Source of the DNA: Minisyncoccota bacterium
Lineage (GTDB): Bacteria > Patescibacteriota > Minisyncoccia > Phycocordibacterales > UBA9973
DNA length: 64,000 bases
Direction: 5' to 3'
Assembly (NCBI GenBank): GCA_041675085.1
Contig: JBAYUN010000001.1
Coordinates: 87,347-151,346 of the forward strand
Part shown: piece by piece, positions 1-64,000 of the stretch
Layout of the letters: every line of letters starts with the position of its first letter
How positions within the stretch are numbered: the stretch's first letter is position 1
Translations under genes and position numbers: made by a program
The notes under the pieces: generated by a model
Databases searched by the model: none
What the model saw: the letters and a program-made list of their open reading frames with translations, nothing else
What the model was told of the DNA's origin: nothing

Positions 1-465
1 TTCAATAATGCTTATGGTGAGACTTTCAAATTGCCTCAACATAAAATACTAGAAGATGTAGCGGTAGTGCCGGGGACTGACGGGCAAAAAATGTCTAAGA
101 GTTATAAAAATACAATCCCTCTTTTTGCTGAATATGAAGATATTAAAAAATGTGTTATGAGTATTGTGACTGATTCGGGTTCTGATATTCCTGAGAATGT
201 ATATGCTATTCACAAACTCGTCAGAGATGAAGAAGAATTGAAAACTATCTACCAAGAGAATAAAGGCAAATATAAAATCTTGAAAGATATTCTCGTAGAA
301 GATTTAGAAAAATTCATCGCTCCTATGAGAGAGAGGAGGAATGAACTGGCACTCGATATGAATAGAGTTTTAGATATATTAAAAAAAGGCGGAGAAAAAG
401 CCAACAAAATAGCAAATACTAAAATGCTAGAAGTCCGTGAGAAAATCGGGGTAGAGATTTATTAA
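1..465 (+). CDS. trpS: Tryptophanyl-tRNA synthetase, C-terminal part (gene starts upstream of window)
   Basis: Open frame from position 1; KMSKS class-I motif (GQKMSKS); upstream in-frame FNNAYGETF matches the TrpRS region before KMSKS. Confidence 0.8.
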   Translation, partial: FNNAYGETFKLPQHKILEDVAVVPGTDGQKMSKSYKNTIPLFAEYEDIKKCVMSIVTDSGSDIPENVYAIHKLVRDEEELKTIYQENKGKYKILKDILVEDLEKFIAPMRERRNELALDMNRVLDILKKGGEKANKIANTKMLEVREKIGVEIY

Positions 466-492
466 TTTATATAAAGTGGTATACTCAAAATT

Positions 493-1884
493 ATGAAAGA
501 CAGAACATATATTAAGGATTTAAATACAAAAATAGGGGAAGAAGTCGTTATTGCTGGCTGGGTCAATATTCGTCGCGACCAAGGTAAGATGATTTTTATG
601 GATTTCCGAGATATGACTGGCTTAGTCCAAGGAGTTATTTTGCCAGGTAGTCTCGCTATGGAAATAGGTAAACAAATACGCCCAGAGTGGGTCGTGAAAG
701 TTGTAGGTAAAGTAAATGAAAGACCAGAGAGAAATAAAAAAGTTGGAGTATTAAACGGAGAGCTGGAGCTTGAGATTGTTAATATTGAAGTTTTGAATGA
801 AGCTAAGACAACTCCTTTTTTGGTGGATGAAGATACTATTTCTATAAATGAAGAAGTCCGCATGAAATATAGATATCTAGATTTGCGTACGACAAGAATG
901 CAAAACAATTTACGCATGCGTGATAAGATAGTTTCTTTTTTTAGAGACCATATGCATCAAAATGGATTCCTTGATATCGAGACTCCTATCATGACTAAAG
1001 GTACTCCTGAAGGTTCAAGAGAATATCTCGTGCCTTCTCGTCTTGAGCAAGGTAAATTCTACGTATTGCCTCAATCTCCACAACAATTCAAGCAACTCGC
1101 TATGGTAGCTGGATTTGAAAAATATTTCCAAATTGCAAAGTGTATGCGTGATGAAGATACTCGCGGAGACAGACAACCTGAGTTCACTCAGCTCGACTAT
1201 GAACTATCTTTTAGTACTCAAGAAGAAATAATTTCTTATACTGAAGACATGTTTATTAAAATGGTTAAAACTTTGTATCCAAATAAAAAAATACAAAACG
1301 AGAAGGATCCTTTTCCTAGAATTACTTACAAAGAATCTATGGAGAAATATGGTAATGACAAACCTGATTTAAGAGAAGATAAAAATGACCCTGATTTACT
1401 GGCTTTTTGTTGGATAGTAGATTTTCCAATGTTTGAGAAAAATTCTCAAGGTGAGATAGGAGCAGTGCACCATCCTTTTACTCGTCCTTTGGATGAAGAT
1501 TTGCATTTACTAGATTCTGAGCCTTTAAAAGCTCGTGCTAATGCTTATGATATTGTACTAAACGGTTATGAATTAGGAGGAGGATCTATCCGTATACATG
1601 AAAGAGAATTACAAAATAAAGTTTTTGAAATATTGGGCTTATCAAAAGAATTGATCGAAGCCCGCTTTGGTCATATGCTTGAAGCTTTTGAATACGGAGC
1701 GCCACCACACGGCGGATGTGCTCAGGGTGTGGACCGTATTGTTATGCTACTCCAAAATGAACCAAATATTCGTGAAGTTATCGCTTTCCCTAAAACAGGT
1801 GAAGGTAGAGATTTGATGATGGGTGCACCTAGTGAAGCAGGGGAACAGCAATTAAAAGAACTTGGAATAAATATAAAGAAATAA
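493..1884 (+). CDS. aspS: Aspartyl-tRNA synthetase (short archaeal/non-discriminating type, 463 aa)
   Basis: Class-II motifs; [17 protein letters not shown] anticodon-binding OB region, GGGSIRIH motif 3. Confidence 0.85.
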
Positions 1885-1890
1885 TTCTAG

Positions 1891-2250
1891 ATGCTTTATT
1901 CTTTTTCTGGCAAAGTTATTCACGGAGATAAATATGGTAGCAAGATTGGTTTTCCTACTATTAATATAGATCGTAGAAATTTTAAATCTCTGCACGGAGA
2001 GATAAAATTTGGTATATACAAAGGAGAAGTCATCCTCGAGAATAAGCTTTATAAAGCTGGGATAATAATAGGCCCATTAGATAAAAAGAATTTACCAAAA
2101 CTCGAAGCTCATCTGATAAATTACAAAGGTAATACTTATGGCAAGTATGTAGTATTTCAATTACATAAATTTTTAAGAAAATATAAAATTTTCAAAACTG
2201 AGAAAGATTTAATAGTACAAATTCAAAAAGATATAAATTTATGTCAATAA
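1891..2250 (+). CDS. Monofunctional riboflavin kinase (RibF C-terminal-domain type)
   Basis: GKVIHGDKYGSKIGFPTINI, YGKYVVFQLHKFLR, LIVQIQKDI match the flavokinase signature. Confidence 0.6.
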   Translation: MLYSFSGKVIHGDKYGSKIGFPTINIDRRNFKSLHGEIKFGIYKGEVILENKLYKAGIIIGPLDKKNLPKLEAHLINYKGNTYGKYVVFQLHKFLRKYKIFKTEKDLIVQIQKDINLCQ

Positions 2251-3140
2251 CTAAAAACAAAATCGGACCTATTCTAATAATTACAGCTGCTTTGCTTTGG
2301 GGTATTGATGGTGTGGTTAGGCGGTATTTGTATTCTCTGCCTCCGATTACTATTATATTTTTTGAGCACCTTTTAGGTACTATTATTTTATTACCTTTCT
2401 TAATGAAGAGCATTTTAAAAGTTAGGTTTTCAAAGAAAGAATGGTTCTTGCTTGTATTAGTATCTCTGTTGAGCGGTCTCTTGGGGACTTTGTTTTTCAC
2501 TACTGCATTATTAAAGACTAGTTTTATTTCTTTCTCAGTTGTGTTTTTATTGCAAAAACTCCAACCAATTTTTGCGATATTATCTTCCCGTATTTTCTTA
2601 AAAGAAAAATTTAAAAAAGGTTATCTACCTTTTGCATTATTGGCACTACTCTCGGCTTATTTTGTGACTTTCCCTAATGGCATGGTAAATCTAAGTACAG
2701 GAGATGGGACTCTAGTAGCAGCTCTGTTTGCATTAGGTGCGGCGTTTTTCTGGGGCACATCGACAACTTTTTCTAAAATTTTATTAAAAGATATTCGTCC
2801 TGAGATAAGTACTTTTTATAGATTTTTAATAACTACAATACTTTCTTTTGTATTTATTTTTATTTTAGGTAAATCTAGCTCTATCACAGAAGTCAGTACA
2901 ACTCAATTTGGATTTCTTGGATTGATAGCTGTGTCTACTGGTATGGTCGCTTTATTGATATACTATAAAGGGTTACAGAAAACTCCAGTGCATATAGCAA
3001 CAATTCTAGAATTGGTTTTCCCGCTTGTAGCCATATTGATAGATATGAAATTATACGGAAATGTCTTGTCTTTGACTCAATGGATAGCGGCAGTATTATT
3101 AATCTTTGCAGTTTATAAAATCAGTAAATTAAAAGAATAA
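2241..3140 (+). CDS. EamA/DMT-family membrane transporter
   Basis: About 10 TM helices in two repeated halves, typical DMT architecture. Confidence 0.55.
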   Translation: MSITKNKIGPILIITAALLWGIDGVVRRYLYSLPPITIIFFEHLLGTIILLPFLMKSILKVRFSKKEWFLLVLVSLLSGLLGTLFFTTALLKTSFISFSVVFLLQKLQPIFAILSSRIFLKEKFKKGYLPFALLALLSAYFVTFPNGMVNLSTGDGTLVAALFALGAAFFWGTSTTFSKILLKDIRPEISTFYRFLITTILSFVFIFILGKSSSITEVSTTQFGFLGLIAVSTGMVALLIYYKGLQKTPVHIATILELVFPLVAILIDMKLYGNVLSLTQWIAAVLLIFAVYKISKLKE

Positions 3141-3145
3141 ATATT

Positions 3146-3484
3146 ATGGAATTATCAAAAAGAAAATGTATACCTTGTGAGGATAAAAATTTGAAGCCTT
3201 TTGATCTCGAGCGAGCAGAAGAATATATGGTAGATGTAAAAGGATGGGAGCTTTTAAAAGTAGAGGAAGTTTTAAAAATCTCTCGTGAATTTAAATTTAA
3301 AGATTTCGTAGAGGCTCTCGAATTCGTAAATAAAGTAGGGGATTTGGCAGAGACCGAAGGTCATCATCCTGATATCTTAATGCATTCTTGGAATAAAGTC
3401 GTAGTGACCTTATATACACATGCAATAGGAGGACTATCTGAGAACGACTACATCCTCGCCGCTAAGATAAATACTATTTTATAA
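3146..3484 (+). CDS. phhB: Pterin-4a-carbinolamine dehydratase
   Basis: EGHHPDI...WNKVVVTLYTHAIGGLSENDYILAAKI matches the PCD/DCoH signature. Confidence 0.75.
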   Translation: MELSKRKCIPCEDKNLKPFDLERAEEYMVDVKGWELLKVEEVLKISREFKFKDFVEALEFVNKVGDLAETEGHHPDILMHSWNKVVVTLYTHAIGGLSENDYILAAKINTIL

Positions 3485-3997
3485 CCCACCGTAGAGTTCG
3501 TTTTGATATTCGTCCAATTCTTCCCATCTACCTTCATAGGCTAGGCGAGCTTGTTCGGGCCAGGTTTTTGGATTGGCCATATTAAAGCTATTGCCAGCTT
3601 CGTCTAACATGTTTTGCAAATATAGAGTATTGGTGCGAGATAATTTCTCAAAATTTTTAATATTGTTTGAGTACAATAATTCTTTTATCTTAGGACCGAT
3701 GCCTTCTATTAGCGTTAAGTCATCAATAATTTCTTCTTTCTCTTTAAACTCTTTAACATAAGGGGAGTCTATAAGATTATTTTTAGCTAAAGTTTCTATG
3801 TCTTCTACTTTATAATCTAAATCTTCTTCTGTACTAGCTAGTTTTATTTCTTCTTTTATTTTTGCGATTTTGTTTTTTTCTTTTCTCGGAGTAGTTGGGA
3901 TATTGTAATTTTTATATAAATACCAAAGAGCTATCATACATAAAAATACTAGAATTAGGATTACTATATCGTCTCGGTAATTTGCAAAATCGTACAT
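3479..3997 (-). CDS. Membrane-anchored helix-hairpin-helix domain protein (DUF4332-like)
   Basis: N-terminal TM; C-terminal DLTLIEGIGPKIKELL...WPEQARLAYEGRWEEL HhH-like motif. Confidence 0.4.
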   Translation of the reverse strand: MYDFANYRDDIVILILVFLCMIALWYLYKNYNIPTTPRKEKNKIAKIKEEIKLASTEEDLDYKVEDIETLAKNNLIDSPYVKEFKEKEEIIDDLTLIEGIGPKIKELLYSNNIKNFEKLSRTNTLYLQNMLDEAGNSFNMANPKTWPEQARLAYEGRWEELDEYQNELYGGL

Positions 3998-4002
3998 AAA
4001 AT

Positions 4003-6588
4003 TTAAATATTATTTTTTAAAAACTGACTTATTTTTTTATTATCTCTTCCTAGCCACAATACGTTTGCTTCGATTCTTTCTTTTACTTGTTCTATAGATC
4101 TCTCGGCTCCTGGAGCTTTGTTTTTTGAGAAAAAGTCTGTAAAGAATTTGAGGTGTTTTTTCTCAGGGCTAGGTCCGATAGCTTTCACTAATCTACCCAA
4201 GGAATGCCCTCCATCTCCATACCTATTTAATAATAGTTGCCAATTCGTCTTAATGCAAGTAACCCAAACATCACGTCCGTAAGGATTTGAGCCCACAGAA
4301 GACAATATGCTGATAGTGTCTTGAATACGCACATCACTGGATAAAGCAAAATGAGTCGATAAGCAAAGGATTTCTTTGTCTTTAAAGTCGCCGAGGGCGT
4401 TACCAATACGGTTTTTCTCTTCATGTAAAGTCTCTTTTTTGTATTGCTTTATGAACATATTGTATTCTTTAATACCTCCGTTATTTGCAACGATAGCATA
4501 CAAGGCACCTCGGATATCGGGATTTACTTGTTCTCCTTTTTGAATTTGATTTACTAAATATTTAGCCTTTTTTACAACTTCTTTATCAGCACTACGTCCA
4601 AGTCTAGATATAGCCAAAGACCGCAACAATGCATCTGTATGAGTTTCATTTTCTTGTTTTTCCCAAGTTAGTTTTTTGAGTACTGGAGTAAAGAGTTTGA
4701 TAATAAATTTATCAAAATTCTCTTCATTGTTGGAATTAGCCAATAGTTGCTCTATACGCGCGAGCCCAGAAGCTATCTCGAGCCAAACTGTGTAGTTATC
4801 TTCGTCTCTATACGCGCTCAAGAATTCTAGAGCTTTGTCTGTCGATATGATACCTGCTTCGGCAGATGCAAAAAGATCACGGATAATACCGAGCCTGTCT
4901 CGAGATGAGATCTCTTTGTGGCGTACTACTTCATTTAATTTTTCCAACAATGAGTCTTCGTAATTTGTTCTAAAGAATCCAGCTTCACCTATATTGATTT
5001 TCAGATAAGTATCTGGTTTTGGTATGGTGATACTTTTTTTATCTAATAGAATTTTAGTTTTCTTTTTATTGATCTCTATTTCTATCGGGATTTGCCACAA
5101 TGTTTTTTCTTTGTTTTGTGTTTTTGAGACAGGACTTGAAAAGAATCTATCTTGGGAGATTGTAAGCTTGTCGCCTTTGACTACAGTATTTAAAACAGGG
5201 TAGCCGCCACGAGATGTCCAGTTTTGCATGATTTTTTCTACTGGCTTTTTGGCAACTTTTTCGAGCGCTTGCCAGAGATGATGAGTCTCAGTATTTTTAT
5301 AACTATGTTTCTTGAGATAATATCTAAGTCCATTTCTAAAATTCTCTTCTCCTAAATATTCCGCCAGCATGCGTATGATAGACGCTCCTTTAGAATAAGA
5401 AACTTCGTCGAAGATTTCTCCTATTTCATGAGGGTGATGAACTTCTATTTCTATTGGATGAGTATTTTTCAAAGCGTCGAGTCTCAAAGCTACACCAAGG
5501 TCAGCAGTCGAGAATTGAGTCCAGATATCCCACTCTGGGAACATTTTGTCTACTGCGAGATATTCAATATAAGAAGCAAAGCCTTCGTTTAGCCATAAAT
5601 GAGTCCACCATTCCATAGTCACTAGATTGCCGAACCATTGATGAGCTATCTCGTGAGCTATAACGAGGGCTACCCATTGCTTACTAGAGATAGAAGAATT
5701 TATCGGATCGACGAGCAGAGCCGTCTCACGATAGGTGATAGCACCCCAATTCTCCATAGCTCCACTAGCAAAGTCCGGTATAGCTATCATATTGAGAGTT
5801 TGCAAGGGATATTTAATATCAAAATATTCTTCATAAAATTCTAAAGTTTTTACAGCACAAGATAGAGCGAATTCTCCTTGATGCTTTTTACCTTTGGTTG
5901 TGTAAACTTTGATATTTACTCCGTTCTTGGTTTTCTGTTCCAAATATTCAAAATCTCCAATAATAAAAGCGAGAAGGTAAGTCGACATGACAGGAGTCGG
6001 AGAGAATTTAATGATATCTAAATCTGGAGTATGTTCACTTACTAATACTGGCAAAGTATTTGAGATAGCAGTTTTACCTTTTGGTACTATGAGAGAAACA
6101 TTGAATATAGATTTGTGTGCTGGTTCATCAAAACAAGGGAAAGCGCGACGAGCGTCGGTAGCTTCAAATTGAGTAGTCGCGATATGAGACAAAACTCCAT
6201 CTACAGTATAAGAACTACGATAGAATCCTCGCATCTTGTCATTCAATATTCCTTCAAAGACTAGAGTGATATCATATTTTCCTGCTGGGATTTGATTTGG
6301 GAATATGAAAGTCGCAGTCTCAGAGTTTTCATCGTAAGTTATTTTTGTAGCAAATATTTTATCTTTTTTGATTTTTATTTCAGCTGTTTTTATATTCAAC
6401 TCTTTGGAGTGTAGAGTGATGCTTTTAGTGGCTTTAAGTATTTTAAAACTTATTACTTCAAAACCAGAAAAAGTAAAGTTGTTTAAATCTGGTTGTAGAG
6501 TGATATCGTACTTGATAGCTTGCACATCACGGGACAATTTAATGTTTTTATTTTTCTTTTGCACCCCAGCACTAATTTTTCTTTTCAT
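4003..6588 (-). CDS. pepN: Aminopeptidase N (M1 zinc metallopeptidase); ORF is open up to 6639 but likely starts at the Met at 6588
   Basis: GAMENWG exopeptidase motif and HEIAHQWFGNLVTMEWWTHLWLNEGFASY zinc site (HEXXH-18-E). Confidence 0.85.
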   Translation of the reverse strand: MKRKISAGVQKKNKNIKLSRDVQAIKYDITLQPDLNNFTFSGFEVISFKILKATKSITLHSKELNIKTAEIKIKKDKIFATKITYDENSETATFIFPNQIPAGKYDITLVFEGILNDKMRGFYRSSYTVDGVLSHIATTQFEATDARRAFPCFDEPAHKSIFNVSLIVPKGKTAISNTLPVLVSEHTPDLDIIKFSPTPVMSTYLLAFIIGDFEYLEQKTKNGVNIKVYTTKGKKHQGEFALSCAVKTLEFYEEYFDIKYPLQTLNMIAIPDFASGAMENWGAITYRETALLVDPINSSISSKQWVALVIAHEIAHQWFGNLVTMEWWTHLWLNEGFASYIEYLAVDKMFPEWDIWTQFSTADLGVALRLDALKNTHPIEIEVHHPHEIGEIFDEVSYSKGASIIRMLAEYLGEENFRNGLRYYLKKHSYKNTETHHLWQALEKVAKKPVEKIMQNWTSRGGYPVLNTVVKGDKLTISQDRFFSSPVSKTQNKEKTLWQIPIEIEINKKKTKILLDKKSITIPKPDTYLKINIGEAGFFRTNYEDSLLEKLNEVVRHKEISSRDRLGIIRDLFASAEAGIISTDKALEFLSAYRDEDNYTVWLEIASGLARIEQLLANSNNEENFDKFIIKLFTPVLKKLTWEKQENETHTDALLRSLAISRLGRSADKEVVKKAKYLVNQIQKGEQVNPDIRGALYAIVANNGGIKEYNMFIKQYKKETLHEEKNRIGNALGDFKDKEILCLSTHFALSSDVRIQDTISILSSVGSNPYGRDVWVTCIKTNWQLLLNRYGDGGHSLGRLVKAIGPSPEKKHLKFFTDFFSKNKAPGAERSIEQVKERIEANVLWLGRDNKKISQFLKNNI

Positions 6589-6657
6589 AATTAGCGTATT
6601 ATAACATAAAATATGGGAATTAGTGCGGGGTAAATACAAAAATGTTAAGATATAATA

Positions 6658-7452
6658 ATGGAAACTGACACTTTAAATACGTATTCCGTAAAAATAGACC
6701 AATTTGAAGGGCCTTTTTCTGTATTGCTAGCAATGATAGAAGAACGCAAGCTTTTCATTAATGATATTTCTCTGTCTAGTATTACCGAAGACTATATAAG
6801 ATATGTAAATACTCATGATATTCCGCCTGGCTTGATATCGAATTTTGTTTTGGTCGCTTCAATGCTTATCTTGATAAAATCCAAATCTCTACTACCGACT
6901 CTAAACCTAACCAACGAAGAAGAAGGAGATATTAAGAATCTAGAAGAGAGACTCAAACTTTTTGAAATCTACTCAAACCTGTCTGTACATATAAAAAATA
7001 ATTTTGGTAAAAGAATTATTTTTGCTCCAGAAGAACGCAAACACAACAATGTAGTCTTCTTGCCTGATGCTCAAATCACACAAGAGAGCATGATGACTTT
7101 TGCTTCTACTCTTTTGAATAAAATTCCAAAGAAAAATCTAATCCCTCAAGTAGAAATAAAAAAAGTTATCAGCATCGAAGAAATGATCGATAAGTTGAAA
7201 GACCGCATCGAGAGTAGCCTCAGTATGAATTTTCGAGAATTCTCTGGTGTTGGTAGGACCGTCACTCGTGAAGAGAAAGTAACTATGATTGTAGGATTTT
7301 TAGCCATGCTCGAATTAGTCCGTGAAGGTATATTGCATGTGATTCAAGATAATAATTTTGAAGATATTACTATAGAGAAAAATAATATTGCATTAGATGA
7401 TGAAGAAAATGAAAATCCAGAAGAAATGAATGGAGAAGATGATATGTTATAA
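6658..7452 (+). CDS. scpA: Segregation and condensation protein A
   Basis: N-terminal KIDQFEGPFSVLLAMIEERKLFINDISLSSITEDYIRYV typical of ScpA; followed directly by scpB. Confidence 0.7.
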   Translation: METDTLNTYSVKIDQFEGPFSVLLAMIEERKLFINDISLSSITEDYIRYVNTHDIPPGLISNFVLVASMLILIKSKSLLPTLNLTNEEEGDIKNLEERLKLFEIYSNLSVHIKNNFGKRIIFAPEERKHNNVVFLPDAQITQESMMTFASTLLNKIPKKNLIPQVEIKKVISIEEMIDKLKDRIESSLSMNFREFSGVGRTVTREEKVTMIVGFLAMLELVREGILHVIQDNNFEDITIEKNNIALDDEENENPEEMNGEDDML

Positions 7453-7473
7453 TAATATAAAAATATATGAATC

Positions 7474-7570
7474 CCGTTAGATATTTTAAAGAACGGGCAT
7501 GAATGAAATAGTGTTATTCAAATTAATAACTTACAAGAAAATTAATAATTAATCAAAAATATTTAACGGG
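7474..7570. repeat. Inverted-repeat element with arms CCCGTTA(A/G)ATATTTT...AAAATATTTAACGGG; right arm abuts the scpB ATG
   Basis: Same arm (catcccgttaaatatttttgattaa) directly abuts the start codons of the genes at 30388 and 37817; a second inverted arm lies at 37895-37918. Confidence 0.55.
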
Positions 7571-8119
7571 ATGAATAATTTAGAAACAAAAATAGAAGCA
7601 TTACTTTTCTTTAAAGCTGAACCTGTGAGCCTTAAGAAATTGGAAGATTTACTAAAAGTCTCGAAAACAGAAATCCTAGAAGCACTAGAGAGTTTAAAGA
7701 ATAATTTATCAAATCGAGGTATTGTTTTGATGGAAAAAGACGAAGAGTATACTATTGCTGTCAGCCCAGTCTATAGTGATATGATAGAAGAAATTCAAAA
7801 AGAAGAATTGAATCGTGATTTATCAAAAGCTAGTCTAGAGACTTTGTCTATAATCCTCTACAAAAACGGAGCAAGTCGTAGCGAGATAGATTTTATCAGA
7901 GGAGTGAATTCGAGCTTTACCTTGAGAGCTTTACTCGTGAGAGGTCTGGTAGAAAAAGTTGTTTCTAATGAAGATAATAGAAAGTACGTCTACAAACCAA
8001 CTTTCGACTTATTGTCTTTTATGGGAGTTTCAAATATTTCTGAATTGCCAGGATGGGAAGAACTAAATAGTATGATAGAAAAAACTATTATTGAGAATAA
8101 TGAAGAAGAAATATCTTAA
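7571..8119 (+). CDS. scpB: Segregation and condensation protein B
   Basis: IEALLFFKAEPVSLKKLEDLL and tandem winged-helix pattern; adjacent to scpA. Confidence 0.75.
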   Translation: MNNLETKIEALLFFKAEPVSLKKLEDLLKVSKTEILEALESLKNNLSNRGIVLMEKDEEYTIAVSPVYSDMIEEIQKEELNRDLSKASLETLSIILYKNGASRSEIDFIRGVNSSFTLRALLVRGLVEKVVSNEDNRKYVYKPTFDLLSFMGVSNISELPGWEELNSMIEKTIIENNEEEIS

Positions 8120-8121
8120 TT

Positions 8122-9003
8122 ATGCAAAAATTTAAAATAATTGTACTTTTATTTTTCTTTTCTCTATCTATCGTTGGTATAGCGTCTGCCGAAAATACAA
8201 ATACAGGGTTTGTGCCTTCTAATATTTGGTATTCTAAAGATCCTTTTTCAGAAGGGGACAAGATTAAAATCTATACTCTCTTATTCAATCAAGACGAACG
8301 TGAATTCTCGGGTTTTGTCGCTTTTTACAATAGAGATACTTTATTAGGTAAAAAAGAATTCTCATTAAAATCTCAAGAATCGTCTGTCGTGTCTTTAGAC
8401 TGGACTGTGACTGCAGGTACTAATACCATATATGCAAAGATAATAGACGCCAAATTCTCTCTAGGTGAGGGGCAATATCAAGAAGTCGTCATTGCTCAAA
8501 ATCAAAGCGAGAAAAGTCAAAAGGTGGTTATTAAAAAGATTTCTAAAGATTTAGAAAAAGTAGAAGATACTATAAAAGAAAAAGTTACTGATATCCTAGA
8601 ACCAGCCAAAGACATACCGGAGACTATAATAGAAAATACTCCAGAACCGATATTATCTGTTGCCAATAAAGTAGATGGACTTAGAGTCTCTGGAGCAAAT
8701 TATTTTATCGATAAAAAAGAAGATGCCAAAAACGACATAGCAGATTACAATAAAACGCAAACTGTCAGTCAAACAGAAAATTCAGAAAAGACTAAAGAAG
8801 ATACTAAAAAGACTGAAGCAGAAACGGCAGTAAACAATAAAGAGCAAACACAAAAATCCAGTAGTTATAAACCATTAAAATATTTAAGTTTATTTTTCTT
8901 TACTATACTTAGTTTTATTTTAAATAATCAGGTTGTGTTTTATATATCTGTAGCCCTGATTTTGTTTTACATAATACGCTTTTTGTGGCTTAAATTTGCC
9001 TAA
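8122..9003 (+). CDS. Hypothetical secreted/membrane protein (N-terminal signal peptide, C-terminal TM, K/E-rich middle)
   Basis: Signal peptide ending ASAEN; hydrophobic C-terminus; no recognisable catalytic motif. Confidence 0.45.
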   Translation: MQKFKIIVLLFFFSLSIVGIASAENTNTGFVPSNIWYSKDPFSEGDKIKIYTLLFNQDEREFSGFVAFYNRDTLLGKKEFSLKSQESSVVSLDWTVTAGTNTIYAKIIDAKFSLGEGQYQEVVIAQNQSEKSQKVVIKKISKDLEKVEDTIKEKVTDILEPAKDIPETIIENTPEPILSVANKVDGLRVSGANYFIDKKEDAKNDIADYNKTQTVSQTENSEKTKEDTKKTEAETAVNNKEQTQKSSSYKPLKYLSLFFFTILSFILNNQVVFYISVALILFYIIRFLWLKFA

Positions 9004-9034
9004 AATTTGATATTTGTTTTTTTCTAAATAAAAG

Positions 9035-9316
9035 GTGATAATAGGGTATATGATATCGAGAATTATTTATTCTGTATTGGTTTTGTCGACAATTCTTTTC
9101 TGGCCTTTCTGGATATCATTATTTATGATTTTTATTGGAATGCTATATTTCAATAAATATTATGAAGGTCTCGCTCTGATTATTATTTTTGAAAGTCTGT
9201 ATTCTGTGCCCGAGGTCAAGATTTTTGATTTATATTTTGTCTACACTATATCTTTTTTCTTTGTTTTTGTCTTGATACAATATTTAAAAAAGAAATTAAC
9301 TCTAGATACTTTTTAA
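9035..9316 (+). CDS. Small 3-TM membrane protein
   Basis: 93 aa, three hydrophobic helices, directly upstream of PBP2. Confidence 0.4.
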   Translation: MIIGYMISRIIYSVLVLSTILFWPFWISLFMIFIGMLYFNKYYEGLALIIIFESLYSVPEVKIFDLYFVYTISFFFVFVLIQYLKKKLTLDTF

Positions 9317-9319
9317 AAA

Positions 9320-11104
9320 ATGATTATTAAAATATTTAAAAAAAATAAAATAAAAGGTGATAACTTTTTCGTAGAACCAGACGAGATATTTTTGGATTCA
9401 AAAAATTTACAAAATTTTGACACTCAGCAATTCGAAGGACGTATCGAGAAGCCTATTTCCAAACAAGTCGTCTTTGTAACAGGAGCTTTTTTCTTTCTAT
9501 TTATTTTTGTTTTCGGTTTTAGATTATTTCACCTCCAAGTTAATAAAGGCGAAGCATATTTTGCTAGAAGTGAGAACAACAAACTTTCTGAAGAGATTAT
9601 TTTTGCAGATAGAGGCATAGTCTACGATCGTAAAGGTGTCGAACTTGCTTGGAATAAGAAAATATTGAATGACGTTGTTTTAGACAAAGATGCTACTGTC
9701 TCTCTAGATGCCTTGGGTGAGACTGCAGAATCTACTGAACCTAAAGAAGAAATTAAAGACAATTTTATCTCAGTCCGTTCGTATTTATATCCTGGATTTT
9801 CTCATGTACTGGGATACGTATCTTCGCCTATTAAAGACAAGACTGGTAAATATTGGCAAGCGAACTTTATCGGTAAAGACGGGCTTGAGAAACAATACAA
9901 TGACAGAATCCAAGGCGAGAATGGTTCCAAAATAGTCGAAGTCGACGCCAGAGGCAAGGTGCATTCTGAAAATACAGTAAATCCTCCAAAAAGAGGACCT
10001 GATCTAAATACAACCATAGACGCAAAAATCCAACAAGATTTATTTAACTCAATTCAAAAATTGTCTGAGACTCATGGCTTTACTGGTGGAGCGGGAGTCG
10101 TCATGGATATTCATAATGGAGAAGTCCTCAGTCTAGTGAGTTATCCTGAATATAATGGAGAAGTTTTGTCCCTAGGCGAAGACAATAACATCATCAGCAA
10201 TTACATAACTGACAAAAGAAAAGTTTTCTTAAATAGAGCTGTCTCAGGTTTGTATGCACCCGGATCTATAGTCAAACCCTTTTTTGCTCTTGGAGCTTTG
10301 ATGGAAGGTATTATAAGTCCAGACAAATCTATTTTTTCTAGCGGTTCTATCTCTATACCGAATCCTTACGATTCTACAAAGCCTACTATATTTAAAGACT
10401 GGAAAGCGCATGGTTGGACTGATATGCGTGAAGCTATCGCTGTTTCTTCTGACGTTTATTTTTATAGTATTGGAGGAGGCTTCGACGGTCAGGTTGGGCT
10501 CGGTATTGCGCGTTTAGAAAAATATGCGAGATTATTTAATATTGGAGACAAGACAGGAGTGGATTTGCCTACAGAGAAATCTGGAGTCATACCAAATCCA
10601 GACTGGAAAGCTAAAAATTTCAAAGGTGAAGCTTGGCGTATTGGAAATACTTTTCACACTTCTATCGGTCAGTATGGTTTCCAAGTCACTCCACTTGAGA
10701 TGGCACGTGCTACTAGTACTTTGGCTAATGGAGGCAAAGTTGTCACTCCGCATTTACTATTAGGAGATAAAGAGTTAGAGGATAAAGTTTCAGAAATTAC
10801 TTTAGATAAAGATCAATTAAAAGTAATTCATGAAGGTATGAGAATGACTGTGACCGAAGGTACAGCAGCACCACTCAATGTGCCATACGTAAAAGTTGCC
10901 GCCAAGACAGGTACTGCTCAGATAGGTGTTTTGAAAAATAGAGTCAATTCTTGGGTGGTTGGATTTTTCCCGTACGAGAATCCTAAATATGCATTCACTA
11001 TTATGATGGAGTCTGGACCATCTACCAATGGAGTAGGGGCGACGTCTGTAATGCGTGAAGTCTTGGACAAAATGTCAGTAGACAACCCTGGTTATTTTGA
11101 ATAA
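9320..11104 (+). CDS. mrdA: Penicillin-binding protein 2 / peptidoglycan D,D-transpeptidase
   Basis: N-terminal TM; transpeptidase motifs SIVKP (SxxK), SSD (SxN), KTGTA. Confidence 0.8.
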   Translation: MIIKIFKKNKIKGDNFFVEPDEIFLDSKNLQNFDTQQFEGRIEKPISKQVVFVTGAFFFLFIFVFGFRLFHLQVNKGEAYFARSENNKLSEEIIFADRGIVYDRKGVELAWNKKILNDVVLDKDATVSLDALGETAESTEPKEEIKDNFISVRSYLYPGFSHVLGYVSSPIKDKTGKYWQANFIGKDGLEKQYNDRIQGENGSKIVEVDARGKVHSENTVNPPKRGPDLNTTIDAKIQQDLFNSIQKLSETHGFTGGAGVVMDIHNGEVLSLVSYPEYNGEVLSLGEDNNIISNYITDKRKVFLNRAVSGLYAPGSIVKPFFALGALMEGIISPDKSIFSSGSISIPNPYDSTKPTIFKDWKAHGWTDMREAIAVSSDVYFYSIGGGFDGQVGLGIARLEKYARLFNIGDKTGVDLPTEKSGVIPNPDWKAKNFKGEAWRIGNTFHTSIGQYGFQVTPLEMARATSTLANGGKVVTPHLLLGDKELEDKVSEITLDKDQLKVIHEGMRMTVTEGTAAPLNVPYVKVAAKTGTAQIGVLKNRVNSWVVGFFPYENPKYAFTIMMESGPSTNGVGATSVMREVLDKMSVDNPGYFE

Positions 11105-11142
11105 TGAAAGGAAAAATAAAAAATAGCATTATGTAGTTTTCA

Positions 11143-11171
11143 TTGACTTTTGCTTGTATAACTTGTATATT
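11143..11171 (+). promoter_or_regulatory. Sigma70-like promoter: -35 TTGACT, 17-bp spacer, -10 TATATT, followed by a small 5'UTR hairpin
   Basis: Read directly: ttgact-17nt-tatatt about 55 nt upstream of the 11225 ATG. Confidence 0.35.
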
Positions 11172-11224
11172 TAGACCATAAACGTTCTTGTTTGTGGTCT
11201 TTATTATTATGGTAAATTATTAAT

Positions 11225-13141
11225 TTGAATATAAATTTTATGAAAAAGTATTTGTTAGGTTTAATGGTTTTCGGTTTTCTTTTTATTGGACAGAATGTAT
11301 TTACTGCAGGTGCAGCAAGTACTACAGTAGTTTATCCTGAGGATATGACAAGCAATCTAGGAGATGTTTTGTCAAATCCAAATAAATGGTTTTTTTGGAA
11401 CGATGAAAATAACACAATAGATAATTCTTTGGGTGGTTTTGTTGCTGGACCAATGGATCCAACTAACGGTGATGACAGTGTTCAAATAAGTGTCTCAGGT
11501 TCACAAAGAAGAAATTTAGCTACTTATCAATTTTCAGGAACACCTCTTGCTTCTATAAAACAATTAAGTTTTGAAACTTATAATCCAAGTACTGGAAACG
11601 GAGGAAGTGCTAATAGATCAGCTTATCTAAACTTTAATGTTGATTTTGACGGTTCTGATACTTGGCAAAGAAGACTAGTGTATGTTCCTGCAAATAATGG
11701 AGCTGTTATTCAAGACCAATGGCAAAAATGGGATGCAATAAATGAAGGCAATGCTATGTGGAATTATTCAGGTGCAAATTGGCCTGTAACAGGAGAATTA
11801 GGCACAACGCTTAAAACTTGGTCTCAAATTTTAACTGATTATTCTGGTGCAAGAATCCGTGTTAATGATTCTTGGTTAGGTTTGAGAGTTGGAGAACCTT
11901 ACAATGACGGATATACAGAAAATGTAGATTCATTTGTTTTCGGCACAGAGACAGAAACTAAAACTTTTGATTTTGAAAGATCTTTCGGCAATGTTCAAAT
12001 CACTAGATATTCTTGCCCTGAAGGAACTACAGTAATTCGTTCAGCTAATGGTGTAGGTCAAACTGTACCAGCAGGATGTGTACTAGCGTCTGGTAAAACT
12101 TATGGTTATGTTTATGGAACACAAACTGATGCAAATGCTCCTTACCCTGAATTGTCAGCTCCCGTAATGTCTGCTGGGTCAACAGATATAAATGGTGTAT
12201 TAACTATTCCAAACTTATTAGTAAATGGAAGATATTTGATAGTAGAAACTAATCCTGCAAACCCAACAGAAAAATTACCTCATGGAGATGTCTTAGGACT
12301 TTATTGTATTGGAGATGGAGACACTTCAGACAGTAATGACAATCAAGAGCTTACTTTTGTTACTGAAAGTGGCACAACTAATTGTGTTGGCTATGATGAT
12401 AACGGACCAGCGCCTGTAGTTAACGGAACTCTAGTAGTAAAGAAAATAGTAGTAAACAATGAAAATGGTGTTAAGACAGCTGGAGATTTCTCTTTCAAAA
12501 TAAACGGAGGTGGTTCAGTAAACTTCATGCAAAACATAAGTAATCCTTTACTAGGTGAAAATACAATCAGTCTAGCTCCAGGAACTTATACAATCACAGA
12601 AGACTCTGTAGCAAATTATGCAGCCCTCGCTGAGAATTGTACTGCTATAGTTATCACTTCAGAACAAACAGCTACTTGTACTTTTACAAATGATGACTTT
12701 ATTCACTCTGGAGGTGGCTCTGCTGCTCCTACTGTATCTGGATCTGTATTAGGTGCTTCTACTGAAAATACAGACTCAATGACTACAGAAGCTCCAAAAG
12801 GTGAAGTCCTCGGTGCGACTACTTGTAGTGCGATTTATCTAAACGATTTCTTGGCTTTTGATAAGAAAAATAATCCTGAGCAAGTTAAATTATTGCAAAC
12901 TTTCTTGAATGAAAATCTTTCTCTAAATCCAGCTCTTGCTGTTGATGGAAAATTTGGTAAAGAGACAAGAAAAGCTGTTATCGCTTTTCAAGAAAAATAT
13001 GCATCTGAAATCTTGGCTCCTTGGGTAGCTTTAGGAATCCCAGAAGGAAAGGGAACAGGTAATGTATACAAGACTACTAAATGGAAAATCAATATGCTTA
13101 AATGTCCTGATTTGAAATTAGAAGTCCCTCAACTCCCATAA
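11225..13141 (+). CDS. Large secreted protein with C-terminal peptidoglycan-binding (PG_binding_1-like) domain
   Basis: Signal peptide; C-terminal LLQTFLNENLSLNPALAVDGKFGKETRKAVIAFQEKY resembles a PG-binding domain. Confidence 0.55.
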   Translation: MNINFMKKYLLGLMVFGFLFIGQNVFTAGAASTTVVYPEDMTSNLGDVLSNPNKWFFWNDENNTIDNSLGGFVAGPMDPTNGDDSVQISVSGSQRRNLATYQFSGTPLASIKQLSFETYNPSTGNGGSANRSAYLNFNVDFDGSDTWQRRLVYVPANNGAVIQDQWQKWDAINEGNAMWNYSGANWPVTGELGTTLKTWSQILTDYSGARIRVNDSWLGLRVGEPYNDGYTENVDSFVFGTETETKTFDFERSFGNVQITRYSCPEGTTVIRSANGVGQTVPAGCVLASGKTYGYVYGTQTDANAPYPELSAPVMSAGSTDINGVLTIPNLLVNGRYLIVETNPANPTEKLPHGDVLGLYCIGDGDTSDSNDNQELTFVTESGTTNCVGYDDNGPAPVVNGTLVVKKIVVNNENGVKTAGDFSFKINGGGSVNFMQNISNPLLGENTISLAPGTYTITEDSVANYAALAENCTAIVITSEQTATCTFTNDDFIHSGGGSAAPTVSGSVLGASTENTDSMTTEAPKGEVLGATTCSAIYLNDFLAFDKKNNPEQVKLLQTFLNENLSLNPALAVDGKFGKETRKAVIAFQEKYASEILAPWVALGIPEGKGTGNVYKTTKWKINMLKCPDLKLEVPQLP

Positions 13142-13171
13142 TACCTTTAATAATAAGGTTAAAAATTAAAA

Positions 13172-13198
13172 ACACGGTCACTTGACCGTGTTTTTAAT
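13172..13198 (+). terminator. Rho-independent terminator (ACACGGTCA/TGACCGTGT stem plus TTTTTAATTT)
   Basis: Perfect 9-bp inverted repeat followed by T-run right after the stop of the 11225-13141 gene. Confidence 0.6.
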
Positions 13199-14392
13199 TT
13201 GTTATATAATACATTCGTGAATAAATTTTGGAAAAAAATACGAAATCATTTAGTTCCTCACGACGACAACGGACACGCTCCGCATCTTTTGCGTCATGAA
13301 TCTATTACTTTTTTATTCCTAGCGGTGATTATCCTAGAATTAGGTCTATTGGTCCAAATATTTTTTGTTTTCAACAAGACGAATTTCTTGGCAGCAGTCT
13401 TGCCTGGAGTTCTAACCGCTCTAACCAACGATCAAAGAGTAGCCAATAACTTGGACACCCTTACAGAAAACAATCTCTTGAAACAAGCTGCTCAATTAAA
13501 AGCCAACGATATGGCCGCCCGTGGATATTTCTCTCACAATACTCCAGACGGGAAAACTCCTTGGTATTTCTTGAACCAAGTAAATTACAAATACAAACTC
13601 GCAGGTGAGAACTTGGCTGTTAATTTCTTTGAATCTGAAGAAGTAGCACGTGCTTGGATGGCCTCACCGAGCCATAGAGCAAATATAGTAAAGAAAGACT
13701 ATACCGAGATAGGTATAGCTGTAGCTAGTGGCAATTATGAAGGTAGAAATGCTGTCTTTGTTGTGCAATTTTTCGGTAAACCAGAGTCAGCTCCTAAAGT
13801 TACAAACACTACAATTCCAGTAAATACAAATAATACAAACATAGCAACAACCATAAACCCGACTGTAGTAATAGATAACAATCAAGTCTTGGGAGAAGAG
13901 ACAGTAGTCAAAACCATAAGTGCAACAACTCCAAAAAAAGCTCCAACCACAAAAACCCCAACTAAAACTACTCAAGCAACTAAAACAGAAACAGGCACCA
14001 AAACAACTCCAAAAACTGAATCAACACCAAAAACACCAGAGACCACAAATACAGTAGCTCAAACAAATGATATTAATTCTACCAATGAAATCTTGCCTCT
14101 AACGGTAGGACTCACAAAGCAAACTATATCTAAAGTAGAAGCTTATATAAATAAAGTCTTAACTTCACCAAATAAAAACATAAGTAATCTCTTGTATATC
14201 ATTGTTGGTATAATCTTAGGTATCTTTATCACTTTCTTGATAAAGTCAGAGATAATGCATCCTTTTATAATTATCAGAAGCTTAGCCTTGATAACAGTGA
14301 TCTTTGTATTACTTTTTGTAAATATAAACCTCTTGAAAACAGAGACTAAAATACCTCTAAACGACTCATCTTTTAGTGCAATTGCCTTATAG
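13199..14392 (+). CDS. CAP/SCP/PR1-like domain protein with Thr/Pro-rich linker and C-terminal TM segments; true start uncertain (ATG abuts the terminator; GTG at 13217 possible)
   Basis: GYFSHNTPDG...AGENLAVNF...WMASPSHRANIVKKDYTEIGIAVA CAP-domain motifs; TTKTPTKTT repeats. Confidence 0.55.
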   Translation: MLYNTFVNKFWKKIRNHLVPHDDNGHAPHLLRHESITFLFLAVIILELGLLVQIFFVFNKTNFLAAVLPGVLTALTNDQRVANNLDTLTENNLLKQAAQLKANDMAARGYFSHNTPDGKTPWYFLNQVNYKYKLAGENLAVNFFESEEVARAWMASPSHRANIVKKDYTEIGIAVASGNYEGRNAVFVVQFFGKPESAPKVTNTTIPVNTNNTNIATTINPTVVIDNNQVLGEETVVKTISATTPKKAPTTKTPTKTTQATKTETGTKTTPKTESTPKTPETTNTVAQTNDINSTNEILPLTVGLTKQTISKVEAYINKVLTSPNKNISNLLYIIVGIILGIFITFLIKSEIMHPFIIIRSLALITVIFVLLFVNINLLKTETKIPLNDSSFSAIAL

Positions 14393-14416
14393 TTTTTTCT
14401 TTTATATAATAGGGTA

Positions 14417-14641
14417 ATGCACACATCAAGAACATTGTTAATTATTGGAATTTGGACAGCGATATTACCTTATTTGGGTTTTCCTTCTTTGATTAAAAAT
14501 ATCCTGTTTGTAATCACGGGTTTTATCCTTATTTATATTAGTCTAGTCTTATACAAGAATTCTAAAAAAGAAACTCCTATCAAAAGGATGTTTGAAAACT
14601 TCTCAGAAAATTTACCTTTTAGAGATAAAAGAATGAATTAA
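14417..14641 (+). CDS. Small 2-TM membrane protein
   Basis: 74 aa, two hydrophobic helices. Confidence 0.35.
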   Translation: MHTSRTLLIIGIWTAILPYLGFPSLIKNILFVITGFILIYISLVLYKNSKKETPIKRMFENFSENLPFRDKRMN

Positions 14642-14643
14642 TT

Positions 14644-15912
14644 ATGAAAAATATTTTCGAATTTTTTAAAATAAAACAAAACAGAAATTTCTCATTAGTC
14701 GTCGTTTTTGTTTTTATCTTTGGTTTGTATTTAGGTTTTGCTCAAAGTAAAAATTTTGAAAACATAACTTCTTTTGTTACAAGAGAATCACAAGTAGATC
14801 CGAATACTATCGATCTAGCTCCTTTTTGGAAAGTCTGGGGAGCGCTCGATGAGAAGTATCCTGGAGCAAATGCTACAGATAACCAAGCTCGTGTTTATGG
14901 TGCCATAAAAGGCCTTGTAGGCTCATTAGAAGACCCTTATACTTCATTCTTTACTCCAGAAGAGGCCAAGCTTTTCGAAGAAGATATTGCTGGGAATTTT
15001 AGCGGAGTTGGTATGGAAGTCGGCATGAAAGACAAAGTCCTAACTGTCATCGCTCCACTTAAAAATACTCCAGCGTACAATGCGGGTATCAAAGCTGGCG
15101 ACAAGATATTGCAAATTGACGAGAAGATAACCAACGACTTGTCTATAGACGAAGCTATCAAATTAATCCGTGGCGAGAAAGGTACTACTGTCGCTCTGTC
15201 TATCTATCGTGAAGGAGAGAATAAACCTCGTGAGATTAAAATCGTACGTGACACTATCAACGTGCCTACTATCGATACCGAACTACGTGATGATAAGATT
15301 TTCGTAGTCAAACTATATAGCTTTGGTGCGACTTCTATCAATCTATTCCGCGAAGCTATGCAAGAGTTCTCTGACTCTAAGACTGATAAATTATTGATAG
15401 ATTTGAGAGGCAATCCTGGAGGATATCTCGAAGCGGCAGTCGATATGGCGAGTTGGTTTTTGCCAAACGGTAAGACTGTTCTGATAGAAGATTACGGTGA
15501 AGGTCAAAAACAAAAAATCTACAGAAGTCATGGTTATGATATTTTTAATGACAATCTAAAGTATGTGATACTTATTGACGGAGGTTCGGCTTCTGCTTCA
15601 GAAATCTTGGCCGGAGCAATGCAAGATCATAGTAAAGCAAAAATAGTCGGAACTCAAAGTTATGGAAAAGGTTCAGTCCAAGAAGTTATCGATATCACCA
15701 ACGACACTTTACTCAAAGTAACTGTAGCTAAATGGCTCACACCAAACGGCTTGTCTATCTCAAACAAAGGACTCACTCCCGATTATGTTGTAGAGCAAAG
15801 AAATGATCCAGAAGGCGAGAAGACTGATGCTCAATTAGAAAAAGCTGTAGAGTTATTGTTGAATTGGACTAAAATAGAACCAAAAACAGAATCAACTACA
15901 GTAGTCGAATAA
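14644..15912 (+). CDS. ctpA: Carboxy-terminal processing protease (S41 family, PDZ domain)
   Basis: PDZ region GVGMEVG...[12 protein letters not shown]; S41 motifs [12 protein letters not shown] and [17 protein letters not shown]. Confidence 0.85.
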
Positions 15913-15940
15913 TTACAAATTTAAAATAAGAAATAAAAAT

Positions 15941-16384
15941 ATGAAAGTAATATTCTTAAAAGATGTACCAAAAATAGGCAGGAAAAATGATATCAAAGAA
16001 GTAAATGACGGCTATGCTACAAATTTCTTATTGCCTCGCAAATTAGCCGAAATAGCGACTCCAAAAGCTATAAAGGAATTAGAGATAAAGAACAATCAAG
16101 TCAAAGTCGAACGCGCTGTCCAAGACGAGTTACTGACTAAAAATCTAGAAGAAATCAAAGATAAAGTTGTGACCATAGTATCCAAAGCAGGAGAAAAGGG
16201 AAGTCTCTTCTCTTCGATTCACAAAAAAGATATCGTGGAGGCAATGTATAAGCAAAATCATATCCCAATAGACGAAGAATTCATAGATCTAGAAAAGCCA
16301 ATCAAAACTACAGGTGAATTTGAGATAAAGTTAGCTATCAAGGGCAAGACTTCTAGTTTCAAATTAATAATCAATCACGACTAA
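15941..16384 (+). CDS. rplI: 50S ribosomal protein L9
   Basis: [36 protein letters not shown]. Confidence 0.85.
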
Positions 16385-16410
16385 TATACTACTAAACAAT
16401 AAAAATAAAA

Positions 16411-16445
16411 ACCTTCTCATTTACGAGAAGGTTTTTATTTTTGTT
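16411..16445. terminator. Bidirectional intrinsic terminator between convergent rplI and rpmA
   Basis: ACCTTCTC-loop-GAGAAGGT hairpin flanked by A-run and T-run. Confidence 0.65.
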
Positions 16446-16457
16446 TAAAATTTAGAT

Positions 16458-16736
16458 TTATTTTACAATAACGTTTACTACTTTTTTGACTGCAGTTTTT
16501 CCGTTGAAAGAAGTTTTTCTCTTTGAACCGAATTTAACGATTCCTTCTTTTAGTGCAAATAAAGTATGATCTTTACCAAGGCCTACGTTTGCACCCGCCA
16601 TTATCACAGTACCTCTTTGGCGTACGATAACAGATCCAGGTTGTGCTTTTTGACCATCAGCAAGTTTAGTACCTAGGTACTTTGGATTCGAGTCTCTTAA
16701 GTTTTTGGCGGTTCCGCCGGCTTTCCTATGTGCCAT
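16458..16736 (-). CDS. rpmA: 50S ribosomal protein L27
   Basis: [24 protein letters not shown]...[20 protein letters not shown]. Confidence 0.9.
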
Positions 16737-16791
16737 ATTGTTTTATTATATTTAATGTTAAAATTAATGTATATCAACTATATATCATATT

Positions 16792-17229
16792 ATGGAAAAA
16801 ATCAAGCATTTTATACAAAGTGATAATGGAAAAGACCTCTTAATCTTACTTATTATAATTCTAGTAGGTTTAGGCTCATTTCAGCTCGGAAGACTCTCAA
16901 AAGGCGAAATAAAGCCAAATATAGGCATAGATTACCCCGATCAGACAGCCCAGGCCTTGAAAGCCATAGATAATGCAAATACCGATAAAGGCGCAAATAC
17001 AAGGCTAGAAAATACAGATACAGGTAGTGAGGCCGAAATAGCTAAAAGCTATGAATACGAAGGGGTAAACCTAGAAGGTAGGAATTTCTTTGCTTCGAGT
17101 AGGGGAAGCAAGTACTACCCGTTTGGTTGCTCTGCTGGTAAAAGTATCAAGCAAGAAAATAGAATATATTTTGATACAGAAGAAGAAGCCAAAGAGAAAG
17201 GGTATACAAAGTCTTCTAGTTGTAAATAA
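16792..17229 (+). CDS. Membrane-anchored protein with Ada-type zinc-binding domain
   Basis: N-terminal TM; C-terminal SKYYPFGCSAGKSIKQENRIYFDTEEEAKEKGYTKSSSC fits the Ada metal-binding (YH/Cys...N..F...EA...G..PC) pattern. Confidence 0.45.
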   Translation: MEKIKHFIQSDNGKDLLILLIIILVGLGSFQLGRLSKGEIKPNIGIDYPDQTAQALKAIDNANTDKGANTRLENTDTGSEAEIAKSYEYEGVNLEGRNFFASSRGSKYYPFGCSAGKSIKQENRIYFDTEEEAKEKGYTKSSSCK

Positions 17230-17235
17230 AAAATC

Positions 17236-18432
17236 TTAGTGACTATGCTTATGATGTTTCAAATTCTCTTCTTCTATTTTTAGAGTTTCTTCGTTCACCT
17301 CTGTCTCATCTTTTTTCATCAAGAGTAGGGTAGCTATAAATGTAGTTATTGGTACTGCTAATATTAGACTTATACTACCTATCAAGATACGGACTATTTC
17401 TGTCGCAAAGATTTCTCTATTTAAAATTTGTTCTATATTCGTTGAACCAGAAAAAAGTAACAATAACGGTAGGGAAGCTCCTGCGTAGGCTATAGCTAGA
17501 GTATCGACTAAGGCGCCGATATGTTCCCGACCCATGCGCATAGCTCGCTTGAATATATTCTTTCTCTTTACGTGTGGTGCGATATGATGCAATTCTTCTA
17601 CGAATATAGCTTGGTTGATCGCTATGTCATACAAAACTCCTAAAAGTCCTATCATAATTCCTCCGATTAGTATACCTACTAGATCTATCTCACCCTGAAA
17701 ATTACGATTTAAAAATACAGCTTCTTCGTTATCATAACCAGTAAAGTTGCCGTAGTTGACCGATACTACTGCCAAGGTCCCGGTGATTATGATCGTAAGT
17801 ATCATACCTAATACTGCCGAAGTTGTAGTCTTGTTGAAACCGTGAGTAATATATGATCCTACAATAATGATAAAAGAAGAGACAATAATACTAACCAAGA
17901 CAGGTGAGTAGCCAGCCAATATTCCAGGCAAGAGCGCATAAATTATTAAAACAAAACTTAGAGCTAGACTTATGAGTCCTCTCAATCCTTGCCATCCTCC
18001 AATGAATATACTTAAAGCAATAAAAATAAAAAGTAAAACATAAATTATATTCAATCTGTACGGCTCCATCATAGCAAAAAATTCTTCACCGTCGCGAGTC
18101 GTATGATTCATGTAAAAAATATCTCCAGGCGCAAGGGGAGTAAAGTCGTTGTTGAATACGACCTCCCTGTCCTTATTTTCGCCTTCGAGGATGATAGCTT
18201 TAATCTCTTGATTTTTATTTTCTATATTGAAGACTGGTATTAGGTCGCTTGATTTATCTGTAGTCTCTAATACTCGAGCTTTCACTATCTCAGACTGCTC
18301 TACTACGGGCGGTAGGAGATTGTCTTCTAGTATTTCCTGTGCCATGAGTCCCCTAGGTAGTAGGGAAATGACACAGACAAATATCAACATCAGATATATT
18401 ATATTTTTGAAAGGTTTTATAAATTTAGACAT
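17236..18432 (-). CDS. YibE/F-like polytopic membrane protein
   Basis: N-terminal signal/TM, periplasmic domain, then about 8 TM helices; His-rich C-terminus. Confidence 0.45.
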   Translation of the reverse strand: MSKFIKPFKNIIYLMLIFVCVISLLPRGLMAQEILEDNLLPPVVEQSEIVKARVLETTDKSSDLIPVFNIENKNQEIKAIILEGENKDREVVFNNDFTPLAPGDIFYMNHTTRDGEEFFAMMEPYRLNIIYVLLFIFIALSIFIGGWQGLRGLISLALSFVLIIYALLPGILAGYSPVLVSIIVSSFIIIVGSYITHGFNKTTTSAVLGMILTIIITGTLAVVSVNYGNFTGYDNEEAVFLNRNFQGEIDLVGILIGGIMIGLLGVLYDIAINQAIFVEELHHIAPHVKRKNIFKRAMRMGREHIGALVDTLAIAYAGASLPLLLLFSGSTNIEQILNREIFATEIVRILIGSISLILAVPITTFIATLLLMKKDETEVNEETLKIEEENLKHHKHSH

Positions 18433-18606
18433 ATATTTTTATATTTAATAGAAAAGAACAGGAGAATGTATTTAAAACTATTTTTCCGGTCTTTTTATTT
18501 GTTCTATATTTAACAAGAGGTTATTATTATATTAGCGTCGCACAATATATCTTTTGGTTAGCTCATATATATCAATATATAGAATATATAAGCTAATTAA
18601 AGATTT

Positions 18607-18753
18607 CTACCAAACGCTGTAAAATAGTTCTTGGAACCACTCAAAAGTCCCTGTGAATGTAACTCCCATATATCTCATCAATAATAAAGCTACAACGATA
18701 ACAATAATTATATAAATAAATCCGCCTTCTTTTTGATTTTTTAAATTTTTCAT
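18607..18753 (-). CDS. Possible small single-TM protein (48 aa; below ORF-track cutoff)
   Basis: ATG..TAG frame read by hand: MKNLKNQKEGGFIYIIIVIVVALLLMRYMGVTFTGTFEWFQELFYSVW. Confidence 0.2.
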   Translation of the reverse strand: MKNLKNQKEGGFIYIIIVIVVALLLMRYMGVTFTGTFEWFQELFYSVW

Positions 18754-18795
18754 AATTTGTATATTATAACACATTTAACTATGCTTAATAATTGA

Positions 18796-20118
18796 TTAAT
18801 ATTTTGGTAAATAATACATTGGGTCCAAATATGCATTTACTGGTGCAAATGGCTGAGTTAGAGTCTTGCCTGGGCATGCTCTACTATCTTTACTTTCGAC
18901 TTTGACCGCATTCTTTACGTAGACTGTGACATGTAGATGTGGACCTGTAGTGTGACCAGTATTGCCACTATAGCCGACGATTTCTCCACGAGAGACTTTC
19001 TGACCAGGCACAGCTTTGATCAAAGACATATGACCGTACGCACTAGATAGTCCATTGTTATAATCTATCAAAATCCATTTACCAAAAGAAGCTCCTGCGC
19101 AAGTAGTATCAGTATCACCAACAGCTTTCACAACTCCTTCAGCCATAGCTTTCACAGGAGTACCTACAGACGCTCTAAAATCCGTCCCAGAGTGACTACC
19201 TGAAGCATATAGTCTCTTAGAAGCCGAAGTTTTACCGAATTGTTGAGTGACAAATACATTATCAAGTGGCCAAGACAGTACGTTGGCTCCAGGTAAAGAA
19301 TTTGGATCGAGTATGAATTTGAGTTGAGACTCATAGTCACGCAATTCTTTTTCTAATGCATCACGCAGAGCTTTTTTATCTTTCAATAATTTTTGATAGT
19401 TGGCTTCACTATTTTTTGTTTTACTCAGTAAAGTTTCTTTTTCTTTTTTATTTTGTTCAACTATTTTTCTCTCATCAGCAAGCCCATTTTTAAGGTATAC
19501 TAATTCCTCTTTTGCTTTTTCAGTAGCCGTTTGAACTGATTCCAATTCCCCTTTAATTTGTCTTAATTCGACTACCTTTTCTCGGATTTTTTCTCTAACA
19601 AAAAACATCTGATCTAGGTCGTTCCAGATATCCGTAATATTCTCACCATTTAGTATCAATTGGACTAAATTCTTGTTCTCAGCCTCGTTTATAAGCTTAA
19701 AATTGCTCTTTATGGCTCGCATATCTAAGGATATGGAGTCTTCTTTACTACCTATTTCGTTCGAAAGACTTTGAATCTTTAGGTTGGTTTGATCTATTTT
19801 ATTTTCAGTCAAAGTGATATTTAGTGTCAACTTCTTGCGATTGATTTCTATTTCTCTTAGAGAACTCGCTAGAGTATTTTTCTGTTTGCCGATAGTATTT
19901 AATTCATTTTGATATTTTTTTATATCTTCTTCAAGCTTCAAAATATCTACCGACTTTGTATTGATTTGATTTTCCAATTCTTCTTTGGATTGACCCGAAG
20001 AAAAAAATGGCAAACTCATAAAAAATATTATAAAAATAATTAATATATAAAAAATATTGAAATGTGAATATAAATATTTTTTATACAATTGCGTTTTGTA
20101 ATCTTTTAATGGTTTCAT
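18796..20118 (-). CDS. M23 (LytM-type) peptidoglycan endopeptidase with N-terminal coiled-coil (EnvC-like); start taken at MKPLKDYK, overlapping gltX 3' end by about 38 nt
   Basis: Signal-anchor, long coiled coil, C-terminal M23 domain with HSGTDF..D and GNTGHTTGPHLH motifs. Confidence 0.75.
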   Translation of the reverse strand: MKPLKDYKTQLYKKYLYSHFNIFYILIIFIIFFMSLPFFSSGQSKEELENQINTKSVDILKLEEDIKKYQNELNTIGKQKNTLASSLREIEINRKKLTLNITLTENKIDQTNLKIQSLSNEIGSKEDSISLDMRAIKSNFKLINEAENKNLVQLILNGENITDIWNDLDQMFFVREKIREKVVELRQIKGELESVQTATEKAKEELVYLKNGLADERKIVEQNKKEKETLLSKTKNSEANYQKLLKDKKALRDALEKELRDYESQLKFILDPNSLPGANVLSWPLDNVFVTQQFGKTSASKRLYASGSHSGTDFRASVGTPVKAMAEGVVKAVGDTDTTCAGASFGKWILIDYNNGLSSAYGHMSLIKAVPGQKVSRGEIVGYSGNTGHTTGPHLHVTVYVKNAVKVESKDSRACPGKTLTQPFAPVNAYLDPMYYLPKY

Positions 20119-21397
20119 TTTTACCGAGTATTGAAGCGATAATAAACGGGTCTGGAGACTTGGCAAGTCCAGACAAAGCATACCTTATAGGATGCAATAA
20201 TTCTCCCCTACTATCTAATTTATCGGCTATTGACATAAGTGCATTTTTAATGTTTTCTATATTGAAATCTTCTGGACTGATTTGCTCTAATGCTTCTAAT
20301 GCAGATTTAATATTCATAATGATTTTATCTTTTGAGACGTCTTTGTATATTAGACCTGTTTTATCATATTCCCCTAGCTCAAAAAAGAAGTCCAATTCCC
20401 CTATTTCTATCATATTCCTCACGTCACTCCATTTAGAAATCCTGTCGAAGATAATAGGAACAAGTTTTGTATTCTTTTTATCCTCTGGTAACCATTCTAA
20501 AATATTACTTTCTATCTCTTCTTGTGAAAGTAATTTGATATGCTCTTTGTTGAACCATTCTAATTTTTGTTCATTAAACACAGCTGGAGATTTTTGCACT
20601 CTAACTAAATCAAAAGCTTGGATCAATTCATCATGGGAAAATACTTCTTGCTCTGTGCCTGGATTCCAGCCTACAAAAGCTACACCGTTTAAAATAGCAT
20701 TAGGTAAAAATCCTAATTTTTGATATTCGCTCAAAGCTTTTGCACCTCTTCTTTTTGAGAGTTTGAGTTTATCTGGACCTAGGACTAAAGGTAAATGCGC
20801 ATATATCGGCGTATTAGCACCGATAGCTCTTTGGATCAAGATTTGTCTCGGAGTATTAGAGACATGATCTTCTCCACGTATTACATGAGTCACTCCTTCT
20901 TCAAAATCATCCACAACTACTGCTAGATGAAAAAGAGGTTCATTCATATTTTTAGCTATCACGAAATCCCCCAAGTCTGTCGTATTCATAGTCACAGTAC
21001 CTTTAATAACATCTTCGAAAGATATATCTATGTTTGGATTCTTGAAGCGGACTATTTCTTTTATTACTCCACTACCGTCTTTAGCTTCTTCTTTAGAAAT
21101 ATAAGCATGCCCATTCGAGATCATTTGCTCTAGATATTTCTTATGAGTCTCTACGTGTTCTGACTGACGATAAAAACTATCATAATTCAAATCCATCCAT
21201 TTCAAACTAGCGAGTATATCGTCTTCGTATTCTTTTTTGTTTCTTTCTTTATCTGTATCTTCGATACGCAACACAAATTCGCCACCATGTTTTTTAGCAA
21301 ATAAATAAGCAAAAATAGCGGTACGATAAGCACCTAAATGCAACAATCCTGTAGGACTAGGAGCAAAACGAGTAATAACTTTTTTATGTTCTTCCAT
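20081..21397 (-). CDS. gltX: Glutamyl-tRNA synthetase
   Basis: RFAPSPTGLLHLGAYRTAIF (HIGH region) and KLSKR (KMSKS). Confidence 0.85.
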   Translation of the reverse strand: MEEHKKVITRFAPSPTGLLHLGAYRTAIFAYLFAKKHGGEFVLRIEDTDKERNKKEYEDDILASLKWMDLNYDSFYRQSEHVETHKKYLEQMISNGHAYISKEEAKDGSGVIKEIVRFKNPNIDISFEDVIKGTVTMNTTDLGDFVIAKNMNEPLFHLAVVVDDFEEGVTHVIRGEDHVSNTPRQILIQRAIGANTPIYAHLPLVLGPDKLKLSKRRGAKALSEYQKLGFLPNAILNGVAFVGWNPGTEQEVFSHDELIQAFDLVRVQKSPAVFNEQKLEWFNKEHIKLLSQEEIESNILEWLPEDKKNTKLVPIIFDRISKWSDVRNMIEIGELDFFFELGEYDKTGLIYKDVSKDKIIMNIKSALEALEQISPEDFNIENIKNALMSIADKLDSRGELLHPIRYALSGLAKSPDPFIIASILGKNETIKRLQNAIV

Positions 21398-21457
21398 AGA
21401 CCTATTTTAACATAAAAAGCTCGGATTTTGTAGGATTATATTTCTAAAAACAAACTC

Positions 21458-22588
21458 CTATTTCTCATGAGACAAAGCAATATCTACTATTTCTCTGGCT
21501 ATTGTGTTTGCTGCGTCGGGTTTGTAGAAAGCTTGAGCGTTCTTGGACATGCTAATATGTACATTTTTATTTGAGATAATTCTATCTATTTCTGAATTCA
21601 AGATATTTGCAGTCATGTTCATTTCTTCTATTACGATACAAGCTCCAGCTCGAGCGTAAGCAAAAGCATTTTTCTTGGAATGGTCGGCATTGGAAACAGT
21701 AAAAGGAATAAGGATAGAAGGTACACCCCAAGAAGCTATTTCGAAAATAGTTGAACCTGCACGAGATATGATGAGCTCAGTCGCTCCAGCAGCCATCTTC
21801 ATTTGTAGAGGGTTGAGAAAAGCGATAGGTGTATATCTAGCTTTGTTGACGTTACTTTCTAATACTACATCAGCACGAGCTTTTACATTTTTAAAATTCT
21901 TAACTCCTGTTTGGTGAATGATCTGATATTTTTTTACTAAATCAGGTAAAGCGTCTATGACGGTATTGTTGATAAGTTCTGCACCTTGAGATCCACCAAG
22001 CACCAAGAGCACCGGCAAGTCGGATTCCAAAGACCAGAATCTCAAAGACTCTTCACGTCCTTCTTTTTGTTCTATTTCTTTACGTACAGGTTGACCTGTG
22101 TAGACTGTAGTTGCTTTTGGAAAAAATTCAGCACTATCTTTAAAAGAAATGGCGACACGTTTTGCGAATTTGGAGGCAAAGACATTTACCCTACCTGGAC
22201 CTGCATCGGATTCATGAATGATTACAGGGATATTTAATAGCTTGGCAGCGAAAACTACAGGAAAAGCAGCGTAACCACCTTTACTAAAAATCACATCAGG
22301 ATAAATAGCAAAGATTCTGATGAGTGCATTTAATACACCAAAAAAAGTTTTGAATATATCAAAAATATTTTGAATAGAAAAATATGTTCTCATTTTCCCT
22401 GTTGGTATTTCTCTAAAAATTAAATTATTTTCGAAAAGAGCTTGTTTGTCGTATGGTTCAGTAGAGATATAATACAATTTTGCACCCAAGATATTTTCTT
22501 TACTGATGATTTGATTGACTCTTTCTGAGACTGCAATAATAGGATAAAAATGTCCTCCTGTACCTCCACCTGTAAAAACTATTTTCAT
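21458..22588 (-). CDS. murG: UDP-GlcNAc:lipid I N-acetylglucosaminyltransferase
   Basis: MKIVFTGGGTGGHFYPIIAV N-terminus, GT28 architecture. Confidence 0.85.
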   Translation of the reverse strand: MKIVFTGGGTGGHFYPIIAVSERVNQIISKENILGAKLYYISTEPYDKQALFENNLIFREIPTGKMRTYFSIQNIFDIFKTFFGVLNALIRIFAIYPDVIFSKGGYAAFPVVFAAKLLNIPVIIHESDAGPGRVNVFASKFAKRVAISFKDSAEFFPKATTVYTGQPVRKEIEQKEGREESLRFWSLESDLPVLLVLGGSQGAELINNTVIDALPDLVKKYQIIHQTGVKNFKNVKARADVVLESNVNKARYTPIAFLNPLQMKMAAGATELIISRAGSTIFEIASWGVPSILIPFTVSNADHSKKNAFAYARAGACIVIEEMNMTANILNSEIDRIISNKNVHISMSKNAQAFYKPDAANTIAREIVDIALSHEK

Positions 22589-22592
22589 AAAA

Positions 22593-23702
22593 TTAAATTG
22601 TTGTTTTTGTTTTTGAAACTTGTAAAATTAAACCGATTGCGACCAGATAAATCATCAAAGAAGTTCCTCCATGACTCATAAATACGAGAGGTACTCCAGT
22701 CAACGGAAACACTCCAATCACAGAAGCAATATGCAAAAATGATTGCGCTATCATAAGTATAACAATTCCAGAGACTAAAAGTCTACCAAAGACATCAGAC
22801 GCATTGTTGGCAATGTGAAAACCTCTCAAAGACCAAAGCATGTACAAAAATATAGTTATAACTCCTCCGACAAAACCAAGTTCTTCTCCTAAAACAGCAA
22901 ATATCGAGTCCCCTTGTGGCTCAGGCAGGTACGTAAATTTCTGAATACTTTGACCGTATCCCCTCCCAAAAACTCCTCCTGAACCTATAGCTATCAAGGA
23001 TTGCTGAATCTGATAGGCTGAACCTTTGGAGTCATGTGAGGGATTTATAAAAGTCTTAACTCTGTCTTGTAAATACGGAGTAAAAAATACTAATACTGAA
23101 AGAAATATCGTTACGATTATTCCAGAAAAAGCGATGTAGCGCATAGGTACTCCTCCGATAAAAAGCATAGATATACCTGTGACTGATATGAGGATAAAAC
23201 TCTTTGTGTCGGGTTGATTTAAAAGTATTAGAGCTATAAGACCGAGCATGATAGCAAGTGGTAGCATTCCAAATCTAAAATCAGAAACTTTATGTTTAGC
23301 CCAAGATAACCAAGCAGCAAAATAAATAATAAAACCGAATTTCAAAATCTCGGCGGGTTGAAAAGAAATAGGCCCGATATCTATCCATCTCAAAGCTCCT
23401 CCATGGGAAAATCCAAGTCCAGGTATATATACCGAAGCTGTAAGTAATATAGAACACAAGAATATATAAAAAGCGTATTTTTTCCAGATCTTGTAGTCTA
23501 TCCTAGAAGCTAAATACATACCGATAAAACCCAAGCCGAGACCTAGGACAATTTGTTTCAATAAAATATCATAGAAAACATTTGCATTCTTATTCAAGAC
23601 GCCCAAAGAAGCCGAAGTAAACATAGCCACACCAAAGAAAACCAATATCAAGGTCAGAGTGAGGAAAAATCTATCTATTTTTTTTGTTTCTTTTCTTGGC
23701 AT
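22593..23702 (-). CDS. ftsW: SEDS-family peptidoglycan glycosyltransferase FtsW/RodA (start taken at MPRKETKK; ORF open further upstream into mraY)
   Basis: 10-TM SEDS pattern; position between mraY and murG. Confidence 0.75.
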   Translation of the reverse strand: MPRKETKKIDRFFLTLTLILVFFGVAMFTSASLGVLNKNANVFYDILLKQIVLGLGLGFIGMYLASRIDYKIWKKYAFYIFLCSILLTASVYIPGLGFSHGGALRWIDIGPISFQPAEILKFGFIIYFAAWLSWAKHKVSDFRFGMLPLAIMLGLIALILLNQPDTKSFILISVTGISMLFIGGVPMRYIAFSGIIVTIFLSVLVFFTPYLQDRVKTFINPSHDSKGSAYQIQQSLIAIGSGGVFGRGYGQSIQKFTYLPEPQGDSIFAVLGEELGFVGGVITIFLYMLWSLRGFHIANNASDVFGRLLVSGIVILMIAQSFLHIASVIGVFPLTGVPLVFMSHGGTSLMIYLVAIGLILQVSKTKTTI

Positions 23703-23703
23703 T

Positions 23704-24759
23704 TTATTTACTAATAACAAATAAAATAATTCCAATAATAGAAAATACCAGTGAGAAAATCCAGAAACGCATCGTGACTTTGTATGAAGGCCAGCCCATA
23801 GCTTCGAAATGATGATGTATTGGTGCGACTTTAAACACTCTTTTACCATTACGGAATTTCTTTGACAAAGTCTGGATAATTACAGATGCTGAAGTCACGA
23901 CTAGCGCTATCGCAACAACAGGTAAAATAAATACACTATCAGTCAAAAATGCTAATGTAGCTAGAGTAATAGTCAAAGCCATAACTCCCGTCTCGCCCAT
24001 ATAGAACCTAGCCGGCGGAATATTGAACCATAAAAATGCAAAAATGCTACCTGTTATTACAGCTGAGAAAGCGGCTAGGTCTATTTGATTATTTAGAAAA
24101 GCGATAGTTGTATATGAAGCGAAAATAGAAGCAAAAACACCTCCAGCTAGTCCGTCGATACCGTCGATAACTCCTCCCGAGAAAGTAGCGAGTGATACCA
24201 ACATGAAAAAAGGAATTATTAAAATACCTAAATACGCCTCACCCATAAAAGGTATATGCACAGCGTCCATGCCGAGTTTGTAGTAGAACCAGTATCCGAT
24301 AAAGAAAGAGATAAACATTATTAAAAACGCTTTCCAAATTCTCCAAGATTTATCATCTCGTGCATATTTTCCTGTGCCAAATATTTGTATCAGATCGTCC
24401 CAAAGTCCGATAATAGCTCCGAGTATCAGAGTAAAGAAAGGTATAAGAGTTTGATTCCTACTCAAGAAATTTAATTTATTTATATCATCAGTCGGCACAA
24501 GAAGCGACAGAAGATAAAACAAAAAAACTACCAAAGTAGCTGAGAACCAGATGATAATCCCTCCAACTCTTGGAGTTTTTAATTCTTCTGTTTCGTTATG
24601 TATTTTCTTAAAATCATTAGTTGATACATTTTCATTCCTAGAATACTTTTTCCACATTTTGTATTTGTAGAAAAAATGAGTCGCTATGGGTGTAAATAAA
24701 AGCCCCAAAAAAAATGAAGCAGTCATGGGAAGAAAAATTTTAATCAAACTAAAAAGCAT
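23704..24759 (-). CDS. mraY: Phospho-N-acetylmuramoyl-pentapeptide transferase
   Basis: Polytopic; DGIDGLAGG motif; HHHFE near C-terminus. Confidence 0.85.
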   Translation of the reverse strand: MLFSLIKIFLPMTASFFLGLLFTPIATHFFYKYKMWKKYSRNENVSTNDFKKIHNETEELKTPRVGGIIIWFSATLVVFLFYLLSLLVPTDDINKLNFLSRNQTLIPFFTLILGAIIGLWDDLIQIFGTGKYARDDKSWRIWKAFLIMFISFFIGYWFYYKLGMDAVHIPFMGEAYLGILIIPFFMLVSLATFSGGVIDGIDGLAGGVFASIFASYTTIAFLNNQIDLAAFSAVITGSIFAFLWFNIPPARFYMGETGVMALTITLATLAFLTDSVFILPVVAIALVVTSASVIIQTLSKKFRNGKRVFKVAPIHHHFEAMGWPSYKVTMRFWIFSLVFSIIGIILFVISK

Positions 24760-24795
24760 ATTGTCTATTATATGCTTTTTCGGAGTTTTTTCAAA
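24752..24795 (-). terminator. Hairpin plus T-run between lexA and mraY; the stem includes the mraY ATG (terminator/attenuator candidate)
   Basis: AAAAGCATAT-8nt-ATATGCTTTT then T-rich stretch on both strands. Confidence 0.35.
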
Positions 24796-24811
24796 TTGTT
24801 TGTATTGTGTA

Positions 24812-25378
24812 TTAGTATTTTCTTATGACAGCTTTGACTACAGCATTAATCTCTAGAGAATATTTTGGGTAGATTGGCTTGTAGTTTTTGTTGGCTGGTT
24901 CGAGCCAGACCTTGTCTCCTGTTTTACGGAAATACTTCATGGTGAATTCTCCGTCCACCTCTGCGATAACTATATCTCCTACTTTAGCATTCTTGGTCCG
25001 TTCGACTAAAACCATATCACCTTTCTCAATATGAGCGTCTATCATAGAATCACCGTCAACTTCGAGCATATAGGTCAATTCTTTTTTGTCTACAAGTAAA
25101 TCTTCTAAATTCAAAGACTCGTTTAATATCTCTTCACCTGGTGAAGGAAAACCAGCTTTGACCAGACCCAATAGCGGGATCTCTCCAAAAGATTTACTTG
25201 GAATCAATCTACCTAGATTGTCTTTATTCACGAAACCAATATCAATTAATTTATCTACTATCTTAGATACTGAGTTTTTAGACTTTAAAGCAAACAAAGT
25301 CATCATCTCAGTATAAGTAGGCATCCTTTTATTTTTACCGTAGAAAGATTGTATTTTGTTTTGATATTCGTTTTGCAT
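24812..25378 (-). CDS. lexA: LexA repressor (wHTH plus S24 peptidase)
   Basis: IPLLGLVKAGFPSPGEE linker, VDGDSM (Ser nucleophile), FTMKYF (Lys), C-terminal beta region. Confidence 0.8.
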   Translation of the reverse strand: MQNEYQNKIQSFYGKNKRMPTYTEMMTLFALKSKNSVSKIVDKLIDIGFVNKDNLGRLIPSKSFGEIPLLGLVKAGFPSPGEEILNESLNLEDLLVDKKELTYMLEVDGDSMIDAHIEKGDMVLVERTKNAKVGDIVIAEVDGEFTMKYFRKTGDKVWLEPANKNYKPIYPKYSLEINAVVKAVIRKY

Positions 25379-25381
25379 ATC

Positions 25382-25582
25382 TTAATATTTTAACACGAAA
25401 GGGAAAAATCTATTAAAGAAGCTACCTCTACTTCTTGTGTTGTATTTTATCTTCTTTAGGATAAGTTTATGATCACGAGCTTCGCGTGTGTAGTCTAGAC
25501 CTTTCATTATCTTCATATCGATAGTCTTGTTGATCTCTTGTAAATCTCTCTCTAGTATTTTTAAAAATTGATTTTGTGACAT
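25382..25582 (-). CDS. Small basic hypothetical protein (66 aa) translationally coupled upstream of lexA
   Basis: Stop TAA is 3 nt before the lexA ATG; sits downstream of the SOS-box promoter. Confidence 0.45.
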   Translation of the reverse strand: MSQNQFLKILERDLQEINKTIDMKIMKGLDYTREARDHKLILKKIKYNTRSRGSFFNRFFPFVLKY

Positions 25583-25683
25583 ATATTTACTTGTCCGCCG
25601 TAGCTTTGCGCGAAGGCTGGATTGTTTAAATTAATAAATTCTATTTATAATTCTGTACATAAATCATAATTAGATATGTATAT

Positions 25684-25713
25684 AGTATAGGTGAACGAGC
25701 GTTCACCGTCAAG
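25684..25713 (-). promoter_or_regulatory. lexA-operon promoter (-35 TTGACG, 17-nt spacer, -10 TATACT) with a Cheo-type LexA box GTGAACG-AG-CGTTCAC filling the spacer
   Basis: Perfect 7-bp-arm palindrome containing GAAC-N4-GTTC read directly at 25691-25706; hexamers flank it at 17-nt spacing on the minus strand. Confidence 0.6.
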
Positions 25714-25747
25714 AGAAAAAAGAGAAAAACTGTGGATAAGTTATACC

Positions 25748-27022
25748 TTATGCATTATTCCCTGCTACATATCCTGTCGTCCAGCAGAGTTGTAGTGAAT
25801 ATCCTCCACTTGGTCTATTAATATTCAACAAATCTCCAGTGATGAAAAGATTGTTTAGTATTTTAGAACGCATGGTTTTAGTATCTATCTCAGAGAGCAA
25901 AACTCCGCCGTCGGCTATCACTGCCCTATCGTAACCCATAAGATGAGTTACGTTTACAGGTAAAGCCTTTAAGGTATCTACTATTTTTCTCCTTTGTATT
26001 TTTGTGATGCTGTGTACTTTTGTATCTTCGTCTATATCTTTCAATAAACTCACAATACCTGGCATAGTACCTAGAGGCAATATCTCTTTCAAAACATTTT
26101 TAAAAGTTTTGTTTTTATTTTTATCAAAAATTTTAGTAATTTGTTCATCTAAAATATTTATTTCAGTATCAGGATAAGCGTCTATCTTTGCAGTTACGAT
26201 ACCTTCTTGTAATAAGTCCCAGATTTGTGAGGCAGAATTTAGTATCAAAGGACCAGATAGTCCAAAATGGGTAAATAAAATCTTGCCAGTTTTAGAGAAT
26301 GCTTTTTTAGGAATAGGACTATTTGACCTCTCTACAAAAAAAGTAATTTTCATGAAAGAGAGCGATATACCAGAGAGAGCATGAATCCATTTATCACTCG
26401 TCGCTATAGGGACTATAGTCGGAGTCGGAGCTTTGACTTTATGACCCAAATCTTCCAACCATTTAAAGCCGTCTCCAGTCGATCCAGTCTCAGGATGAGA
26501 GACGCCTCCAGTAGCCAGGATATAACTTATAGCAGTATATTCATTTTTATCTACCAATATTTTTTGAATTTTATTGCCTTCGTGGATTATATTTTTGACG
26601 ACGCTACCTGTTATGACTTTAACATTATTGTCTTTCAAAGCTTTGACCATGACTCGCACGACGTCACTCGCTTTTTCTGTATGAGGGAAAGCGCGATTTC
26701 GAGCTTGGACTACCAAAGGTAGATTTAGATTTTCAAAAAATGAAAAAGTATCTTTGACTCCAAAAGAAGAAAAAGTAGAAAACAAGAATTCTGAAGATTT
26801 GCCGTAATTTTTTAAAAATTCTCGAGTATCATAAGTCGCATTAGTAATATTGCAACGTCCTCCACCTGAGATTTTTAATTTCTCACCGAGATTTTTATTC
26901 TTCTCTATCAGTAATACTTTTCTACCTCGGCGACCAGCTTCTATAGCAGACATTATCCCGCTCGCTCCTCCACCTATCACAATCACGTCGTAGGATAAAG
27001 TGTTTGATTTAGAATTTTTCAT
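25748..27022 (-). CDS. HI0933/BaiN-like NAD(P)/FAD-binding flavoprotein
   Basis: YDVIVIGGGASGIMSAIEAGRRGRKVLLIEKN dinucleotide fold; GGGRCNITN motif of the HI0933 family. Confidence 0.7.
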   Translation of the reverse strand: MKNSKSNTLSYDVIVIGGGASGIMSAIEAGRRGRKVLLIEKNKNLGEKLKISGGGRCNITNATYDTREFLKNYGKSSEFLFSTFSSFGVKDTFSFFENLNLPLVVQARNRAFPHTEKASDVVRVMVKALKDNNVKVITGSVVKNIIHEGNKIQKILVDKNEYTAISYILATGGVSHPETGSTGDGFKWLEDLGHKVKAPTPTIVPIATSDKWIHALSGISLSFMKITFFVERSNSPIPKKAFSKTGKILFTHFGLSGPLILNSASQIWDLLQEGIVTAKIDAYPDTEINILDEQITKIFDKNKNKTFKNVLKEILPLGTMPGIVSLLKDIDEDTKVHSITKIQRRKIVDTLKALPVNVTHLMGYDRAVIADGGVLLSEIDTKTMRSKILNNLFITGDLLNINRPSGGYSLQLCWTTGYVAGNNA

Positions 27023-27035
27023 TTTAATATAGAAA

Positions 27036-28526
27036 TTATTTTTTACTACCTAAGTCTAGAATATCATCGATGCGGATTTGAGACACGAATTCTGGTACGT
27101 GAGATACTAGTATCATAGCGCCTTTGTATTCACTAAGAGCTTTAGCTATTATCGGTAAATGTCTGAAGTTTATGTGGTTTGTAGGCTCGTCTAAAATCAA
27201 AAGACCCGGGGCTTCGATAACCAAAGTAGCGAACGCTACAAGGCCTTTTTGACCTTCTGAGAGACTACCTATCTTTGTATGGATCATCTCGCCTGTGATT
27301 AAAAATCCTGCAGCAATAGCTCGGAATCTCTCTTCCTCTATACGTCCAGTGATTTTAAGCATTGTAGAAGATAAACATTGATGCACAGTTTGATTGAAAT
27401 CTAGCGTCGAGAAATCTTGACGATAGTATCCGATACGGACGTCAGGATGCAATATCGCGCCAAGGGCTTTGCCGCTAGTACGACCTGTAGCGATAGATTC
27501 GAGTAGAGTACTCTTGCCGATACCGTTTGGACCTGAGAGAATTAGATGCATATTCTTGCGTAATTTTACATTAACTTTTTTCTCGACTGGCTCACCTTTT
27601 TCTAGTATCGAAATACTTTCTAGGTTTAAAATATCTCCTATCAAATCTTCTTGAGCTGGAATAGTAAAATTCTTGATAGTTTTATCTTCTTTGCGAACAT
27701 CTACTTTTTCTTCTTCTAGTTCTTCTGCTAGTTCACGCATGCGTCTCGCTACTAGACGTAAATTTCCTCCTTTCATGGCGAATTTGTTTGATTGATCTTT
27801 TTTAGCTTGGATTTCCTTTGAGAGTTGAGCGTTCTTTCTATTCTCTCTTTCCATACGGGCTGTAATCTGATCACGCACGTCGGTATAGTTGCCGAGATAT
27901 TGTTCTATTTTTCTAGTATAAACGTCGAGGTACAAGACAGCATCTGTAAAAGCATTCAAGAAATGTGCATCGTGAGAAATAACTATCACTGTCTTCTTAT
28001 AATTCACTAAGAATTCTGTAAGGTGAGCGATACCTGCTTTGTCTAGATTGTTCGTAGGCTCGTCGAGGAGCAAGATATCCGGCTCTTGAATCAAAGCTGA
28101 AGCGAGCAAGAGACGAGCTTGTTGACCACCAGAGAAAGTTTTGATTATCCTGTCGTGGATTTTAGTATGATCTTTAAGATTAACTATTTCTAGTACTTCA
28201 TCAATTTTAGGATCGATATCATACACCTTAGATTTAAAACATTTTTGAAAAAAGTCGCGCACAGTAAGCTCGAGTTCATCACGAGGGATAACTTGTCTTG
28301 ATAGAGCTATAGTCGCATTATCAGAGATAATAGCTCGCCCACTTTCGGTCTCAAAAGTCCCTGTGATTAGATTAAAAAGAGTACTTTTCCCTGCACCGTT
28401 TTGACCCATTATAGTCACCTTCATTCCACGACGCACAGAAAAATCCACCTCTTCCAAAATAGGTTTGTTGTGACCATATTCAAATGACACTTTTTCAAAG
28501 CGTATTAAAACTTCCCCGTGAGCCAT
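27036..28526 (-). CDS. ABC-F family ATPase (two tandem ABC domains, no TMD)
   Basis: Two Walker A (GQNGAGKST, GPNGIGKST) and two signature motifs (LSGGQQARL, LSEGQKGLV) with inter-domain linker. Confidence 0.75.
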   Translation of the reverse strand: MAHGEVLIRFEKVSFEYGHNKPILEEVDFSVRRGMKVTIMGQNGAGKSTLFNLITGTFETESGRAIISDNATIALSRQVIPRDELELTVRDFFQKCFKSKVYDIDPKIDEVLEIVNLKDHTKIHDRIIKTFSGGQQARLLLASALIQEPDILLLDEPTNNLDKAGIAHLTEFLVNYKKTVIVISHDAHFLNAFTDAVLYLDVYTRKIEQYLGNYTDVRDQITARMERENRKNAQLSKEIQAKKDQSNKFAMKGGNLRLVARRMRELAEELEEEKVDVRKEDKTIKNFTIPAQEDLIGDILNLESISILEKGEPVEKKVNVKLRKNMHLILSGPNGIGKSTLLESIATGRTSGKALGAILHPDVRIGYYRQDFSTLDFNQTVHQCLSSTMLKITGRIEEERFRAIAAGFLITGEMIHTKIGSLSEGQKGLVAFATLVIEAPGLLILDEPTNHINFRHLPIIAKALSEYKGAMILVSHVPEFVSQIRIDDILDLGSKK

Positions 28527-28583
28527 ATAAATCTTATATTACAACAAAATCCTCCAAAAAGCCAGCATTATTATAAATAAAAA

Positions 28584-28615
28584 AGCAGTTTTATATTTAA
28601 TAAAACTGCTTTAAT
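28584..28615 (-). terminator. Intrinsic terminator downstream of the 28627-28983 gene
   Basis: AGCAGTTTTAT/ATAAAACTGCT stem followed on the minus strand by TTTTTTATTTAT. Confidence 0.55.
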
Positions 28616-28626
28616 TCAAATTATTC

Positions 28627-28983
28627 TTACTCAAGAAAGTCAGGATACATTGTAACTTTCTTTCTGATTGCTGGACCTTTATAAGAAAATAAGCCTCTTT
28701 CTTCTACATAGTTCTTCATGCTATTAATGATTTCATTGTATTCTTCAGAATGAAGAATAAATTTTTTTTTATGTTCTTCTGATTCTAAAATATCTATCTG
28801 CTTATTAAAACGAAATTTAGTGTAACATTCTATTAATAGTGGTAAATAATTTTCTTTATTTAAAGAATATTTACTTTCAGAATAGTCTTCTCTTAACAAT
28901 GCTTTAATACAGTTTTTATAATATTCTAAAACTAAATTGTAGTCCAGCCCACTGATATTAGCATCAATATTTACTTGTTTCAT
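28627..28983 (-). CDS. Hypothetical protein (118 aa)
   Basis: ORF with own terminator; no recognisable motif. Confidence 0.4.
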   Translation of the reverse strand: MKQVNIDANISGLDYNLVLEYYKNCIKALLREDYSESKYSLNKENYLPLLIECYTKFRFNKQIDILESEEHKKKFILHSEEYNEIINSMKNYVEERGLFSYKGPAIRKKVTMYPDFLE

Positions 28984-29060
28984 TTTATGTAAATTTAAAA
29001 TAACAAAACCAATATTGGTTCTAGATACATAGAAGCATAAATTTATACAAAAATCAATAA

Positions 29061-29675
29061 CTAACTAGCCAATTCAAAATCACTATTTAGGATATTTTCT
29101 TTCTTTTCTACTTTTTGATTTTCTACTTCACAGTTGGATTTAGCATATATAAGTCTCTTTGATTCTTCTGATCTGTCTGGCAATAATTCCCCATCGAAAT
29201 TATCTATCAATCTATAACGCAATTTTACTAAGTCCTCACCTTCAAAAGTATATATCTCTCTTTCTTTACCTTTTGAACCTTCAACAGTATAAGCGTAGAC
29301 GACTTCTATCTCTCCGTCTTTCACAGAACCCGTAAGTGAACCCTTGAATCCATTACTAACCCCAGGTCCGCTCTGCACTCCAGTCTTAGTACCACTAACT
29401 CTATTATTTAAAATATTGAGAACTACACTCTCTTCTGAAGAATAAGGCTCCGCATCAGTCGCGACTTGCTTGCGATAGAAACAGTATTTTCCGTCCAATA
29501 TTTCTTTTGAAGTCTTTTCTGTTTCTTTCGCAAATTCTACCACTTCAGGAACTGGTAAATTTTTGATTTCTTTATTCTCGCCTCCTAAATAAAAACCGAT
29601 AACAAAAGTCGCTACAAATAAAATCACAGCTATTAATTTTGAGTACCAAGTAACTTTATGAAATTCGATTGGCAT
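29061..29675 (-). CDS. Hypothetical membrane-anchored protein
   Basis: N-terminal TM, Gly/Ser/Thr-rich periplasmic portion. Confidence 0.4.
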   Translation of the reverse strand: MPIEFHKVTWYSKLIAVILFVATFVIGFYLGGENKEIKNLPVPEVVEFAKETEKTSKEILDGKYCFYRKQVATDAEPYSSEESVVLNILNNRVSGTKTGVQSGPGVSNGFKGSLTGSVKDGEIEVVYAYTVEGSKGKEREIYTFEGEDLVKLRYRLIDNFDGELLPDRSEESKRLIYAKSNCEVENQKVEKKENILNSDFELAS

Positions 29676-29683
29676 AATATTAA

Positions 29684-30388
29684 TTATTTTATTGTTATGC
29701 TTTTGATAATAACAGGTTCTAAGGGTTTATCACTAGGATCTGTAGGAGTCTTGTTTATATCGTAAACCACTTCCATACCTGAGGTAACTTTACCGAAAAC
29801 TGTATGCTTTGGGTCTAGGAAATTATTGGCAGCTACGTTGATAAAGAATTGACTGCCGTTTGTATTCGGGCCTGCATTTGCCATAGATAGAGTTCCTACA
29901 TCATTCTTGTTTGAAGCGGTGATCTCATCTTCAAATTTATATCCCGGACCGCCAGTACCCCAAGAAGATTTTAAACTATCATCTTTAGATAAAGGGTCTC
30001 CAGCTTGGTTCATAAAGCCTTCTATAACACGGTGAAACTTTGTATCATTATAAAATCCTTGTTGCGCTAATTTTACGAAATTAGCTACTGTTTTTGGAGT
30101 TAAGTCTCCAAAAAGCTCTACTGTAAATGTGCCCTTAGTTGTATTGAATGTTGCTTGCATAGTTTTTTTGTTGTTATTATTAATTTTAATTTCTTCTTGA
30201 TTTTTAATTACTTCTTCTTGATTTGGATTTGTTGTGATTTCATTTTCTTGTGTTTCTGTTTGAATTTCTTGATCTATCACCTTCTCGCTATTTGATAAAT
30301 CTACAGTAGCGACTTTATTTTGAATATAGAAATAAATACCCAAACCCAAAAGACAAATTACAGAAATTACTATTATGATATTCTTCAT
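29684..30388 (-). CDS. Cyclophilin-type peptidyl-prolyl cis-trans isomerase, membrane/secreted
   Basis: FHRVIEGFMNQAGDP, GTLSMANAGPNTNGSQFFI cyclophilin signatures; N-terminal TM. Confidence 0.8.
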   Translation of the reverse strand: MKNIIIVISVICLLGLGIYFYIQNKVATVDLSNSEKVIDQEIQTETQENEITTNPNQEEVIKNQEEIKINNNNKKTMQATFNTTKGTFTVELFGDLTPKTVANFVKLAQQGFYNDTKFHRVIEGFMNQAGDPLSKDDSLKSSWGTGGPGYKFEDEITASNKNDVGTLSMANAGPNTNGSQFFINVAANNFLDPKHTVFGKVTSGMEVVYDINKTPTDPSDKPLEPVIIKSITIK

Positions 30389-30441
30389 CCCGTTAAATAT
30401 TTTTGATTAACTTATAATATAAACACACGTTTCAATTTAAT

Positions 30442-30753
30442 TTATACTTTATTTTCTGAATCATGACTCTCTTCTTTGTTGTGATGTTTCTCTGATTCGT
30501 GACTTGCTTCTTTCTTGTTATCTTCTGCTTGTTTCATTTGAGCTTTGATAACTTCTGGATGCTTTGGCACTATTAGACCCATGAAGAAATAAGCGATAAT
30601 TCCAGGAAAAGCAGCAGTAAACACAGAAAAAATAATATACAAAGCACGTAGAATAGTCGGATCTACGTCAAAGTATTCTCCAAATCCGCCCATAATACCT
30701 AGGACAATTTTATTATCTTCACTTCTATATAATCTTTTATTGTATGTTTTCAT
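30442..30753 (-). CDS. PspC-domain membrane protein
   Basis: RSEDNKIVLGIMGGFGEYFDVDPTILRALYII PspC-domain pattern followed by a TM. Confidence 0.55.
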   Translation of the reverse strand: MKTYNKRLYRSEDNKIVLGIMGGFGEYFDVDPTILRALYIIFSVFTAAFPGIIAYFFMGLIVPKHPEVIKAQMKQAEDNKKEASHESEKHHNKEESHDSENKV

Positions 30754-30790
30754 GCTCTAATTATAGCATTTTTGGCAAGAAAAATATATC

Positions 30791-31552
30791 TTATGATTTT
30801 GGTAGCATTGGTATAAAACGACTGGTTCTTTTCTTGTAGTCTTCAAAGTCCGGATTGCCTTCGTATTTCTTTTCTAGCATAGGTACACCAGAGACAAATA
30901 GTATCAAATAAGTGATAACCAAAGGTCCTAAAATAGTAAATGCACCATACGGCAAGAATAAAGCTATCAAGAAAATTCCCCACCACATAGTCACCTCGCC
31001 AAAGTAATTTGGATGACGACTATAGGCCCATAAACCAGACTGCATTATCTTGCCTTTGTTTTCAGGTTGAGAGATAAAATTCTTCAACTGCCAATCCGCG
31101 ACGCTCTCAAAAATAAAACCAAATATCCAAACAAAAATACCTAAAGTATAAAATATATTAAAATTACTTGGCGCGTTTTCATTAATAAATATTACCGGAT
31201 AAACGATTAAGAATATTAAAAACCCTTGAAATAAGAAAACTTGAAAGAAACTCCTCAAGTAAAAATATTTCCATTCTTTTCTCCAAACTAAGTATCTCGA
31301 GTCTTCACCTTTATTTCTATTGCGCAGATAAATATGAGTAGAGAGTCTTAGTCCCCAAATAGTTACAAAGATATTTACAATTAAAGCTATCAAAGAATAA
31401 CCAGAGAAATAAAATGCTAGCCAAGCCATTAACACAAAACCAAGTCCCCAAGCAATATCGGCGACATCATTTCTTTTCTTTAAAACAGAAATGAAATACC
31501 AAAAAATCATATAAAAATACAAGATAACACCTAAGAATAGATATATACTCAT
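30791..31552 (-). CDS. DUF1295 / ICMT-steroid-reductase-like membrane methyltransferase family
   Basis: [20 protein letters not shown] motif, polytopic. Confidence 0.55.
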
Positions 31553-31947
31553 AAGCCTATTTTAGTAGCTATTAAATAAGTGACAACAGATACAGAGCTA
31601 GCTAGCACCGCTCCCCATACAAGGTCGACGACGGTTACCAATAAAGGCCAGTCTTTCATAGTAGCGAGATTTGTCAGGTCGTAGGTCGCATAAGTAATCA
31701 GACCAAACAAAGCTCCAAATACTAGAGCATGAGTTGGAGAATTCTTGCTAAGAGCTGGCTCTATCACGAAGAGTATAAGCCCGAAGACAAACAAACAATA
31801 AAATAAAATAGCAGCTCCCCAATTTACATCAGGCTTAAGTAAGTGTCCTATCTGATCGCGATAAAAATTCTTGGCGACGAGTCCCAACCAAATCATATCA
31901 ATAATAAAAAATACAGGTAAAGCAATAGCGTATAATTTAATAAACAT
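31549..31947 (-). CDS. Small 4-TM membrane protein (DUF2177-like), overlaps previous gene by 4 nt
   Basis: 132 aa, four TM helices, operon with DUF1295 gene. Confidence 0.4.
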
Positions 31948-31979
31948 AATTATATTATATCTTGTTAATTACAATAACA

Positions 31980-32663
31980 CTACTTAATCTCTTTCAATAC
32001 AGCGTCCAAAATATTTTCTTCTATGAGTTTTGCATAGCCGTCTTTATTTGGATGAATACGATCTTGGAGCATTAGGTCACCATTTAGAAATACACTAGCT
32101 ACCAAAAAAGGAACCAAAGGTAAATCATATTTTTTTGATAAATCTTCATACACAGCGTCAAATTCATTTTTGTATTTAAATCCTGCATTTAATGGTGATT
32201 GCATTTCAAGCATTAATATCTTTGGTTTATTCTCGCCACTTTGCAATATCTGTATTGTACTTTCCATATTACTTTTCATTTCAGATACAGGTAAAGCGCG
32301 CAAGGCGTCGTTGCCTCCAATGCCCCATATAATCATATTTGGTTTTTGATCTCGTATAAAAGCTGCTCGTTCATTATTGCCTTTTGTGGTCTCTCCGCTT
32401 ACTCCAGCATTCACAACTCTCACATCTAATCCTTCGGCTTTTAATCTCTCTTCTAGCTGAGCTGGATAGCTCTCATAAAGAGGCAGACCGTAACCTGCAG
32501 TCAAACTATCTCCAAATGCTACTATGGTATATTTTGAGCCGTCTGTGTTCGTAGCTAGTTCTATATTTTTTGTCTTATCATCACGTAAAAAGAAATACCA
32601 AGCCAGAGCCAAGATTAGAAATACACTTATTAAAATGATTAAAATAATTTTAATGTTCTTCAT
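31980..32663 (-). CDS. SGNH/GDSL hydrolase (TesA-like arylesterase/lysophospholipase)
   Basis: FGDSLTAGYG (block I Ser), GGNDALR (block III), DRIHPNKDGY (block V Asp/His). Confidence 0.75.
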   Translation of the reverse strand: MKNIKIILIILISVFLILALAWYFFLRDDKTKNIELATNTDGSKYTIVAFGDSLTAGYGLPLYESYPAQLEERLKAEGLDVRVVNAGVSGETTKGNNERAAFIRDQKPNMIIWGIGGNDALRALPVSEMKSNMESTIQILQSGENKPKILMLEMQSPLNAGFKYKNEFDAVYEDLSKKYDLPLVPFLVASVFLNGDLMLQDRIHPNKDGYAKLIEENILDAVLKEIK

Positions 32664-35136
32664 AAGATAATAATTCGCGTAATGGTTTTTTTTCAGAACG
32701 CCAAAGCACGGTCGCTAAAATAAATACAAATAATATTATAACACCCAAAGCCAAAATAAGCTCGATATCAAAAAATACAATAGTTTTAATTTTAAAATAA
32801 TATTTTGTAATAAATAAAGCAGATAACACAGCACTAAAATATCCCAAGACACCACTAAATAAAGTAGTCGAAATAGTCTCAAGGTAATATAATCTCTCAA
32901 TAAAAGTCTTCTTTGCTCCGAGGGACATTAACTGCGCACTTTGCTTCCTCCTTCCAGCAAAAGAAGAAAATATCAAAGTCACTATCAAGAATAAAGCCAA
33001 GACTAAAGGAGGTAAAGATATAACGAATATAATGATAAGCAATCCACCTATCAAAGATTCAGCGAAAGTACGTATCTCTTCAGTATCTATAATAGAAATA
33101 TTTGGGAAATTCTTTGCTAAGAAATTGGTGAATTCATTTTTCTCTTTATCGTCTAAATATGTATAACCGAAAAATGTCGCTGGATATTTCTCAAGATCAA
33201 TAGTATTGAAAACAAAATAGAAAAACGGCAGACCACTCCTCGAATCAGATTCGCGAATACTGGTCACTGTACTTTCTATCTCAAAACCTGAGACAGACAA
33301 GACTACAACAGATCCGACGTCAATATTAGCCCTGTCTGCAAACTCTTTCTCGACAGATACTTCATTGGTCTTATTAGATAACCAAGACCCTTTGACTATC
33401 GTCTCATTTGGTAATAACTCCTGACGATAGGTCAGATTGTACTCTCTACCGAATTCCCTACTCACTGATCCATCAGAGAGAGCTATACCTCTTTGAATAT
33501 CAAGGTCATCTATCGATATAATCCTCGCGCCAACATTTGGGAAAAGAGTCACATCAGTGAAATTCTCTCTAATATTTTCAGTTTGTGATTTTTGAATATC
33601 TATCACATACACAGACGGCAGTCTCTCACCTAGATCACGTTCGATAAAATTCCCGATAGTGGATTGCAAAAGTATCAAAAGAGATAATGAGAAAAGTGCT
33701 ACATACAAAGAAGTCAGAGATACAATACCAAAAAGTCCGTCTTTGTATTTAGAAGATATTAGAGTTCGATTTAGGAAATTAAATTTATTTCTCTTTTTAT
33801 AAAGGAATAAAATTAAATAATAAAATACTACAGCTAAAATAAGATATATCAGAATAATAGCTAGAATACTAAGTAGTCCATACCAAAAACTTTCAAGCAA
33901 AAATATCGCAATAATGACCAAAGGTATCAAAGCCGACAATGTTACGATTATAAAATTTACAAATAAATTCTTTTCTTTGGTTTCTTCGCCTCCTGATAGT
34001 AAAATCTTTGGATTTAATTTCATCAAAGTTCTCATACTCGGCACAAAAGAAGAAAATGAAATACTAAAAACTACAAGCAAAGTAAATAAGACAGGTATCA
34101 ATAGATTTACGAAAGGCAAAACTAAACCAAAATTGAGAGAGATATAATCCAAGATAAAATTAAATAATAAAATAGACAAACCTCCACCAAATAAAATAGA
34201 CAATACTAAAATATAAAATAAAGAAAAAGATAAAGTAACAGCCAATTGTTTTTTGTTGAAACCTATCGCTATCAATACAGCGAAACTCTTACGCATAATA
34301 CTTAGAAGGTACAACATTCCTGCATAAATATTCACCGCAGATAAAATACAAGACAAGAGTACAGCCAATACTAAAAATTGCTCAACAAGAGACAAACCTT
34401 CGACAAAACCAGACTGAGTAACGCCAGCGATATCTATCTGCACACCGAGATCTTTAGCTCGAGCTATCACGTCATTTAAAGCTGACCTATTTGCGTCTTC
34501 TATCAAAAAGACATAAGTATATTCAGATCTCAAGAGAGATTTATCGATATTCACACTCTCAAAACCAGCCTTGCTCAACAAGACTTTCGGTAAAAAATTA
34601 AAACCAGAAAGAAGAGATTTGCTATCTTTTTCTATAATACCCTTCACAACGAAAGGCATATTCGCATAGATTATCTCTTCGCCCACTTCTACGTCTAGTT
34701 TTATTTTAGCGTTATTGTCTATGTAGATTTCATTATTTTTTGGGGTCTCATATGCCTCACCTACGATAGATAGTCCGCCATACACAGGATAAGATTCATC
34801 AACAACAGTGATAGATACTGGAGTATTTAATTCCCCTTTAGTCAAAATTCCTGAGAAATCATATTGACTAGAAAATTTTAAAATTTGAATATCATCTCCT
34901 AGAACTGTATCTAGATTCTCAGTTGTTAGTTCATAATTTGATTCGATAGCGATATCACCTCCGACCAATTCTTTATTCTTATCTTCCAAGAACTGCGAGC
35001 TCGAAGTTGTAAAAAGCAAAACCACGAAAACAATAAGCGTAGTAAAAGTCAAAGATAAAAAAGGTAATACAAATTTTCTCCATTCACGAAAGAGTATACG
35101 AAAACTGTATTTAAATATTGTTTTTAAATTAAACAC
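32650..35136 (-). CDS. FtsX-family ABC permease with two 4-TM FtsX repeats (YbbP-like)
   Basis: 828 aa; two large extracytoplasmic loops each followed by an FtsX-like TM bundle. Confidence 0.65.
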   Translation of the reverse strand: MFNLKTIFKYSFRILFREWRKFVLPFLSLTFTTLIVFVVLLFTTSSSQFLEDKNKELVGGDIAIESNYELTTENLDTVLGDDIQILKFSSQYDFSGILTKGELNTPVSITVVDESYPVYGGLSIVGEAYETPKNNEIYIDNNAKIKLDVEVGEEIIYANMPFVVKGIIEKDSKSLLSGFNFLPKVLLSKAGFESVNIDKSLLRSEYTYVFLIEDANRSALNDVIARAKDLGVQIDIAGVTQSGFVEGLSLVEQFLVLAVLLSCILSAVNIYAGMLYLLSIMRKSFAVLIAIGFNKKQLAVTLSFSLFYILVLSILFGGGLSILLFNFILDYISLNFGLVLPFVNLLIPVLFTLLVVFSISFSSFVPSMRTLMKLNPKILLSGGEETKEKNLFVNFIIVTLSALIPLVIIAIFLLESFWYGLLSILAIILIYLILAVVFYYLILFLYKKRNKFNFLNRTLISSKYKDGLFGIVSLTSLYVALFSLSLLILLQSTIGNFIERDLGERLPSVYVIDIQKSQTENIRENFTDVTLFPNVGARIISIDDLDIQRGIALSDGSVSREFGREYNLTYRQELLPNETIVKGSWLSNKTNEVSVEKEFADRANIDVGSVVVLSVSGFEIESTVTSIRESDSRSGLPFFYFVFNTIDLEKYPATFFGYTYLDDKEKNEFTNFLAKNFPNISIIDTEEIRTFAESLIGGLLIIIFVISLPPLVLALFLIVTLIFSSFAGRRKQSAQLMSLGAKKTFIERLYYLETISTTLFSGVLGYFSAVLSALFITKYYFKIKTIVFFDIELILALGVIILFVFILATVLWRSEKKPLRELLSYEEH

Positions 35137-35845
35137 TTTTTATTTCATGTAAATTCTTGTCTTTTAATTCTAGAATTCTATCCATCTTCTCAGCTATCTT
35201 CATATCGTGAGTAATGATTATCAAGGTCTTAGCCCGCTTGTCGACTTCTCGTAGAAGCAGATTCAATATCATGTCTCCAGTCTTTCTATCCAAGCTACCT
35301 GTCGGTTCATCGGCAAGGATAATATCTGCATTCGAAGCGAGCGCGCGCGCGATAGCTACTCTTTGTCTTTCTCCTCCAGAGAGAGTACTCGGAAAAGCAT
35401 TTTTTCTTTCACTCAAACCTACTTCTTCCAATAAATGTGCTGTGATTGTATTTATTTCTTTATTCGATATTCCGCCTCGGATATCGAGAGGAGCACCGAT
35501 ATTTTCAATAGCATTAAAAGGACTAATCAATTCAAAAGATTGAAAAATAATCGATATCATATTGTTGCGATATTTTGATAGCTCAGTCTCAGACAGAGAG
35601 TTCAATAAGACATCTTTTACATATATTTCTCCGCTCGTGGATTTATCCAAGCCTGCCAATAAAGACAAGAAAGTGGACTTACCGCTACCCGAAGACCCAA
35701 CGATAGCTATTTTCTCCCCTTCTTTTATCTCAAGATTAGTATTCTCAAATATTACCAAAGGTTCATTAGCGTCATTGAATTCTTTCTTTAAGTTCTGTAT
35801 TTTTATAATTGTGTTTTTATTCATATAGTTATTACATTTTAGCAT
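35129..35845 (-). CDS. ABC transporter ATP-binding protein (LolD/MacB/YbbA type)
   Basis: GSSGSGKSTFLSLLAGL Walker A, LSGGERQRVAIARAL signature, ILADEPTGSLD Walker B. Confidence 0.8.
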   Translation of the reverse strand: MLKCNNYMNKNTIIKIQNLKKEFNDANEPLVIFENTNLEIKEGEKIAIVGSSGSGKSTFLSLLAGLDKSTSGEIYVKDVLLNSLSETELSKYRNNMISIIFQSFELISPFNAIENIGAPLDIRGGISNKEINTITAHLLEEVGLSERKNAFPSTLSGGERQRVAIARALASNADIILADEPTGSLDRKTGDMILNLLLREVDKRAKTLIIITHDMKIAEKMDRILELKDKNLHEIKSV

Positions 35846-35864
35846 TTTTTCGAGTTTTAAACAA

Positions 35865-35896
35865 AAAAAGCCTTCTCTTTATGAGTCGGCTTTTAA
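35865..35896 (-). terminator. Intrinsic terminator after the 35914-36360 gene
   Basis: AAAAGCC/GGCTTTT stem followed by T-run on the minus strand. Confidence 0.45.
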
Positions 35897-35913
35897 ATAG
35901 ATTTTTATAATTG

Positions 35914-36360
35914 TTAAGTTTGAGTTCTTTCTTTGTACAAAGATTCAAATTCATTAACTATATTAATTAGTAATAATAAATTTTCATGACTATATCCTCG
36001 TCCAAGAATTATATTCTGAACAATTTTTAACCATGCTACACTCTGAAGATCATTATTGTTTTTAATTTCAATAATTCTTGACCATACATCTATAGACGAT
36101 ACATTATTTTCACCGATTACTAATCTTTTTACCCCACCCTCAGAAAGTTCTTCAAGTAAAACAGAAATTGAATGCTCCTTGGAATTTTTCTTAAAACCAG
36201 GAATTTCAATAATTATTTTGTTTAAAATACCTGAAACAGAATCAGAACATTCAGTATCTAATACACCATATTTATCTTTTAAATATGCGTAAAATTCCTG
36301 TGCATAATTTAATGTTTGTGTTTTCATTATAAAAATTTGTTTGATTATCAAAAAAGACAA
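35914..36360 (-). CDS. Hypothetical protein (148 aa)
   Basis: Clean ORF, no motif recognised. Confidence 0.4.
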   Translation of the reverse strand: MSFLIIKQIFIMKTQTLNYAQEFYAYLKDKYGVLDTECSDSVSGILNKIIIEIPGFKKNSKEHSISVLLEELSEGGVKRLVIGENNVSSIDVWSRIIEIKNNNDLQSVAWLKIVQNIILGRGYSHENLLLLINIVNEFESLYKERTQT

Positions 36361-36455
36361 AAATTATCTGCTTTAAAAATCAAACAAATACAATGTAAAA
36401 GAACCTAAATATTATTTAGACAATATCATCAATTTAGAATTTTGTCAAAAATTAT

Positions 36456-37817
36456 TTAAATACTCTCCGGCACATCAAATATAGTTTTCTCTAATTTTTC
36501 TTTCAAAAATATTTCACTAATTCTCTTGCCTCCATACACAGACGGCAATATTCCTACCCCATTACAACCTAGATTATACAATAAGGTTTTATTCTTTGGT
36601 TCGGGTCCGATGAGTCGAATACCGTTTCTCGTATAGCCCATAAGTCCGTGCCATGTATACACATAATCTATTTCTTTATTTGGTTCTTTGTCATACACAG
36701 ACCTGACAAAATCATCAATAGTTTTCACCATCTCGTCAGGAAATTCATTTTTCCTAGAATACAATCTCCCGTCTTCAATATCTATCTCAGGTCCACCGAT
36801 AGAAATCAAATTATAATTTTTATCCATTTCATAATTCCTACGAGTGAGATAAAAATACGGATCATCTGTAGTCGCGTCTGGATTAGTAAAATAACTAATA
36901 GCGATAGGATTCTTGTCCATAGGCTCTAAGTATCCAGACATATAACCAATAGTCCCTTTGACTAGGTGATGGAATTTTGTATCAATATCAAGGCCTCCTT
37001 CATTTAAAATATGAAATCCTTCAAAGCCATTGGTGCACAAGATTATATTTTTTGCCTCGACGGTATGAGTCTCAGCGTCCAGTATCGCATAGTCATCTTT
37101 TAATACAACTTTATTAATTAAAGTTTTCTCATAAAGATGAAATCTATCTCCATATTTTTCAATTAGATAGAGCAATACTTCCTCGCAGAACAAAGCGCTA
37201 TTCACACAACCTTTTTGATACGACAATACAGCTACAAAACTCTCATCCTGAGTCTCTAGTAATTCTAAGATATTTTTATGAACTGCTAGAGTATATAAAT
37301 CTTGATATTCATGAGGTATTTCGTTAATAAAATCCGCCTCTGACGATATTAGGATTCTCTCAATATCTAATCCTCCTCTTTTTCTAAAGAAATTATTCTT
37401 AAGATGCAACAAGACTTGATCAAAACTCGAAAGTCCAGCGTGACCTAAAAATCTAGAGAAATTAATATCGAGTCGTGCATCGGTATACATCTCGTCGAGC
37501 AGATTCCAGGCATCTTCAATATCTCTCTGACCCCGACTTGCGAGTTCGAGTCCAAAACTATCTACAAGGCTCGCAAATCCCCTCTCAAAATAACTCACGA
37601 CTTGTCCGGCATTATGACCCGTCGAACCATGAGCTAATTTATTTTTTTCTAAAACGACCACATTTTTATCAGTATATTTCAACAAGAAAAAAGCCGTCGA
37701 AATACCAGCGATACCTGCGCCCATGATTGCTATATCTGTTTTGATATCTTGATCTAATTTAAAATGAACTCTATCTTTGCGTAATTGAGTTAGCCAGGGT
37801 GATTTATTTTCTTTCAT
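36456..37817 (-). CDS. FAD-dependent oxidoreductase (DAO family)
   Basis: DIAIMGAGIAGISTAFFL Rossmann motif. Confidence 0.65.
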   Translation of the reverse strand: MKENKSPWLTQLRKDRVHFKLDQDIKTDIAIMGAGIAGISTAFFLLKYTDKNVVVLEKNKLAHGSTGHNAGQVVSYFERGFASLVDSFGLELASRGQRDIEDAWNLLDEMYTDARLDINFSRFLGHAGLSSFDQVLLHLKNNFFRKRGGLDIERILISSEADFINEIPHEYQDLYTLAVHKNILELLETQDESFVAVLSYQKGCVNSALFCEEVLLYLIEKYGDRFHLYEKTLINKVVLKDDYAILDAETHTVEAKNIILCTNGFEGFHILNEGGLDIDTKFHHLVKGTIGYMSGYLEPMDKNPIAISYFTNPDATTDDPYFYLTRRNYEMDKNYNLISIGGPEIDIEDGRLYSRKNEFPDEMVKTIDDFVRSVYDKEPNKEIDYVYTWHGLMGYTRNGIRLIGPEPKNKTLLYNLGCNGVGILPSVYGGKRISEIFLKEKLEKTIFDVPESI

Positions 37818-37957
37818 CCCGTTAAATATTTTTGATTAATTTATAATTTTTATACATGTTATAATTCTTTAATTAAACTAATTTATTTATACCCGATATT
37901 TAAAATGTTTAACGGGATTCATACCCATATTATAACTGAAAAAGAGAGATATTAAAA

Positions 37958-38683
37958 TTACTCTACTTTATCGAGAAGTCTTTGCTCAACTAGAGTGATA
38001 TCAAAGTACCCACTATCTAAAATAAGAGTTTGCAATTTTTTCTCATAACCAGTAACAATAAGAATTCCTAAGACTACAAAAATCACTCCGAGAATTTTTT
38101 TAAATTTTCCTTTTCCGTCAGAAAGTACTCCTAAACGATTTGAGAACTTTTGACCAAGCAAGGCTATTAATAATAAAACAATAGAGAGACCTAAGACGTA
38201 TGCAAAGATATATGTAGCTCCTAAGACAAATGATACCGGCAGGACTGTCGCTAGTATTACGAAATACGTCGGTGAACAAGTCGAGAATATTGGACCCAAA
38301 GCAAAACCTATCAATACATCGCCCCAGAAACTTTTCTGCTTATAACCAGTACCCAATAATTTATTGGCACCGATAGAGACTTTTGATAATCCTGGGGTGC
38401 TTTCCCAAACGCTAGGGAAAACCAAAGTTATACCAAATAGTATCAAAATCCCTCCAGATATATATGTCCAAAACTCGGGTGCAATAGAAACACACATAGC
38501 CGAAGCTTTTAAAATAAAAGTAAAGATGATGATAGATAGGGCCAAAGATCCTACTACGATATACGGAGTGTATTTACTACGTCCTGTAGCTGATGAGCCC
38601 AATATCACAGGCAATAAAGGTAATATACACGGCGCGAGCACGGTCAGTGAGCCTGCGATAAAAGATACTAAAAGTAAAGTCAT
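37958..38683 (-). CDS. ccdA: Cytochrome c-type biogenesis/disulfide-transfer membrane protein CcdA/DsbD-core family
   Basis: AGSLTVLAPCILPLLPVIL first-helix Cys motif; 6 TM helices. Confidence 0.7.
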   Translation of the reverse strand: MTLLLVSFIAGSLTVLAPCILPLLPVILGSSATGRSKYTPYIVVGSLALSIIIFTFILKASAMCVSIAPEFWTYISGGILILFGITLVFPSVWESTPGLSKVSIGANKLLGTGYKQKSFWGDVLIGFALGPIFSTCSPTYFVILATVLPVSFVLGATYIFAYVLGLSIVLLLIALLGQKFSNRLGVLSDGKGKFKKILGVIFVVLGILIVTGYEKKLQTLILDSGYFDITLVEQRLLDKVE

Positions 38684-39246
38684 TATTTAATTTCTGCGAT
38701 CAAACTATTAAGACTCCTAGAACCTTGCCATTTTTTAATCATATTTCCCTTTGAGTCAACTTGAACTAAAGTATGTTGATACGTGACGCCGTATTTAGCT
38801 TTTAAATCTCTAGAGTCGTCGTAATCTACGTCGAGGATAGTCACTCCCAGAGGAATATTTGCGATATTAGCTTTTAAATCTTTATCAAGAACGCGACAAG
38901 TAGGACACCAAGAAGCTCTAAAGAAAAGCACAACGTCGCCATTCTCAGCATCAGCAAGAAGAGCAGGATCATAGGCTACATAAGAACCAGCTTTTGGAGC
39001 TACTAAGGTAGTAGTATTTTCTATTTTTGTAGCTACGGTGTTATTTGTAGTAGTACTAGTATTTGTATCGACTACAGCAAGCTCAGTTTCTTCTTGATTT
39101 ATATTTGTATTTGTATTTTGTTCAGTTTGTGGATTTTGGACTTCTGGCAATACTGCTTCTTCTGTTTTAAATTCAAGGCTATATATCCTATATCCCACTA
39201 AAATCACAATCAACACAGAGAACACGATCATCATATCTTTACTCAT
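38683..39246 (-). CDS. Membrane-anchored thioredoxin-like thiol:disulfide oxidoreductase (TlpA/ResA-like)
   Basis: WCPTC active site; N-terminal TM; 1-nt overlap with ccdA. Confidence 0.65.
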   Translation of the reverse strand: MSKDMMIVFSVLIVILVGYRIYSLEFKTEEAVLPEVQNPQTEQNTNTNINQEETELAVVDTNTSTTTNNTVATKIENTTTLVAPKAGSYVAYDPALLADAENGDVVLFFRASWCPTCRVLDKDLKANIANIPLGVTILDVDYDDSRDLKAKYGVTYQHTLVQVDSKGNMIKKWQGSRSLNSLIAEIK

Positions 39247-39275
39247 ATTATTTTATATAAAGTTAATTTTAATAA

Positions 39276-39632
39276 TTATAATTTTTTGAAATTGATATAA
39301 GAAATAATTGTGACTACTAGTACTCCCACAGCAAAACCATATTGAGAAATATCATCTCCTACAAACAAATGAGAAGCTATAGCTCCAACTAAATCTATAA
39401 AAAATCCAGCATAAGCCCATTCACGAAGATTTGGGAATTTATTTTGCCACAGAGCAATAACTCCTAAAAACTTTGCTGTACCTAAGATATACAACATATA
39501 CAGAGGGTAGCCCAAATGTACAAATTGATCTACGGCTACCTGACTAAAACTCAATTCTCCAAAAGCGCCCGCGAGCATTACAGCTGACAAAAGTCCAGTA
39601 AAAATATAATAAACAATTTTTGTGTTTTTCAT
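39276..39632 (-). CDS. DoxX-family membrane protein
   Basis: 118 aa, 4 TM, DoxX-like. Confidence 0.5.
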   Translation of the reverse strand: MKNTKIVYYIFTGLLSAVMLAGAFGELSFSQVAVDQFVHLGYPLYMLYILGTAKFLGVIALWQNKFPNLREWAYAGFFIDLVGAIASHLFVGDDISQYGFAVGVLVVTIISYINFKKL

Positions 39633-39716
39633 AATTTTATTATATCAATAAGCTTTTTAAAAAGGAAATAACAAAACTACCTTATATTATAAGTGCATTT
39701 AGGATAATTATGGATA

Positions 39717-40538
39717 CTATTTAAAACTACAAGTCAGAACACATTGCAAGGTACAGACTTCAGCATCTTTGTCGTGCCTACAAGCGGACGCACATCCGTT
39801 CCATTCTCCTCCCCGAGCCACACACATATTCTCAGAGAAAGAATTTATCTCACAAACATTACTACTCGCATACCATACTCCAGAGTTAGCTTCACATTCA
39901 CTTTTTGTTTTGATACTTAGTTTTTGATTACTATCACCTTTATCTATTATTACATCTTTATCTGTATTTACATTTGGATTTGGATTTGTATTTGTATTTG
40001 TATTATTTTGATTATTGGCATTACTTGATTCAGTACTACTCTCAAAAGGAAATTCTAAAATAGTCTCGTATTGATATACTGACGGCTTCACATCAGGTAA
40101 AGCTTCTTCAAAAGTTTTTCTCTCTACAAAATATGAATTCTCACCCTTTGTAACTTTAAATAGATAACCTAAACCTGCACCATAACATTGAGTCATAGAA
40201 GAGTTCGGAGCTATAATTTCTTTACTATCTTCTAAAACATTACAACTCGTAGGAGTCGTAGCTATAAACTTATTTTTAACTACTCCATTTTCATACATAA
40301 CTTCTAGAAAAACATTTGTATTAGGATTACCGTCTAGATTCAAAGTCTGAGCAGACTCGTATTTCCAATTAAAAGACGTAACTTTACCGTTTTGTATATC
40401 TTCTACTACTGGCAAAGGAGTAACCACTTCATTTTTAGCATCAAAAACATAAATTTTTAATATAAAGAATAATAAACCAAAGACCAATAATACTGCTAGC
40501 ACTAAGGCTCTACCCATAAAAAAATTTCTTGGTGTCAT
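39717..40538 (-). CDS. Secreted protein with Cys-rich C-terminal module (8 Cys in the last about 60 aa)
   Basis: Signal anchor; C-terminal CEANSGVW...CEINSF...CVARGGEWNGCASACRHD...CTLQCVLTC. Confidence 0.5.
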   Translation of the reverse strand: MTPRNFFMGRALVLAVLLVFGLLFFILKIYVFDAKNEVVTPLPVVEDIQNGKVTSFNWKYESAQTLNLDGNPNTNVFLEVMYENGVVKNKFIATTPTSCNVLEDSKEIIAPNSSMTQCYGAGLGYLFKVTKGENSYFVERKTFEEALPDVKPSVYQYETILEFPFESSTESSNANNQNNTNTNTNPNPNVNTDKDVIIDKGDSNQKLSIKTKSECEANSGVWYASSNVCEINSFSENMCVARGGEWNGCASACRHDKDAEVCTLQCVLTCSFK

Positions 40539-40585
40539 AATGTTTGTATTATAACATATTTTGCTCTATATAATCTAACAATGCT

Positions 40586-40831
40586 TTAACGATGAGGACA
40601 ACCAGCAAAACAACAAGGTCTTTTCTTCCCTGTTTTCAATTCTTCTATTGCTCTCTCTAGTCGACGCTCTCGCGTCTCTGTCTTCTTTGCAGAAATGATC
40701 CAACATATCCATTCATTACGAGCAAGAATAGTAATATCTCCCCAAGCCTCTTTGGACTTAGAATCAGCATTTAAAGCTTTCTTAAAATCTATAGGTTCTG
40801 TGTGAAATTTTTCTTTTTTCAGATTTTGCAT
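40586..40831 (-). CDS. YdeI/OmdA-family small protein (DUF1905-associated C-terminal domain)
   Basis: WIISAKKTETRERRLERAIEEL pattern. Confidence 0.45.
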   Translation of the reverse strand: MQNLKKEKFHTEPIDFKKALNADSKSKEAWGDITILARNEWICWIISAKKTETRERRLERAIEELKTGKKRPCCFAGCPHR

Positions 40832-40832
40832 T

Positions 40833-41249
40833 TTATCCTTTTTGAATCAAAGACAGGGCTCCTTTATTTTTTCTAATATTCTTATAATACCATTGTATAA
40901 CTTTAGATTTTTTAACCCAACGTTTTAGATCTTTAACTTTTACTTGTGATACGTCAGTATATCTAATTTCAGAAGCCTTAAAACTCCCTTCATTTTTCAA
41001 ATCTTTTTCTTCAAATGATTGCCCACTCCAAAACAACAATCTCACACAATCTTTTAATTTGTCATAACCAACAACAGGATTGCCGTCCAAAAACCATACC
41101 GGTGCCCCGTGCCAGATTTTATTCTCGGCTTCGGGTAAAGTATTAGTTATCTCTTCTGCTAAAAGTTTGCAAATTTTCTTATCACTTAGAGCCAGGGTAG
41201 CATTAAACTTTTTAATATATGGATTTATTTTGGGAATGATTTTCTGCAT
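40833..41249 (-). CDS. DUF1801 (YdhG-like) domain protein
   Basis: KIWHGAPVWFLDGNPVVGYDKLKDCVRLLFW pattern. Confidence 0.5.
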   Translation of the reverse strand: MQKIIPKINPYIKKFNATLALSDKKICKLLAEEITNTLPEAENKIWHGAPVWFLDGNPVVGYDKLKDCVRLLFWSGQSFEEKDLKNEGSFKASEIRYTDVSQVKVKDLKRWVKKSKVIQWYYKNIRKNKGALSLIQKG

Positions 41250-41261
41250 ATATTTTCCCCA

Positions 41262-41753
41262 TTACTCTTTAGGAGGAGTATCAAATCCAGCCCAAGCGTT
41301 GCTAGTACCTATATGGTGTACTCCATTTGCTTTAATGTACAAGAAAAGTTGCATCTTGTAAGCTGTGATCCATTTCAAAGCACTCAAAAGATGCATTGAT
41401 AATTTCTCATTCATTCCAAAGAAAGACACCTCACTATTCAATTGTTCATCTGTTAAGACTGACACTTGCTCATTTACTATTTTTATTTGCTCGTCAATTT
41501 TTGAAATAAAATTCTCAAAAGTTACAAGGTCTTTTGCTTTTGCTAATTCCATATATGAATTATTCACCGGGTCAACAAAAGACAAAATAGCCGTAGCTGA
41601 AATATGCCCTAAATATTGCATTAGTTCTAAAGTAGAACGTTGTTTCTCTGAAGGGCGATACTCGAGCATTTCGGGTGTTATCTTCTCTGCTAAATGTTTA
41701 ATAATTTCTAATTCCTTAACAAAACTTTTTATATATTGTTCTTTTGTAATCAT
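41262..41753 (-). CDS. DinB/YfiT-like four-helix-bundle protein (putative)
   Basis: Helical; His-containing motifs (LGHISA, VHHIG); weak assignment. Confidence 0.3.
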   Translation of the reverse strand: MITKEQYIKSFVKELEIIKHLAEKITPEMLEYRPSEKQRSTLELMQYLGHISATAILSFVDPVNNSYMELAKAKDLVTFENFISKIDEQIKIVNEQVSVLTDEQLNSEVSFFGMNEKLSMHLLSALKWITAYKMQLFLYIKANGVHHIGTSNAWAGFDTPPKE

Positions 41754-41877
41754 GTAAATATCATAGCATAAAAATACATAAAGCTACTCTAGAAATATTC
41801 TCTGTATTGACTTTTAGGACAAACTATTCTATAAATAGAAAGAATTTTTATTTATGTACCGTATTAAAAAATAAATT

Positions 41878-42177
41878 ATGAATACATTATGTATTTCAAA
41901 AGCCGTCAAATATTGGGGCGATTTTTTCACCGAGTTAAGATCTGACAAAATCGATGGTTTTAAAAAAGATTTAATAGAGTTCCTAGAAGAAGAGCTTAAT
42001 GAAGGAAATACAGTTATCTTAACCACAGATTGGGCTCCAGAAAATATTTTAAGAAATTTCCTACAAAAAAACGATTTACCAGAAAAATATTTTCCAAAAG
42101 AAGCAGTAATGTATATAAAAACCAATGAGGTTACAGCAAGAGAATCAGGAAAAGAAGTCCTGAGGTACCCGAATTAA
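41878..42177 (+). CDS. Hypothetical protein (99 aa)
   Basis: Hydrophilic ORF followed by a strong terminator; preferred over the overlapping minus-strand ORF. Confidence 0.35.
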   Translation: MNTLCISKAVKYWGDFFTELRSDKIDGFKKDLIEFLEEELNEGNTVILTTDWAPENILRNFLQKNDLPEKYFPKEAVMYIKTNEVTARESGKEVLRYPN

Positions 42178-42197
42178 AAAACAAAATATTTGTATTA

Positions 42198-42235
42198 AAG
42201 CCTTTTCATTAATTAATGAAAAGGCTTTTTATTTT
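42198..42235. terminator. Intrinsic terminator (14-bp stem AAAGCCTTTTCATT/AATGAAAAGGCTTT plus T-run), likely bidirectional
   Basis: Read directly. Confidence 0.55.
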
Positions 42236-42265
42236 GCCAATAAATTGAATAAACATCTCTTACCG

Positions 42266-43060
42266 TTACAACCTTTTTAAAATATCTTTTTTATAATGCT
42301 TCAAATAAGCCACAAGGATAAAGCTAATAATAACCAACAAGAACCATGAAGTTATCTTAGACGTTGAGACCACGGACCATTGATGAATTTGACTCGGATA
42401 TTTCCAAGCACCGAAATACGTAGCGATATTCTCTGCGATCCAGATAAAGAAAGCGATAAGCAGAAAGGCGACGTTCATATACATAGAGCGGACTTTATTT
42501 GTCACAATAAAATTAACTTTAGTTTTAAAGAATAAAATAAACACAAAGAATATCAAAAACCAACGGGCGTCATATATATAATGATTGGTAAAGAAGTTCA
42601 AATAAATCAAAGCACATAAAATCACGCTAAGAAGATAATGTTTATAATTCACGAGTTCTAATTTCATAATCTTCCAAGACTGACTGATATAACTACCTAC
42701 CGCTGCATACATAAACCCACTATATAGAGGCACAGTACCTATTTTAAAGAATCCCTCTTCCGGATAACTCCAAGAAGCAACTCCTGGACTCGTCTTGTAG
42801 AGTTCGAGCACAAGACCGATAATGTGGAAAAGGAATATTACTTTAACCTCATCTTTAGTTTCTAATTTTGTAAAATATAAAATAGCTTGAATGACAACAG
42901 CTGAAATAAAAAGAAAATCATAACGAGCAAAATTTTCTAAAGGAATATAATTTGAAATAAAAAGTAAAATAAAAAACAAGCCCGCAAATATAGACGCTCG
43001 GGCTTGTTTGATACCAAAAATCCAAAATTCGTAAATATAATTTTTAAACTTGCTCGACAT
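42266..43060 (-). CDS. Polytopic membrane protein (DUF817-like)
   Basis: 264 aa, about 8 TM. Confidence 0.4.
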   Translation of the reverse strand: MSSKFKNYIYEFWIFGIKQARASIFAGLFFILLFISNYIPLENFARYDFLFISAVVIQAILYFTKLETKDEVKVIFLFHIIGLVLELYKTSPGVASWSYPEEGFFKIGTVPLYSGFMYAAVGSYISQSWKIMKLELVNYKHYLLSVILCALIYLNFFTNHYIYDARWFLIFFVFILFFKTKVNFIVTNKVRSMYMNVAFLLIAFFIWIAENIATYFGAWKYPSQIHQWSVVSTSKITSWFLLVIISFILVAYLKHYKKDILKRL

Positions 43061-43475
43061 ACTTTTTAAAATTCTCGAGTATTGCAGACCAGCCTGCTTT
43101 TTGAAGTTCTACGCTATTAGTTTCTTCTGGGGAGAATTCTTCTACTATTTTAGTATCACCGTTTTCTAAAGTTGAGAAAAATATATCGCATTCTCTGTTA
43201 TTTTCTTCCCCTTCAGCTTTATCCATAACATATTTAATACTTTTATATTCTTCTACTTCTGTATATGTACCAGTAAAATCAAAACTCTCACTACCGTCTT
43301 TGGCAGACATGCGAGTCAAAAATCTCCCACCCACCTTCAAGTCATTCTCAGCATGAGGGCATTCCCAAGTATCCGTAGCAAAAGCCCAACTTTTAATACT
43401 TTCTGGATCGTTCCAGTGTTTCCAAACTTTTTCAATATTTGCATGCACAATTGTTTCTATATGTATTTTTTGCAT
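43044..43475 (-). CDS. SRPBCC / AHSA1-like (activator of Hsp90 ATPase homolog) domain protein
   Basis: IETIVHANIEKVWKHWNDPESIKSW...FDFTGTYTEVEEYKSIKY pattern. Confidence 0.55.
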   Translation of the reverse strand: MQKIHIETIVHANIEKVWKHWNDPESIKSWAFATDTWECPHAENDLKVGGRFLTRMSAKDGSESFDFTGTYTEVEEYKSIKYVMDKAEGEENNRECDIFFSTLENGDTKIVEEFSPEETNSVELQKAGWSAILENFKKYVEQV

Positions 43476-43496
43476 AATTTTATTATACTACGAAAT

Positions 43497-43865
43497 TTAA
43501 GATTTTAATTTCCCAGATTCTTCTTTTAATCTATGTTTAATAATCTTGGTAATCAGCGATATTGGCAAGGGCTTATCATAAGGAAACCGGATGCAACCTT
43601 TTGAATAGCTAATCCCCTTTTTAGCCAGTTCTTCCTCAAAAGGTTTTATGCCTGACGGAGACGGATAGAATCCGAGATGCCCTTTCATAGCAGCATAATG
43701 CACAAAGTTCTTGCTATTGAGCTCTACAGTCGGCATACCATATTTTATAGATTCTACGCCTTTTGGGACAAGTTTGTTTACCAAAGTTCGCATTTCTTTT
43801 AATTTAGGCAGAAAATCTTTTGGTGTGTCTTTTATGTATTCATTTATATTTTTGTAATTTTTCAT
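43497..43865 (-). CDS. DUF1801 (YdhG/YjdC-like) protein
   Basis: INEYIKDTPKDFLPKLKEMRTLV...KYGMPTVELNSKNFVHYAAMKGHLGFYP...GCIRFPYDKPLPISLI. Confidence 0.55.
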   Translation of the reverse strand: MKNYKNINEYIKDTPKDFLPKLKEMRTLVNKLVPKGVESIKYGMPTVELNSKNFVHYAAMKGHLGFYPSPSGIKPFEEELAKKGISYSKGCIRFPYDKPLPISLITKIIKHRLKEESGKLKS

Positions 43866-43876
43866 ATGTATTTTTT

Positions 43877-44251
43877 TTAATTAATCTTAACCTTTCGTAA
43901 AATTTTCTCCATATCTCGCCCTTTTGCCAATTCGTCTACCAATTTATCCAAATACCTAACTTTTTGAGTTAAAGGATTTTTAATATCTTCAATTCGATAA
44001 CCACATATCATCCCTTTTATTAAATGTGCATTTTGATTTATTTTTGCCTTATGGAAAAATTCTTCAAAAGTAGCTTTGTTGTTTATAAATTTCTTTAGAT
44101 TAGTTTCGGTATATCCTGTGAGCCATTTGATAACCTTATGTAGCTCTTCTTTTGTTCTACCTTTCTTCTCTACCTTTATTACATAATAAGGATAAACAGA
44201 AGAAAAAGTCATCCCCGCCATACGTTCATCATGCTTTTTTAAATCTTTCAT
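43877..44251 (-). CDS. DUF2200 family protein
   Basis: MAGMTFSSVYPYYVIKVEKKGRTKEELHKVIKWLTGY matches DUF2200. Confidence 0.6.
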   Translation of the reverse strand: MKDLKKHDERMAGMTFSSVYPYYVIKVEKKGRTKEELHKVIKWLTGYTETNLKKFINNKATFEEFFHKAKINQNAHLIKGMICGYRIEDIKNPLTQKVRYLDKLVDELAKGRDMEKILRKVKIN

Positions 44252-44292
44252 AATTTTATTATATCAGATTATGTTTTATAAAATCTAGAATT

Positions 44293-44712
44293 TTATAGCT
44301 TTAAATACACTTCGAAAGCATTTGCTAAATTATCTATAATATTATAATTCTTATAGTCTTCTGGTCTAATCCAGATATACTCATCATGATCTTTACTTAA
44401 AACTATATTTTCATTCAAAGTTTCGCAAACGAAATATACACCTATCACTTGCCAGTTCTCGTCTTTAACTTTTGGTCTCCATTCCCCAACGCAAAAAGAT
44501 TGCAAAACTTGAATCTCTAAACCAGTCTCCTCATAAACTTCCCTTTTCAAACTCTCTTCCAATTTCTCTCCGGGTTTTATTCGTCCTCCTGGGACGTCAT
44601 ATTTAGCAAAATTAGTCCCATCTTCATAACTTGAAGATTCTTTCAATATCAAAATCTCTCCTTTTGTATTTTTAATAAAACCTTTACTCGCGACGAATAG
44701 TTTGTAATCCAT
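44293..44712 (-). CDS. NUDIX hydrolase
   Basis: Nudix box GGRIKPGEKLEESLKREVYEETGLEI. Confidence 0.75.
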   Translation of the reverse strand: MDYKLFVASKGFIKNTKGEILILKESSSYEDGTNFAKYDVPGGRIKPGEKLEESLKREVYEETGLEIQVLQSFCVGEWRPKVKDENWQVIGVYFVCETLNENIVLSKDHDEYIWIRPEDYKNYNIIDNLANAFEVYLKL

Positions 44713-44719
44713 GCTTTTA

Positions 44720-45238
44720 TTATATTAAATTTAAAGATTTATAATCCTTTATTAAACTTAAAGCTGTTTGTTTTTCAGTTGGGTTTTCTATATTATCTGC
44801 CCAGTTAGTTGCTTCAGTCAAATCGTCATTTGCCAAAAAATATAATAATTTTGTTATTTGATTCGAATTACGATTATCTTTATATTCAAGAGCTTTAGTT
44901 GAATACAATTTTGCTTTTTCTTTATCTTTCTTTTGAAAAAGAGCGCAACTAGTAGCGTGATGATACCAAAACCAAAGTATCGATTCTTTAGTATCTTTTT
45001 CTTCTTTTGTTAAACCAATATCTCCAACATTCTCTATCAAATTTTTAATTTTATTTATAATCAAATCAGAGTCCTCATAATCCCAAGAATAACTATCCAT
45101 CAATCTTTGATCTTCTTGAAAATACAAATCATGCAATTCTGCTGAATTTAGAACATCAAAAGTAGAATAAATAGAGTGCAAAGGACTTTCGTTTTTAGGT
45201 AAATCCCCTTCTGAATTATTTGTAAATGATTCTTTCAT
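44720..45238 (-). CDS. Hypothetical helical (TPR-like?) protein, 172 aa
   Basis: ORF with own leaderless promoter; no motif. Confidence 0.4.
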   Translation of the reverse strand: MKESFTNNSEGDLPKNESPLHSIYSTFDVLNSAELHDLYFQEDQRLMDSYSWDYEDSDLIINKIKNLIENVGDIGLTKEEKDTKESILWFWYHHATSCALFQKKDKEKAKLYSTKALEYKDNRNSNQITKLLYFLANDDLTEATNWADNIENPTEKQTALSLIKDYKSLNLI

Positions 45239-45270
45239 GCTTTTATTATACTATAAATTTAGAATTTATT

Positions 45271-45293
45271 TTAGCAAGGACGGTCCTTGCTAA
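45271..45293. repeat. 23-bp perfect palindrome TTAGCAAGGACGGTCCTTGCTAA, copy 1 of 3
   Basis: Identical copies at 45271-45293, 48381-48403 and 49258-49280. Confidence 0.7.
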
Positions 45294-45296
45294 TTA

Positions 45297-45335
45297 ACAA
45301 AACCCTTACTCGCGACGAATAGTTTGTAATCCATG
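45297..45335 (-). repeat. Duplicate (37/38 nt) of the NUDIX gene start plus upstream; forms a 14-codon remnant ORF (MDYKLFVASKGFVN) that ends inside the palindrome
   Basis: aaaacc[t/c]ttactcgcgacgaatagtttgtaatccatg present at 44677-44712 and 45297-45335. Confidence 0.65.
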
Positions 45336-45346
45336 TTTTGATTATA

Positions 45347-45742
45347 CTACAAATTCTCATCAAGGAACTTTTTTAAAGCAATCAAATCTTTCTTTTCTTT
45401 GTCATAATGATAAGAAATAATTCCTACTGATTCGGCGGATTTTGCAGCATCAGAATTGTGTTCAAAATAAATAACATCATTTTTATCAAAATTATATGTA
45501 TCAAGCAAGGTTTTAAAATAAACAGGTTCTACTTTATCAGGATTATGCTTCATTGTAAAAACAGGATAAGGCACAGAATCAAGACCAAATTTAATGATTT
45601 GCTCATCGTCAGCATTAGTTAGGATAAGTTTTGGATTTGGATATGTTTCAAGTAAATCAAATAATTCTTTATATTGAATATAATTACCTGCCTCGTTTTT
45701 TAGAATTATAGTATTCACCGCATCAATAAGTATCGTTTTCAT
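45347..45742 (-). CDS. Small HAD-like fold protein with degenerate motif I (putative)
   Basis: ILIDAVNTI (DxxxT instead of DxDxT), VIYFEHNSDAAKSAESVGI motif-IV-like; weak. Confidence 0.3.
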   Translation of the reverse strand: MKTILIDAVNTIILKNEAGNYIQYKELFDLLETYPNPKLILTNADDEQIIKFGLDSVPYPVFTMKHNPDKVEPVYFKTLLDTYNFDKNDVIYFEHNSDAAKSAESVGIISYHYDKEKKDLIALKKFLDENL

Positions 45743-45754
45743 ATTTTTATTATA

Positions 45755-46081
45755 CTACAATCTAAATTCAAAATTAATAATCTTAACTTCTGTGTCTTTA
45801 TTTACTTTATCTCCATAGAATTTCTTAAAATCCGAATACATATCTTCATCAGAATCATACCGAGCGTGCCCTACCCAGTCTTCTTCATTCAAAGTACCAA
45901 GGGTTTTAATTTTAAGAGAAATTATTTTCCCATATCCAAAAGTCTCAAGAGTTTCTTTGTTTATAAATTCAAGCTCATCCCCAAGTTTTAAATCCTTATC
46001 ATCAAAAAGCCTCCAAGTAGTAGTCTTTTCTCCTGTCAGTATTTTATCAACTAAATCTGAATTAAATTTTATGGGTTTCAT
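45755..46081 (-). CDS. ASCH (PUA-like) domain protein
   Basis: VDKILTGEKTTTWRLFDDKDLKLGDELEF resembles the ASCH core. Confidence 0.45.
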   Translation of the reverse strand: MKPIKFNSDLVDKILTGEKTTTWRLFDDKDLKLGDELEFINKETLETFGYGKIISLKIKTLGTLNEEDWVGHARYDSDEDMYSDFKKFYGDKVNKDTEVKIINFEFRL

Positions 46082-46095
46082 TATATTGCTTACAT

Positions 46096-47022
46096 TTAAT
46101 TATTGATATATTTAGGAAATACCAACTGGAACATTTCAGCCTCTTTTAACAACCATTCAAAGTAATCGCTCCATTTAGCCTCATTTTCAAAATCACCTTT
46201 TAGGGAAATCTTAATTCTACTAGCCTTCTTGTTAGGTAACTCCATCCATTCTAATTTTTCATTTAATTCACCTTCTATTTTATCTTTATTACTCAAGATA
46301 TTAGCATACAGCTCTTTATTATTTGAGATATAAATCTCTACACCAAGAAACCCGTCTCTTGAATTAAGAGTCAAAGAAAGACTACATTCACTGCTACCAA
46401 TACTTATGTTTGTCCAATGTTGAGGATAACTTTTTTGAAAACGCAATTTAGTATTATTTTGTTTTGCAAAACTTTTGAATTCATCCCAAAATTGAAGTTG
46501 TTTAATTTTAGTTTCAGTTAGCTCTAAACTTTCAGTAGTACTCTTTAAGACTTTTGCCCAATCATTGGGCTTTGAAATTATTTCAAACTTAGGAGCAAAA
46601 GGAGAATCAGCAATTTGCCAAAGTTCTATCTTTAACAAATAGAAACCAATCTCTTCATTGGTATTTTCATTAAGCCAGTCTATTGCTTTTCTATGTTCTT
46701 CTCTAACATCCTTAACTACCCATAAAATAATCCTTGCATCATAACCAGAAGCATAAGTGATAAGTTTACCTAAATGATCATGATTAGTTATCTCTAACTG
46801 ATTTTCAATAATTATTTTATGACCAGTACTTTCTTCTTCTGCCAGAATATCAACATTAAAACTCCCAACTTTTGCTTCAGTCTGAATTAATTTTATGTCA
46901 AAACCAATTTCATCACCCAAGAGATCAAGATTTTCTTCTTGTGCTAACCATTTAGTAAAGTCATTAGCTTCATGTTTCCAACCTTCACGTAATTCAATTT
47001 TTTTAAGTTTTCCTAAATTCAT
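46096..47022 (-). CDS. PD-(D/E)xK / NucS-like nuclease-fold N-terminal domain plus DUF4268-like C-terminal domain protein
   Basis: ELREGWKHEANDFTKWLA..LGDEIG..IQTEAKVGSFNVDILAEE..GHKIIIENQL (D..E.Q) pattern. Confidence 0.4.
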   Translation of the reverse strand: MNLGKLKKIELREGWKHEANDFTKWLAQEENLDLLGDEIGFDIKLIQTEAKVGSFNVDILAEEESTGHKIIIENQLEITNHDHLGKLITYASGYDARIILWVVKDVREEHRKAIDWLNENTNEEIGFYLLKIELWQIADSPFAPKFEIISKPNDWAKVLKSTTESLELTETKIKQLQFWDEFKSFAKQNNTKLRFQKSYPQHWTNISIGSSECSLSLTLNSRDGFLGVEIYISNNKELYANILSNKDKIEGELNEKLEWMELPNKKASRIKISLKGDFENEAKWSDYFEWLLKEAEMFQLVFPKYINN

Positions 47023-47310
47023 ATTAATATTTATTAATGTTTTATTAATTTACCTACATATCCCTAATAAGTTCCAATTTCTTGTCTCTACTCCATCGCT
47101 TCAACTCCGCCTCTCGTTTTCTGGATTCGTTATATGTCTCGAATTCTTCTTTGTATTTTAGGATTACTGGTCGGCGGATTTTTGTATAATGGGCACCAGA
47201 TTTTGAATTATTATGCTATACCAATCTACGTTCTAGGTTATTTGTAGACCCTACGTACAAGGTTTTGTCTTTGCATTCTAAGATATAAACAAAATACATA
47301 ATAAGTAAAA

Positions 47311-47706
47311 CTAAAAATTACCGCTCAAGTACAAACCTAAAACTGTCATAGACAGCATAAGAATAGCAGGAATACTTTTTACAAAAGAATCTCTGACTTT
47401 AATATGCATACCGATAGCTCCAAGCATAAGGATAGCTAGGATTGCCAAAGCAGGCAAACCAAACAAAGCTAAAATATTTGCACTAAATAATCCGAGAATC
47501 ATAACGAGAGATATTGCTAGTTTTAAAAAGCCAACAATATACATAAACCAAACAGGTAGACCATAAGCAGAGAATTCTTCTTGCATGTTTTTTGCTCCCG
47601 CGCCACGATATTTTGTAGCCATAGAGAATCTCAAAATCCAAACATTAATAAGTCCAAAAGCAATGATAATTTGCAAAAAAGGCAGAACGAAAATATTTAT
47701 TTCCAT
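47311..47706 (-). CDS. DoxX-like 4-TM membrane protein
   Basis: 131 aa, four TM helices. Confidence 0.45.
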   Translation of the reverse strand: MEINIFVLPFLQIIIAFGLINVWILRFSMATKYRGAGAKNMQEEFSAYGLPVWFMYIVGFLKLAISLVMILGLFSANILALFGLPALAILAILMLGAIGMHIKVRDSFVKSIPAILMLSMTVLGLYLSGNF

Positions 47707-48011
47707 ATGAAAAAAATTATTAATAATATATACAAATTATCAACTAATATACATCGCTTTGCAAGGGTTTTAAATCTATTTAAATATCTAGTGCTTATAG
47801 CTATTAGTCAAAATGCACACTAGTTGTTTGCAATATAATTCTCTACTGCATGAATATCGATTAACTGATGTGGATGTTCATCGTCAGCTAGTTCTTTTTT
47901 ATAAGCAACTAAATCACGAGGATCAATAAGTGAAATTTCAATAGCATTGATTGTTTTAGATATTGTGGGGAATTTTCTAAAATGATCTTTTGTTTGAAAC
48001 CATTCTGTCTG

Positions 48012-48332
48012 CTATTTATTACTCATTTTCAAAGTATCAATATCTGTAATATCAATATCTTGATTATTATAGTTTAAACACAAGGTATCGCAATCCCACT
48101 TTGCATTTAAATAATGTTTTGGTCCAGAAGTAATATAATCTTTAGCTTCCGAAACGATGATAGGAAAATATTCTCCAGGCAATGAAAAATCTAAATCATT
48201 TACAGGACGAGATGAGCCATATACATGCGCAGCAAACCCTCCTCCAATACGGTAAGGTATATTGTGTTTATTTAATATACCTACGATCCATTTAAGTGCA
48301 TTTATTGTTTTTTCTTCTAATTTTATTTCCAT
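48012..48332 (-). CDS. ANT(2'')-like nucleotidyltransferase, N-terminal 106 aa; an in-frame TAG is followed by a further 63 open codons (47823-48011), so this is a disrupted gene or read-through candidate. ATG start at 48332 (MEIKLEEK); ORF track used an upstream TTG.
   Basis: IPYRIGGGFAAHVYGSSRPVNDLDFSLPGE is close to the ANT(2'')-Ia core LPLWIGGGWAIDARLGRVTRKHDDIDLTFPGE; downstream frame checked codon by codon. Confidence 0.5.
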   Translation of the reverse strand: MEIKLEEKTINALKWIVGILNKHNIPYRIGGGFAAHVYGSSRPVNDLDFSLPGEYFPIIVSEAKDYITSGPKHYLNAKWDCDTLCLNYNNQDIDITDIDTLKMSNK

Positions 48333-48380
48333 AAGAATATTATAATACAATCAATTTATTTTTTTGAGTTTTAGCGAGTT

Positions 48381-48403
48381 TTAGCAAGGACGGTCCTTGC
48401 TAA
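48381..48403. repeat. 23-bp palindrome copy 2, with tandem GCTAAAACTC duplication at one end
   Basis: Read directly. Confidence 0.7.
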
Positions 48404-48434
48404 TTATTTCCATATGAAAAAAATTATTAATAAT
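48404..48434 (-). repeat. Duplicate of the DoxX-like gene start region (47697-47727), giving a 9-codon remnant (MEIISKDRPC) that runs into the palindrome
   Basis: tttccatatgaaaaaaattattaataatat present twice. Confidence 0.6.
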
Positions 48435-48510
48435 ATTTTAAGTATACCATTTCGACCGTACTTGAGCACCTTTAAAAGCAGTAAATTTAAGTTATTTTTT
48501 ATTAATCTAC

Positions 48511-49209
48511 CTAAGAGGTAAATCTACATTTTGGAAAGGCTGAACACCCTAAGAATTTACCAAACTTACCTTCTTTTTCCAAAAGCTCATTGCCACATTT
48601 AGGACAAACTTGTTTAATATTATTTGCTTTAACAGTATCAACCTTTTTAACATTTTGAGCTATCCTGACATATTCAATCAACTTAAAGCTATCAACAAGT
48701 TCTATTGGTTTATCTTCTGCGAATTTTTCTGCTTCAAGAGTAAATTTATTTGTTGTTATAAAATACCCTTTACCATTCGCAACATGATCTGCTAATGCTC
48801 CATAAAAATCTCTCACAGCTCCAACTGGTACTTGGCTAGTGATGAACTTTTTACATTGTATGTAATTTATTATTCCGTTTTTTTCTGCAGTGACATCAAT
48901 TCCCCCATCATGTGACCTACCGACAGCATTTGTCTTATAGCCAAGTTGAAAGAAAAGATCAGCTATATATTTTTCAAATTCATTTGATTTCATTCCTCTA
49001 AGTTGCTGTAAAAGTTCTCTATCAGAACGCCATTCTTGACCATTTTTTATATTTCTTTTTCTTTTCCATTCAGCAATTTTATCTGGAACAATAACTTCAA
49101 GTAATATCTTTAATAACAATAATAATCCTAATCCAACCCAAATAGGCCATAAAGCAAAAAATCCGTGTAAAAAACTTTTATACAAAACAGAATAATCAAT
49201 AATTTGCAT
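48511..49209 (-). CDS. Membrane-anchored Mrr-type restriction-endonuclease catalytic domain protein with C-terminal topoisomerase-type C4 zinc ribbon
   Basis: GRSHDGGIDVTAEKNG..INYIQCKKF..VPVGAVRDFYGAL..KGYFITTNKFT (Mrr_cat pattern); CPKCGNEL..CSAFPKC zinc ribbon. Confidence 0.6.
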   Translation of the reverse strand: MQIIDYSVLYKSFLHGFFALWPIWVGLGLLLLLKILLEVIVPDKIAEWKRKRNIKNGQEWRSDRELLQQLRGMKSNEFEKYIADLFFQLGYKTNAVGRSHDGGIDVTAEKNGIINYIQCKKFITSQVPVGAVRDFYGALADHVANGKGYFITTNKFTLEAEKFAEDKPIELVDSFKLIEYVRIAQNVKKVDTVKANNIKQVCPKCGNELLEKEGKFGKFLGCSAFPKCRFTS

Positions 49210-49257
49210 AATTATATATTATCATAAAAGTGACAAAAGTGACCCAAAAGCAATACT

Positions 49258-49280
49258 TTAGCAAGGACGGTCCTTGCTAA
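49258..49280. repeat. 23-bp palindrome copy 3, with tandem TAATTAGCAAG duplication at one end
   Basis: Read directly. Confidence 0.7.
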
Positions 49281-49324
49281 TTACTTGCTAATTACAGATT
49301 TTTTAATACAATTTCTACTTATTT

Positions 49325-50221
49325 TTACGATTTCGTATATTCTAAAATAGTCTCATATACGATATCATCAGATATTTCATTAATATGACTCTTTATGATT
49401 TCTTCTTTTTCTTGATAAATATTAGAAAAAATTACATACATTTTCTCGTAAGCATCTTGAATACTTTGATACTTATTCTTTTTATTTAAATTTTTCTCAT
49501 CTTTAATTAGTTCATTTAAATAATTTCTAAAATAATTAATCTGATACATGGACTCTAGAATTATTTTACTTTGCATAGGATCATTCGCTAATTTTTTATT
49601 CCTATCAGCACTCTCACCTCCCCAAGTTTTGAGTAATTTTTCTGCACTAGATTGCCTTGTACCAACTACAACTTTTGGCACCAAAAGCTCTTTGTGCTCA
49701 CCTGTACTAGGATCTTCAAAATATTTCAACTTAGGAATAAGACCATTTTTTAATAACAATTTAATACCATCTAATTTAGAAATAATATTTCTTTTATCAT
49801 TAGCAAAAGCCACATCAACACCAAGACCGAGATATTCCTCAGAATCTTCTTCTCTGTATATAGAAACTATATCTACGCCGTATTTAATATCATCATACCT
49901 AGAAGCAGGGACTACTTCTGTATTTTCACCTAGCCAATTATTAGACTCTATCTGATCAGCTAAAACAGCTTCTAGTAAAGAAGAGAGTTCTGTTTTATAT
50001 TTTTGTTCTTCATTGTTATGGAAATTTTCTTCTATCTTTCGCATCTCTTCTAAGTCAGCAAGAATTTCACTTTCTGGATAGATATCAACAAAGTCCATTT
50101 CTTTTGGACGAAATTGATCAACAATTTTTGCCTTCTTCTCATGCAAATGTTTCATGAGTTTTGGATTCTCTGATAAAGGAATAGGTTTGATAAGATTCAA
50201 ATTTTCAAATTTAAAATTCAT
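49325..50221 (-). CDS. Hypothetical protein, 298 aa, acidic, no recognisable domain
   Basis: Clean ORF; upstream carries the GTCACTTTT x2 motif. Confidence 0.4.
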   Translation of the reverse strand: MNFKFENLNLIKPIPLSENPKLMKHLHEKKAKIVDQFRPKEMDFVDIYPESEILADLEEMRKIEENFHNNEEQKYKTELSSLLEAVLADQIESNNWLGENTEVVPASRYDDIKYGVDIVSIYREEDSEEYLGLGVDVAFANDKRNIISKLDGIKLLLKNGLIPKLKYFEDPSTGEHKELLVPKVVVGTRQSSAEKLLKTWGGESADRNKKLANDPMQSKIILESMYQINYFRNYLNELIKDEKNLNKKNKYQSIQDAYEKMYVIFSNIYQEKEEIIKSHINEISDDIVYETILEYTKS

Positions 50222-50357
50222 TGCTGTGATGATTGAGCTAGAACCCCATGGCTCCGTACCCTGTAATATTATTTTTAATACTTATATTGTATCATTTCTA
50301 CACTACTTGAGCACGTCAAAAAGTGACAAAAGTGACACAAATCAAGAAAAAATAAAA

Positions 50358-50388
50358 AAGCCTAAGTTTTTCTTAGGCTTTTATTTTA
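50358..50388 (-). terminator. Intrinsic terminator after the 413-aa gene (AAGCCTAAG/CTTAGGCTT, flanked by A and T runs; bidirectional)
   Basis: Read directly. Confidence 0.6.
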
Positions 50389-50406
50389 GTAAATTTATTG
50401 TAATAC

Positions 50407-51648
50407 CTATACTAATGGTATTTCAGGGGATACATACCCATCCGCACATTCTATCCAAAAATTTGCAACATCAAAATTTTCAATTTCAGAAGTTTCAATT
50501 TTATCAACACTATTCCAAAAACTTTCTGTTGTTACTGGTCTCAGATACACAGTTTTTTGATTTGGCTCCGTTAAATCTAATTGAATACCAATAACGTTAA
50601 CATGAACACGGCTACGAATTATATTCACTACTTCAGAAGTATACAAAGTTTTATGTACTGCTTTTGCCCAATTAATGAACCTTGTTTTATTTTCTTCGTC
50701 ACTTAATTCAAAGTTTGGCTCACAAGTTTTCCATAGATCTCTTAAACTTTCTGAATTATCAATAATACTTTGCAGTTGTTCTACAATACCAGGAGGTATT
50801 ATAAATTTAATACTTTTTTCAGGAATTGTACCGCTTCCAATCACATTAACTTGTGGAAAAATCTTATGTGAATGCATCATAAAAAAAGATAGACTATTTT
50901 TATGAGGAACAGCATCAATAATCTCTGATGAACTACTCTGGAGCCAAGACATCCCACCGCTTGCAGATGGTCCACTTAATTCCAAGCCACCATTTTTTGT
51001 ATTAACAAAAGCAAAAGATTTTGCACCAGCCAGATTCCGTATTCTATCCAAAGATTCTCCAATATTACAAAATTCTTTACAGGTACTAATTAAATAATCA
51101 ATATCTTCCATTCTTTCTTTCTTAATTAATCCATTTAATTTCTCTCGTATTCCCTCTAATGCTTGAATAAATGCAAGAGAAGGGGTCCCAATATGAGAAA
51201 ACCCAACATTACTACTAAAATTTCTAAATGGTGAAGATTCTGAAGAGAGTTGAGGTAAAGCTACCTTATTTTTTTGTAACCTTGCTTCAACTTCATCTTT
51301 GACCTCTAGCCAATTATTCATAAGTTGTTCAAATTCACGTGCAAGATGAAGTGTGAAAAGATTTGGATTCATTACTCCAGAACTTGCATACATGTATTTT
51401 TTATTTTCATGCTCTACATAATCACCAGCAGCTATACCAATTGCTGGCTTCCGTCCAGGTATAAAATGTACATTTTCACAGAAAATAATTAAATACATTA
51501 ACGATATAACGTCATCAGGAAAGGTTAAAGGTTCCCCAAATTCAGCTACTTCAAATGATGTCTCACTTTTCATTTGTGCAAGGGCATCATTTACTTTTTT
51601 GATAATTGTTAAGTCGCTAAACAATTCATCTAATTTTGGATGTTTCAT
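50407..51648 (-). CDS. Hypothetical protein, 413 aa, no recognisable domain
   Basis: Clean monocistronic ORF with own terminator and a palindromic site near its promoter. Confidence 0.4.
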   Translation of the reverse strand: MKHPKLDELFSDLTIIKKVNDALAQMKSETSFEVAEFGEPLTFPDDVISLMYLIIFCENVHFIPGRKPAIGIAAGDYVEHENKKYMYASSGVMNPNLFTLHLAREFEQLMNNWLEVKDEVEARLQKNKVALPQLSSESSPFRNFSSNVGFSHIGTPSLAFIQALEGIREKLNGLIKKERMEDIDYLISTCKEFCNIGESLDRIRNLAGAKSFAFVNTKNGGLELSGPSASGGMSWLQSSSSEIIDAVPHKNSLSFFMMHSHKIFPQVNVIGSGTIPEKSIKFIIPPGIVEQLQSIIDNSESLRDLWKTCEPNFELSDEENKTRFINWAKAVHKTLYTSEVVNIIRSRVHVNVIGIQLDLTEPNQKTVYLRPVTTESFWNSVDKIETSEIENFDVANFWIECADGYVSPEIPLV

Positions 51649-51854
51649 TTTTATTTATTTAAGTTTTGCAATATTGCTTTTTAGAAACCAAACTGACATC
51701 CAAAAAGCAATACTGAAACTTGATTTCAAAGATCTAATATGCTTTATATATAACATATTTTAAGTTTTTGTCAACAGCAAATCATGATACTATGGGCAAT
51801 ATGTGTTGTTTTGATCGTAGTGATGTATGGGAAATTTTCGTCCAAAATTCTGCC

Positions 51855-52769
51855 TTAACAATTAAGAGCCTTTCTCCATCCAGAATCCAAAGCATCTTCT
51901 TCAGAACAGAACCATTTCTCCCCTTTTGATTCATCAATGATAGTCGCATTATATGATCCACAACCTGGCACATGATATATGTATTCTTTCTTTGAATTGA
52001 TATTACCTTTAATGATGCAAGAGTTATTTTGATTTGTTTCTGTTGAAGTTACTGGAGTAGATTGGGTTTGAGTAGTAGTCGATGCGACAGGAGCGACTAC
52101 AATAGGTGCTACAGTGACTCCATTACATTTATCTCCCCACAATCCAGCTTTAGTGTCCTCTGCTTGTTTTTGAGCGTTCTTGTATTCTGTTTGATATTTG
52201 TATTTAGAATCGTATGTATATTCATATGCATATCCAGTTTGAATCATTTTAAGTCCAAAGTTTGTGCCATCTTCTAGAAAGATATATCTAAGTAATCTAC
52301 TATATTTATCTCTATCTCCTTGAGATGAATCTGATTCTAGCTTTACTGATTTATTAGATAACAATGATTTAGCTTGATTCGATGCTTCAATACCAAAACA
52401 CTCTACAGGTTTTCTAGGATCTACTGTTTCAGGAGTATTAATACCTATCATTCTTATTCTCTCAATGGTCCCATTGATATCTACGTCTATTGTGTCTCCG
52501 TCTACTACTCTGGTTACTTTGTAGTATTGTTGTGTATTTGTAGGTGCTACTGTAACAGTCTCAGGAGCTTTGGGAGTTTCTACAACAGGAGCTATTGGTA
52601 ATACTTCTTTCAAGATTTCATCGATTGATTCTTCTTCTGCTAATTCAGTATTTATAGCTTCCACTTCTCCAATCTTATCTTCTACAGACGGACCACCGCT
52701 TGAGATTATTGAGATGAAGATTATTGGGATTATTATGTAGAGGATGTATTTGTAGTTTTTAATTTCCAT
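51855..52769 (-). CDS. Secreted thermonuclease (SNase/staphylococcal-nuclease fold) with C-terminal Cys-containing domain
   Basis: Signal anchor; TRVVDGDTIDV...RMIGINTPE...ECFGIEASNQAK...DRDKYSRLLRYIF SNase catalytic pattern; C-terminal CIIKGNINSKKEYIYHVPGCGSYN..WFCSEEDALDSGWRKA. Confidence 0.75.
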   Translation of the reverse strand: MEIKNYKYILYIIIPIIFISIISSGGPSVEDKIGEVEAINTELAEEESIDEILKEVLPIAPVVETPKAPETVTVAPTNTQQYYKVTRVVDGDTIDVDINGTIERIRMIGINTPETVDPRKPVECFGIEASNQAKSLLSNKSVKLESDSSQGDRDKYSRLLRYIFLEDGTNFGLKMIQTGYAYEYTYDSKYKYQTEYKNAQKQAEDTKAGLWGDKCNGVTVAPIVVAPVASTTTQTQSTPVTSTETNQNNSCIIKGNINSKKEYIYHVPGCGSYNATIIDESKGEKWFCSEEDALDSGWRKALNC

Positions 52770-52880
52770 TTATCAAATATACTTATTATTTACATAAAAG
52801 TAAAATATGAGTAACACAGAACTCATTTAAATAAAGAAGAAGTGATAAAATTAGTTTTAGAGAGATTGAAATAACTAAAC

Positions 52881-53549
52881 TTATACAAATAATTCAACCA
52901 TACTTGCAAGATATTTCTGTTCAAATACGAAGATTATTTCAGTCCTAGTAGTTATTGTCTCTGCCAAAGGTATTCTCTTTTGCGCAATCCTACGGATCAA
53001 AGAAAATGTAATGTTAGGCATCGGATAATATTTCGGATCAAGAGACAAGCCTATTGAAGCCAGATTTTTTACAACCATGATAGGTTTTTCCTTTAAGCTC
53101 TTTTCAATCTCAATTTTTATCCGATCGCTACAGATGACAGTTATTTCATTAGTGGACAGTGTCATTGTAAAAAAATCATCAGTGCCAGTTTTTACTTTGT
53201 CATATACTTTTGAAAGCTTTACTATCGATTCGCTTGTTTTAGAATAAACGATCTCTGAAAGAGGTGTTTTGGTTGTTATATTTTTTATCTCAACTTCCTG
53301 AATCAAAGGGTTTTTGTTTCCGATATCTTTAGCCAGTCGAGACAGAGCAACCACTATGCCAGGGATACCAACTTCCTTCTTTGTTTTAGATTCAACTTCT
53401 TTTTGTATTTTCCATGCATACTGAGACAGATTCATATAGCCATTTGAAATAGCCGAGAGAGCTTCCTCGTCTGAAAGTAGAACAGAATGCACAATATCAT
53501 GTATTTTTATCATATTTAGAAATCTAGCATATATAACAAAAAGATACAA
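52881..53549 (-). CDS. Hypothetical ACT-domain-like regulatory protein (aspartokinase-regulatory-domain-like); likely starts at the internal Met (MIKIHD, about 53513)
   Basis: GIPGIVVALSRLAKDIGNKN and TEIIFVFEQKYL resemble ACT-domain strands; weak. Confidence 0.3.
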   Translation of the reverse strand: MYLFVIYARFLNMIKIHDIVHSVLLSDEEALSAISNGYMNLSQYAWKIQKEVESKTKKEVGIPGIVVALSRLAKDIGNKNPLIQEVEIKNITTKTPLSEIVYSKTSESIVKLSKVYDKVKTGTDDFFTMTLSTNEITVICSDRIKIEIEKSLKEKPIMVVKNLASIGLSLDPKYYPMPNITFSLIRRIAQKRIPLAETITTRTEIIFVFEQKYLASMVELFV

Positions 53550-53609
53550 ATATGTTTATTTTGATATAAAACTTAACTAACGGTTCATATTTAGTTATGC
53601 TTAAAGAAA

Positions 53610-54152
53610 TTGTTCACAATAAAACATCAAAATATGAGCTTAGACATGTTTATTAGACCTCTTGATCATAATACGGTTAAAGAGATAGCCACAGAGTTCC
53701 CTGCTTTCGAGCAGGTAGATGGTATAAAATTCCATTCTGTAAATGGTATTAACTATGGATGCTTTTCAGCACTTATCAATGATGCACACGCCACATTATG
53801 TTATCTGAAGTATGGTTGGTGTGTAGTTGTTGCACCAGGAGTCGCCTTGCCACCAACAAAACTGACCCCTCCTCGCGAGTACTTGGTTAACTTGGTTGAG
53901 GTAGATTTAGAAACAGACGTTATATCTATTTGGGAATGTAATAGCAATACGGGAATGGCTGGTGAGATCACCCGTTTTGCTTTTGATAAGTGGAATACTT
54001 CTGGTACCAAATCAAGCTGCACTTTTCTAGTTCTTATCCCAAGATTGGAAAATAACCGCAAGAACATTATTGGCGTGGCGATTATGAAAATTGGTCGTGA
54101 AATCAAAATTGAGTTCAAAAGAGACGGCAAGAGTATGCCTGCACTCAATTAA
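53610..54152 (+). CDS. Hypothetical protein, 180 aa (locally higher GC)
   Basis: ORF followed by a clear + strand terminator. Confidence 0.4.
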   Translation: MFTIKHQNMSLDMFIRPLDHNTVKEIATEFPAFEQVDGIKFHSVNGINYGCFSALINDAHATLCYLKYGWCVVVAPGVALPPTKLTPPREYLVNLVEVDLETDVISIWECNSNTGMAGEITRFAFDKWNTSGTKSSCTFLVLIPRLENNRKNIIGVAIMKIGREIKIEFKRDGKSMPALN

Positions 54153-54160
54153 AATTATCA

Positions 54161-54191
54161 TGAGGAAGTTGAAAAACTTCCTCATTTTTAT
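54161..54191 (+). terminator. Intrinsic terminator (ATGAGGAAGTT/AACTTCCTCAT plus TTTTTAT)
   Basis: Read directly. Confidence 0.6.
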
Positions 54192-54213
54192 AAACTAATA
54201 CTATATTAAAACC

Positions 54214-54912
54214 ATGAAGACAGAACTTTTATATATGAAGGATATGCAAGGACTTACTTGCTCTGCGTCTATCCTCGAAAAATTAACTAATGATGACAGA
54301 GACGTAATTATCCTCGACCAGACAATTTTTTACCCACAAGGAGGAGGTCAGCCATACGATACTGGATTTATAAAAAACGAAGATGAATCTTTTGTTTTTG
54401 AAGTAGAAGAAGTCAGATTTATTGAGGGTACAGTTCATCACATTGGAATTCTCAAGGCTGGAAGTATGAACATCGGCACAAAAGTCTATTGTTTCGTAGA
54501 CAAAGAAAGAAGACTTCTAAATACCAGCCTGCATAGTGCAGGACACTTAGTCGATCTAGCACTAAAAGAACTTGATGTTGATTGGGTTCCAGGTAAAGGA
54601 TATCATTTTCCTCAAGGTGCATACATAGAATATGCAGGATCTTTGAATGGACATAATATTGAGAAATTAAAACAGGATATTACTGACAAAGTCGAAGAAA
54701 TTATGGGAAGAAATATACAAACAAAACTTGTCTTTGATGAGTCAAAACTTCAAAACGGAAAACCAATGAGGACTGTGTATTATGGTGACTTTGGAATTCC
54801 ATGTGGAGGAACACATATTGCCAACTTGAGCGATATAGGTCGAATTACTATTCGAAAAATAAAAATGGAAAAAGAAAATATCCGTGTCTCGTACAGTATT
54901 GCAAACATTTAA
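54214..54912 (+). CDS. alaX: AlaX-M-type alanyl-tRNA editing protein (tRNA_SAD domain)
   Basis: HSAGHL (HxxxH) and CGGTH (CxxxH) zinc motifs at AlaX spacing. Confidence 0.7.
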   Translation: MKTELLYMKDMQGLTCSASILEKLTNDDRDVIILDQTIFYPQGGGQPYDTGFIKNEDESFVFEVEEVRFIEGTVHHIGILKAGSMNIGTKVYCFVDKERRLLNTSLHSAGHLVDLALKELDVDWVPGKGYHFPQGAYIEYAGSLNGHNIEKLKQDITDKVEEIMGRNIQTKLVFDESKLQNGKPMRTVYYGDFGIPCGGTHIANLSDIGRITIRKIKMEKENIRVSYSIANI

Positions 54913-55114
54913 TATCTTTATTCATCAGGACTATATAGTATTCAAACTAATTTAGAACTCGCTCAATATACATATTAGACGACATATCATGAGCAAGCTC
55001 ATGTTGGCTGGCATCTTTTAGTAAGAGCCATAGTCGGTCAAGCCCATTAAGGTTATTTTTAACTAATTTATTATTACGAAACGACGTATCTCGAGCAAGC
55101 TGATTAATTCATTT

Positions 55115-55453
55115 TCATTCGTAAACTCGCACAAAAATATATTCATGCTCTTCTTCAGATGTGTTTTCAATTTCATGGAATATACCTTGTGGAAATACAA
55201 ACACATCTCCAATTGAATAAGGATATATACCATCTTCATCTCGCACGGTTCCCTGACCTCTTAAGACAAGCATTACTTCGTTCATTTTTTCGTGTGCATG
55301 CCATGCAAATCTGGCACCTGCTGGTAAAAATCCATAGGTCATACCTTGCACATTTTTTAGTTCATTATCATCCAATAACAATTTCCGTCCACCACTACCA
55401 CCGTGAGCATCCTTTCTTATAAAAGTTTCATGTGATTTTTTTATTATTTTCAT
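55115..55453 (-). CDS. Cupin-domain protein
   Basis: GARFAWHAHEKMNEVMLVLRGQG and VFVFPQGIFHEIEN two-motif cupin signature. Confidence 0.65.
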   Translation of the reverse strand: MKIIKKSHETFIRKDAHGGSGGRKLLLDDNELKNVQGMTYGFLPAGARFAWHAHEKMNEVMLVLRGQGTVRDEDGIYPYSIGDVFVFPQGIFHEIENTSEEEHEYIFVRVYE

Positions 55454-55467
55454 TTTTGATATTTATA

Positions 55468-56127
55468 TTACTTCCAAAACATTCTAATTATTTTTGTTTT
55501 TAAAAAATTAAACCCATTTGCTCCTATGTATCTTAAAAAGTCTTCTGTTGAATGTTTAGATCCATTAATAAATTTTTTAAGTTCAGAGTACGACAATTTG
55601 TAGTTTACTTCATTTTTAGGAGAATTTGATACTCCATATGATATATATATCCATGCACCATGTTCAGGTAAATCTTTTTTTAGTTTTACTACGATTATGA
55701 ACGGCTCTATAAAATTTTGCGGAGCAAGACTTTCACCATCTTTAAGTATAAGATTTAATGCTTCGTTTCTCATATTCCACCCTTTTAATAGAACAGTTTG
55801 AGGTGTTTCTTCTATGCCTAAATCAAATCCAGAAGAAGAAAAGTTTATCCAAAAATCTTTTATAATCTCATCATTTTTATTTTGGAAAATTGGTCCAAAT
55901 TTATACTCAATATGATCACTATTTTCAACTAAGGTAGTGGGATATACTCTCCATGCACAAATTATTTTTTTACTTCTTTTACTTTTTGAAATTTCATTTC
56001 TTATCCATTTCAAAAAACCTACAGCCCAGGCCAAAAGAATCGTTAGTATAAAAATAATAACAGATACAACTCCTTGATTACTATTTAATTTATCAATTAT
56101 ATTATTTAGTGGTGAAATACTTTCCAT
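55468..56127 (-). CDS. Hypothetical membrane-anchored protein, 219 aa
   Basis: One N-terminal TM, then soluble domain. Confidence 0.4.
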   Translation of the reverse strand: MESISPLNNIIDKLNSNQGVVSVIIFILTILLAWAVGFLKWIRNEISKSKRSKKIICAWRVYPTTLVENSDHIEYKFGPIFQNKNDEIIKDFWINFSSSGFDLGIEETPQTVLLKGWNMRNEALNLILKDGESLAPQNFIEPFIIVVKLKKDLPEHGAWIYISYGVSNSPKNEVNYKLSYSELKKFINGSKHSTEDFLRYIGANGFNFLKTKIIRMFWK

Positions 56128-56396
56128 ATATAAATTATATCGCTAAACAATAAAAATTAATAGACTTCAACGCGTCTCGAGCGACGCATGACTTGGCTGA
56201 CTGGCTCAGTCTAGAACCTTAACCTGTGAGACCCCACAAGCATTCTTTGACTACTTTTAGTATACCAAATTGAGGCGTCTCAGTCATGTTTCGTTCAAGC
56301 ACAATACGGCTATATTAGTGTCTTAATTGAACCTATACCAACCTTATTCCACAACAAAATGAGACAAATGAGACAAACTTTCAACCAACCCCATCC

Positions 56397-57110
56397 TTAT
56401 ATTTTAGACAGTCTGGGATCTTTCAACATTTCTGTTTTGAATCTATCATTATCGAGTTCAAGTTTTTTAAAGTTTTCTTTAAAGTCTGGTGCCATGGTAA
56501 GAATTTTATAATCTAAATTAATTCCATAAAAGATATCTATAACTCCTCGGCAAAGATTTGCAACTGCCCAAATATCAGTTTTAATGTGATGATCTTCAAA
56601 ATTATCAAAAAAGTCATGTTTAAACGTTTCTTGATCAAAATTTCTCCAACAATCAACAATATTGGCATGAGTTGATAACGCATTTAGCTGGTCCTTGAAT
56701 CTTTTTAAAGAATCGTTGCCTGGCTTATAATTTTTCTCAATCCATTTATACATCTCACCTTTTAATTTAGGAGTGGGATCAACAAAATTTGCCTTTCCAA
56801 ATTCAGCAAAGCTTTTTTGATCATAATGTGCGATAGCAAAACCTGCCCAACAACCGGCTTCCATGGCAAAACGTAAATCAAGTGTTGCTTGCACGTGATG
56901 CCGACGTAATGCAGACAACAAAGAAAGATTCGTATGTTTTGTTATTTGATTTAAAAACAATGTAAAAATGAAACCCTCTGGAAAATTTACTTTTGCAAAA
57001 GAAGATAATAATCCGATTCCGAATTCTGCATGCTCAACGTATTCAGGAAATTCTTTGCGTGCTTCTTCTAGTGCTTGGTTTTCAATTTGTGCTAAGTCTT
57101 TGATATTCAT
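56397..57110 (-). CDS. Hypothetical protein, 237 aa
   Basis: Clean ORF, no motif. Confidence 0.4.
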   Translation of the reverse strand: MNIKDLAQIENQALEEARKEFPEYVEHAEFGIGLLSSFAKVNFPEGFIFTLFLNQITKHTNLSLLSALRRHHVQATLDLRFAMEAGCWAGFAIAHYDQKSFAEFGKANFVDPTPKLKGEMYKWIEKNYKPGNDSLKRFKDQLNALSTHANIVDCWRNFDQETFKHDFFDNFEDHHIKTDIWAVANLCRGVIDIFYGINLDYKILTMAPDFKENFKKLELDNDRFKTEMLKDPRLSKI

Positions 57111-57127
57111 ATTTTTATTAAAAACTA

Positions 57128-57388
57128 TTAACTTTTGTACTGACTTATTTCCATAGTTCTTTGTAAATCAAACCACTCCGAAGGTGACAACTCTAAAATA
57201 TCTTTACAATTTTTAACTAAGAATTCGGCTATTTCTTCTAATCTTTTAAAATCTTCGAGAGATAAAAGTAATGGATTTAGTTTTTCTTCTCCATATTTAG
57301 AAACATCTCTCATTCTCAACACAGTATTTATTCGTTGCTTCTTTTCTTTATATTCTTCATATAATGCTACACAATTTTGTTTGTCCAT
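57128..57388 (-). CDS. Hypothetical small protein, 86 aa
   Basis: Tight spacing within operon. Confidence 0.35.
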   Translation of the reverse strand: MDKQNCVALYEEYKEKKQRINTVLRMRDVSKYGEEKLNPLLLSLEDFKRLEEIAEFLVKNCKDILELSPSEWFDLQRTMEISQYKS

Positions 57389-57403
57389 ATTTATATAATC
57401 TTG

Positions 57404-57808
57404 TTAATTTTTAAAGTTAGCTTTTCTAAGAATAAGCCCTACAATTCGATAACAGACAGGATAAAGTATCACAATACAAGCAGCATTAAATACGTCGTCG
57501 ACAAATACTTCTGGTCCCCAAATTAATCCAATAATTAATAAAACAGTAAAGTAGAGAATGTTATATGCAAAACTACCAAAAGCTCCCCATCTACCCATCA
57601 TTGCATTAAATGTCGTAATAATAAGAACAAAGAAAAGCAGGATAAATAAAGGAAGCCAGTTCTTAACAAGGAAAGCTATGAAGATGTCCCAAGCGAAATT
57701 AACAGCCCATTTGGTTTTTTCCTCAATAGATGTAATTAATATATTTATAAGTTCTTGTGCGAAGTTGTCGCCTAAAGGAGAAGCAGTTGACGGTTCCATA
57801 ATATACAA
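57404..57808 (-). CDS. Hypothetical 3-4 TM membrane protein, 134 aa
   Basis: Hydrophobic helices. Confidence 0.4.
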   Translation of the reverse strand: MYIMEPSTASPLGDNFAQELINILITSIEEKTKWAVNFAWDIFIAFLVKNWLPLFILLFFVLIITTFNAMMGRWGAFGSFAYNILYFTVLLIIGLIWGPEVFVDDVFNAACIVILYPVCYRIVGLILRKANFKN

Positions 57809-57852
57809 ATATTACAATAAAATTCGTCTTTTTACCAGAAAAGAATCTAAAT

Positions 57853-58542
57853 TTAATTCTCCCAAAAAGTCCTGTTATTTATCTCTTCTTCTTGGTCTAG
57901 ATTAAGGTATTCCAATCTTGTTTTCGATCCATCCAGAATCTTATCATCCACAGAAACCAAAGGTGGTTTACCTCGAGCTGAATATTCTAAAGTTTTGAAT
58001 AAATAGCCGAAAAAAGATCCAGTATATCTATAAAGTCGTATGCAAGTTTTAATCTTGTCTTCCACTTCATCAGCATATCCTTTCCATCGATACATTTGCG
58101 GATAGCGATCAATCCAGTCGTCAGTAATAAAAGTAACCCACTTTATTAATTCCTGTTGAGCACAAACATTTCCTTTCTGGCCTATCCTCACCAGACTAAC
58201 AATCATCTTTTGTTGTATCTTTTTGTCTTGTTCATTCTCTTGAGCAATAAAAGTATACAACTTATCTTTATACTTATTTAAAATAAGATCAACTTCAGAT
58301 TGACGTTCATATAACTTTATATATTTCCGCTTGTATCGAATCCAGCGTTTTTGGAATGTTCTCTTTAATGATTGAGTGACAACATCCCAATCAACATCTC
58401 CATTCTCTGTTCTAAAATTAAGGCGGATATAATGATAGACAGGCTGACAATGCTGAAATATCCAAGAACTACTAAATGTCTTTGGGTCTTTTTCTTTTAA
58501 GGTTTTGTTTAAAACTCTGACGGCCATACTAAAACTTTTCAT
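57853..58542 (-). CDS. Hypothetical basic protein, 229 aa
   Basis: Clean ORF; R/K/Y/W-rich. Confidence 0.4.
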   Translation of the reverse strand: MKSFSMAVRVLNKTLKEKDPKTFSSSWIFQHCQPVYHYIRLNFRTENGDVDWDVVTQSLKRTFQKRWIRYKRKYIKLYERQSEVDLILNKYKDKLYTFIAQENEQDKKIQQKMIVSLVRIGQKGNVCAQQELIKWVTFITDDWIDRYPQMYRWKGYADEVEDKIKTCIRLYRYTGSFFGYLFKTLEYSARGKPPLVSVDDKILDGSKTRLEYLNLDQEEEINNRTFWEN

Positions 58543-58967
58543 AAGTAAATTATAATTTATAAAAGATGATTTTTAACCTGTTGATTGTTTACTCTTGCAA
58601 AAAAGTAATATTGTTCTATAATTAAACCAGTTCTTTGGAATTATTTATACGGTAGCTCAACAATGAATTTGCATCCTATTTTTGGAGCGATTCGTATGTT
58701 GGTACAACGAGGAACTTTTCTATTGTATGGATTAATTGTATCTTATGCTTTGACGGTCGGTTTAAGGAAACACCTTAACTCAGGCAAAAGGATAAAATAA
58801 ATCTAAACAAGAAACTGGTGTGGAGTTGGTAATTTGGTAGCCGCTTTTAGCGTGCTAATAGATTGCCAATTCTACGTCAATAAAAGTTAAAATAATATTG
58901 AAAAAGAAAAAGGCGGCTACCAAGTCGTTTTTTTTGTTTGTCTATTATTAAATTTAACCTAAAAAAT

Positions 58968-60293
58968 ATGTCTGAAAAAATTAAAATCGTGCATGTGCAT
59001 GTGAGCGAGCTTAAAGTTGCTGACTATAATCCCCGTAAGTGGGATAAGGAATCTGAAGCTCAACTAAAAGAAAGTATTAAGAAGTATGGTATTGTCGATC
59101 CTTTATTAGTAAACGGTGCCGAGGAAAGAAAAAATATTGTTATCGGTGGACACTTTAGACTGGCTGTGATTAAAGAGCTTGGAATAGAAGAAGTGCCAGT
59201 CGTCTACATTAATATTCCTGACATTGAAAAAGAAAAAGAACTGAATCTTAGGCTTAATAAAAATACTGGAGAGTTTGACTTTGATCTACTTGCTAAATTC
59301 GATGAAAGTTTTTTAGCCGATGTTGGTTTTAGTTCTGAAGAAATGGATAAGATATTTGAAGAAGAAAAAGAAGAAGAGCAATTTGATTTAAACAAAGAAT
59401 TAGAAAAATTAAATATCGAAAAGATAACTGTCGAAAAGGGTGACGTCTACGATTTAGATGGTTCACGACTTATGTGTGGCGACAGTACTATAGAAGCAGA
59501 TATGTTAAAGCTTTGTGGTGAACATAAAATAGATATGGTTATGACTGATCCGCCATATATACTGGATTACTTACACGGAAAAACAAAACAAGGTAAAGCA
59601 ACTGAAGGGTTTGGTGCAAAGAAGAACCGTAGATATCTTGAGACAGATGTATTGCCTGATAACTTTACTGAATTATGGATGGCAAACGTACACAAAGTTC
59701 AAGCCGACAACTTCTCTATTATTTGCTATGAGAATTGGAAAAACATTAGAATCATTTGGAATGAAATGGATAAGTATTGGAAGGTAAAGAATATGCTCGT
59801 ATGGCACTTAGCTAATAGGAATCAGGGATATGCAGGTAAGCATAAATTCTTTTCTAAATACGATATAGCCATGGTTGCTACTAATACAGAACATAGTGGA
59901 TTACAAACTGAACCAGAAGAAGAATTACTTGAGAATGAATACAATACTGCTTTGTTTGCCATATCAGGTTCTCCTCAGTGGGAAAGCTATGGTAAAGGTA
60001 AAAAATATTGTCCTACTGATCATATAGAACACTTAGCAGCTGACGAGAAATCTTCAGGTCAAGGTATTATCTTTGGTACGAAACCACTAGAGATATTAAT
60101 CCCCTACATCAAAGTATTAACTACTAGAGATCAGCTCGTTCTCGAGCCATTTGGTGGCTCAGGATCCACATTAATTGCGTCTATAAAGATAAAGCGTAGG
60201 TGCTTTCTAATGGAAAAATCACCAGTTTATGCTGAAGTTATTCTTAATCGTTGGGAGAAGTTTACTGGTAAGAAAAGAGTCAAAATATCTTAA
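58968..60293 (+). CDS. ParB-like nuclease domain fused to beta-class DNA methyltransferase (N6A or N4C); ORF track starts at TTG 58938, ATG at 58968 preferred
   Basis: N-terminal ParB/Srx fold (VHVSELKVADYNPRKW..IVIGGHFRLAV); MTDPPY (motif IV) precedes EPFGGSGST (motif I). Confidence 0.75.
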   Translation: MSEKIKIVHVHVSELKVADYNPRKWDKESEAQLKESIKKYGIVDPLLVNGAEERKNIVIGGHFRLAVIKELGIEEVPVVYINIPDIEKEKELNLRLNKNTGEFDFDLLAKFDESFLADVGFSSEEMDKIFEEEKEEEQFDLNKELEKLNIEKITVEKGDVYDLDGSRLMCGDSTIEADMLKLCGEHKIDMVMTDPPYILDYLHGKTKQGKATEGFGAKKNRRYLETDVLPDNFTELWMANVHKVQADNFSIICYENWKNIRIIWNEMDKYWKVKNMLVWHLANRNQGYAGKHKFFSKYDIAMVATNTEHSGLQTEPEEELLENEYNTALFAISGSPQWESYGKGKKYCPTDHIEHLAADEKSSGQGIIFGTKPLEILIPYIKVLTTRDQLVLEPFGGSGSTLIASIKIKRRCFLMEKSPVYAEVILNRWEKFTGKKRVKIS

Positions 60294-60299
60294 CTACTA

Positions 60300-60827
60300 A
60301 TGAAACATAATTATGACAAATCTAAATTTTTGGAGGTTCTTCGTGAATCTCCTTGGATCTCGCTCGCCTCCAAAAAGGCGGGTATTTCCAGAGCGACCAT
60401 CTACAGATGGATGAAAGACAATCCTGAATTCAGACGTGAAGTTGATCGTGCAATGAAAGCTGGAAATTCCCAGCTTGATGATATAGCAGAAATGGGATTA
60501 ATAAAGAAGTTAAAGGAGGGAAACTTTAATGCTATTAAATTTTATCTAATGAACAATAACAGAAAGTATGCTCCTAAGAAAAATATTGATCCGCCTCAAG
60601 TTCTTGTACACCAGCACTCTGATGAATCAGAAATTTGTGAACTATGTATTCGTGTAGCTATTGAAAAAGAGGTTAAAGAAGAAGAAATGAAAAAGAAAAT
60701 ACGTGAAGAGGTTCGCAGGATGCTAAATCCAAAAACAAAGAAGGATAAAGAAGACAGGAAAAAGTTAATGATGAAGACAAAGGATTTTGGTATAGCGAAT
60801 CGTAGAAAGTACAAAGAAAATATGTAG
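60300..60827 (+). CDS. Phage terminase-small-subunit-like HTH DNA-binding protein
   Basis: SKKAGISRATIYRWMKDNPEFRREVDRA...GNFNAIKFYLMNN matches the TerS/HTH pattern; basic C-terminal tail. Confidence 0.45.
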   Translation: MKHNYDKSKFLEVLRESPWISLASKKAGISRATIYRWMKDNPEFRREVDRAMKAGNSQLDDIAEMGLIKKLKEGNFNAIKFYLMNNNRKYAPKKNIDPPQVLVHQHSDESEICELCIRVAIEKEVKEEEMKKKIREEVRRMLNPKTKKDKEDRKKLMMKTKDFGIANRRKYKENM

Positions 60828-60828
60828 A

Positions 60829-61491
60829 CTAATCTCGCAATTGCCAAAGAATCAAATCCAGTATTTTAACTTTAGTGATCTTGCTTGTTTCTGTTATGTT
60901 GGTGTAAGGATATTTTAAGTTAAAGTAATCAAATATATTCTTAGCACCTTCTGTTGGAATAAATTCTTCGAAAATGTCTACTAACTTATTATAAAAATTT
61001 TCTGTTTTTTTAAGTCGATCTGAAATATCTTCTAATGCACTTATTTCTTGGTATTCTTCGTTAATAGAAAGATTTATCCTAATCCATTTATCTATTACTG
61101 GTAAATTAGGATTGATGGTTGCTAAAAGCTTACTAGAAAATGAAGCATCTACAGTGTTTGTTTTTGTATATAGAATTTTGAGTATTTCTCCAAAATCTTT
61201 TTTCTGTTCCTTTGAAATTTCTAATAGAGTAAAATACTCTTTTTTCCAAGAAATATCTTTAAATCGAATTCCATAAAAATTGCTAAACATTTCTTGAAAC
61301 AAAATGTCTTTACTTGGGTTTGTAAGATGTAAGCATCGTTGAATGCTTAGATATTGTTTTAGACCTTTCTTTGCATTTGTTAAAATAGATTCAATTTTTG
61401 ATCCTTTTTTTGATTTGTTGACAGTGAGATCAGAATTCAAAATTCCGTATTCAATAAATAAATCTTGAATGATATTTTGTTTTGTATTCAT
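60829..61491 (-). CDS. Hypothetical protein, 220 aa
   Basis: Clean ORF. Confidence 0.4.
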   Translation of the reverse strand: MNTKQNIIQDLFIEYGILNSDLTVNKSKKGSKIESILTNAKKGLKQYLSIQRCLHLTNPSKDILFQEMFSNFYGIRFKDISWKKEYFTLLEISKEQKKDFGEILKILYTKTNTVDASFSSKLLATINPNLPVIDKWIRINLSINEEYQEISALEDISDRLKKTENFYNKLVDIFEEFIPTEGAKNIFDYFNLKYPYTNITETSKITKVKILDLILWQLRD

Positions 61492-61775
61492 AAACTTTGG
61501 ACGGTTTTATTTAGCCAAGTGGTAGCAAAAAGCTCCTAGCCAGGCCGACTACACCCTTGAGTGTAACCCATACCCCTTTCGAGATATGACCGTCCAAAGT
61601 AGCTCTGACTAAGAGTTCTTTACTTTGGACGGATTTATGACCATATCCTATAAACATTAAGGTTTTTAGGGGTTAGGTCGCTTATTAAGTTATAAAATAA
61701 TTCTAGCACATTTCAAGTGCTTTTGACATCCTAGCTTAGATTAGGAATTAGTGGTAATTAGTTACCAACAGATGA

Positions 61776-63413
61776 TTAAAAACCAAGCTTACGGTTCTTT
61801 AGTCTTCGAGTTACCAACTTAGCGTGAATAGTCTTAAGTTGGGCAATTTCTTCGTTACTCATTTTATAATAATCTTTTAAGATTATTTCGTCGGTGTATC
61901 TAAGTACATCTTTGATGCCAACTTTAGTTCTTAGCATATTGTCTAGTTTTTCTAACTGAGATTGTTTAATTTTTTTACAGTAAGGTATGGAGAGGTTTTT
62001 ATATTCATTAGGAGTTAGCTCAAGAACACCGCCACCATAATAACGACCTTCTAATTCAGCAAATATTAAAGTTAAAGTGTTATAGAAAGAAAATACTAAA
62101 TCGCTAACCTTATTCTCGTCTTTCATTCTAATTCTATAAAAAGCGTCAGTCACATACGACTTCGCTTCGTTCATAGCCATTCTCGGAAAGAGATTAGATC
62201 TCTTTGTGAAAATTCCTTCTGAAACCCAAACTGATGGAACAAAATACCAATTATTACGCAGTTTACATTTGTATCTTTGGTCTATTAATCGATCTTCTCC
62301 AATTTTTAAGTACTCTTTAGCTTCTTTTGAAAAAGATTTTTGATTAACGTCTTCAAATCTTAAAAAGAAAGCGGGTTTACCTCTTTTGGAAATATTTTTT
62401 TGATCAACCTTTGTAAAATTGTTTGTAGATGGCATTAATGAGCCTTTTTGTAGAATTGGTTTTGCTATATTTTGAAGTTTATATTTTTCCACAATTTCTT
62501 TATCTACTATAAAGTAGTCATTCGCCGCAGTAACAATACCTACCTCGGCTCGACAGTAATTCTTGATAGGCAAAAATCGAGTCTTAAGAGTATCTAAAAA
62601 TTTTAGTTCCTTATCCAGCAAAATATAGTTAGTCCATTTATCAAGAGTTTGTCTATGAATATTACTATTCTCTTCTACATAGGTAGGTTCTTTTAAATCT
62701 TCTAGTTTATCTACATGGTAAAAAGAGACACCGGGTGTTTGTTTTTTTGCACAAATCAATATTATTACATCTTGCTCGATGTCAGGAAAAATAAGTTCAT
62801 TAAAAGCAAATATTTCAATCTTCTGAAAGTTGTCTCTTAAGTAACCTCTAAGCTCTTTAGCATATATAACCTGCAACAGCTCAGCTGGTAACACGAAACA
62901 AATAACCCCATTCTCGTTAAGAGACTGAACACCTGAAATAAGAAAACTAGTCCAAATGTTTTTTATACTTTTAGGACTCAAATTTGCTCCCTTATGAATT
63001 GCTTCACAGGATTCAATTTGTTTCTTTGTTAGGTAGTTACTTTTTATATATGGAGGATTACCTATAACTAAGTCAAACTTCTTTTTGTTCTTCTTATTAA
63101 ACTCTAAATAATCTTCATTAAAATAGTTAATTTTCTGTGAAGCAAGGAGACGCTTCTTGTTTTTCTTTTTTGAAATTTCTATTTCCTCCTTATCTTTTTC
63201 AATAGCATCTATAGTTATATTTTTAGGAAGCTTGAATCTTCCCTTAAACGTAGTATTGGAAAACATGGAATCAAAAAAGTTTCCATCACCAGAGCTTGGC
63301 TCTAGAACGTTTATACTGTTACTGAAATCATATTTATCAAACAAATGAAAAACTATGAAATCTGCTAGTAACGAGGGCGTATAATATGCACCATTTTCCT
63401 TGTTTGATATCAT
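61776..63413 (-). CDS. Gamma-class N6-adenine DNA methyltransferase (Eco57I/TaqI-like) with C-terminal target-recognition region
   Basis: GAYYTP (motif X), LEPSSGDGNFF (motif I), VIGNPPYIKS (motif IV) in X-I-IV order. Confidence 0.8.
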   Translation of the reverse strand: MISNKENGAYYTPSLLADFIVFHLFDKYDFSNSINVLEPSSGDGNFFDSMFSNTTFKGRFKLPKNITIDAIEKDKEEIEISKKKNKKRLLASQKINYFNEDYLEFNKKNKKKFDLVIGNPPYIKSNYLTKKQIESCEAIHKGANLSPKSIKNIWTSFLISGVQSLNENGVICFVLPAELLQVIYAKELRGYLRDNFQKIEIFAFNELIFPDIEQDVIILICAKKQTPGVSFYHVDKLEDLKEPTYVEENSNIHRQTLDKWTNYILLDKELKFLDTLKTRFLPIKNYCRAEVGIVTAANDYFIVDKEIVEKYKLQNIAKPILQKGSLMPSTNNFTKVDQKNISKRGKPAFFLRFEDVNQKSFSKEAKEYLKIGEDRLIDQRYKCKLRNNWYFVPSVWVSEGIFTKRSNLFPRMAMNEAKSYVTDAFYRIRMKDENKVSDLVFSFYNTLTLIFAELEGRYYGGGVLELTPNEYKNLSIPYCKKIKQSQLEKLDNMLRTKVGIKDVLRYTDEIILKDYYKMSNEEIAQLKTIHAKLVTRRLKNRKLGF

Positions 63414-64000
63414 CTAAACTATTTCTAAATAATTTACTTCTAAGTAAGAAAAATACTTCTGGTATTCTTCAGCTAATTCTGCAATCCCCTCATTTACTTC
63501 TGCCTTAATCGTCTCTGGCAAATTCAAAGTATTTTTTAGTGTAATCAACTTTTTTTGCTGCTCAGCAATCTTTTCTATACGCCAATACAATTCATACCGT
63601 TTTAGATATAATTTAAGTTTTTTCCACATATATCTAGCGATGGGATGATCTTTGGGTACTATTCCACCACAATCAGTTCTTTCAAAATAATCGTTGAAAT
63701 CGACATCGCATGGATGGAAATAACCTTCCTTGCCTACAATTGATACATCTGGATCATCTGAAGGCCAGTCATTACTTTTAATTCGATTTACTTGAGGAGA
63801 TGCGTAAATAAGGTTTTCGTATACATGCTCTTTTGCCGAAAACTTACTAAGTTTAATTGCATCTAAAATCTTTGGGTTTTGAGGAGCGAAATGATCAATT
63901 TGAAATCCTCCTGCCCACCACACATCTTTGCAGTCAGTAAATCCACATCTTCCATCGTAGTCTTGTCGCAAAATCTCCCTATAATCTTTATAGTTATTTT
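63414..64000 (-). CDS. HNH-family endonuclease, 5'-truncated by window end; putative restriction partner of the adjacent methyltransferase (its TAG abuts the methyltransferase ATG)
   Basis: RCGFTDCKDVWWAGGFQIDHFAP...NLIYASPQVNRIK HNH core; frame stays open to position 64000. Confidence 0.55.
   Translation of the reverse strand, partial: NNYKDYREILRQDYDGRCGFTDCKDVWWAGGFQIDHFAPQNPKILDAIKLSKFSAKEHVYENLIYASPQVNRIKSNDWPSDDPDVSIVGKEGYFHPCDVDFNDYFERTDCGGIVPKDHPIARYMWKKLKLYLKRYELYWRIEKIAEQQKKLITLKNTLNLPETIKAEVNEGIAELAEEYQKYFSYLEVNYLEIV

Follow-up and report, generated by a model that had tools for sequence, protein, structure and literature searches.

Why would three unrelated genes begin with exactly the same letters? 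The question was raised by the window, as we call the whole 64,000-nt stretch of DNA analysed here, in which an earlier note had pointed to an identical 26-nt leader fused to the ATG of scpB, of a cyclophilin gene and of an FAD oxidoreductase gene. Pfam searches confirmed the three genes, whose products contain the ScpB domain PF04079, the Pro_isomerase domain PF00160 and the DAO domain PF01266, respectively. The identity at the three gene starts is also real, but its length was misjudged: the string quoted in the note has 22 letters, and the true identity comprises these 22 nt plus ATGAA. The resulting 27-nt sequence, TTAATCAAAAATATTTAACGGGATGAA, occurs with 0 mismatches at 7549-7575 (+), 30384-30410 (-) and 37813-37839 (-). 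When up to 3 mismatches were allowed, the window contained exactly 3 matches, while none was obtained in 100 dinucleotide-preserving shuffles (0/100), a result that refutes the alternative of a low-complexity AT sequence. The 14-nt arm, which the note had proposed to count, gave 5 matches in the window with at most 2 mismatches, against 1.3 expected, and 5 matches were reached in 2/100 shuffles; the enrichment of the arm by itself is borderline. Inverted arms are present, as the note had described, at the scpB site (7473-7486, 1 mismatch) and at the oxidoreductase site (37903-37916, 1 mismatch).

Alignment of the three sites showed that the shared leader belongs to a 99-100-nt element, whose right end it forms. 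Homology between the scpB site (7466-7575, +) and the oxidoreductase site (37813-37923, -) extends over about 110 nt, with each site running in the direction of its gene, while that of the cyclophilin site to the other two is restricted to the right-hand ~46 nt. The element is bounded by terminal inverted repeats of 15 nt each, CCCGTTAAATATTTT and AAAATATTTAACGGG. In both long copies the sequence runs ATGAAT, CCCGTTA.A.ATTTT ... AAAATATTTAACGGG, ATGAA, so that the 15-nt inverted repeats lie inside a direct repeat made of the start codon and two further bases. The unit is thus this element and not a 26-nt leader, and instead of being fused upstream of the ATG it is inserted within the start codon region, with duplication of the motif ATGRA. 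The features read from the window are as follows.

7467-7471, + strand: left duplication ATGAA at scpB, where scpB originally started and an upstream ORF now begins (from direct reading and the empty site)
7472-7570, + strand: complete element copy 1, 99 nt, from T+CCCGTTAGATATTTT to AAAATATTTAACGGG (from the alignment and a 104-bp spacer difference)
7473-7487 (left) and 7556-7570 (right), + strand: inverted repeats of copy 1
7467-7502, + strand: upstream ORF of copy 1, created by the insertion (MNPVRYFKERA, then stop)
7492-7497, + strand: internal AACGGG of copy 1, complementary to CCCGTT of the left repeat and able to form a local pairing that would replace the long-range stem
7571-7575, + strand: right duplication ATGAA at scpB, the present scpB start (gene 7571-8119)
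37818-37917, - strand: complete element copy 2, 100 nt, with its right inverted repeat at 37818-37832 and its left one at 37902-37916
37918-37922, - strand: left duplication ATGAA, the old start of the FAD oxidoreductase gene
37887-37922, - strand: upstream ORF of copy 2 (MNPVKHFKYRV, then stop), beginning at the old oxidoreductase ATG
37813-37817, - strand: right duplication ATGAA, the present oxidoreductase start (gene 36456-37817)
30389-30434, - strand: right-hand remnant of ~46 nt, directly before the cyclophilin start ATGAA at 30384-30388 (gene 29684-30388)

A TATAAT box (37929-37934) stands 6 nt upstream of the old oxidoreductase start. At the cyclophilin gene the left half of the element, the left ATGAA and about 26 nt of native spacer have been lost; this truncated copy shows that the right half alone is tolerated before a gene that is retained.

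Mobility of the element was assessed by comparison with a close relative recovered from Logan (SRR28493914-16), whose ScpB and oxidoreductase proteins are 98% identical to those of the window. All three window insertions are absent from this relative, and the spacers compare as follows.

scpA-scpB spacer: 118 nt in the window, 14 nt in the relative (L027/L028), whose empty site is ...GTTATAATAAAATAAAAATAT/ATGAATAATTTAG
spacer before the oxidoreductase gene: 140 nt in the window, 35 nt in the relative (L038), whose empty site is ...CAGTTATAATATGGGT/ATGAAAGAAAAT, i.e. ...GGGT/ATGAAA...
spacer before the cyclophilin gene: 53 nt in the window, 31 nt in the relative, which has no element sequence there

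The first two differences correspond to insertions of 104 and 105 bp, which is exactly the 99-100-nt element plus the duplicated ATGAA. At the empty scpB site of L027/L028, the junction reads ...AAAAATAT/ATGAATAATTTAG, i.e. ...ATAT/ATGAAT..., with a single copy of the motif. The oxidoreductase locus is likewise empty in relatives at 88-89% identity. Two more filled/empty pairs, at the gene of a 264-aa protein and at pyrG, were found between L011 and the metagenome contig L084, which brings the comparisons to five (scpB, oxidoreductase, cyclophilin, 264-aa protein gene and pyrG). These data show that the element is mobile and, since three window insertions are missing from a relative with 98%-identical proteins, that it has moved recently. 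They bear out the suggestion of the earlier note that a MITE-like element had been copied in front of genes: inverted repeats, a duplication and numerous copies are all present, and orthologous sites in close relatives are empty. At a VIT-family gene, L003 and L084 both carry a copy, which goes back either to an old insertion common to the two or to recurrent insertion; the encoded proteins share 76% identity, and the third codon positions 52%. Among the examined loci of the other element-bearing MAGs, no element-free orthologue was found.

In order to determine the extent of the family, the 19-mer ATCAAAAATATTTAACGGG was scanned against one genome per species. Of the 26 matches, 18 fall in five related MAGs (13 in CAYNAO01, 2 in CAYTMO01 and 1 each in CAYLQJ01, CAYLLX01 and CAZFSV01), and the other 8 are chance matches in unrelated taxa without the element. 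A profile built from the 19-mer matches revealed four additional diverged copies. Altogether at least 28 full copies and 1 remnant were found in the source genome, the five related MAGs and one metagenome contig, with at least 18 copies in the loci examined of CAYNAO01. The source genome has 4 copies within about 84 kb, the fourth of which is situated between dnaB and recR (L162 7382-7512, -), about 2.6 kb left of the window start. The contig L084 carries two copies and, among the matches listed, is the only one of 116 metagenome loci with true copies. Viral contigs gave 4 chance matches and no element, and the plasmid collection gave AT-rich chance matches only and no element.

The element measures 99-100 nt, with variants ranging from 69 to 101 nt, and is non-coding apart from an ORF of 7-20 codons that begins outside the element. 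The shortest variant, of 69 nt (L013 1968-2044), has the same ends and an ATGAAT duplication, which shows that the family includes deletion derivatives. In an alignment of 24 copies the ends are nearly invariant and the interior is variable (10-35% different between copies); the 15 pairs of the inverted repeats are intact in 23-24 of the 24 copies. The right end appeared better conserved than the left, but this observation was dropped because most copies had been found via the right end.

The source MAG, whose ScpB (NCBI MFA7285331.1) is identical to that of the window, is labelled Candidatus Paceibacterota (placed by NCBI under the phylum Minisyncoccota), while CAYNAO01, CAYLQJ01 and CAZFSV01 are labelled Candidatus Saccharibacteria. 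The oxidoreductase orthologues of the element-bearing MAGs are nevertheless 66-88% identical to that of the window, indicating a single CPR clade under inconsistent labels. As far as seen, the element is confined to this one CPR/Patescibacteria clade. Neither an autonomous element nor a transposase bearing these ends turned up in the window or across about 230 kb of loci from the clade, and a search there for distant pairs of the end motif and for long inverted repeats 0.6-4 kb apart gave nothing. Pfam searches with 20 of the larger window proteins detected no transposase. The element constitutes a new MITE family of one CPR clade, of a known kind but unusual in its placement and in the gene architecture that it produces. 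As an explanation of the data as a whole, a non-autonomous MITE of 99-100 nt that sits on start codons, and whose coupling to gene expression is inferred, is the best one and very probably correct.

The target-site duplication deserves closer attention. ATGRA is present on both flanks of filled sites and in a single copy at empty sites. The fourth base of the left and right ATGRA is concordant in 25 of 28 copies (19 A/A and 6 G/G), and no A/G or G/A pair was found; in the 24-copy alignment the corresponding counts are 16 A/A and 6 G/G (Fisher p = 1.3 × 10−5). The nearest relatives of G-type copies are A-type copies, so the variable base comes from the target and not from the element lineage. 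This argues against an element that carries its own copy of the motif, and also against an origin by microhomology or template switching, which was rejected because it predicts discordant A/G pairs and none was seen. The same data also fit a 4-bp duplication, TGRA, of an element whose ends are T and A. Two G-type copies, unrelated to each other, read ATGTA on the left, the copy at L009 7495 and the recR copy of L162 (where the right copy is ATGGA). Avoidance of the restriction site GGATCC, which G-type insertions create at their left junction, was considered as the cause of the ATGTA left copies and discarded, since this site is not avoided in these genomes.

Every copy that was found lies on an ATG[A/G]A start codon and is co-oriented with the gene (29/29 for orientation). 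In the window, ATGRA occurs 402 times on the two strands: 32 gene starts, 36 other intergenic sites and 334 coding sites. With about 73 genes, the window is 88% coding, and only 44% of its genes start with ATGRA. If every non-coding ATGRA tolerated insertion equally, the probability of finding 27/27 insertions at starts would be about 1 × 10−9. Insertion of the element clearly involves recognition of the ATGRA sequence. The restriction to start codons and to one orientation could originate from the insertion machinery, or from selection that removes other insertions from a genome that is about 88% coding.

The context of the target sites is also distinctive. A Shine-Dalgarno-like motif precedes only 2 of the 73 window genes. 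A -10-like hexamer is located exactly 6 nt before the ATG of 14 genes and 5-9 nt before that of 18 genes, which indicates that leaderless-type starts are common in this CPR genome. Among 27 insertion sites, 18 carry such a -10-like box upstream of the old ATG at a distance of 5-9 nt, usually 6, compared to 18 of the 73 genes (p = 1.6 × 10−4). The targets at scpB and pyrG are operon-internal starts, which indicates that a leaderless context is preferred, not required. A bolder proposal is that the element, or its transposase, actively recognises starts (ATGRA, preferably after a -10 box) in one orientation and has in addition evolved into a self-rescuing cassette, with a restored start, an upstream ORF and coupling through a stem; we put this forward tentatively, as possible but rather doubtful. 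A search of the full-text literature on MITEs, leaderless genes and CPR bacteria found no published report of an element placed on start codons.

These upstream boxes also bear on a possible role of the element as a promoter, which the earlier note had suggested. The main contribution of the insertion would then be to supply the gene with a promoter and a transcription start. Most copies do contain a TATAAA/TAAATT-like stretch 20-28 nt before the ATG, and the cyclophilin gene was kept even though about 26 nt of its native upstream spacer went missing with the truncated copy. Yet at the three loci no sigma-70-type consensus (-35 and -10 hexamers at a spacing of 16-18 nt) is found within the element on the gene strand, the candidate hexamer differs among copies, and the host -10 box is kept upstream of the insertion at most sites (18/27 for the -10-like box defined above). 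Initiation at the TATAAA-like stretch would also leave about 13-15 nt of leader before the gene, whereas the promoters of this genome are sharply spaced at 6 nt. We therefore consider a promoter function in this sense unlikely.

Slightly less probable still is that the element is moved by site-specific recombination, through a tyrosine recombinase of Xer-like or integrase-like type, rather than by a DDE transposase. The joined ends would form AAAATATTTAACGGG-ATGRAT-CCCGTTAAATATTTT, in which inverted arms of 15 nt enclose a spacer of 6 nt in the manner of lox/dif-type sites, and crossover within ATGRA would fix both target and orientation. This geometry of arm, spacer and arm follows directly from the sequence, and it would account for a fixed 5-nt target and for an orientation that is constant in 29/29 copies. 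However, the target sites have nothing in common with the arms beyond ATGRA, the A or G of the duplication follows the target and not the element lineage, and no recombinase adjoins any copy. A single recombinase was encountered, a large serine recombinase encoded in an island outside the window, for which nothing points to a connection with the element; enzymes of this class are known to exchange strands at a 2-bp core without generating a 5-bp repeat.

The fixed orientation and the fixed pentanucleotide target are shared with single-strand transposons of the IS200/IS605 type, of which the element could be a palindrome-associated derivative, and a hairpin near its left end (CCCGTTA...TAACGGG) is in keeping with such an origin. 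But IS200/IS605 elements, which carry hairpins near both ends, are not known to have terminal inverted repeats or to generate a duplication, while the present element has true terminal inverted repeats and a duplication with a target-derived base, and it lacks a matching hairpin at its right end; we judge this descent very improbable. Least credible of all is that a regulon shares an old cis-acting RNA leader, such as a riboswitch, attenuator or operator, in place of mobile DNA, for although the sequence always lies 5' of genes, co-oriented with them, with a possible leader peptide and alternative pairings, its presence or absence differs between genomes with 98%-identical proteins, its junctions carry exact duplications, it has no Rfam match at the gathering threshold or at E values up to 1, it displays no covariation, and the genes downstream (those of RNase H, HIT, P-type ATPases, aldolase, RpiB, TatD, DprA, ExoIII, CTP synthase, RecR, ScpB and peptidyl-prolyl isomerases) are functionally unrelated, which excludes a regulon. 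An integron attC site was also rejected, as the motifs are in reverse order (GTTARAT ... ATTTAAC versus RYYYAAC ... GTTRRRY), the copies lie 5' of housekeeping genes and there is no array.

Other features were observed in the window and next to it. About 5 kb beyond its right end, a defence-like island of the source contig (L164 3496-8718) with SMODS and DUF6602 genes adjoins the Eco57I-like methyltransferase gene at 61776-63413 of the window; it comprises the large serine recombinase mentioned above (Resolvase, Recombinase and Zn_ribbon domains, 425 aa) and a 772-aa HATPase protein. A LOOT RNA (Rfam RF03000, 79 bits for a gathering score of 46) is located at 61547-61679 (-), between a 220-aa ORF and this methyltransferase gene, and the ORF at 58938-60293 (+) encodes both a ParB N-terminal domain and an N6/N4 DNA methylase domain. 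The stretch 44000-51000 is characterized by a low GC content (0.29-0.31), small genes and leaderless-type starts. It contains a 30-nt palindromic repeat, TTTTAGCAAGGACGGTCCTTGCTAATTA, at 45267, 48377 and 49254, as well as repeated gene-start segments at 44672/45294 (56 nt, 91%) and 47694/48401 (36 nt, 97%). This stretch may be a cluster of paralogous genes with shared hairpins after the genes.

Returning to the MITE on start codons, we consider what such an insertion would mean for the expression of the gene. Once the element is in place, the old ATG remains beside its promoter or its upstream gene and opens an upstream ORF of 7-20 codons (consensus MNPVKYFK, then stop), which ends well before the gene and whose frame relative to the gene varies. 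The right end of the element is A/U-rich, like the Shine-Dalgarno-free upstream regions of other internal genes here. RNAalifold predicted that the two repeats pair over 15 columns, including the AU of the AUG of the gene. No compensatory change was found in the stem (0/15 pairs); the paired columns hardly vary, and a contribution of RNA pairing is thus inseparable from the conservation of the transposon ends. The predicted fold of copy 1 has a free energy of -22.4 kcal/mol (z = -3.8), while that of copy 2 (-15.6 kcal/mol, z = -0.6) is no better than its shuffles. Over 28 copies, the predicted unpaired probability around the AUG of the gene is 0.24 in the full transcript versus 0.54 when the first 33 nt are kept single-stranded, as they would be under a ribosome on the upstream ORF.

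These predictions suggest the following scenario. The transcript would start with the upstream ORF, which runs through the left repeat. The two repeats would form a stem of 15-17 bp that includes the AU of the AUG and would hide the start of the gene, until a ribosome translating the upstream ORF opens the stem and exposes it. The A/U-rich right end might then serve as a leader free of Shine-Dalgarno sequence, of the kind that this genome uses for internal genes. Insertions on start codons would be tolerated since the element itself provides for continued expression of the gene. The unmasking of the AUG by upstream translation is thermodynamically plausible in these models, from which we infer an effect of the element on the expression of the downstream gene. 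The upstream ORF and the stem are not indispensable for the gene, since the copy at L019 1205 has lost its upstream ATG and the cyclophilin copy lacks the left half altogether.

Comparison with known systems helps to place the family. The Correia elements (NEMIS) of Neisseria are about 100-150 nt long, have inverted repeats and a TA duplication, and are found in both orientations at varied intergenic positions; they are co-transcribed with neighbouring genes, their repeats can form an RNA hairpin, and their presence varies between strains. The element described here resembles them in size, terminal inverted repeats, short duplication, its many gene-adjacent copies and presence/absence variation, and also in a predicted co-transcription with the adjacent gene, in which its repeats could pair as an RNA hairpin. 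In contrast, it occupies ATGRA start codons only and in one orientation, and its insertion restores the start codon and gives rise to an upstream ORF. The sequences are not similar either, the 15-nt repeats being unrelated to the 26-nt repeats of the Correia consensus; an insertion sequence that matches the element is not known, and the host is a CPR bacterium, not Neisseria. The Rickettsia palindromic elements insert in frame into coding sequences and are translated as part of the protein. They too are small palindromic mobile elements of reduced genomes whose insertion the gene survives, whereas the CPR element is not part of the protein and generates a second start codon. Insertion sequences with a chosen target and orientation (IS200/IS605 and those homing to REP or attC sequences) have in common with it a short specific target and a single orientation, but not the signature of terminal inverted repeats and duplication. 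To our knowledge, none of these insertion sequences targets start codons. For the proposed mechanism, the closest parallels are the coat-replicase coupling of MS2 and leader-peptide attenuators such as that of ermC, in which an upstream ribosome melts a helix that hides a downstream AUG. The likeness is one of analogy, and here the helix would be made of the transposon ends.

CPR genomes are tiny, and mobile DNA in them has been little described. For annotation, the element explains identical "leaders" before unrelated genes, and recent insertion polymorphisms are useful strain markers. The family persists by occupying precisely the start codon, among others in scpB, recR, pyrG and aldolase genes, while leaving the genes intact. 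If this placement is driven by the insertion machinery, it is a choice of target without known precedent; if it is driven by selection, it reveals how little room such genomes leave for insertions. In an organism with few Shine-Dalgarno sequences, every insertion puts an upstream ORF and about 105 nt of structured leader in place of a leaderless or coupled start, and the insertions are thus natural constructs for studying translation initiation in such organisms. Should the tentative proposal of active start recognition with self-rescue be true, the element could settle on the start codons of essential genes in genomes that have hardly any DNA to spare. This would represent a new lifestyle for a bacterial transposon, and would offer a natural probe of leaderless, Shine-Dalgarno-free translation in CPR bacteria.

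Follow-up and report, generated by a model that had tools for sequence, protein, structure and literature searches.

The division inhibitors YneA of Bacillus, SosA of Staphylococcus and ChiZ (Rv2719c) of Mycobacterium, which act in the SOS response, are small, lineage-specific proteins encoded beside lexA, and SulA is encoded downstream of lexA in Pseudomonas. The protein gp7 of phage GIL01, a helical protein of ~50 residues, binds LexA and serves as its co-repressor, and DinI and RecX tune RecA. Sda of Bacillus subtilis is a DnaA-box-controlled checkpoint protein which folds into a helical hairpin and targets sporulation kinases, which are not expected in the clade considered here, and YnzC (DUF896) is a helical-hairpin protein of the SOS-regulated yneA operon. 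In both Firmicutes and Actinobacteria, the motif of LexA is GAAC-N4-GTTC (PMC4951493).

Here we describe a lexA operon located in a window (that is, the whole stretch of DNA that was analysed) of 64,000 nt from a Minisyncoccota bacterium (GTDB lineage Bacteria; Patescibacteriota; Minisyncoccia; Phycocordibacterales; UBA9973; GenBank assembly GCA_041675085.1, contig JBAYUN010000001.1, positions 87,347-151,346 of the forward strand). The host phylum, Ca. Paceibacterota, now named Minisyncoccota, belongs to Bacillati, the kingdom also of Firmicutes and Actinobacteria. The locus shares with the autoregulated lexA genes of Bacillus subtilis, Mycobacterium and Dehalococcoides (i) the core GAAC-N4-GTTC (PMC4951493), (ii) an operator overlapping the promoter, and (iii) a canonical S24 LexA. 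It departs from such Cheo/DinR systems in that the palindrome is extended to GTGAAC-N4-GTTCAC instead of CGAAC-N4-GTTCG, a small gene precedes lexA as the first cistron, and a DnaA-box consensus lies at the promoter.

As with YneA, SosA and ChiZ, a small protein is encoded beside lexA under a LexA operator (113/120 loci among the matches listed), but it has no homology to these proteins or to SulA and exhibits neither a predicted transmembrane segment nor a LysM or SulA domain. Moreover, its gene is co-directional with, upstream of and translationally coupled to lexA, whereas the genes of YneA, SosA and ChiZ are divergent. Like GIL01 gp7 it is a tiny, predicted helical protein tied to LexA, and its family has tail-less homologues on putative phage contigs; however, the family is chromosomal and resides in the lexA operon, and its interaction with LexA is putative. 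The small helical hairpin, the unstructured C-terminus and an expression tied to DnaA boxes or LexA are likewise reminiscent of Sda and YnzC, yet there is no sequence relationship, and none of 112 family members has a gathering-level match in Pfam. Finally, a LexA box and a DnaA box are combined in one SOS promoter region also in uvrB of E. coli, an SOS gene under joint DnaA and LexA control (PMC6015884); in contrast to uvrB, it is lexA itself that has the combination here, and the phased box is a single one which recurs in more than 100 species.

Results

Organization of the locus

On the minus strand, the 9-mer TTATCCACA, which is identical to the DnaA-box consensus, is followed by 18 nt, the hexamer TTGACG, the palindrome GTGAACGCTCGTTCAC, a single C, the hexamer TATACT, a leader of ~95 nt, a 66-aa ORF, TAA-GAT and the ATG of lexA. 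The features are:

25731..25739, minus strand: DnaA-box consensus TTATCCACA, 18 nt upstream of the -35 hexamer, the sole exact copy in the 64-kb window
25707..25712, minus strand: -35 hexamer TTGACG, preceded by c (promoter scan 10/12, 17-nt spacer)
25691..25706, minus strand: LexA operator GTGAACG-CT-CGTTCAC with core GAAC-N4-GTTC, filling the promoter spacer
25684..25689, minus strand: -10 hexamer TATACT (promoter scan)
25583..25683, minus strand: 5' leader of ~95 nt, AT-rich with one GC-rich stem at ~25590-25625, not conserved
25382..25582, minus strand: 66-aa gene, first cistron, encoding a basic protein with a predicted helical hairpin and a Phe-rich C-terminal tail
24812..25378, minus strand: lexA, 188 aa, second cistron, its ATG 3 nt past the stop of the 66-aa gene
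24751..24780, minus strand: 11-bp hairpin and U run after lexA, overlapping both the -10 box and the ATG (24759-24757) of mraY
24767..24794, minus strand: mraY promoter TTGAAA-16-TATAAT (promoter scan 11/12), a neighbour outside the unit of 66-aa gene and lexA

The promoter proposed in a sequence-only reading of this DNA (TTGACG-17-TATACT, with a perfect palindrome in the spacer) is indeed found on the minus strand, although the central dinucleotide of the operator, given there as AG, is that of the plus strand, and the coding strand has CT. That reading was likewise correct in that the first gene of the transcript is a 66-aa ORF for a basic protein, with its TAA 3 nt before the lexA ATG, and in that a hairpin (dG -14.3 kcal/mol, z = -4.9) and then mraY, ftsW and murG come after lexA. 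The hairpin is not listed by a terminator scan because its stem has too few G-C pairs. The 66-aa ORF begins MSQNQFLKILERDLQ; after its TAA (25384-25382) come GAT and the lexA ATG at 25378, which leaves a gap of 3 nt with both genes in the same frame, and no separate ribosome-binding site is evident for lexA of the window. The product of an NCBI Ca. Paceibacterota MAG that is identical to the 66-aa protein is annotated as 'hypothetical protein WC011_00675'.

The 5' leader folds with dG -17.9 kcal/mol (z = -2.5). In relatives, the length of the leader varies between 13 and 148 nt with no sequence in common, and a search of the leader against Rfam yielded no match; a regulatory RNA was thus ruled out.

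A LexA operator in the promoter spacer

The palindrome in the spacer, GAACGCTCGTTC, is an inverted repeat of the form GAAC-N4-GTTC, as in Cheo/DinR-type LexA boxes. The flanks found in Bacillus, CGAAC...GTTCG, are absent, and both the window and the family consensus have GTGAAC...GTTCAC, which we therefore regard as a clade-specific extension of the Cheo/DinR-type box. The core motif alone is not rare, with one occurrence in the 64-kb window versus 0.56 expected. Chance nonetheless fails to explain the operator, because the same 16-bp palindrome recurs in the same promoter spacer in all seven fetched relatives (7/7) and, among the matches listed, in 106/112 species-level loci, the flanking DNA of which is otherwise unrelated. 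In these first seven loci examined, the arms GTGAAC and GTTCAC are invariant and the centre is variable. The -35 hexamer is kept in relatives as TTGACA or TTGCAT, and the -10 hexamer, located one base past the operator, as TATACT or TATAAT; the promoter consensus of the related loci among the matches listed reads TTGaca/gca, GTGAACg.tcGTTCAC, N, TATAcT. Of the 112 upstream regions among the matches listed, 106 have an exact GAAC-N4-GTTC no more than 250 nt before the operon, and four of the other six deviate from it by one or two bases at the same promoter position. The assignment of the site to the GAAC-N4-GTTC class of LexA operators, located in the promoter of the lexA transcript, is thereby borne out.

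An additional line of evidence comes from the protein databases. Homologues of the small protein that were called with too early a start carry the peptides GERSFTYT or VNERS, which are the operator and the -10 box translated in two frames, and which can be read as an independent confirmation of the operator for which no DNA is needed. Since gene callers often start the small gene too early, GERSFTYT provides both a marker for these promoters and a warning for annotation.

The product of the second cistron matches TIGR00498 with 121.2 bits (cutoff 110.95) over residues 2-187 and Pfam Peptidase_S24 with E = 3.8e-29, and its residues 9-172 align to the structure of Thermotoga maritima LexA (3k2z). 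It retains the cleavage site VKAG/F (VKAG/FPSP), the serine of GDSM and the lysine of MKYF, each of which aligns with its counterpart in UmuD and LexA. By these features the 188-aa protein is a canonical LexA with Ala-Gly site and Ser/Lys dyad, and its putative autoregulation is backed by the palindrome, which is conserved within the promoter spacer.

Search for further LexA-controlled genes

In 854 kb of related loci among the matches listed, GAAC-N4-GTTC occurs 119 times, with 108 of the sites at the small-gene/lexA promoter, and the remaining 11 equal the composition-based chance expectation of 11.0. Hence, neither these loci nor the window contain extra operators above chance, the sampled sequence holding no recA or uvr promoter, and a second operator was not found in the 64-kb window even with up to three mismatches. 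Inspection of the window ORFs by eye revealed no obvious repair gene, and recA was not found in the window or in any related locus among the matches listed, these being neighbourhoods and not whole genomes. A scan of metagenomes for the operator yielded no low-GC site before another repair gene. These results hint at a very small regulon in which the small protein may be the only constant product besides LexA.

A new family of small basic proteins

Twelve close homologues of the 66-aa protein are found at 56-97% identity, and a profile search against 1.84 billion cluster representatives (E <= 1e-3) confirmed that the protein belongs to a large family comprising 248 clusters at 50% identity, nearly all of them 60-70 aa in length. 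All named sources are Patescibacteria (Paceibacterota/Minisyncoccota) except for one 2-kb contig labelled Sulfurimonas, and the names given by the sources are all 'hypothetical protein' except for one JGI label, 'uncharacterized Rmd1/YagE family protein'. Comparison with a relative (L004) yields pN 0.13 and pS 0.76 for the 66-aa gene and pN 0.15 and pS 0.79 for lexA, synonymous sites being saturated. To judge from this substitution pattern, the 66-aa ORF is a real gene under the same purifying selection as lexA. The first cistron, which had been proposed to be a separate small gene, is thus conserved, and with purifying selection and presence in relatives the notion that it is absent or not conserved outside the window fails.

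The family consensus, MSxxQxxKxLExELxxLNxxIDxKIxxGxSYxxEARRHKxLL, is followed by a basic linker and a Phe-rich tail. Residues N18, I21, D22, Y31 and H38 are invariant in an alignment of 112 members, and the polar residues remain so down to 27% identity. The median pI of the family is 10.5, compared with 6.75 for LexA. An AlphaFold2 model of the 66-aa protein comprises helices 3-27 and 32-59 (pLDDT 82), and the tail has pLDDT below 60.

Searches of Pfam, NCBIfam, PHROGs, PADLOC and PDB sequences with the small protein returned no meaningful match, the best results being phrog_5692 (E = 0.006, unknown function) and DpdC (E = 0.011). None of the 112 members matched Pfam at gathering level, and the family profile exhibited no similarity to PDB chains (best E-value 2.5, to an unrelated protein). 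Consistently, a Foldseek comparison of the model with the PDB retrieved generic helical hairpins, none with E <= 0.001. As for the known inhibitors and hairpin proteins, (i) SulA (PF03846) is not retrieved, the window protein matching no Pfam family at E <= 0.01 and SulA being absent among the best 25 families for the 112 members, (ii) DUF896/YnzC (PF05979) does not appear in the Pfam scans, only the general helical-hairpin shape being common to both proteins, and (iii) a LysM domain was not found in those scans. On this evidence, the family is uncharacterised in the profile libraries searched.

The tail consists of 21% Phe, and 49% of the members have a motif hydrophobic-hydrophobic-x-[RK]-hydrophobic-hydrophobic in it. 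Its hydrophobic moment is only slightly above that of shuffled controls (median z = 0.58), and its longest run free of D, E, K, R, H, Q and N spans 7 residues in the median and 17 at most. The small protein is predicted to lack a membrane-spanning segment. Its tail might be a tag for proteases or a helix for peripheral membrane targeting; membrane-targeting C-terminal helices of the MinD type are short, basic, aromatic and amphipathic.

Linkage of the small gene to lexA

Six family members with identities down to 27% were inspected in their genomic context; each lies directly upstream of a ~188-aa S24/LexA gene, and the six pairs are located in six unrelated neighbourhoods. When a single genome of each GTDB species was scanned with a degenerate DNA pattern, made by hand to encode N-x2-ID-x-KI-x2-G-x2-Y-x2-[ED]-x3-H, at least 120 loci were obtained, all but one of them from Paceibacterota-type MAGs. 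Among the matches listed, the small gene adjoins lexA on the same strand in 113/120 loci, with the order small gene to lexA in 108/120 and lexA to small gene in 5/120; lexA is not seen in 7/120, five of which end within ~50 nt and one after 506 nt, and L093 is the sole clear orphan. The distance from the stop of the small gene to the lexA ATG has, again among the matches listed, a median of 8.5 nt and is usually 3-10 nt or an overlap (many at -8, -4 or -1), and about ten of these loci have another, unrelated small ORF in between. Tail-less homologues are found, without lexA, on two putative phage contigs; one of these (L132) has the same TTATCCACA box and promoter but lacks the LexA box.

The genes 3' of lexA vary. 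As identified by eye from N-terminal sequences among the matches listed, they encode PIF1-like helicase (five times), dinB (three times), ABC-F, pyrophosphatase, AAG-type glycosylase and RarA. The emphasis that had been placed on the position of the small gene at the head of a division cluster is not upheld: mraY-ftsW-murG lie near 3/120 loci among the matches listed, there upstream, and mraY has its own 11/12 promoter in the window. Linkage to the division cluster as a general feature is ruled out by this count; to have mraY-ftsW-murG as neighbours is a peculiarity of this lineage and incidental. Since the neighbours vary in this manner, the conserved unit is that of small gene and lexA, and the two genes relocate around genomes as a pair.

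An independent metagenome sample, picked solely by the operator 16-mer, provides a consistent picture. It contains 23 low-GC lexA promoters ~210-340 nt upstream of the LexA gene, as is to be expected if the small gene separates the two. The family profile matches in 22/23, and every low-GC lexA promoter on a long enough contig carries the small gene. In these 22 promoters, the TTATCCACA box is exact in 16 and has one mismatch in five, and one promoter (L171) has it inverted. Among the lexA promoters of other taxa, with higher GC content, five come with no detectable small gene and no close match to the box, and a sixth (L211) has a one-mismatch box on a contig too short to show presence or absence of the small gene.

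A phased DnaA-box consensus upstream of the promoter

A conserved DnaA-box-like element lies upstream of the -35 hexamer, which the sequence-only reading did not mention. The element, TTATCCACA (also designated TTATCCACAG), is located at 25739-25731 in the same orientation as the operon and fits the DnaA-box pattern TTWTNCACA. Among the matches listed, it is found within 50 nt upstream of the operator exactly in 62/97 loci and with at most one mismatch in 86/97 (~89%), and is nearly as conserved as the LexA box. Its start positions relative to GAAC cluster, among the matches listed, at -17/-18, -26/-27 and -35/-37, with intervals of roughly one helical turn. In the upstream segments, which are otherwise unrelated (median pairwise identity 0.28), no 9-mer is more frequent (66/106 among the matches listed). 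Exact copies number 90 in the 854 kb of related loci among the matches listed, with 72 of them at the small-gene/lexA promoter in operon orientation; the 18 elsewhere compare with 8.4 expected, about twofold over chance. Neither oriC nor dnaA of this genome lies in the window. Because TTATCCACA is identical to the DnaA-box consensus, we infer that DnaA may convey the replication status to the lexA promoter.

A full-text literature search retrieved no report of a DnaA box combined with a lexA promoter. To our knowledge, neither a phased DnaA-box consensus at lexA promoters nor a direct link of replication initiation control to lexA itself has been reported.

Discussion

Our findings suggest, with high probability, an architecture in which an autorepressed lexA operon has a member of a new protein family as its first cistron and a phased DnaA-box consensus at its promoter. 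The spacer of this sigma-70-type promoter is wholly occupied by the 16-bp LexA box, so that a bound LexA dimer would block RNA polymerase. Since this LexA has both the Ala-Gly site and the Ser/Lys dyad, DNA damage would lift the repression of the operon through RecA-stimulated self-cleavage. The small gene and lexA are nearly always adjacent and co-oriented and are usually translationally coupled, and both proteins are therefore made together. In the explanation we prefer, DnaA would provide a second input to the lexA promoter, reflecting the status of replication. The small basic hairpin protein would then be the clade's damage or replication checkpoint effector, a positional analogue of SulA and of the unrelated small proteins encoded beside lexA in other Bacillati (YneA, SosA, ChiZ). 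Its hairpin would bind to other proteins, with the Phe-rich amphipathic C-terminal tail possibly serving as a peripheral membrane anchor or degradation tag, and the protein would delay division or replication until LexA re-accumulates. Taken as a whole, that is, architecture together with the role of the small protein, this explanation is tentative and falls somewhat short of an even chance.

The sequence-only reading had considered the small protein a plausible SOS cell-division or damage-response effector, and this is a reasonable hypothesis. It is supported by the position beside lexA that non-homologous small division inhibitors of the SOS response characteristically occupy in other Bacillati, by the small protein being apparently the sole constant product of the operator apart from LexA, by the motif in its tail, and by the repair genes that are sometimes appended 3' of lexA (dinB, PIF1-like helicase, AAG-type glycosylase, RarA); against it stands that the protein, unlike known inhibitors, has neither a membrane-spanning segment nor a LysM or SulA domain. 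The modest amphipathicity of the tail, the generic fold matches and the variable neighbourhood of division genes likewise count against it. Furthermore, with the small gene upstream of lexA on the same mRNA and coupled to it, its product is made whenever LexA is made, and such co-production sits uneasily with a division inhibitor, being commonplace among the subunits of a complex. An accessory role fits the translational coupling equally well. We tentatively rank the checkpoint effector slightly ahead of a factor accessory to LexA or RecA.

As such a factor, the small protein would be a subunit of the SOS switch that binds LexA (or RecA) and tunes operator binding or self-cleavage, which we consider a serious possibility even if on the unlikely side. 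The near-obligate adjacency to lexA, with one clear orphan in 120 loci among the matches listed, the coupled or overlapping reading frames together with a lexA devoid of an evident ribosome-binding site in the window, and the movement of both genes as a unit are all as one would expect of partners, and the charges of the two proteins are complementary (pI 10.5 and 6.75). Tail-less homologues without lexA on two putative phage contigs would likewise be expected of a factor aimed at the LexA of the host. However, the profile has no similarity to any PDB chain, the LexA of the clade is canonical and complete with no missing domain for a partner to supply, and a hydrophobic, Phe-rich tail is not needed for this role.

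A different question is whether TTATCCACA is indeed a site for DnaA, as the checkpoint explanation assumes, or for another factor, possibly the small basic protein itself, which would give rise to a second autoregulatory loop. It is conceivable in view of the high basicity of the protein and of the fact that the element accompanies the small gene in both gene orders (L182) and precedes the tail-less homologue of the putative phage contig L132 at a promoter free of both LexA box and lexA. Yet the 9-mer matches the DnaA-box consensus exactly and is asymmetric, a 66-aa helical hairpin is not a known sequence-specific DNA-reading fold, and scattered copies at twice the chance frequency (18 versus 8.4 among the matches listed) are what is expected of DnaA boxes, so that we regard this alternative as improbable.

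Still less probable, in our view, is a general nucleic-acid-binding or ribosome-associated basic protein that is linked to lexA by shared expression needs. A pI of ~10.5, the small helical fold and the RNA-binding arms among the fold matches (e.g., the coiled coil of seryl-tRNA synthetase; not significant) would be in accord with such a function, but the family is confined to one clade, its linkage to lexA is very strict, and a housekeeping protein is unexpected under an operator that fills the promoter spacer. Finally, a leader peptide or upstream ORF that controls lexA and is itself functionless, as the short length, upstream location and translational coupling might suggest, is almost certainly the wrong reading and was ruled out, given amino-acid purifying selection equal to that on lexA, polar residues invariant to 27% identity in a confidently predicted helical hairpin, an orphan copy without lexA (L093), and copies downstream of lexA in 5/120 loci among the matches listed and in L182, where the gene therefore cannot act as a leader.

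The operator type and the autoregulation of lexA are textbook knowledge. The SOS network of Patescibacteria was reportedly analysed by Sanchez-Osuna, Barbe and Erill in 2017, and parts of the description of the small-gene/lexA operon may therefore already be known. It is tempting to speculate, though we consider this rather doubtful, that the SOS response of Paceibacterota has been reduced to one self-contained cassette of DnaA box, LexA box, small gene and lexA, in which the small protein serves either as its sole dedicated output or as a second, obligate part of the repressor. A single promoter would then integrate DNA damage, sensed through LexA, with replication status, sensed through DnaA, and would thus run a minimal cell-cycle checkpoint in genomes of less than 1 Mb.

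Most candidate-phyla bacteria have not been cultured, and their cell-cycle response to DNA damage is almost unstudied. A family strictly tied to lexA in more than 100 species, with identities down to 27%, makes a strong candidate for a component that has been missing from their SOS response, and a phased DnaA-box consensus at lexA would couple the control of replication initiation directly to the master SOS repressor. Both ideas are accessible with purified proteins and short DNA probes, that is, without cultivation.

Promoter and leader of the lexA operon

Upstream of the -35 box of the operon formed by the small gene and lexA lies an exact DnaA-box consensus, and the 5' leader carries a palindromic insert:

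25731-25739, minus strand: TTATCCACA, exact DnaA-box consensus
about 25590-25625: GC-rich palindromic insert in the 5' leader

TTATCCACA is kept in ~89% of the related promoters (loci L012-L131), in which its positions are one helical turn apart. The leaders of five related loci (L064, L078, L032, L020 and L070) likewise contain GC-rich palindromic inserts of variable sequence and, as in the window, are otherwise AT-rich; these inserts look like independently inserted hairpin elements and not like one conserved RNA.

The promoter has also left its trace in public protein clusters of the small-protein family (P0018, P0030, P0055, P0093, P0116-P0118, P0134, P0153, P0158, P0161 and others), where gene starts placed too early give N-terminal extensions containing GERSFTYT or VNERS. 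Since these peptides are the translated LexA box and -10 box, the extensions are artefacts of annotation and serve as a marker for the lexA-operon promoters. Longer nested palindromes, CGAACGTGAACG..CGTTCACGTTCG, were found in unrelated metagenome contigs (L143, L199, L160 and L210), and may represent a repeat element that includes the operator sequence by coincidence.

Gene starts in the division cluster

Three features bear on the starts of mraY and ftsW, which follow lexA:

24751-24780, minus strand: terminator-like hairpin 3' of lexA
23704-24759, minus strand: mraY
22593-23849, minus strand: longest ftsW open reading frame

The 5' arm and loop of the hairpin hold the mraY -10 box, and its 3' arm holds the mraY ATG. 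Given this arrangement, the mraY start codon could be sequestered in read-through transcripts and remain free in those initiated at mraY's own promoter. The longest ftsW frame shares its first 146 nt with the 3' end of mraY; judging from the length of FtsW in relatives (366 aa), the true start is probably an internal Met (MPRKETKK...).

Small-protein homologues away from lexA

Homologues of the small protein were also encountered without lexA:

L132 10383-10586, minus strand: homologue on an IMG/VR contig
L133 about 8185-8247: homologue on an IMG/VR contig
L093 at 2870, reverse strand: orphan small ORF

Those on the putative phage contigs L132 and L133 are tail-less, and the L132 gene is preceded by TTATCCACA-N8-TTGCAT-N17-TATAAT, with the LexA box absent. 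Neighbouring ORFs resemble, by eye, an RNase H and a pyrimidine-dimer glycosylase. L093 holds the sole clear orphan in the family: lexA is absent from the roughly 2 kb flanking it in each direction, and neither operator nor TTATCCACA lies upstream.

Additional genes in the operon

In one subclade, in which mraY-ftsW-murG lies upstream of the operon, a second small ORF separates the small gene from lexA:

L010 4215-4415: second small ORF

This ORF, present also in L050, L080, L087, L092, L095, L101, L106 and L126, encodes about 55-70 aa (M..TPFKQ..E..RLE...) with a hydrophobic tail and does not match the small-protein family profile. Directly 3' of lexA, five loci (L016, L021, L036, L067 and L116) carry a ~560-aa helicase, PIF1/RecD-like in appearance, and three (L010, L073 and L075) a dinB-type polymerase; the genes thus appended in some lineages are likely to constitute extra SOS cargo.

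Follow-up and report, generated by a model that had tools for sequence, protein, structure and literature searches.

This locus raises the question of why a row of small, unrelated accessory genes should start behind almost the same sequence. In the window, i.e. the whole stretch of 64,000 nt analysed from the chromosome of an ultra-small member of the Patescibacteria (Nomurabacteria/Paceibacteria), TATAAT lies on the minus strand exactly 6 nt 5′ of the ATG of genes starting at 43475, 44251, 44712, 45238, 45742 and 48332. The initial annotation had described these sequences as near-identical promoters lacking a Shine–Dalgarno (SD) sequence, from which transcripts should begin at or next to the start codon, and had taken their repetition as a sign that the genes were acquired or assembled as promoter-bearing cassettes. 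All six boxes do stand before real minus-strand ORF starts, and the start assignments are backed by same-length homologues covering 96–100% of the query.

Read on the gene strand, the AHSA1/SRPBCC gene (43044–43475) is preceded by cgTAGTATAATAAAATT-ATG, and its predicted leaderless promoter and start (43473–43490, TAG TATAAT AAAATT ATG) are identical in strain L203; the upstream DUF1801 gene ends in TAA, and the TAG follows 9 nt later as a second stop in the same frame. The DUF2200 gene (43877–44251) follows cTGATATAATAAAATT-ATG, a putative extended −10 promoter (44249–44266, TGA TATAAT AAAATT ATG) of which L203 keeps TATAAT and the 6-nt distance with one spacer substitution. For the NUDIX gene (44293–44712) the upstream sequence is TTAATATAATAAAAGC-ATG (44710–44727, TAA TATAAT AAAAGC ATG), and the upstream 172-aa gene ends on the TAA inside this TATAAT (44720–44722). 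The 172-aa gene itself (44720–45238) has aTAGTATAATAAAAGC-ATG (45236–45253, TAG TATAAT AAAAGC ATG), and the 131-aa HAD-like gene (45347–45742) has gTAGTATAATAAAAAT-ATG (45740–45757, TAG TATAAT AAAAAT ATG), with a TAG (45755–45757) on which the upstream ASCH gene ends. Near-identity holds for these five; the sixth, before the 170-aa gene (47821–48332), reads TGTATTATAATATTCTT-ATG (48330–48347, TAT TATAAT ATTCTT ATG) and shares the hexamer and the spacing only. The 170-aa gene also contains an in-frame TAG at 48012–48014.

Several copies had been overlooked in the initial annotation. The motif recurs on the minus strand, outside the interval first annotated, before a DoxX-family gene (39276–39632; TGATATAATAAAATT-ATG at 39630–39647, TGA TATAAT AAAATT ATG, an extended −10 candidate) and before a 13-codon gene stub at 45334 (TAGTATAATCAAAAC-ATG), and further copies lie at 14417 (plus strand), 30753, 31947, 56127 and 58542. 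A variant of the box, TGATAATAT, precedes the Mrr_cat gene (48511–49209, minus strand) as TGATAATAT-ATAATT-ATG, again a putative extended −10 promoter (49207–49224, TGA TAATAT ATAATT ATG).

The denser part of this distribution coincides with a same-strand array of 14 small accessory genes (42266–50221, minus strand) whose content is strain-variable. The motif is especially dense here because the interval from 50.2 to 42.3 kb is a compact strain-variable array in which most genes have their own promoter. Hairpin-plus-T-run terminators flank the array closely, one below its low-coordinate end (42197–42228) and one past its high-coordinate end (50356–50382). None was found between the array genes, so that longer transcripts probably include each of them as an internal cistron as well. 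Intergenic gaps measure 7–41 nt, a spacing so tight that the preceding gene often terminates within the promoter, its stop codon being supplied by the box itself or by the TAG ahead of it; three upstream genes end on such a TAG or TAA. For the same reason any −35 element would fall within the 3′ end of the preceding gene. A generic promoter scan returned no good −35 at any of these promoters, and promoter-like sites overall were no commoner than in shuffled sequence (60 vs. 57.5).

With 33% GC in the window, TATAAT-like words are common, and the motif could in principle be a chance product of AT-rich composition. The genome-wide count of TATAAT-N6-ATG proposed in the initial annotation was run on the window and gave 15 occurrences vs. 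2.03 ± 1.35 in shuffles (maximum 6), with no shuffle reaching 15; twelve of the 15 open real ORFs. Likewise, TATAATAAAAnnATG with at most one mismatch was matched 11 times vs. 0.87 expected. The spacing is sharp. Of the 74 called ORFs, 11 have an exact TATAAT at spacer 6, and no other single spacer accounts for more than three; the profile from TATAAT to the first ATG of ORFs of at least 60 codons, taken over spacers 0 to 24, contains 12 cases at N6 and at most three at each other distance. A single sharp N6 peak of this kind, together with the excess over shuffles, refutes the chance explanation, to which we assign practically no probability.

The same geometry is found outside the window. 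In 89 low-GC contigs from other metagenomes, 60 instances fall at N6, 11 at N7 and at most six elsewhere. The start codon of ORFs behind TATAAT-N6 is ATG in 91 cases, GTG in two and TTG in none. A flank profile was drawn from 76 independent instances on other Patescibacteria contigs, the window being excluded. It shows an extended −10 element, with T at −15 in 75% and G at −14 in 68%, a pyrimidine (T or C) at −1 in 74% (11 of 12 instances in the window) ahead of the A at +1, and a weak TTG at −35 to −33. TGnTATAAT-N6-ATG precedes 21–34% of genes in related low-GC loci, and the motif also stands before conserved genes. Around a conserved housekeeping gene the enrichment is much weaker (1% exact, 8–11% TAnnnT), a contrast that may reflect phylogeny as well as context. 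Regarding the translational side, SD-like words occur before 1–3% of genes (for the window, 2 of 74 called ORFs, and 1% in the comparison with controls), no more than in coding control windows, and no excess over such controls was seen in any Patescibacteria locus group. The claimed lack of an SD before the named genes is thus borne out, as only 6 nt separate box and ATG and SD-like words remain at control level.

Taken together, TATAAT-N6-ATG is quite probably a σ70-type promoter from which transcription starts at the A of the ATG, and the normal mode in this lineage. Because TATAAT lies exactly 6 bases before the ATG, the mRNAs probably begin at the start codon. The earlier prediction of transcripts starting at or next to the ATG is strongly supported by sequence statistics, namely the sharp N6 peak, TGn, the pyrimidine at −1, the preference for ATG and the lack of SD. 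Promoters of the housekeeping sigma factor would be essentially the −10 box by itself, in many cases extended by TGn, with RNA polymerase starting on the A of the ATG, 7 nt downstream of the final T of TATAAT. Such mRNAs would have no 5′ UTR and the ribosome would bind the 5′-terminal AUG directly, which would agree with a genome that does not use SD sequences. Such promoters are probably the usual expression mode for monocistronic or first genes in the Nomurabacteria/Paceibacteria lineage. The start may be 1–2 nt off, or additional upstream promoters with read-through may contribute.

A Pribnow box 6–8 nt from the start codon is a recognised hallmark of leaderless transcription in bacteria (PMC6028130, PMC4007540, PMC3160421), known from the GeneMarkS-2 "group C" genomes and from Mycobacterium, Streptomyces and Deinococcus-Thermus (PMC6028130, PMC4007540, PMC3898074, PMC3160421, PMC12340547). 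As in group C, the −10 box lies 6–8 nt before the start of first genes, SD sequences are lacking, a 5′-terminal AUG is predicted and a large part of all transcription units is of this type. In contrast to the loose TANNNT of group C, the box here matches TATAAT exactly and usually carries an extended −10 TGn, and its spacing is almost invariably 6. The host also differs from Actinobacteria in being a low-GC member of the Patescibacteria in which SD sequences are apparently absent, so that internal cistrons have no SD to fall back on. Like extended −10 promoters that work without a −35, the sites at 44251, 39632 and 49209 carry TG at −15/−14, as do 68–75% of lineage instances, and no usable −35 is present. 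Conversely, this TG is absent at 44712 and 48332 and in the TAGTATAAT subtype (43475, 45238, 45742 and the stub), which falls outside the TGn definition because of its A at −14 and G at −13; the subtype thereby lacks an element seen in most promoters of the lineage. Our literature search found no description of leaderless genes in this phylum, and the sole set of CPR transcription start sites found is one cited for Nanosynbacter lyticus in Table 1 of PMC12641261.

An alternative is that the motif acts at the level of translation, as an A/U-rich, stop-containing junction in a polycistronic mRNA that would promote termination–reinitiation or S1-dependent initiation. The terminator-free, closely packed array and the three overlapping stop codons would fit such a signal, and an organism without SD must have some other internal initiation signal. 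Yet a translational enhancer would need neither an exact TATAAT at one fixed distance nor a TG two bases upstream or a pyrimidine at −1. Moreover, the motif is also found where no upstream message arrives, i.e. behind palindromes or long gaps, and at a gene divergent from its neighbour (57853–58542), where it is the sole promoter candidate; and array genes without it (DUF1801, ASCH, DUF4268, DUF817 and GIY-YIG) are packed just as tightly. We therefore regard a translational signal as highly improbable.

It remains to be considered why some of these promoters are so alike. The array is a strain-variable island: in strains of about 92% identity its content changes from gene to gene, and homology blocks between them end at promoters or at a REP-like palindrome. 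At ca. 92% nucleotide identity L203 keeps all four shared TATAAT boxes. In four genomes the 131-aa gene (orthologues in L208, L210 and L212) follows a different upstream neighbour each time and still retains a −10 at N6, and in the orthologue comparison a 163-aa gene keeps TGcTATGAT/TATCAT at N6; the L210 orthologue of the 170-aa gene reads tagTATAATattctt-ATG. At the same time, modules recur before different genes. The region upstream of the 172-aa gene in L203 equals that upstream of the 131-aa gene in the window, including the last ASCH codons, and in L210 a 45-nt upstream module is common to two unrelated genes. Identical 6-nt spacers were found in 4 of 66 promoter pairs in the window vs. 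25 of 4396 between-locus pairs, and the TAG...AAAA subtype is more uniform than predicted from the lineage consensus. The extra uniformity of the TAGTATAATAAAA subset probably stems from local reuse of promoter modules, which could proceed by duplication, short-repeat recombination or gene conversion. The repeated modules mark points of gene swapping between strains.

Physical duplication of promoter and gene-start segments is recorded in two stubs. One, at 45294–45349 (minus strand), comprises a promoter (TAG TATAAT CAAAAC) and the first 13 codons of a NUDIX gene; it is 91% identical to 44672–44727 and truncated at TTAA by the palindrome, and its TAG (45347–45349) is the stop of the 131-aa gene. 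The other, at 48401–48436 (minus strand), holds the leader and first 4 codons of the DoxX gene, is 97% identical to 47694–47729, and ends at ATAA against the palindrome, the interval taking in the first 3 nt of its second copy (48401–48403). The palindrome itself, TTAGCAAGGACSGTCCTTGCTAA, is present as three identical 23-nt copies (45271–45293, 48381–48403 and 49258–49280) adjoining three promoters among the 14 genes, and homology with L203 stops at the third. Its 21-nt core occurs in at least 120 metagenome stretches; the palindrome is widespread in related genomes, where the flanks of the stem base vary. In seven contigs (L087, L119, L121, L145, L152, L169 and L177) it precedes an ORF beginning MLRKDPFITGEYYH, which scores 26.7 bits on PF01797 Y1_Tnp (cut-off 23), and flank duplications beside the same palindrome are seen in five unrelated contigs (L174, L109, L179, L095 and L181). 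No Y1_Tnp/RAYT gene was found in the window.

These observations bear on the proposal of mobile promoter-bearing cassettes, in which each gene would carry its own leaderless promoter, with or without a REP-like hairpin, and be inserted or excised at these junctions by a dedicated process; this might be a RAYT/HUH enzyme that acts on the palindrome, or illegitimate recombination facilitated by homology once DNA has been taken up. Near-identity would then reflect common descent of the module. In its favour are the gene-by-gene strain differences with blocks ending at promoters or palindromes, the shared module before different genes, the uniform TAG...AAAA subtype, and two stub–palindrome–promoter–gene units upstream of the full copy of the stub's gene (repeats of 56 and 36 nt). 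All three left junctions read TAA joined to TTAGCAAGG, and the flank duplications and the IS200-like Y1_Tnp neighbour in other contigs point the same way. Against this, the motif is the ordinary promoter of the lineage, conserved genes included, and is kept at orthologues whatever their neighbours, whereas NUDIX homologues in more distant genomes lack it. There are only three palindromes for 14 genes, Pfam scans of the ORFs at 38–61 kb revealed no transposase, integrase or recombinase, an empty site with the 131-aa gene followed directly by NUDIX was looked for and not found, and selection would leave intergenic breakpoints anyway. The idea of cassette acquisition thus holds as far as reused modules and breakpoints are concerned and fails to account for the motif as such; dedicated cassettes appear unlikely. 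A related proposal is that in Patescibacteria modules of stop codon, TATAAT, N6 and ATG, together with the RAYT-associated REP hairpin, are cassette-shuffling joints at which genes are inserted, deleted and re-promoted and stubs are left behind. We consider this improbable; if true, it would amount to an integron-like accessory array with its own promoter per cassette that does not need an integrase.

Small, unrelated, same-strand genes with content varying between close strains do recall integron arrays. Here, no IntI integrase was detected among the ORFs from 38 to 61 kb by Pfam scans, and no attC sites were found, the 7–41 nt gaps holding the promoter only. As a rule, integron cassettes lack promoters and rely on Pc; most genes of this array, in contrast, have a promoter of their own. 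The short, conserved, repeated intergenic palindrome, and the Y1_Tnp-family gene it flanks in other contigs, resemble REP/REPIN elements with their RAYT (IS200-like Y1 HUH); this likeness concerns the palindrome beside three promoters and excludes the promoter motif itself. To our knowledge, 36–56-nt duplications directly beside the palindrome have not been reported for REP/RAYT systems.

Patescibacteria (CPR) account for a large part of bacterial diversity. Their ribosomes are reduced and hardly any of them have been cultivated, so that transcription and translation initiation in these organisms is largely inferred. Our comparison of loci suggests that the sampled Paceibacteria-type lineages, at least, make no use of SD sequences, that a fifth to a third of their genes may be expressed leaderless from −10-only promoters, and that stop codon, promoter and start codon can overlap within about 20 nt. 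Leaderless promoters are known in Actinobacteria and Deinococcus; to judge from our literature search, they had not been described in Patescibacteria. The motif pins the true ATG in gene-start prediction for CPR MAGs, is relevant to designing expression constructs for those few CPR that can be cultivated, and bears on the link between ribosome reduction and initiation mode. Finally, module reuse and REP/RAYT hairpins at strain breakpoints offer a concrete handle on accessory-gene turnover in streamlined genomes.

All genes of the interval flagged by the initial annotation lie on the minus strand, and on this strand TATAAT was confirmed exactly 6 nt before the ATG at each of the six named starts, that is 43475 (cgTAGTATAATAAAATT-ATG), 44251 (cTGATATAATAAAATT-ATG), 44712 (TTAATATAATAAAAGC-ATG), 45238 (aTAGTATAATAAAAGC-ATG), 45742 (gTAGTATAATAAAAAT-ATG) and 48332 (TGTATTATAATATTCTT-ATG). 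The near-identity claimed for the upstream sequences holds for five of them but not for 48332, which has only hexamer and spacing in common with the others. Additional copies absent from that annotation were found at 39632 (TGATATAATAAAATT-ATG), at 49209 (a TGATAATAT variant) and at 45334, the latter in a truncated gene copy (see below); other parts of the window hold another five. A count of TATAAT-N6-ATG in the window gave 15 instances vs 2.0 expected, with no shuffle coming close. In 12 of the 15 the ATG is the first one in an ORF spanning 60 codons or more, and any other spacer from 0 to 24 nt places TATAAT before ORF starts three times at most. Homologues of the NUDIX gene (44293–44712) and of the 131-aa HAD-like gene (45347–45742) are of equal length with 96–100% query cover, which marks these ATGs as the true starts. 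A generic −35/−10 scan was uninformative in this AT-rich window (60 sites vs 57.5 in shuffles).

The same spacing preference is seen in 89 other low-GC contigs from many metagenomes, where TATAAT before ORF starts has 60 occurrences at N6, 11 at N7 and six or fewer at any other spacer. In 76 non-window instances an extended −10 TGn is seen, position −15 being T in 75% and position −14 G in 68%, together with a weak TTG at −35 to −33 and a pyrimidine at −1 (74%) followed by A at +1, which is the preferred initiation dinucleotide. ORFs opening at the motif use ATG in 91 cases, GTG in two and TTG in none. SD-like words are no commoner before starts than in coding control windows, both in the window and in every Patescibacteria locus group compared (L003–L213); a 16S rRNA 3′ end was sought as a check on the anti-SD, and no rRNA is present in any comparison locus. 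In four genomes, each with a different gene upstream, the 131-aa gene retains a −10 box at N6, a 163-aa gene keeps TGcTATGAT/TATCAT at N6 among its orthologues, and all four boxes shared with the related strain L203 (~92% nucleotide identity) are kept. Orthologues thus keep the element whatever genes surround them. If the hexamer occupies −12 to −7, the six bases that follow bring +1 to the A of the ATG; we infer that transcription would start there. A −10 hexamer placed in this way is the established layout for leaderless transcription in bacteria (GeneMarkS-2 group C, PMC6028130; Deinococcus deserti, PMC4007540; Zheng et al., PMC3160421). Taken together, five independent signatures (spacing, flanks, ATG, SD absence and orthologue conservation) make the assignment of the motif as a promoter giving leaderless mRNA well supported by sequence.

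The genes of the window, among them an Asp/Asn-type tRNA synthetase 77–79% identical to those of Candidatus Nomurabacteria/Paceibacteria MAGs, PBP2 and an M1 peptidase, identify it as Patescibacteria (CPR) chromosome with a GC content of 33%. TAnnnT at N6 precedes 24% of the window genes and exact TATAAT 15%. The corresponding values are 34% and 24% in syntenic arrays of relatives, 21% and 10% in other low-GC contigs bearing the palindrome described below, and 8–11% and 1% around the conserved synthetase gene phylum-wide. Within the accessory array (50.2–42.3 kb) the motif stands before nine of 14 genes. The remaining five (DUF1801, DUF817, GIY-YIG, DUF4268 and ASCH) begin −17 to ~31 nt after the preceding gene and look like internal cistrons. 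Strong hairpin-plus-T-run terminators flank the array at 42197–42228 and 50356–50382 and none was found inside it, so read-through transcripts are likely too. Packing is tight: the TAG before TATAAT is the stop of ASCH (45755–45757) and of the 131-aa gene (45347–45349), the 172-aa gene ends with the TAA within TATAAT (44720–44722), and the TAG at 43475 gives DUF1801 a second in-frame stop after its TAA. Stop, promoter and start codon are thereby compressed into ~20 nt.

Two array genes on the minus strand carry an in-frame TAG: gene 47821–48332 at 48012–48014, where a close orthologue in the related genome L210 has Glu, and the GIY-YIG gene 47054–47299 at 47216–47218, where the close L203 orthologue has Gln. 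They represent either fresh pseudogenes, population variants or TAG read-through; TAG recoding seems unlikely because other array genes end in TAG. Apart from the array, a second repeated upstream element occurs at 7440–7573 (+), 37815–37950 (−) and 30386–30409 (−). All three copies share an exact TAATCAAAAATATTTAACGGG-ATG, which in two of them ends a conserved leader of ~130 nt. This leader begins with TATAAT-N6-ATG and an 11-codon mini-ORF (MNPVKHFKYRV), and its CCCGTTAA can pair with a nearby AACGGG or with TTAACGGG just 5′ of the main ATG. It has no Rfam match and resembles a regulator of the attenuator or leader-peptide type. At the gathering threshold Rfam gave no RNA family over the array; the sole match is a LOOT RNA (RF03000) at 61547–61679 (−), scoring 79 bits (gathering score 46.4) and adjoining an Eco57I-type methyltransferase gene.

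The initial annotation further suggested that the genes were acquired or assembled as promoter-bearing cassettes. The window promoter subtype does show unusual uniformity: in the lineage the box seldom has TAG before it (~5%), AAAA after it is expected at ~8%, and identical 6-nt spacers occur in 4/66 window pairs vs 25/4396 between-locus pairs. An integron was rejected, as neither an integrase or other recombinase (38–61 kb of the window) nor an attC-like site per gene was found. The more distant NUDIX homologues (61–71% identity) have no TATAAT at N6, hence promoter and NUDIX gene do not travel together over long distances. Close homologues of array genes were absent from the first ~200 loci compared. 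The array of L203 differs from that of the window in gene content, with AAA_15 and DUF4276 in place of DUF4268-ASCH-131aa and an additional 985-aa gene between DUF2200 and DUF1801, and the blocks of homology stop at promoters or a palindrome. In L203, the 172-aa gene (44720–45238 in the window) is preceded by TTTGAATTTAGATTGTAGTATAATAAAAAC, which in the window serves as promoter of the 131-aa gene and takes in the last ASCH codons; exactly this joint would arise if the DNA between two promoter repeats were deleted. Neighbouring promoters match within a genome but not from one genome to the next (window AAAAGC/AAAAGC, L203 AAAAAC/AAAAAC), and in L210 two unrelated genes, that for a dCMP deaminase and the 131-aa gene, have a 45-nt upstream module in common. 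The cassette claim is partly supported, in the form of promoter modules reused within an accessory array that varies between strains, not as a dedicated cassette system. Comparing L203 951–2161 with window 49294–49526, an RVT_1 reverse-transcriptase gene (330 aa) replaces the 298-aa gene, the last ~230 nt of which are left as a remnant. A GC-rich hairpin (CCGGACGT...ACGTCCGG) lies directly 5′ of leaderless modules in L210 (2140–2190, 3320–3365) and in the related genome L208 (~9290–9335), and hairpin plus promoter may be a recurrent unit in related genomes.

The array holds two stubs on the minus strand. The stub at 45349–45294 holds the promoter and 13 NUDIX codons and duplicates 44672–44727; that at 48436–48401 holds the leader and four DoxX codons and duplicates 47694–47729. 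Both end at TAA against the palindrome TTAGCAAGGACCGTCCTTGCTAA. Downstream of each lie, in this order, a leaderless promoter, an additional gene and the complete gene whose 5′ end the stub repeats, the latter 0.6–0.7 kb from the duplicated segment next to the palindrome. Similar palindrome-flank duplications occur in unrelated contigs (L174 10222/11783, L109, L179, L095, L181). The 23-nt palindrome TTAGCAAGGACSGTCCTTGCTAA has three identical window copies (45271–45293, 48381–48403, 49258–49280), and its 21-nt core was found in at least 120 metagenome stretches (loci within L083–L202). Its TAGCAAGGACSGTCCTTGCTA hairpin is stable, with a 10-bp stem (−13 to −18 kcal/mol); on the gene strand, intrinsic termination was not adopted as its main role, since A's, not U's, follow the hairpin. 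In other contigs the palindrome is often accompanied by complementary flanks of variable sequence and by partial nested copies, and in several it flanks a leaderless ORF MLRKDPFITGEYYH... with a Pfam match to Y1_Tnp (IS200-like). With these flanks, nested copies and neighbour, it resembles a REP element accompanied by a RAYT-type transposase. No Y1_Tnp-type gene lies within the window. Palindrome and Y1_Tnp together look like a REP/RAYT system of Patescibacteria. An empty site, with the 131-aa gene directly followed by NUDIX, was not found in the contexts of the NUDIX and 131-aa homologues. Insertion may have proceeded through HUH-mediated joining, through homology-facilitated illegitimate recombination or through slippage at the hairpin.

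A −10 box adjoining the ORF and giving leaderless mRNA is of a kind already known. The searchable literature holds no description of its prevalence in a Patescibacteria lineage apparently free of SD, and no paper was found tying leaderless expression or REP/RAYT to Patescibacteria; the BB001 genome note was rejected as such a paper, as it merely cites GeneMarkS-2. Judging from their start regions, the sampled Patescibacteria lineages seem to start translation without SD altogether.

Follow-up and report, generated by a model that had tools for sequence, protein, structure and literature searches.

The nearest described counterpart of the repeats considered here is the system formed by REP/REPIN sequences and RAYT (TnpAREP) transposases in Enterobacteria and Pseudomonas (Nunvar 2010; Bertels & Rainey 2011; Ton-Hoang 2012; Messing 2012, PDB 4ER8). 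In classical REPs one foot of the hairpin bears a conserved tetranucleotide, GTAG or CGTC (PMC3479197, PMC3733652); they are species-specific, and the RAYTs are vertically inherited (PMC5581495). The TnpAREP of E. coli, whose catalytic tyrosine is Y115, catalyses strand transfer, and it has been suggested that any single strand with a 3'-OH could in principle resolve its covalent intermediate (PMC3479197).

Classical REPs number hundreds per genome, scattered between genes. Shyamala, Schneider and Ames reportedly found, in 1990, that the segments of chromosomal duplications in Salmonella are joined at REP sequences, and Arbiol and colleagues are said to have described, in 2010, promoter stem-loop (PeSL) cassettes in T4-type phages. 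The Rickettsia palindromic elements (RPEs), reported by Ogata and colleagues in 2000, are said to be palindromic repeats inserted in-frame in protein-coding genes; we know of no transposase for them. Here we describe a palindrome occurring three times in a 64-kb stretch of DNA (the window; coordinates are window positions unless another locus is named), the genes beside it, and a transposase family with which it is associated in other genomes.

The palindrome and the window joints

An exact-match search located three copies of TTAGCAAGGACGGTCCTTGCTAA (REP1 to REP3, Table 1) at the places given in an earlier note on this DNA, all in the same orientation and within a common 27-nt unit, TTTAGCAAGGACGGTCCTTGCTAATTA; 100 dinucleotide-preserving shuffles yielded no match. 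In the palindrome, two arms of 11 nt enclose one centre base, which is G on the + strand. Since its length is odd, its reverse complement differs at that base, so that the word "perfect", used in the earlier note, holds for the arms and not for the centre. Its predicted fold as single-stranded DNA, at -9.3 kcal/mol (z = -7.4), is a stem of 10 bp closed by a 3-nt loop and, at 23 nt, the palindrome falls among the short (20-40 nt), stable hairpin-forming palindromes that REPs are. Its G+C content of 48%, against 33% for the window, bears out the description of a GC-rich hairpin in AT-rich DNA. Two of the three copies carry the tandem duplications of an arm end that had been noticed before, 10-11 nt long, and a like "stutter" of the arms is seen in L003, L004, L012/L085, L019 and L051. 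Every window copy follows a stop codon, precedes a promoter and is intergenic apart from relic reading frames. An intrinsic terminator was rejected, as it had been earlier, because a T-run is absent after the hairpin on either strand: the gene strand continues with AATAAA, AACTCG or AGTATT and the other with TTAACA, TTATTT or TTACTT.

At two of the joints the upstream side is a stub, consisting of a promoter and first codons, while the intact copy of the gene stands one cassette downstream; the observation that two palindromes abut duplicated gene starts is thus upheld. The NUDIX stub and its counterpart are 91% identical over 56 nt, and the relic reading frame (45334..45290, -) encodes MDYKLFVASKGFVN, its TAG stop lying within REP1. 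The DoxX stub is 100% identical to its counterpart over 33 nt, and its reading frame (48413..48381, -) encodes MEIISKDRPC*, the stop being the last TAA of REP2. The NUDIX relic differs from the intact copy at five positions, at three of which it matches the allele of a related strain, L034. Its distance from that copy is almost as large as that of L034, a divergence compatible both with import from another strain and with an old event on the spot. The Mrr-type gene lies between REP3 and the DoxX relic with REP2, and therefore forms a REP-bounded module. In the neighbouring open reading frame between REP2 and DoxX, which has no Pfam match, a GG..S..DLD motif suggests a nucleotidyltransferase fold. 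The cassettes of the window bring their own TATAAT promoters, and the three palindromes, of a single sub-type, occupy a variable accessory/defence island.

Table 1. Positions of palindromes, gene stubs and genes at the window joints
Feature	Position	Strand	Description
NUDIX gene, intact	44293-44712	-	Pfam NUDIX
H_B'	44672..44727	-	Counterpart of H_A' heading the intact NUDIX gene
172-aa gene	44720..45238	-	Between REP1 and NUDIX; no Pfam match
REP1	45271..45293		23-bp palindrome; gene (minus) strand reads TAA-TTAGCAAGGACCGTCCTTGCTAA-A; exact match
H_A'	45294..45349	-	Relic of NUDIX promoter and first 41 coding nt
DoxX gene, intact	47311-47706	-	Pfam DoxX_2
H_B	47697..47729	-	Counterpart of H_A heading the intact DoxX gene; same sequence in L034
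ORF between REP2 and DoxX	47820..48335	-	Interrupted by in-frame TAG at 48012-48014
REP2 arm-end tandem duplication	48366..48385		GAGTTTTAGC x2
REP2	48381..48403		Palindrome identical to REP1; between DoxX relic and nucleotidyltransferase-like ORF
H_A	48404..48436	-	Relic of DoxX 5' leader and 10 coding nt
Mrr-type restriction endonuclease with Top1-type zinc ribbon	48511..49209	-	Pfam Mrr_cat, Zn_ribbon_Top1
REP3	49258..49280		Palindrome identical to REP1; exact match
REP3 arm-end tandem duplication	49273..49294		CTTGCTAATTA x2

Comparison with related strains

Gene starts that end abruptly at a short repeat resemble mis-joins, and the contig is a MEGAHIT product (record k141_557398), which raises the question of metagenome assembly chimeras. 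However, the repeat, at 23-27 nt, is far below the final k-mer of 141, and a second sample, assembled independently (L021, SRR6484325), matches at 99.98% identity over 5.5 kb (window 42199-47726), the NUDIX relic and REP1 included, which rules out an assembly artefact at the REP1 joint. In addition, other contigs with these proteins collapsed as similar places. Chimerism is therefore an extremely unlikely origin of the joints.

Homology of L034 with the window, at 92-93% of nucleotides, breaks exactly at two of the palindromes: it starts at 45270, the base adjoining REP1, and stops at 49294, the edge of the partial duplication at REP3. L034, which lacks the palindrome, has the 172-aa gene directly upstream of NUDIX, an ancestral arrangement. 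The earlier note spoke of palindromes that truncate duplicated gene starts; on this account, however, the NUDIX stub is no gene cut short where it stood by the arrival of a palindrome with a cassette, but the relic of a recombination joint. A difference in presence between strains, which that note had proposed to look for, does exist: no family palindrome was found in the fetched loci of L034 (NUDIX 91% identical), of L035 (NUDIX 71%) or of L089-L094 (HAD-like protein 81-89% identical). Among the loci compared, none is an empty site with clean borders, so insertion is deduced from comparison with distant homologues.

The layout of a repeat, a palindrome, an insert and the repeat again recurs in three other genomes in all: in L051 (86 nt, 100% identical), in L078 (36 nt at 89% by BLAST, about 48 nt by eye) and in L074/L086 (33 nt, 100%). 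No more than 5 of about 64 sites have it. The flanking repeats of these joints measure 33-86 nt, two of them diverged, and since documented products of Y1 transposition leave no target duplication, they fit none of those products.

Distribution of the palindrome family

The 23-mer, exact but for any centre base, was found in 19 genome stretches and a further 52 metagenome stretches, and in no viral contig. CPR groups are named in 17 of the 19 record titles (Paceibacterota, Staskawicz-, Taylor-, Nomura- and Colwellbacteria, and Saccharibacteria), the remaining two reading only "uncultured bacterium". All stretches collapse to 61 distinct sites with unrelated flanks. The earlier note had named, as what would speak against its reading, a palindrome found only here and flanks unrelated in other genomes; the former is false and the latter true, but unrelated flanks are what is expected of a mobile element and do not refute one. 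With the absence from related strains and the breakpoints of homology, the unrelated sites support its description of a miniature mobile element or recombination site; the shuffling of cassettes that it also ascribed to the element is a matter of inference.

Copies are few in the sequences searched: one to three exact ones per genome among species representatives, three in the 75 kb examined of this organism, and at least four exact ones in the fetched parts of a 130-kb contig (Ga0114931_10000031). Variants change the two arms symmetrically (GGAC/GTCC to GAAC/GTTC, TTAG/CTAA to CTAG/CTAG or TTCG/CGAA) around an invariant core, GCAAGRAC-N-GTYCTTGC. The foot is canonically TTAG...CTAA on both sides, with variants CTAG, ATAG/GTAG (L030), TCAG, TTCG and CTCG; TAG is frequent among these, yet as part of a symmetric tag that differs from the one-sided GTAG (or CGTC) of classical REPs. 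Six of the 61 distinct sites lie inside long open reading frames, in six independent genes, where the palindrome is read in one frame as LARTVLA(K/N). In RNase R, the in-frame copies fall in segments absent from the RNase R of B. subtilis and E. coli.

An associated transposase

The only recurrent neighbour of the palindrome is a Y1 transposase: 13 of the 61 distinct sites have, no more than 150 nt away, a homologue of a single protein of about 227 aa. In the reverse direction, all four independently fetched loci of homologues show the gene between family palindromes, the upstream one starting 51 nt before the ATG in each; palindromes flank the RAYT-homologue gene also in L003, L007, L014, L036, L044, L047, L074 and L087. 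The protein matches Pfam Y1_Tnp (E 2e-9 to 2e-5), and REP-associated tyrosine transposase is the sole NCBIfam match for 35 of 35 members (best E 5e-9). On NF047646, an equivalog model with a cut-off of 80, P0002 scores 29 bits and the L007 protein 43 bits, below the curated threshold, and the NCBIfam IS200 model gives only 16 bits. Alignment with E. coli RayT by hhalign (E 4.6e-5) pairs H85/H87 with the HUH motif, H59-M60-H61 in E. coli, and Y146 with the catalytic tyrosine; across 83 diverse homologues, N84, H85, H87 and Y146 reach 90% conservation or more. Both the HUH motif and the catalytic tyrosine are thus there, arranged as in Y1 enzymes, and so is the RAYT fold with its C-terminal part, which is missing from IS200 TnpA. 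The closest structure is 4ER8, bound to a REP hairpin, followed by the IS608, ISDra2 and IS200 TnpA structures. The RAYT-like transposase family is widespread in CPR bacteria, and the 23-mer is identical across lineages (names from record titles) though their transposases are only 40-46% identical.

The earlier proposal of a hairpin-specific transposase of the IS200/IS605 TnpA type is borne out insofar as the family brackets a Y1/HUH gene in other CPR genomes. In this genome itself, neither a RAYT homologue nor a further palindrome was found in the 64-kb window and 11 kb beyond its ends (75 of the contig's 529 kb); we infer that the genome encodes the cognate enzyme.

At 12 of 16 RAYT loci the right arm of the palindrome is a TTGCNA -35 box, 16-17 nt from a -10 box, so the element takes part in promoters. 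This, with the possibility of autoregulation and with symmetry up to the centre base and symmetric variants, like the half-sites of a dimer, would suit a double-strand site of a dimeric regulator or a portable promoter element conserved in CPR, its position at joints being incidental. We consider this improbable. None of the three window copies has such geometry relative to the next gene, the neighbouring genes at the 61 sites are unrelated, and six independent copies lie within coding sequences. An operator, moreover, predicts neither the arm stutter nor the breaks in homology, and the sole recurrent neighbour is a transposase whose closest structure holds a REP hairpin.

A hairpin forming transcript ends or stabilising mRNA, neither mobile nor recombinogenic, would account for the stable fold and for the position of all three window copies between a stop codon and a promoter; the classical REPs of E. 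coli stabilise upstream mRNA. Apart from the missing T-run, however, the element adjoins a canonical terminator in L003, L005, L009, L017 and L086 without replacing one, and identity across lineages, in-frame copies and bracketing of a transposase need more than a local RNA function. As the whole explanation it is very unlikely, although a role in transcripts could be a secondary use.

Relation to described systems

Like REP/RAYT, the CPR palindrome is a short hairpin scattered between genes that brackets its own transposase gene, the enzyme shares the HUH and catalytic tyrosine motifs and finds its best structural match in 4ER8, and a TAG-containing tetranucleotide stands at the foot of the stem. 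Unlike classical REPs, the palindrome is perfect (11+1+11) without bulges or a one-sided GTAG tag, has a few copies per 100 kb, recurs as the same 23-mer in several lineages and also lies in-frame within genes; the protein is about 60 residues longer. We conclude that palindromes and transposase constitute a system of the REP/RAYT type that differs from the classical kind.

A Y1 HUH transposase that, by analogy, would act on hairpins in single-stranded DNA is shared with IS200/IS605 and the non-autonomous PATEs. Whereas those insertion sequences have tnpA between distinct, imperfect subterminal hairpins on left and right, lie 3' of a fixed tetra- or pentanucleotide and often include tnpB, the CPR element has the same perfect palindrome on both sides. 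With identical ends, no tnpB-sized ORF beside the transposase at four fetched loci and no conserved tetra- or pentanucleotide target in the flanks of 19 sites, an IS200/IS605 insertion sequence was rejected. Tolerance of in-frame palindromic repeats as extra peptide segments recalls the RPEs; those are 100-150 bp long, whereas the CPR element measures 23 bp, codes for LARTVLA and comes with a candidate enzyme.

As in the Salmonella REP joins and PeSL, short repeated hairpins border duplicated or shuffled segments, and a promoter with a small accessory gene stands after a hairpin. Those events, however, are recombination between two copies of the repeat, while here the repeat is found at only one end of the segment, and it is the segment that has, on its two sides, a duplicated 33-86 nt of unrelated target sequence.

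Folded sites between co-oriented accessory cassettes, in an array that varies between strains, also recall integron attC, and the palindrome might be the site of a site-specific recombinase, attC-like or served by a serine recombinase nearby. Small co-oriented genes do vary between strains at fixed junctions, a large serine recombinase (L095 4978-6255) lies about 17 kb off in the same island, and serine recombinases occur in L001 and L022. Yet IntI, attI, R/L boxes and extrahelical bases are absent here, the palindromes are mutually identical and perfect, unlike attC, and the cassettes have their own promoters, which those of integrons lack. No integron-type tyrosine recombinase appears in the Pfam annotation (about 62 of 75 kb, window 20761-34292 being unannotated). 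An attC/cassette array was rejected on these grounds. Cassettes in L034, furthermore, differ at the same junctions without a palindrome, and recombinase genes, unlike the Y1 transposase, are not recurrent neighbours. A recombinase site of either sort thus seems improbable to us as well.

Interpretation

Overall, the joints are probably best explained by REP-type hairpins, the substrate of CPR RAYT-like HUH/Y1 transposases, at scars of REP-associated recombination. In genomes with the transposase gene, two palindromes bracket it, the upstream copy giving its promoter a -35 box, and solo palindromes are scattered between and inside genes. By analogy with E. coli TnpAREP, the enzyme would bind the hairpin extruded in single-stranded DNA, nick near its foot, hold the 5' end by a phosphotyrosine bond and rejoin that end to another 3'-OH. 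The window palindromes sit exactly where blocks of different ancestry meet, and the gene stubs would be the scars. Three candidate routes may have produced the joints. A REP end could have undergone strand transfer into a homologous partner; a circle bounded by REPs could have integrated by recombination inside the repeated segment; or strains could have exchanged DNA REP by REP.

More tentatively, CPR REP/RAYT may be not just a passenger but a one-ended device for cassette capture, a possibility that we regard as doubtful. It would act either by way of a transposase that, held covalently at a nicked REP, joins that end to a stray 3'-OH of a homologous partner, or through REP-bounded circles. 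Circles would re-enter by recombination within a short carried piece of the neighbouring gene, and the signature would be a gene stub, a REP, an insert and the intact gene, with accessory or defence genes beside the intact gene. If true, genes would be shuffled here in a way as yet undescribed among Y1 transposases, and this could help explain how hypervariable islands persist in the tiny CPR genomes.

Palindromes and gene-start relics in the window

The palindrome TTAGCAAGGACGGTCCTTGCTAA, two 11-nt arms around one centre base, is present in three exact copies (REP1, REP2 and REP3; see the table) exactly where the earlier note had read them, and was absent from 100 dinucleotide-preserving shuffles. 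The copies share a 27-nt unit, the palindrome plus four extra flanking bases, in the same orientation, and all are oriented alike on the G-rich strand; this is compatible with a strand-specific process, three copies being too few to weigh. As single-stranded DNA the sequence folds into a 10-bp stem with a 3-nt loop (-9.3 kcal/mol). The local genes lie on the minus strand, and in gene direction each copy comes after a stop codon and 32, 45 or 48 nt before the ATG of the next gene, with a TATAAT-like box between. NCBI labels the window proteins Candidatus Paceibacterota (CPR/Patescibacteria); the parent contig is 529 kb long (ENA ERZ27247358), and no tRNAs were found in the window.

Two copies adjoin relics of gene starts. 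REP1 is directly preceded by a 56-nt copy (91% identical) of the NUDIX promoter and first 41 coding bases, with the intact start 622 nt beyond, and REP2 by a 33-nt perfect copy of the DoxX leader and first 10 coding bases, with the intact start 707 nt beyond. The palindrome itself provides the stop codons that end both relic ORFs. One arm end is tandemly duplicated (10-11 nt) at REP2 and at REP3, and similar "stutter" duplications are found in L003, L004, L012/L085, L019 and L051, loci from other genomes or metagenomes. The duplicated starts and short tandem duplications described in the earlier note were thereby confirmed. That the joints are an assembly artefact is scarcely credible: the REP1 joint recurs, at 99.98% identity over 5.5 kb, in an assembly made independently from a second sample (L021), which excludes a chimera at this copy. 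The note had also denied that the palindrome is an intrinsic terminator, and indeed no T-run follows any of the three window copies on either strand. A pure terminator or stabiliser is very unlikely on this ground, and a true terminator often stands beside the element.

A palindrome family in CPR genomes

A wider census of the palindrome had been proposed. Species-representative genomes, metagenomes and viral contigs were searched for exact matches to the 23-mer with any centre base, and the element proved not to be confined to the window: it was present in 19 stretches of species-representative genomes and in 52 metagenomic stretches, with 61 distinct sites after removal of duplicates. Record titles assign 17 of the 19 genomic stretches to CPR groups (Paceibacterota, Staskawicz-, Taylor-, Nomura- and Colwellbacteria, Saccharibacteria) and call the other two only "uncultured bacterium". 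The element is thus spread over unrelated sites and lineages; its flanks are unrelated, and no conserved target sequence was found beside it in the flanks of 19 sites. A phage promoter stem-loop (PeSL) or phage origin was rejected, there being no match in viral contigs and the window being a CPR chromosome; CIRCE, dif, parS and uptake sequences were set aside as unlikely on spacing, copy number and context.

Relaxed searches revealed variants whose arms change in concert (for example GAAC/GTTC, CTAG/CTAG and TTCG/CGAA) around the invariant core GCAAGRAC-N-GTYCTTGC. The exact 23-mer occurs in lineages whose transposases are merely 40-70% identical, and at occupied orthologous sites in diverged strains the element is identical at 23 of 23 positions as against 82% for the flanks, indicating that its sequence is kept constant.

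A RAYT-like transposase beside the palindrome

Gene-by-gene inspection of the loci identified one recurrent neighbour, a ~227-aa protein with the N-terminus M(L/F)RKD.F.TGEYYHIYNRG that matches Pfam Y1_Tnp. A homologue lies within 150 nt of the palindrome at 13 of the 61 distinct sites; with one such gene per ~1-Mb genome, about 0.06% of random positions would be that close by our estimate. In a reverse test, four homologues were picked solely because they lie on long contigs, and all four genes had family palindromes on both sides, the upstream one beginning 51 nt before the ATG in every case and the downstream one lying at or just past the stop codon. The link between palindrome and gene is specific. 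In some genomes, arrays of three to six palindromes, spaced ~45-75 nt apart, were also observed directly upstream of the transposase gene. Enzymes acting on attC-like or serine-recombinase sites are not recurrent neighbours, and attC features are absent; we regard a site of either kind as unlikely.

The protein family comprises more than 7,500 proteins at E < 1e-5 in an indexed search, and 515 clusters (50% identity) at E <= 1e-30 in a representatives library. The sole NCBIfam model matched, by 35 of 35 members, was "REP-associated tyrosine transposase" (RAYT), with all scores under its curated cut-off of 80 (the two individually reported are 29 and 43 bits). A profile of 83 diverse members matched E. 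coli K-12 RayT at E 4.6e-5, aligning H85-F86-H87 with the HUH motif and Y146 with the catalytic Y115, residues whose roles are known in E. coli (PMC3479197), with a common W..SS motif downstream. Sequence searches of the PDB with the family profile gave marginal matches only and a fold search was needed; an AlphaFold model of the transposase was built from a diverse alignment. By sequence, the protein is RAYT-like, with RAYT its closest relative, and forms a distant branch that is longer by some 60 residues at the C-terminus. A candidate for the cognate hairpin transposase sought by the earlier note is the RAYT-like gene bracketed by palindromes in other CPR genomes; no homologue was found in the window or just beyond its ends.

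At 12 of 16 RAYT loci, the upstream palindrome carries TTGC(T/G)N in its right arm; a TATAAT/TATACT-like box follows after 16-17 nt and itself lies 6-7 nt before the ATG, forming a leaderless-type promoter. This spacing indicates that the palindrome gives the transposase promoter its -35 box, which suggests that the transposase may be autoregulated via its own hairpin site.

In-frame copies inside genes

Ten palindrome copies lie within long ORFs, representing six independent genes that include RNase R (twice) and a TsaC/Sua5-like protein. They always use the single frame that is open on both strands, so that either strand reads as the peptide LARTVLA(K/N), with the centre base at the wobble position of the Thr codon. 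In the RNase R gene with two copies, the first lies within an extra segment of 3-4 residues and the second within an 11-12-residue segment absent from B. subtilis and E. coli RNase R. No clean empty site was found among all comparison loci, the 23-nt element being present in every spanning match. An operator or promoter element would explain the symmetry and the -35 role, but leaves the in-frame copies, the unrelated neighbours and the breakpoints unaccounted for, making this reading improbable.

Strain comparison and the variable island

Presence or absence among strains, a comparison also proposed earlier, was assessed in the related strain L034, whose NUDIX protein is 91% identical and whose shared blocks have 92-93% nucleotide identity. 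No family palindrome was found in the L034 locus compared, and the breakpoints coincide with the element: homology begins at window position 45270, the base adjoining REP1, and ends at 49294, the edge of the REP3 partial duplicate. Other relatives, with HAD-like proteins 81-89% identical, have different neighbours and likewise lack palindromes in the loci compared.

That gene starts are truncated at the palindrome held in so far as stubs abut REP1 and REP2, but NUDIX was not split by an inserted "REP plus cassette". In L034 the 172-aa and NUDIX genes are adjacent without a palindrome, and insertion of REP plus the 172-aa gene into NUDIX was rejected. Since this adjacency predates REP1, the NUDIX stub either arrived with the DUF4268-ASCH-HAD block or arose at the joint; none of the three closest HAD contexts showed a parental HAD-NUDIX arrangement. 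Of the 56 positions of the stub, 5 disagree with the intact copy, and at three of these L034 has the base of the stub, indicating a diverged allele rather than a recent duplication. Between the DoxX stub and its partner there is no difference.

Palindromes or not, the stretch is a strain-variable cassette island. Between HolB and DUF1801-DUF817, accessory and defence genes occupy about 27 kb, as against about 8 kb in the comparison locus L089. Window positions 52-64 kb and the contig beyond (L095) encode SMODS, DUF6602, a large serine recombinase, a 772-aa HATPase_c_3 protein, an Eco57I-like methyltransferase and a ParB-methyltransferase. In L034, a reverse-transcriptase (RVT_1) gene takes the place of the 5' part of the 298-aa gene, of which only a ~200-nt 3' remnant persists. 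Upstream of the 298-aa gene of the window lies a region paralogous to both sides of the Mrr-nuclease ORF (GTCACTTTT x2 box, 96% identical; GTGCTCAAGTA...GAAATG.TA.A.T, 75%); the nuclease ORF has the appearance of an insertion into a copy of this promoter region. The motif TAGTATAATAAAA(N2)ATG (gene strand) precedes many island genes. Its -10 box is separated from the start codon by only about 7 nt, which makes leaderless transcripts probable, and because the motif is common to many genes, apparent gene-start "duplications" are inflated.

A single in-frame TAG interrupts each of two adjacent cassette ORFs. In GIY-YIG, L034 reads CAG (Gln) at this codon and its gene is intact; a point nonsense mutation is explanation enough, and recoding of TAG was judged unlikely. 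The two ORFs are probably fresh pseudogenes, a comparator existing for GIY-YIG only. The window's sole Rfam match is a LOOT RNA (RF03000; full-length model, 79 bits, gathering score 46) in a 284-nt gap between two ORFs, the second an Eco57I-like methyltransferase gene. In the first 20 kb, gene orientation flips from plus to minus at a peak of cumulative GC skew, possibly a replication landmark; a DnaB gene (L096) immediately precedes the window.

Positions of the palindromes and associated features
Feature	Locus	Position	Detail
REP1	window	45271-45293	
REP2	window	48381-48403	
REP3	window	49258-49280	
Gene order (gene orientation)	window		298 aa / REP3 / Mrr nuclease / stub / REP2 / NTase-like (TAG) / DoxX, GIY-YIG (TAG) / DUF4268, ASCH, HAD / stub / REP1 / 172 aa, NUDIX, DUF2200 / DUF1801, AHSA1, DUF817
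Gene order (gene orientation)	L034		RVT... remnant of 298 aa / four other genes / DoxX, GIY-YIG / AAA_15, DUF4276 / 172 aa, NUDIX, DUF2200 / 985-aa gene / DUF1801, AHSA1, DUF817
Palindrome array	L030	9641-9972	
Palindrome array	L003	4574-4691	
Palindrome array	L060	6401-6543	
Arm-derived -35 geometry	L013, L003, L007, L022, L026, L030, L033, L036, L040, L044, L056, L074		in the 90-nt stretch preceding each RAYT ATG
In-frame palindromes	L010	3770, 4703	
In-frame palindrome	L016	5005	
In-frame palindrome	L006	5189	
In-frame palindrome	L043	4424	also L050, L058, L072
In-frame palindrome	L055	3235	
In-frame palindrome	L071	1949	
Repeat-REP-insert-repeat	L051		86-nt perfect repeat; insert of methyltransferase, degenerate REP, toxin-antitoxin pair, ORF fragment; REP at end
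Repeat-REP-insert-repeat	L078		gene 3' end present on either side of two REPs; 36 nt at 89% (BLAST), ~48 nt at roughly 83% (by eye)
Repeat-REP-insert-repeat	L074/L086		33-nt perfect repeat, including variant REP ahead of transposase gene
TAGTATAATAAAA(N2)ATG motif	window	43465-43497, 44241-44263, 44710-44731, 45228-45260, 45734-45764	
Upstream of 298-aa gene	window	50265-50341	paralogous to 49226-49248 and 48420-48478
GIY-YIG gene	window	47054-47299 (minus)	TAG at 47216-47218
NTase-like ORF	window	47820-48335	TAG at 48012-48014
LOOT RNA	window	61547-61679 (minus)	between ORFs 60829-61491 and 61776-63413
GC-skew peak	window	~16 kb	window 1-20000
RVT_1 gene	L034	951-2161	
Island beyond window end	L095	1-9413	serine recombinase at 4978-6255

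Recurring layout and possible mechanisms

The layout of direct repeat, REP, insert and direct repeat recurs in three places beyond the window, giving five cases in about 64 sites. A target-site duplication from a staggered cut was rejected because the repeats are too long (33-86 nt) and too variable in length; two are diverged, and the NUDIX relic carries L034-like alleles at three of its five differences.

If it resembles E. coli TnpAREP, the CPR enzyme would bind the extruded hairpin, cut single-stranded DNA and stay attached to the 5' end. The end held by TnpAREP could in principle be joined to any single strand that has a 3'-OH (PMC3479197). In one route, a homologous partner, either a sister chromosome or DNA acquired from a different strain, would offer a 3' end to which the REP end is transferred, yielding the order stub, REP, insert, intact gene. 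CPR bacteria are believed to possess natural competence. Alternatively, a circle excised between two REPs would re-integrate by homologous recombination within the short stretch of neighbouring gene that it carries; REP3, the Mrr gene, the DoxX stub and REP2 form a REP-bounded module of this type. Lastly, REP-by-REP exchange could occur between strains, the gene being disrupted in one of them. All three routes would yield the same product, and present data do not discriminate among them.

Relation to known REP/RAYT systems

REPs and RAYTs have been studied almost only in Proteobacteria, where they are high-copy, species-specific and vertically inherited. The CPR system is predicted from its sequence features to work similarly and is best filed beside them, although its palindrome, when tested, lacked the GTAG tag of classical REPs and its protein falls below the curated RAYT threshold (80 bits). 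Classical REPs are extragenic and high in copy number; the CPR element is not strictly extragenic and its copy number is not demonstrably high. Classical REPs are also species-specific and vertically inherited (PMC5581495), whereas the identical exact element occurs in several CPR lineages. A literature search found no paper on REP/RAYT in CPR/Patescibacteria, which is not proof that none exists.

For annotators, the element accounts for short "LARTVLA" inserts in essential genes and for orphan gene-start ORFs. At an exact 23 nt, the element is an unusually small putative substrate of the transposase family, which is convenient for biochemistry. If the joints are enzyme products, they would provide a testable route for cassette turnover in the variable islands of organisms that are not yet genetically tractable.
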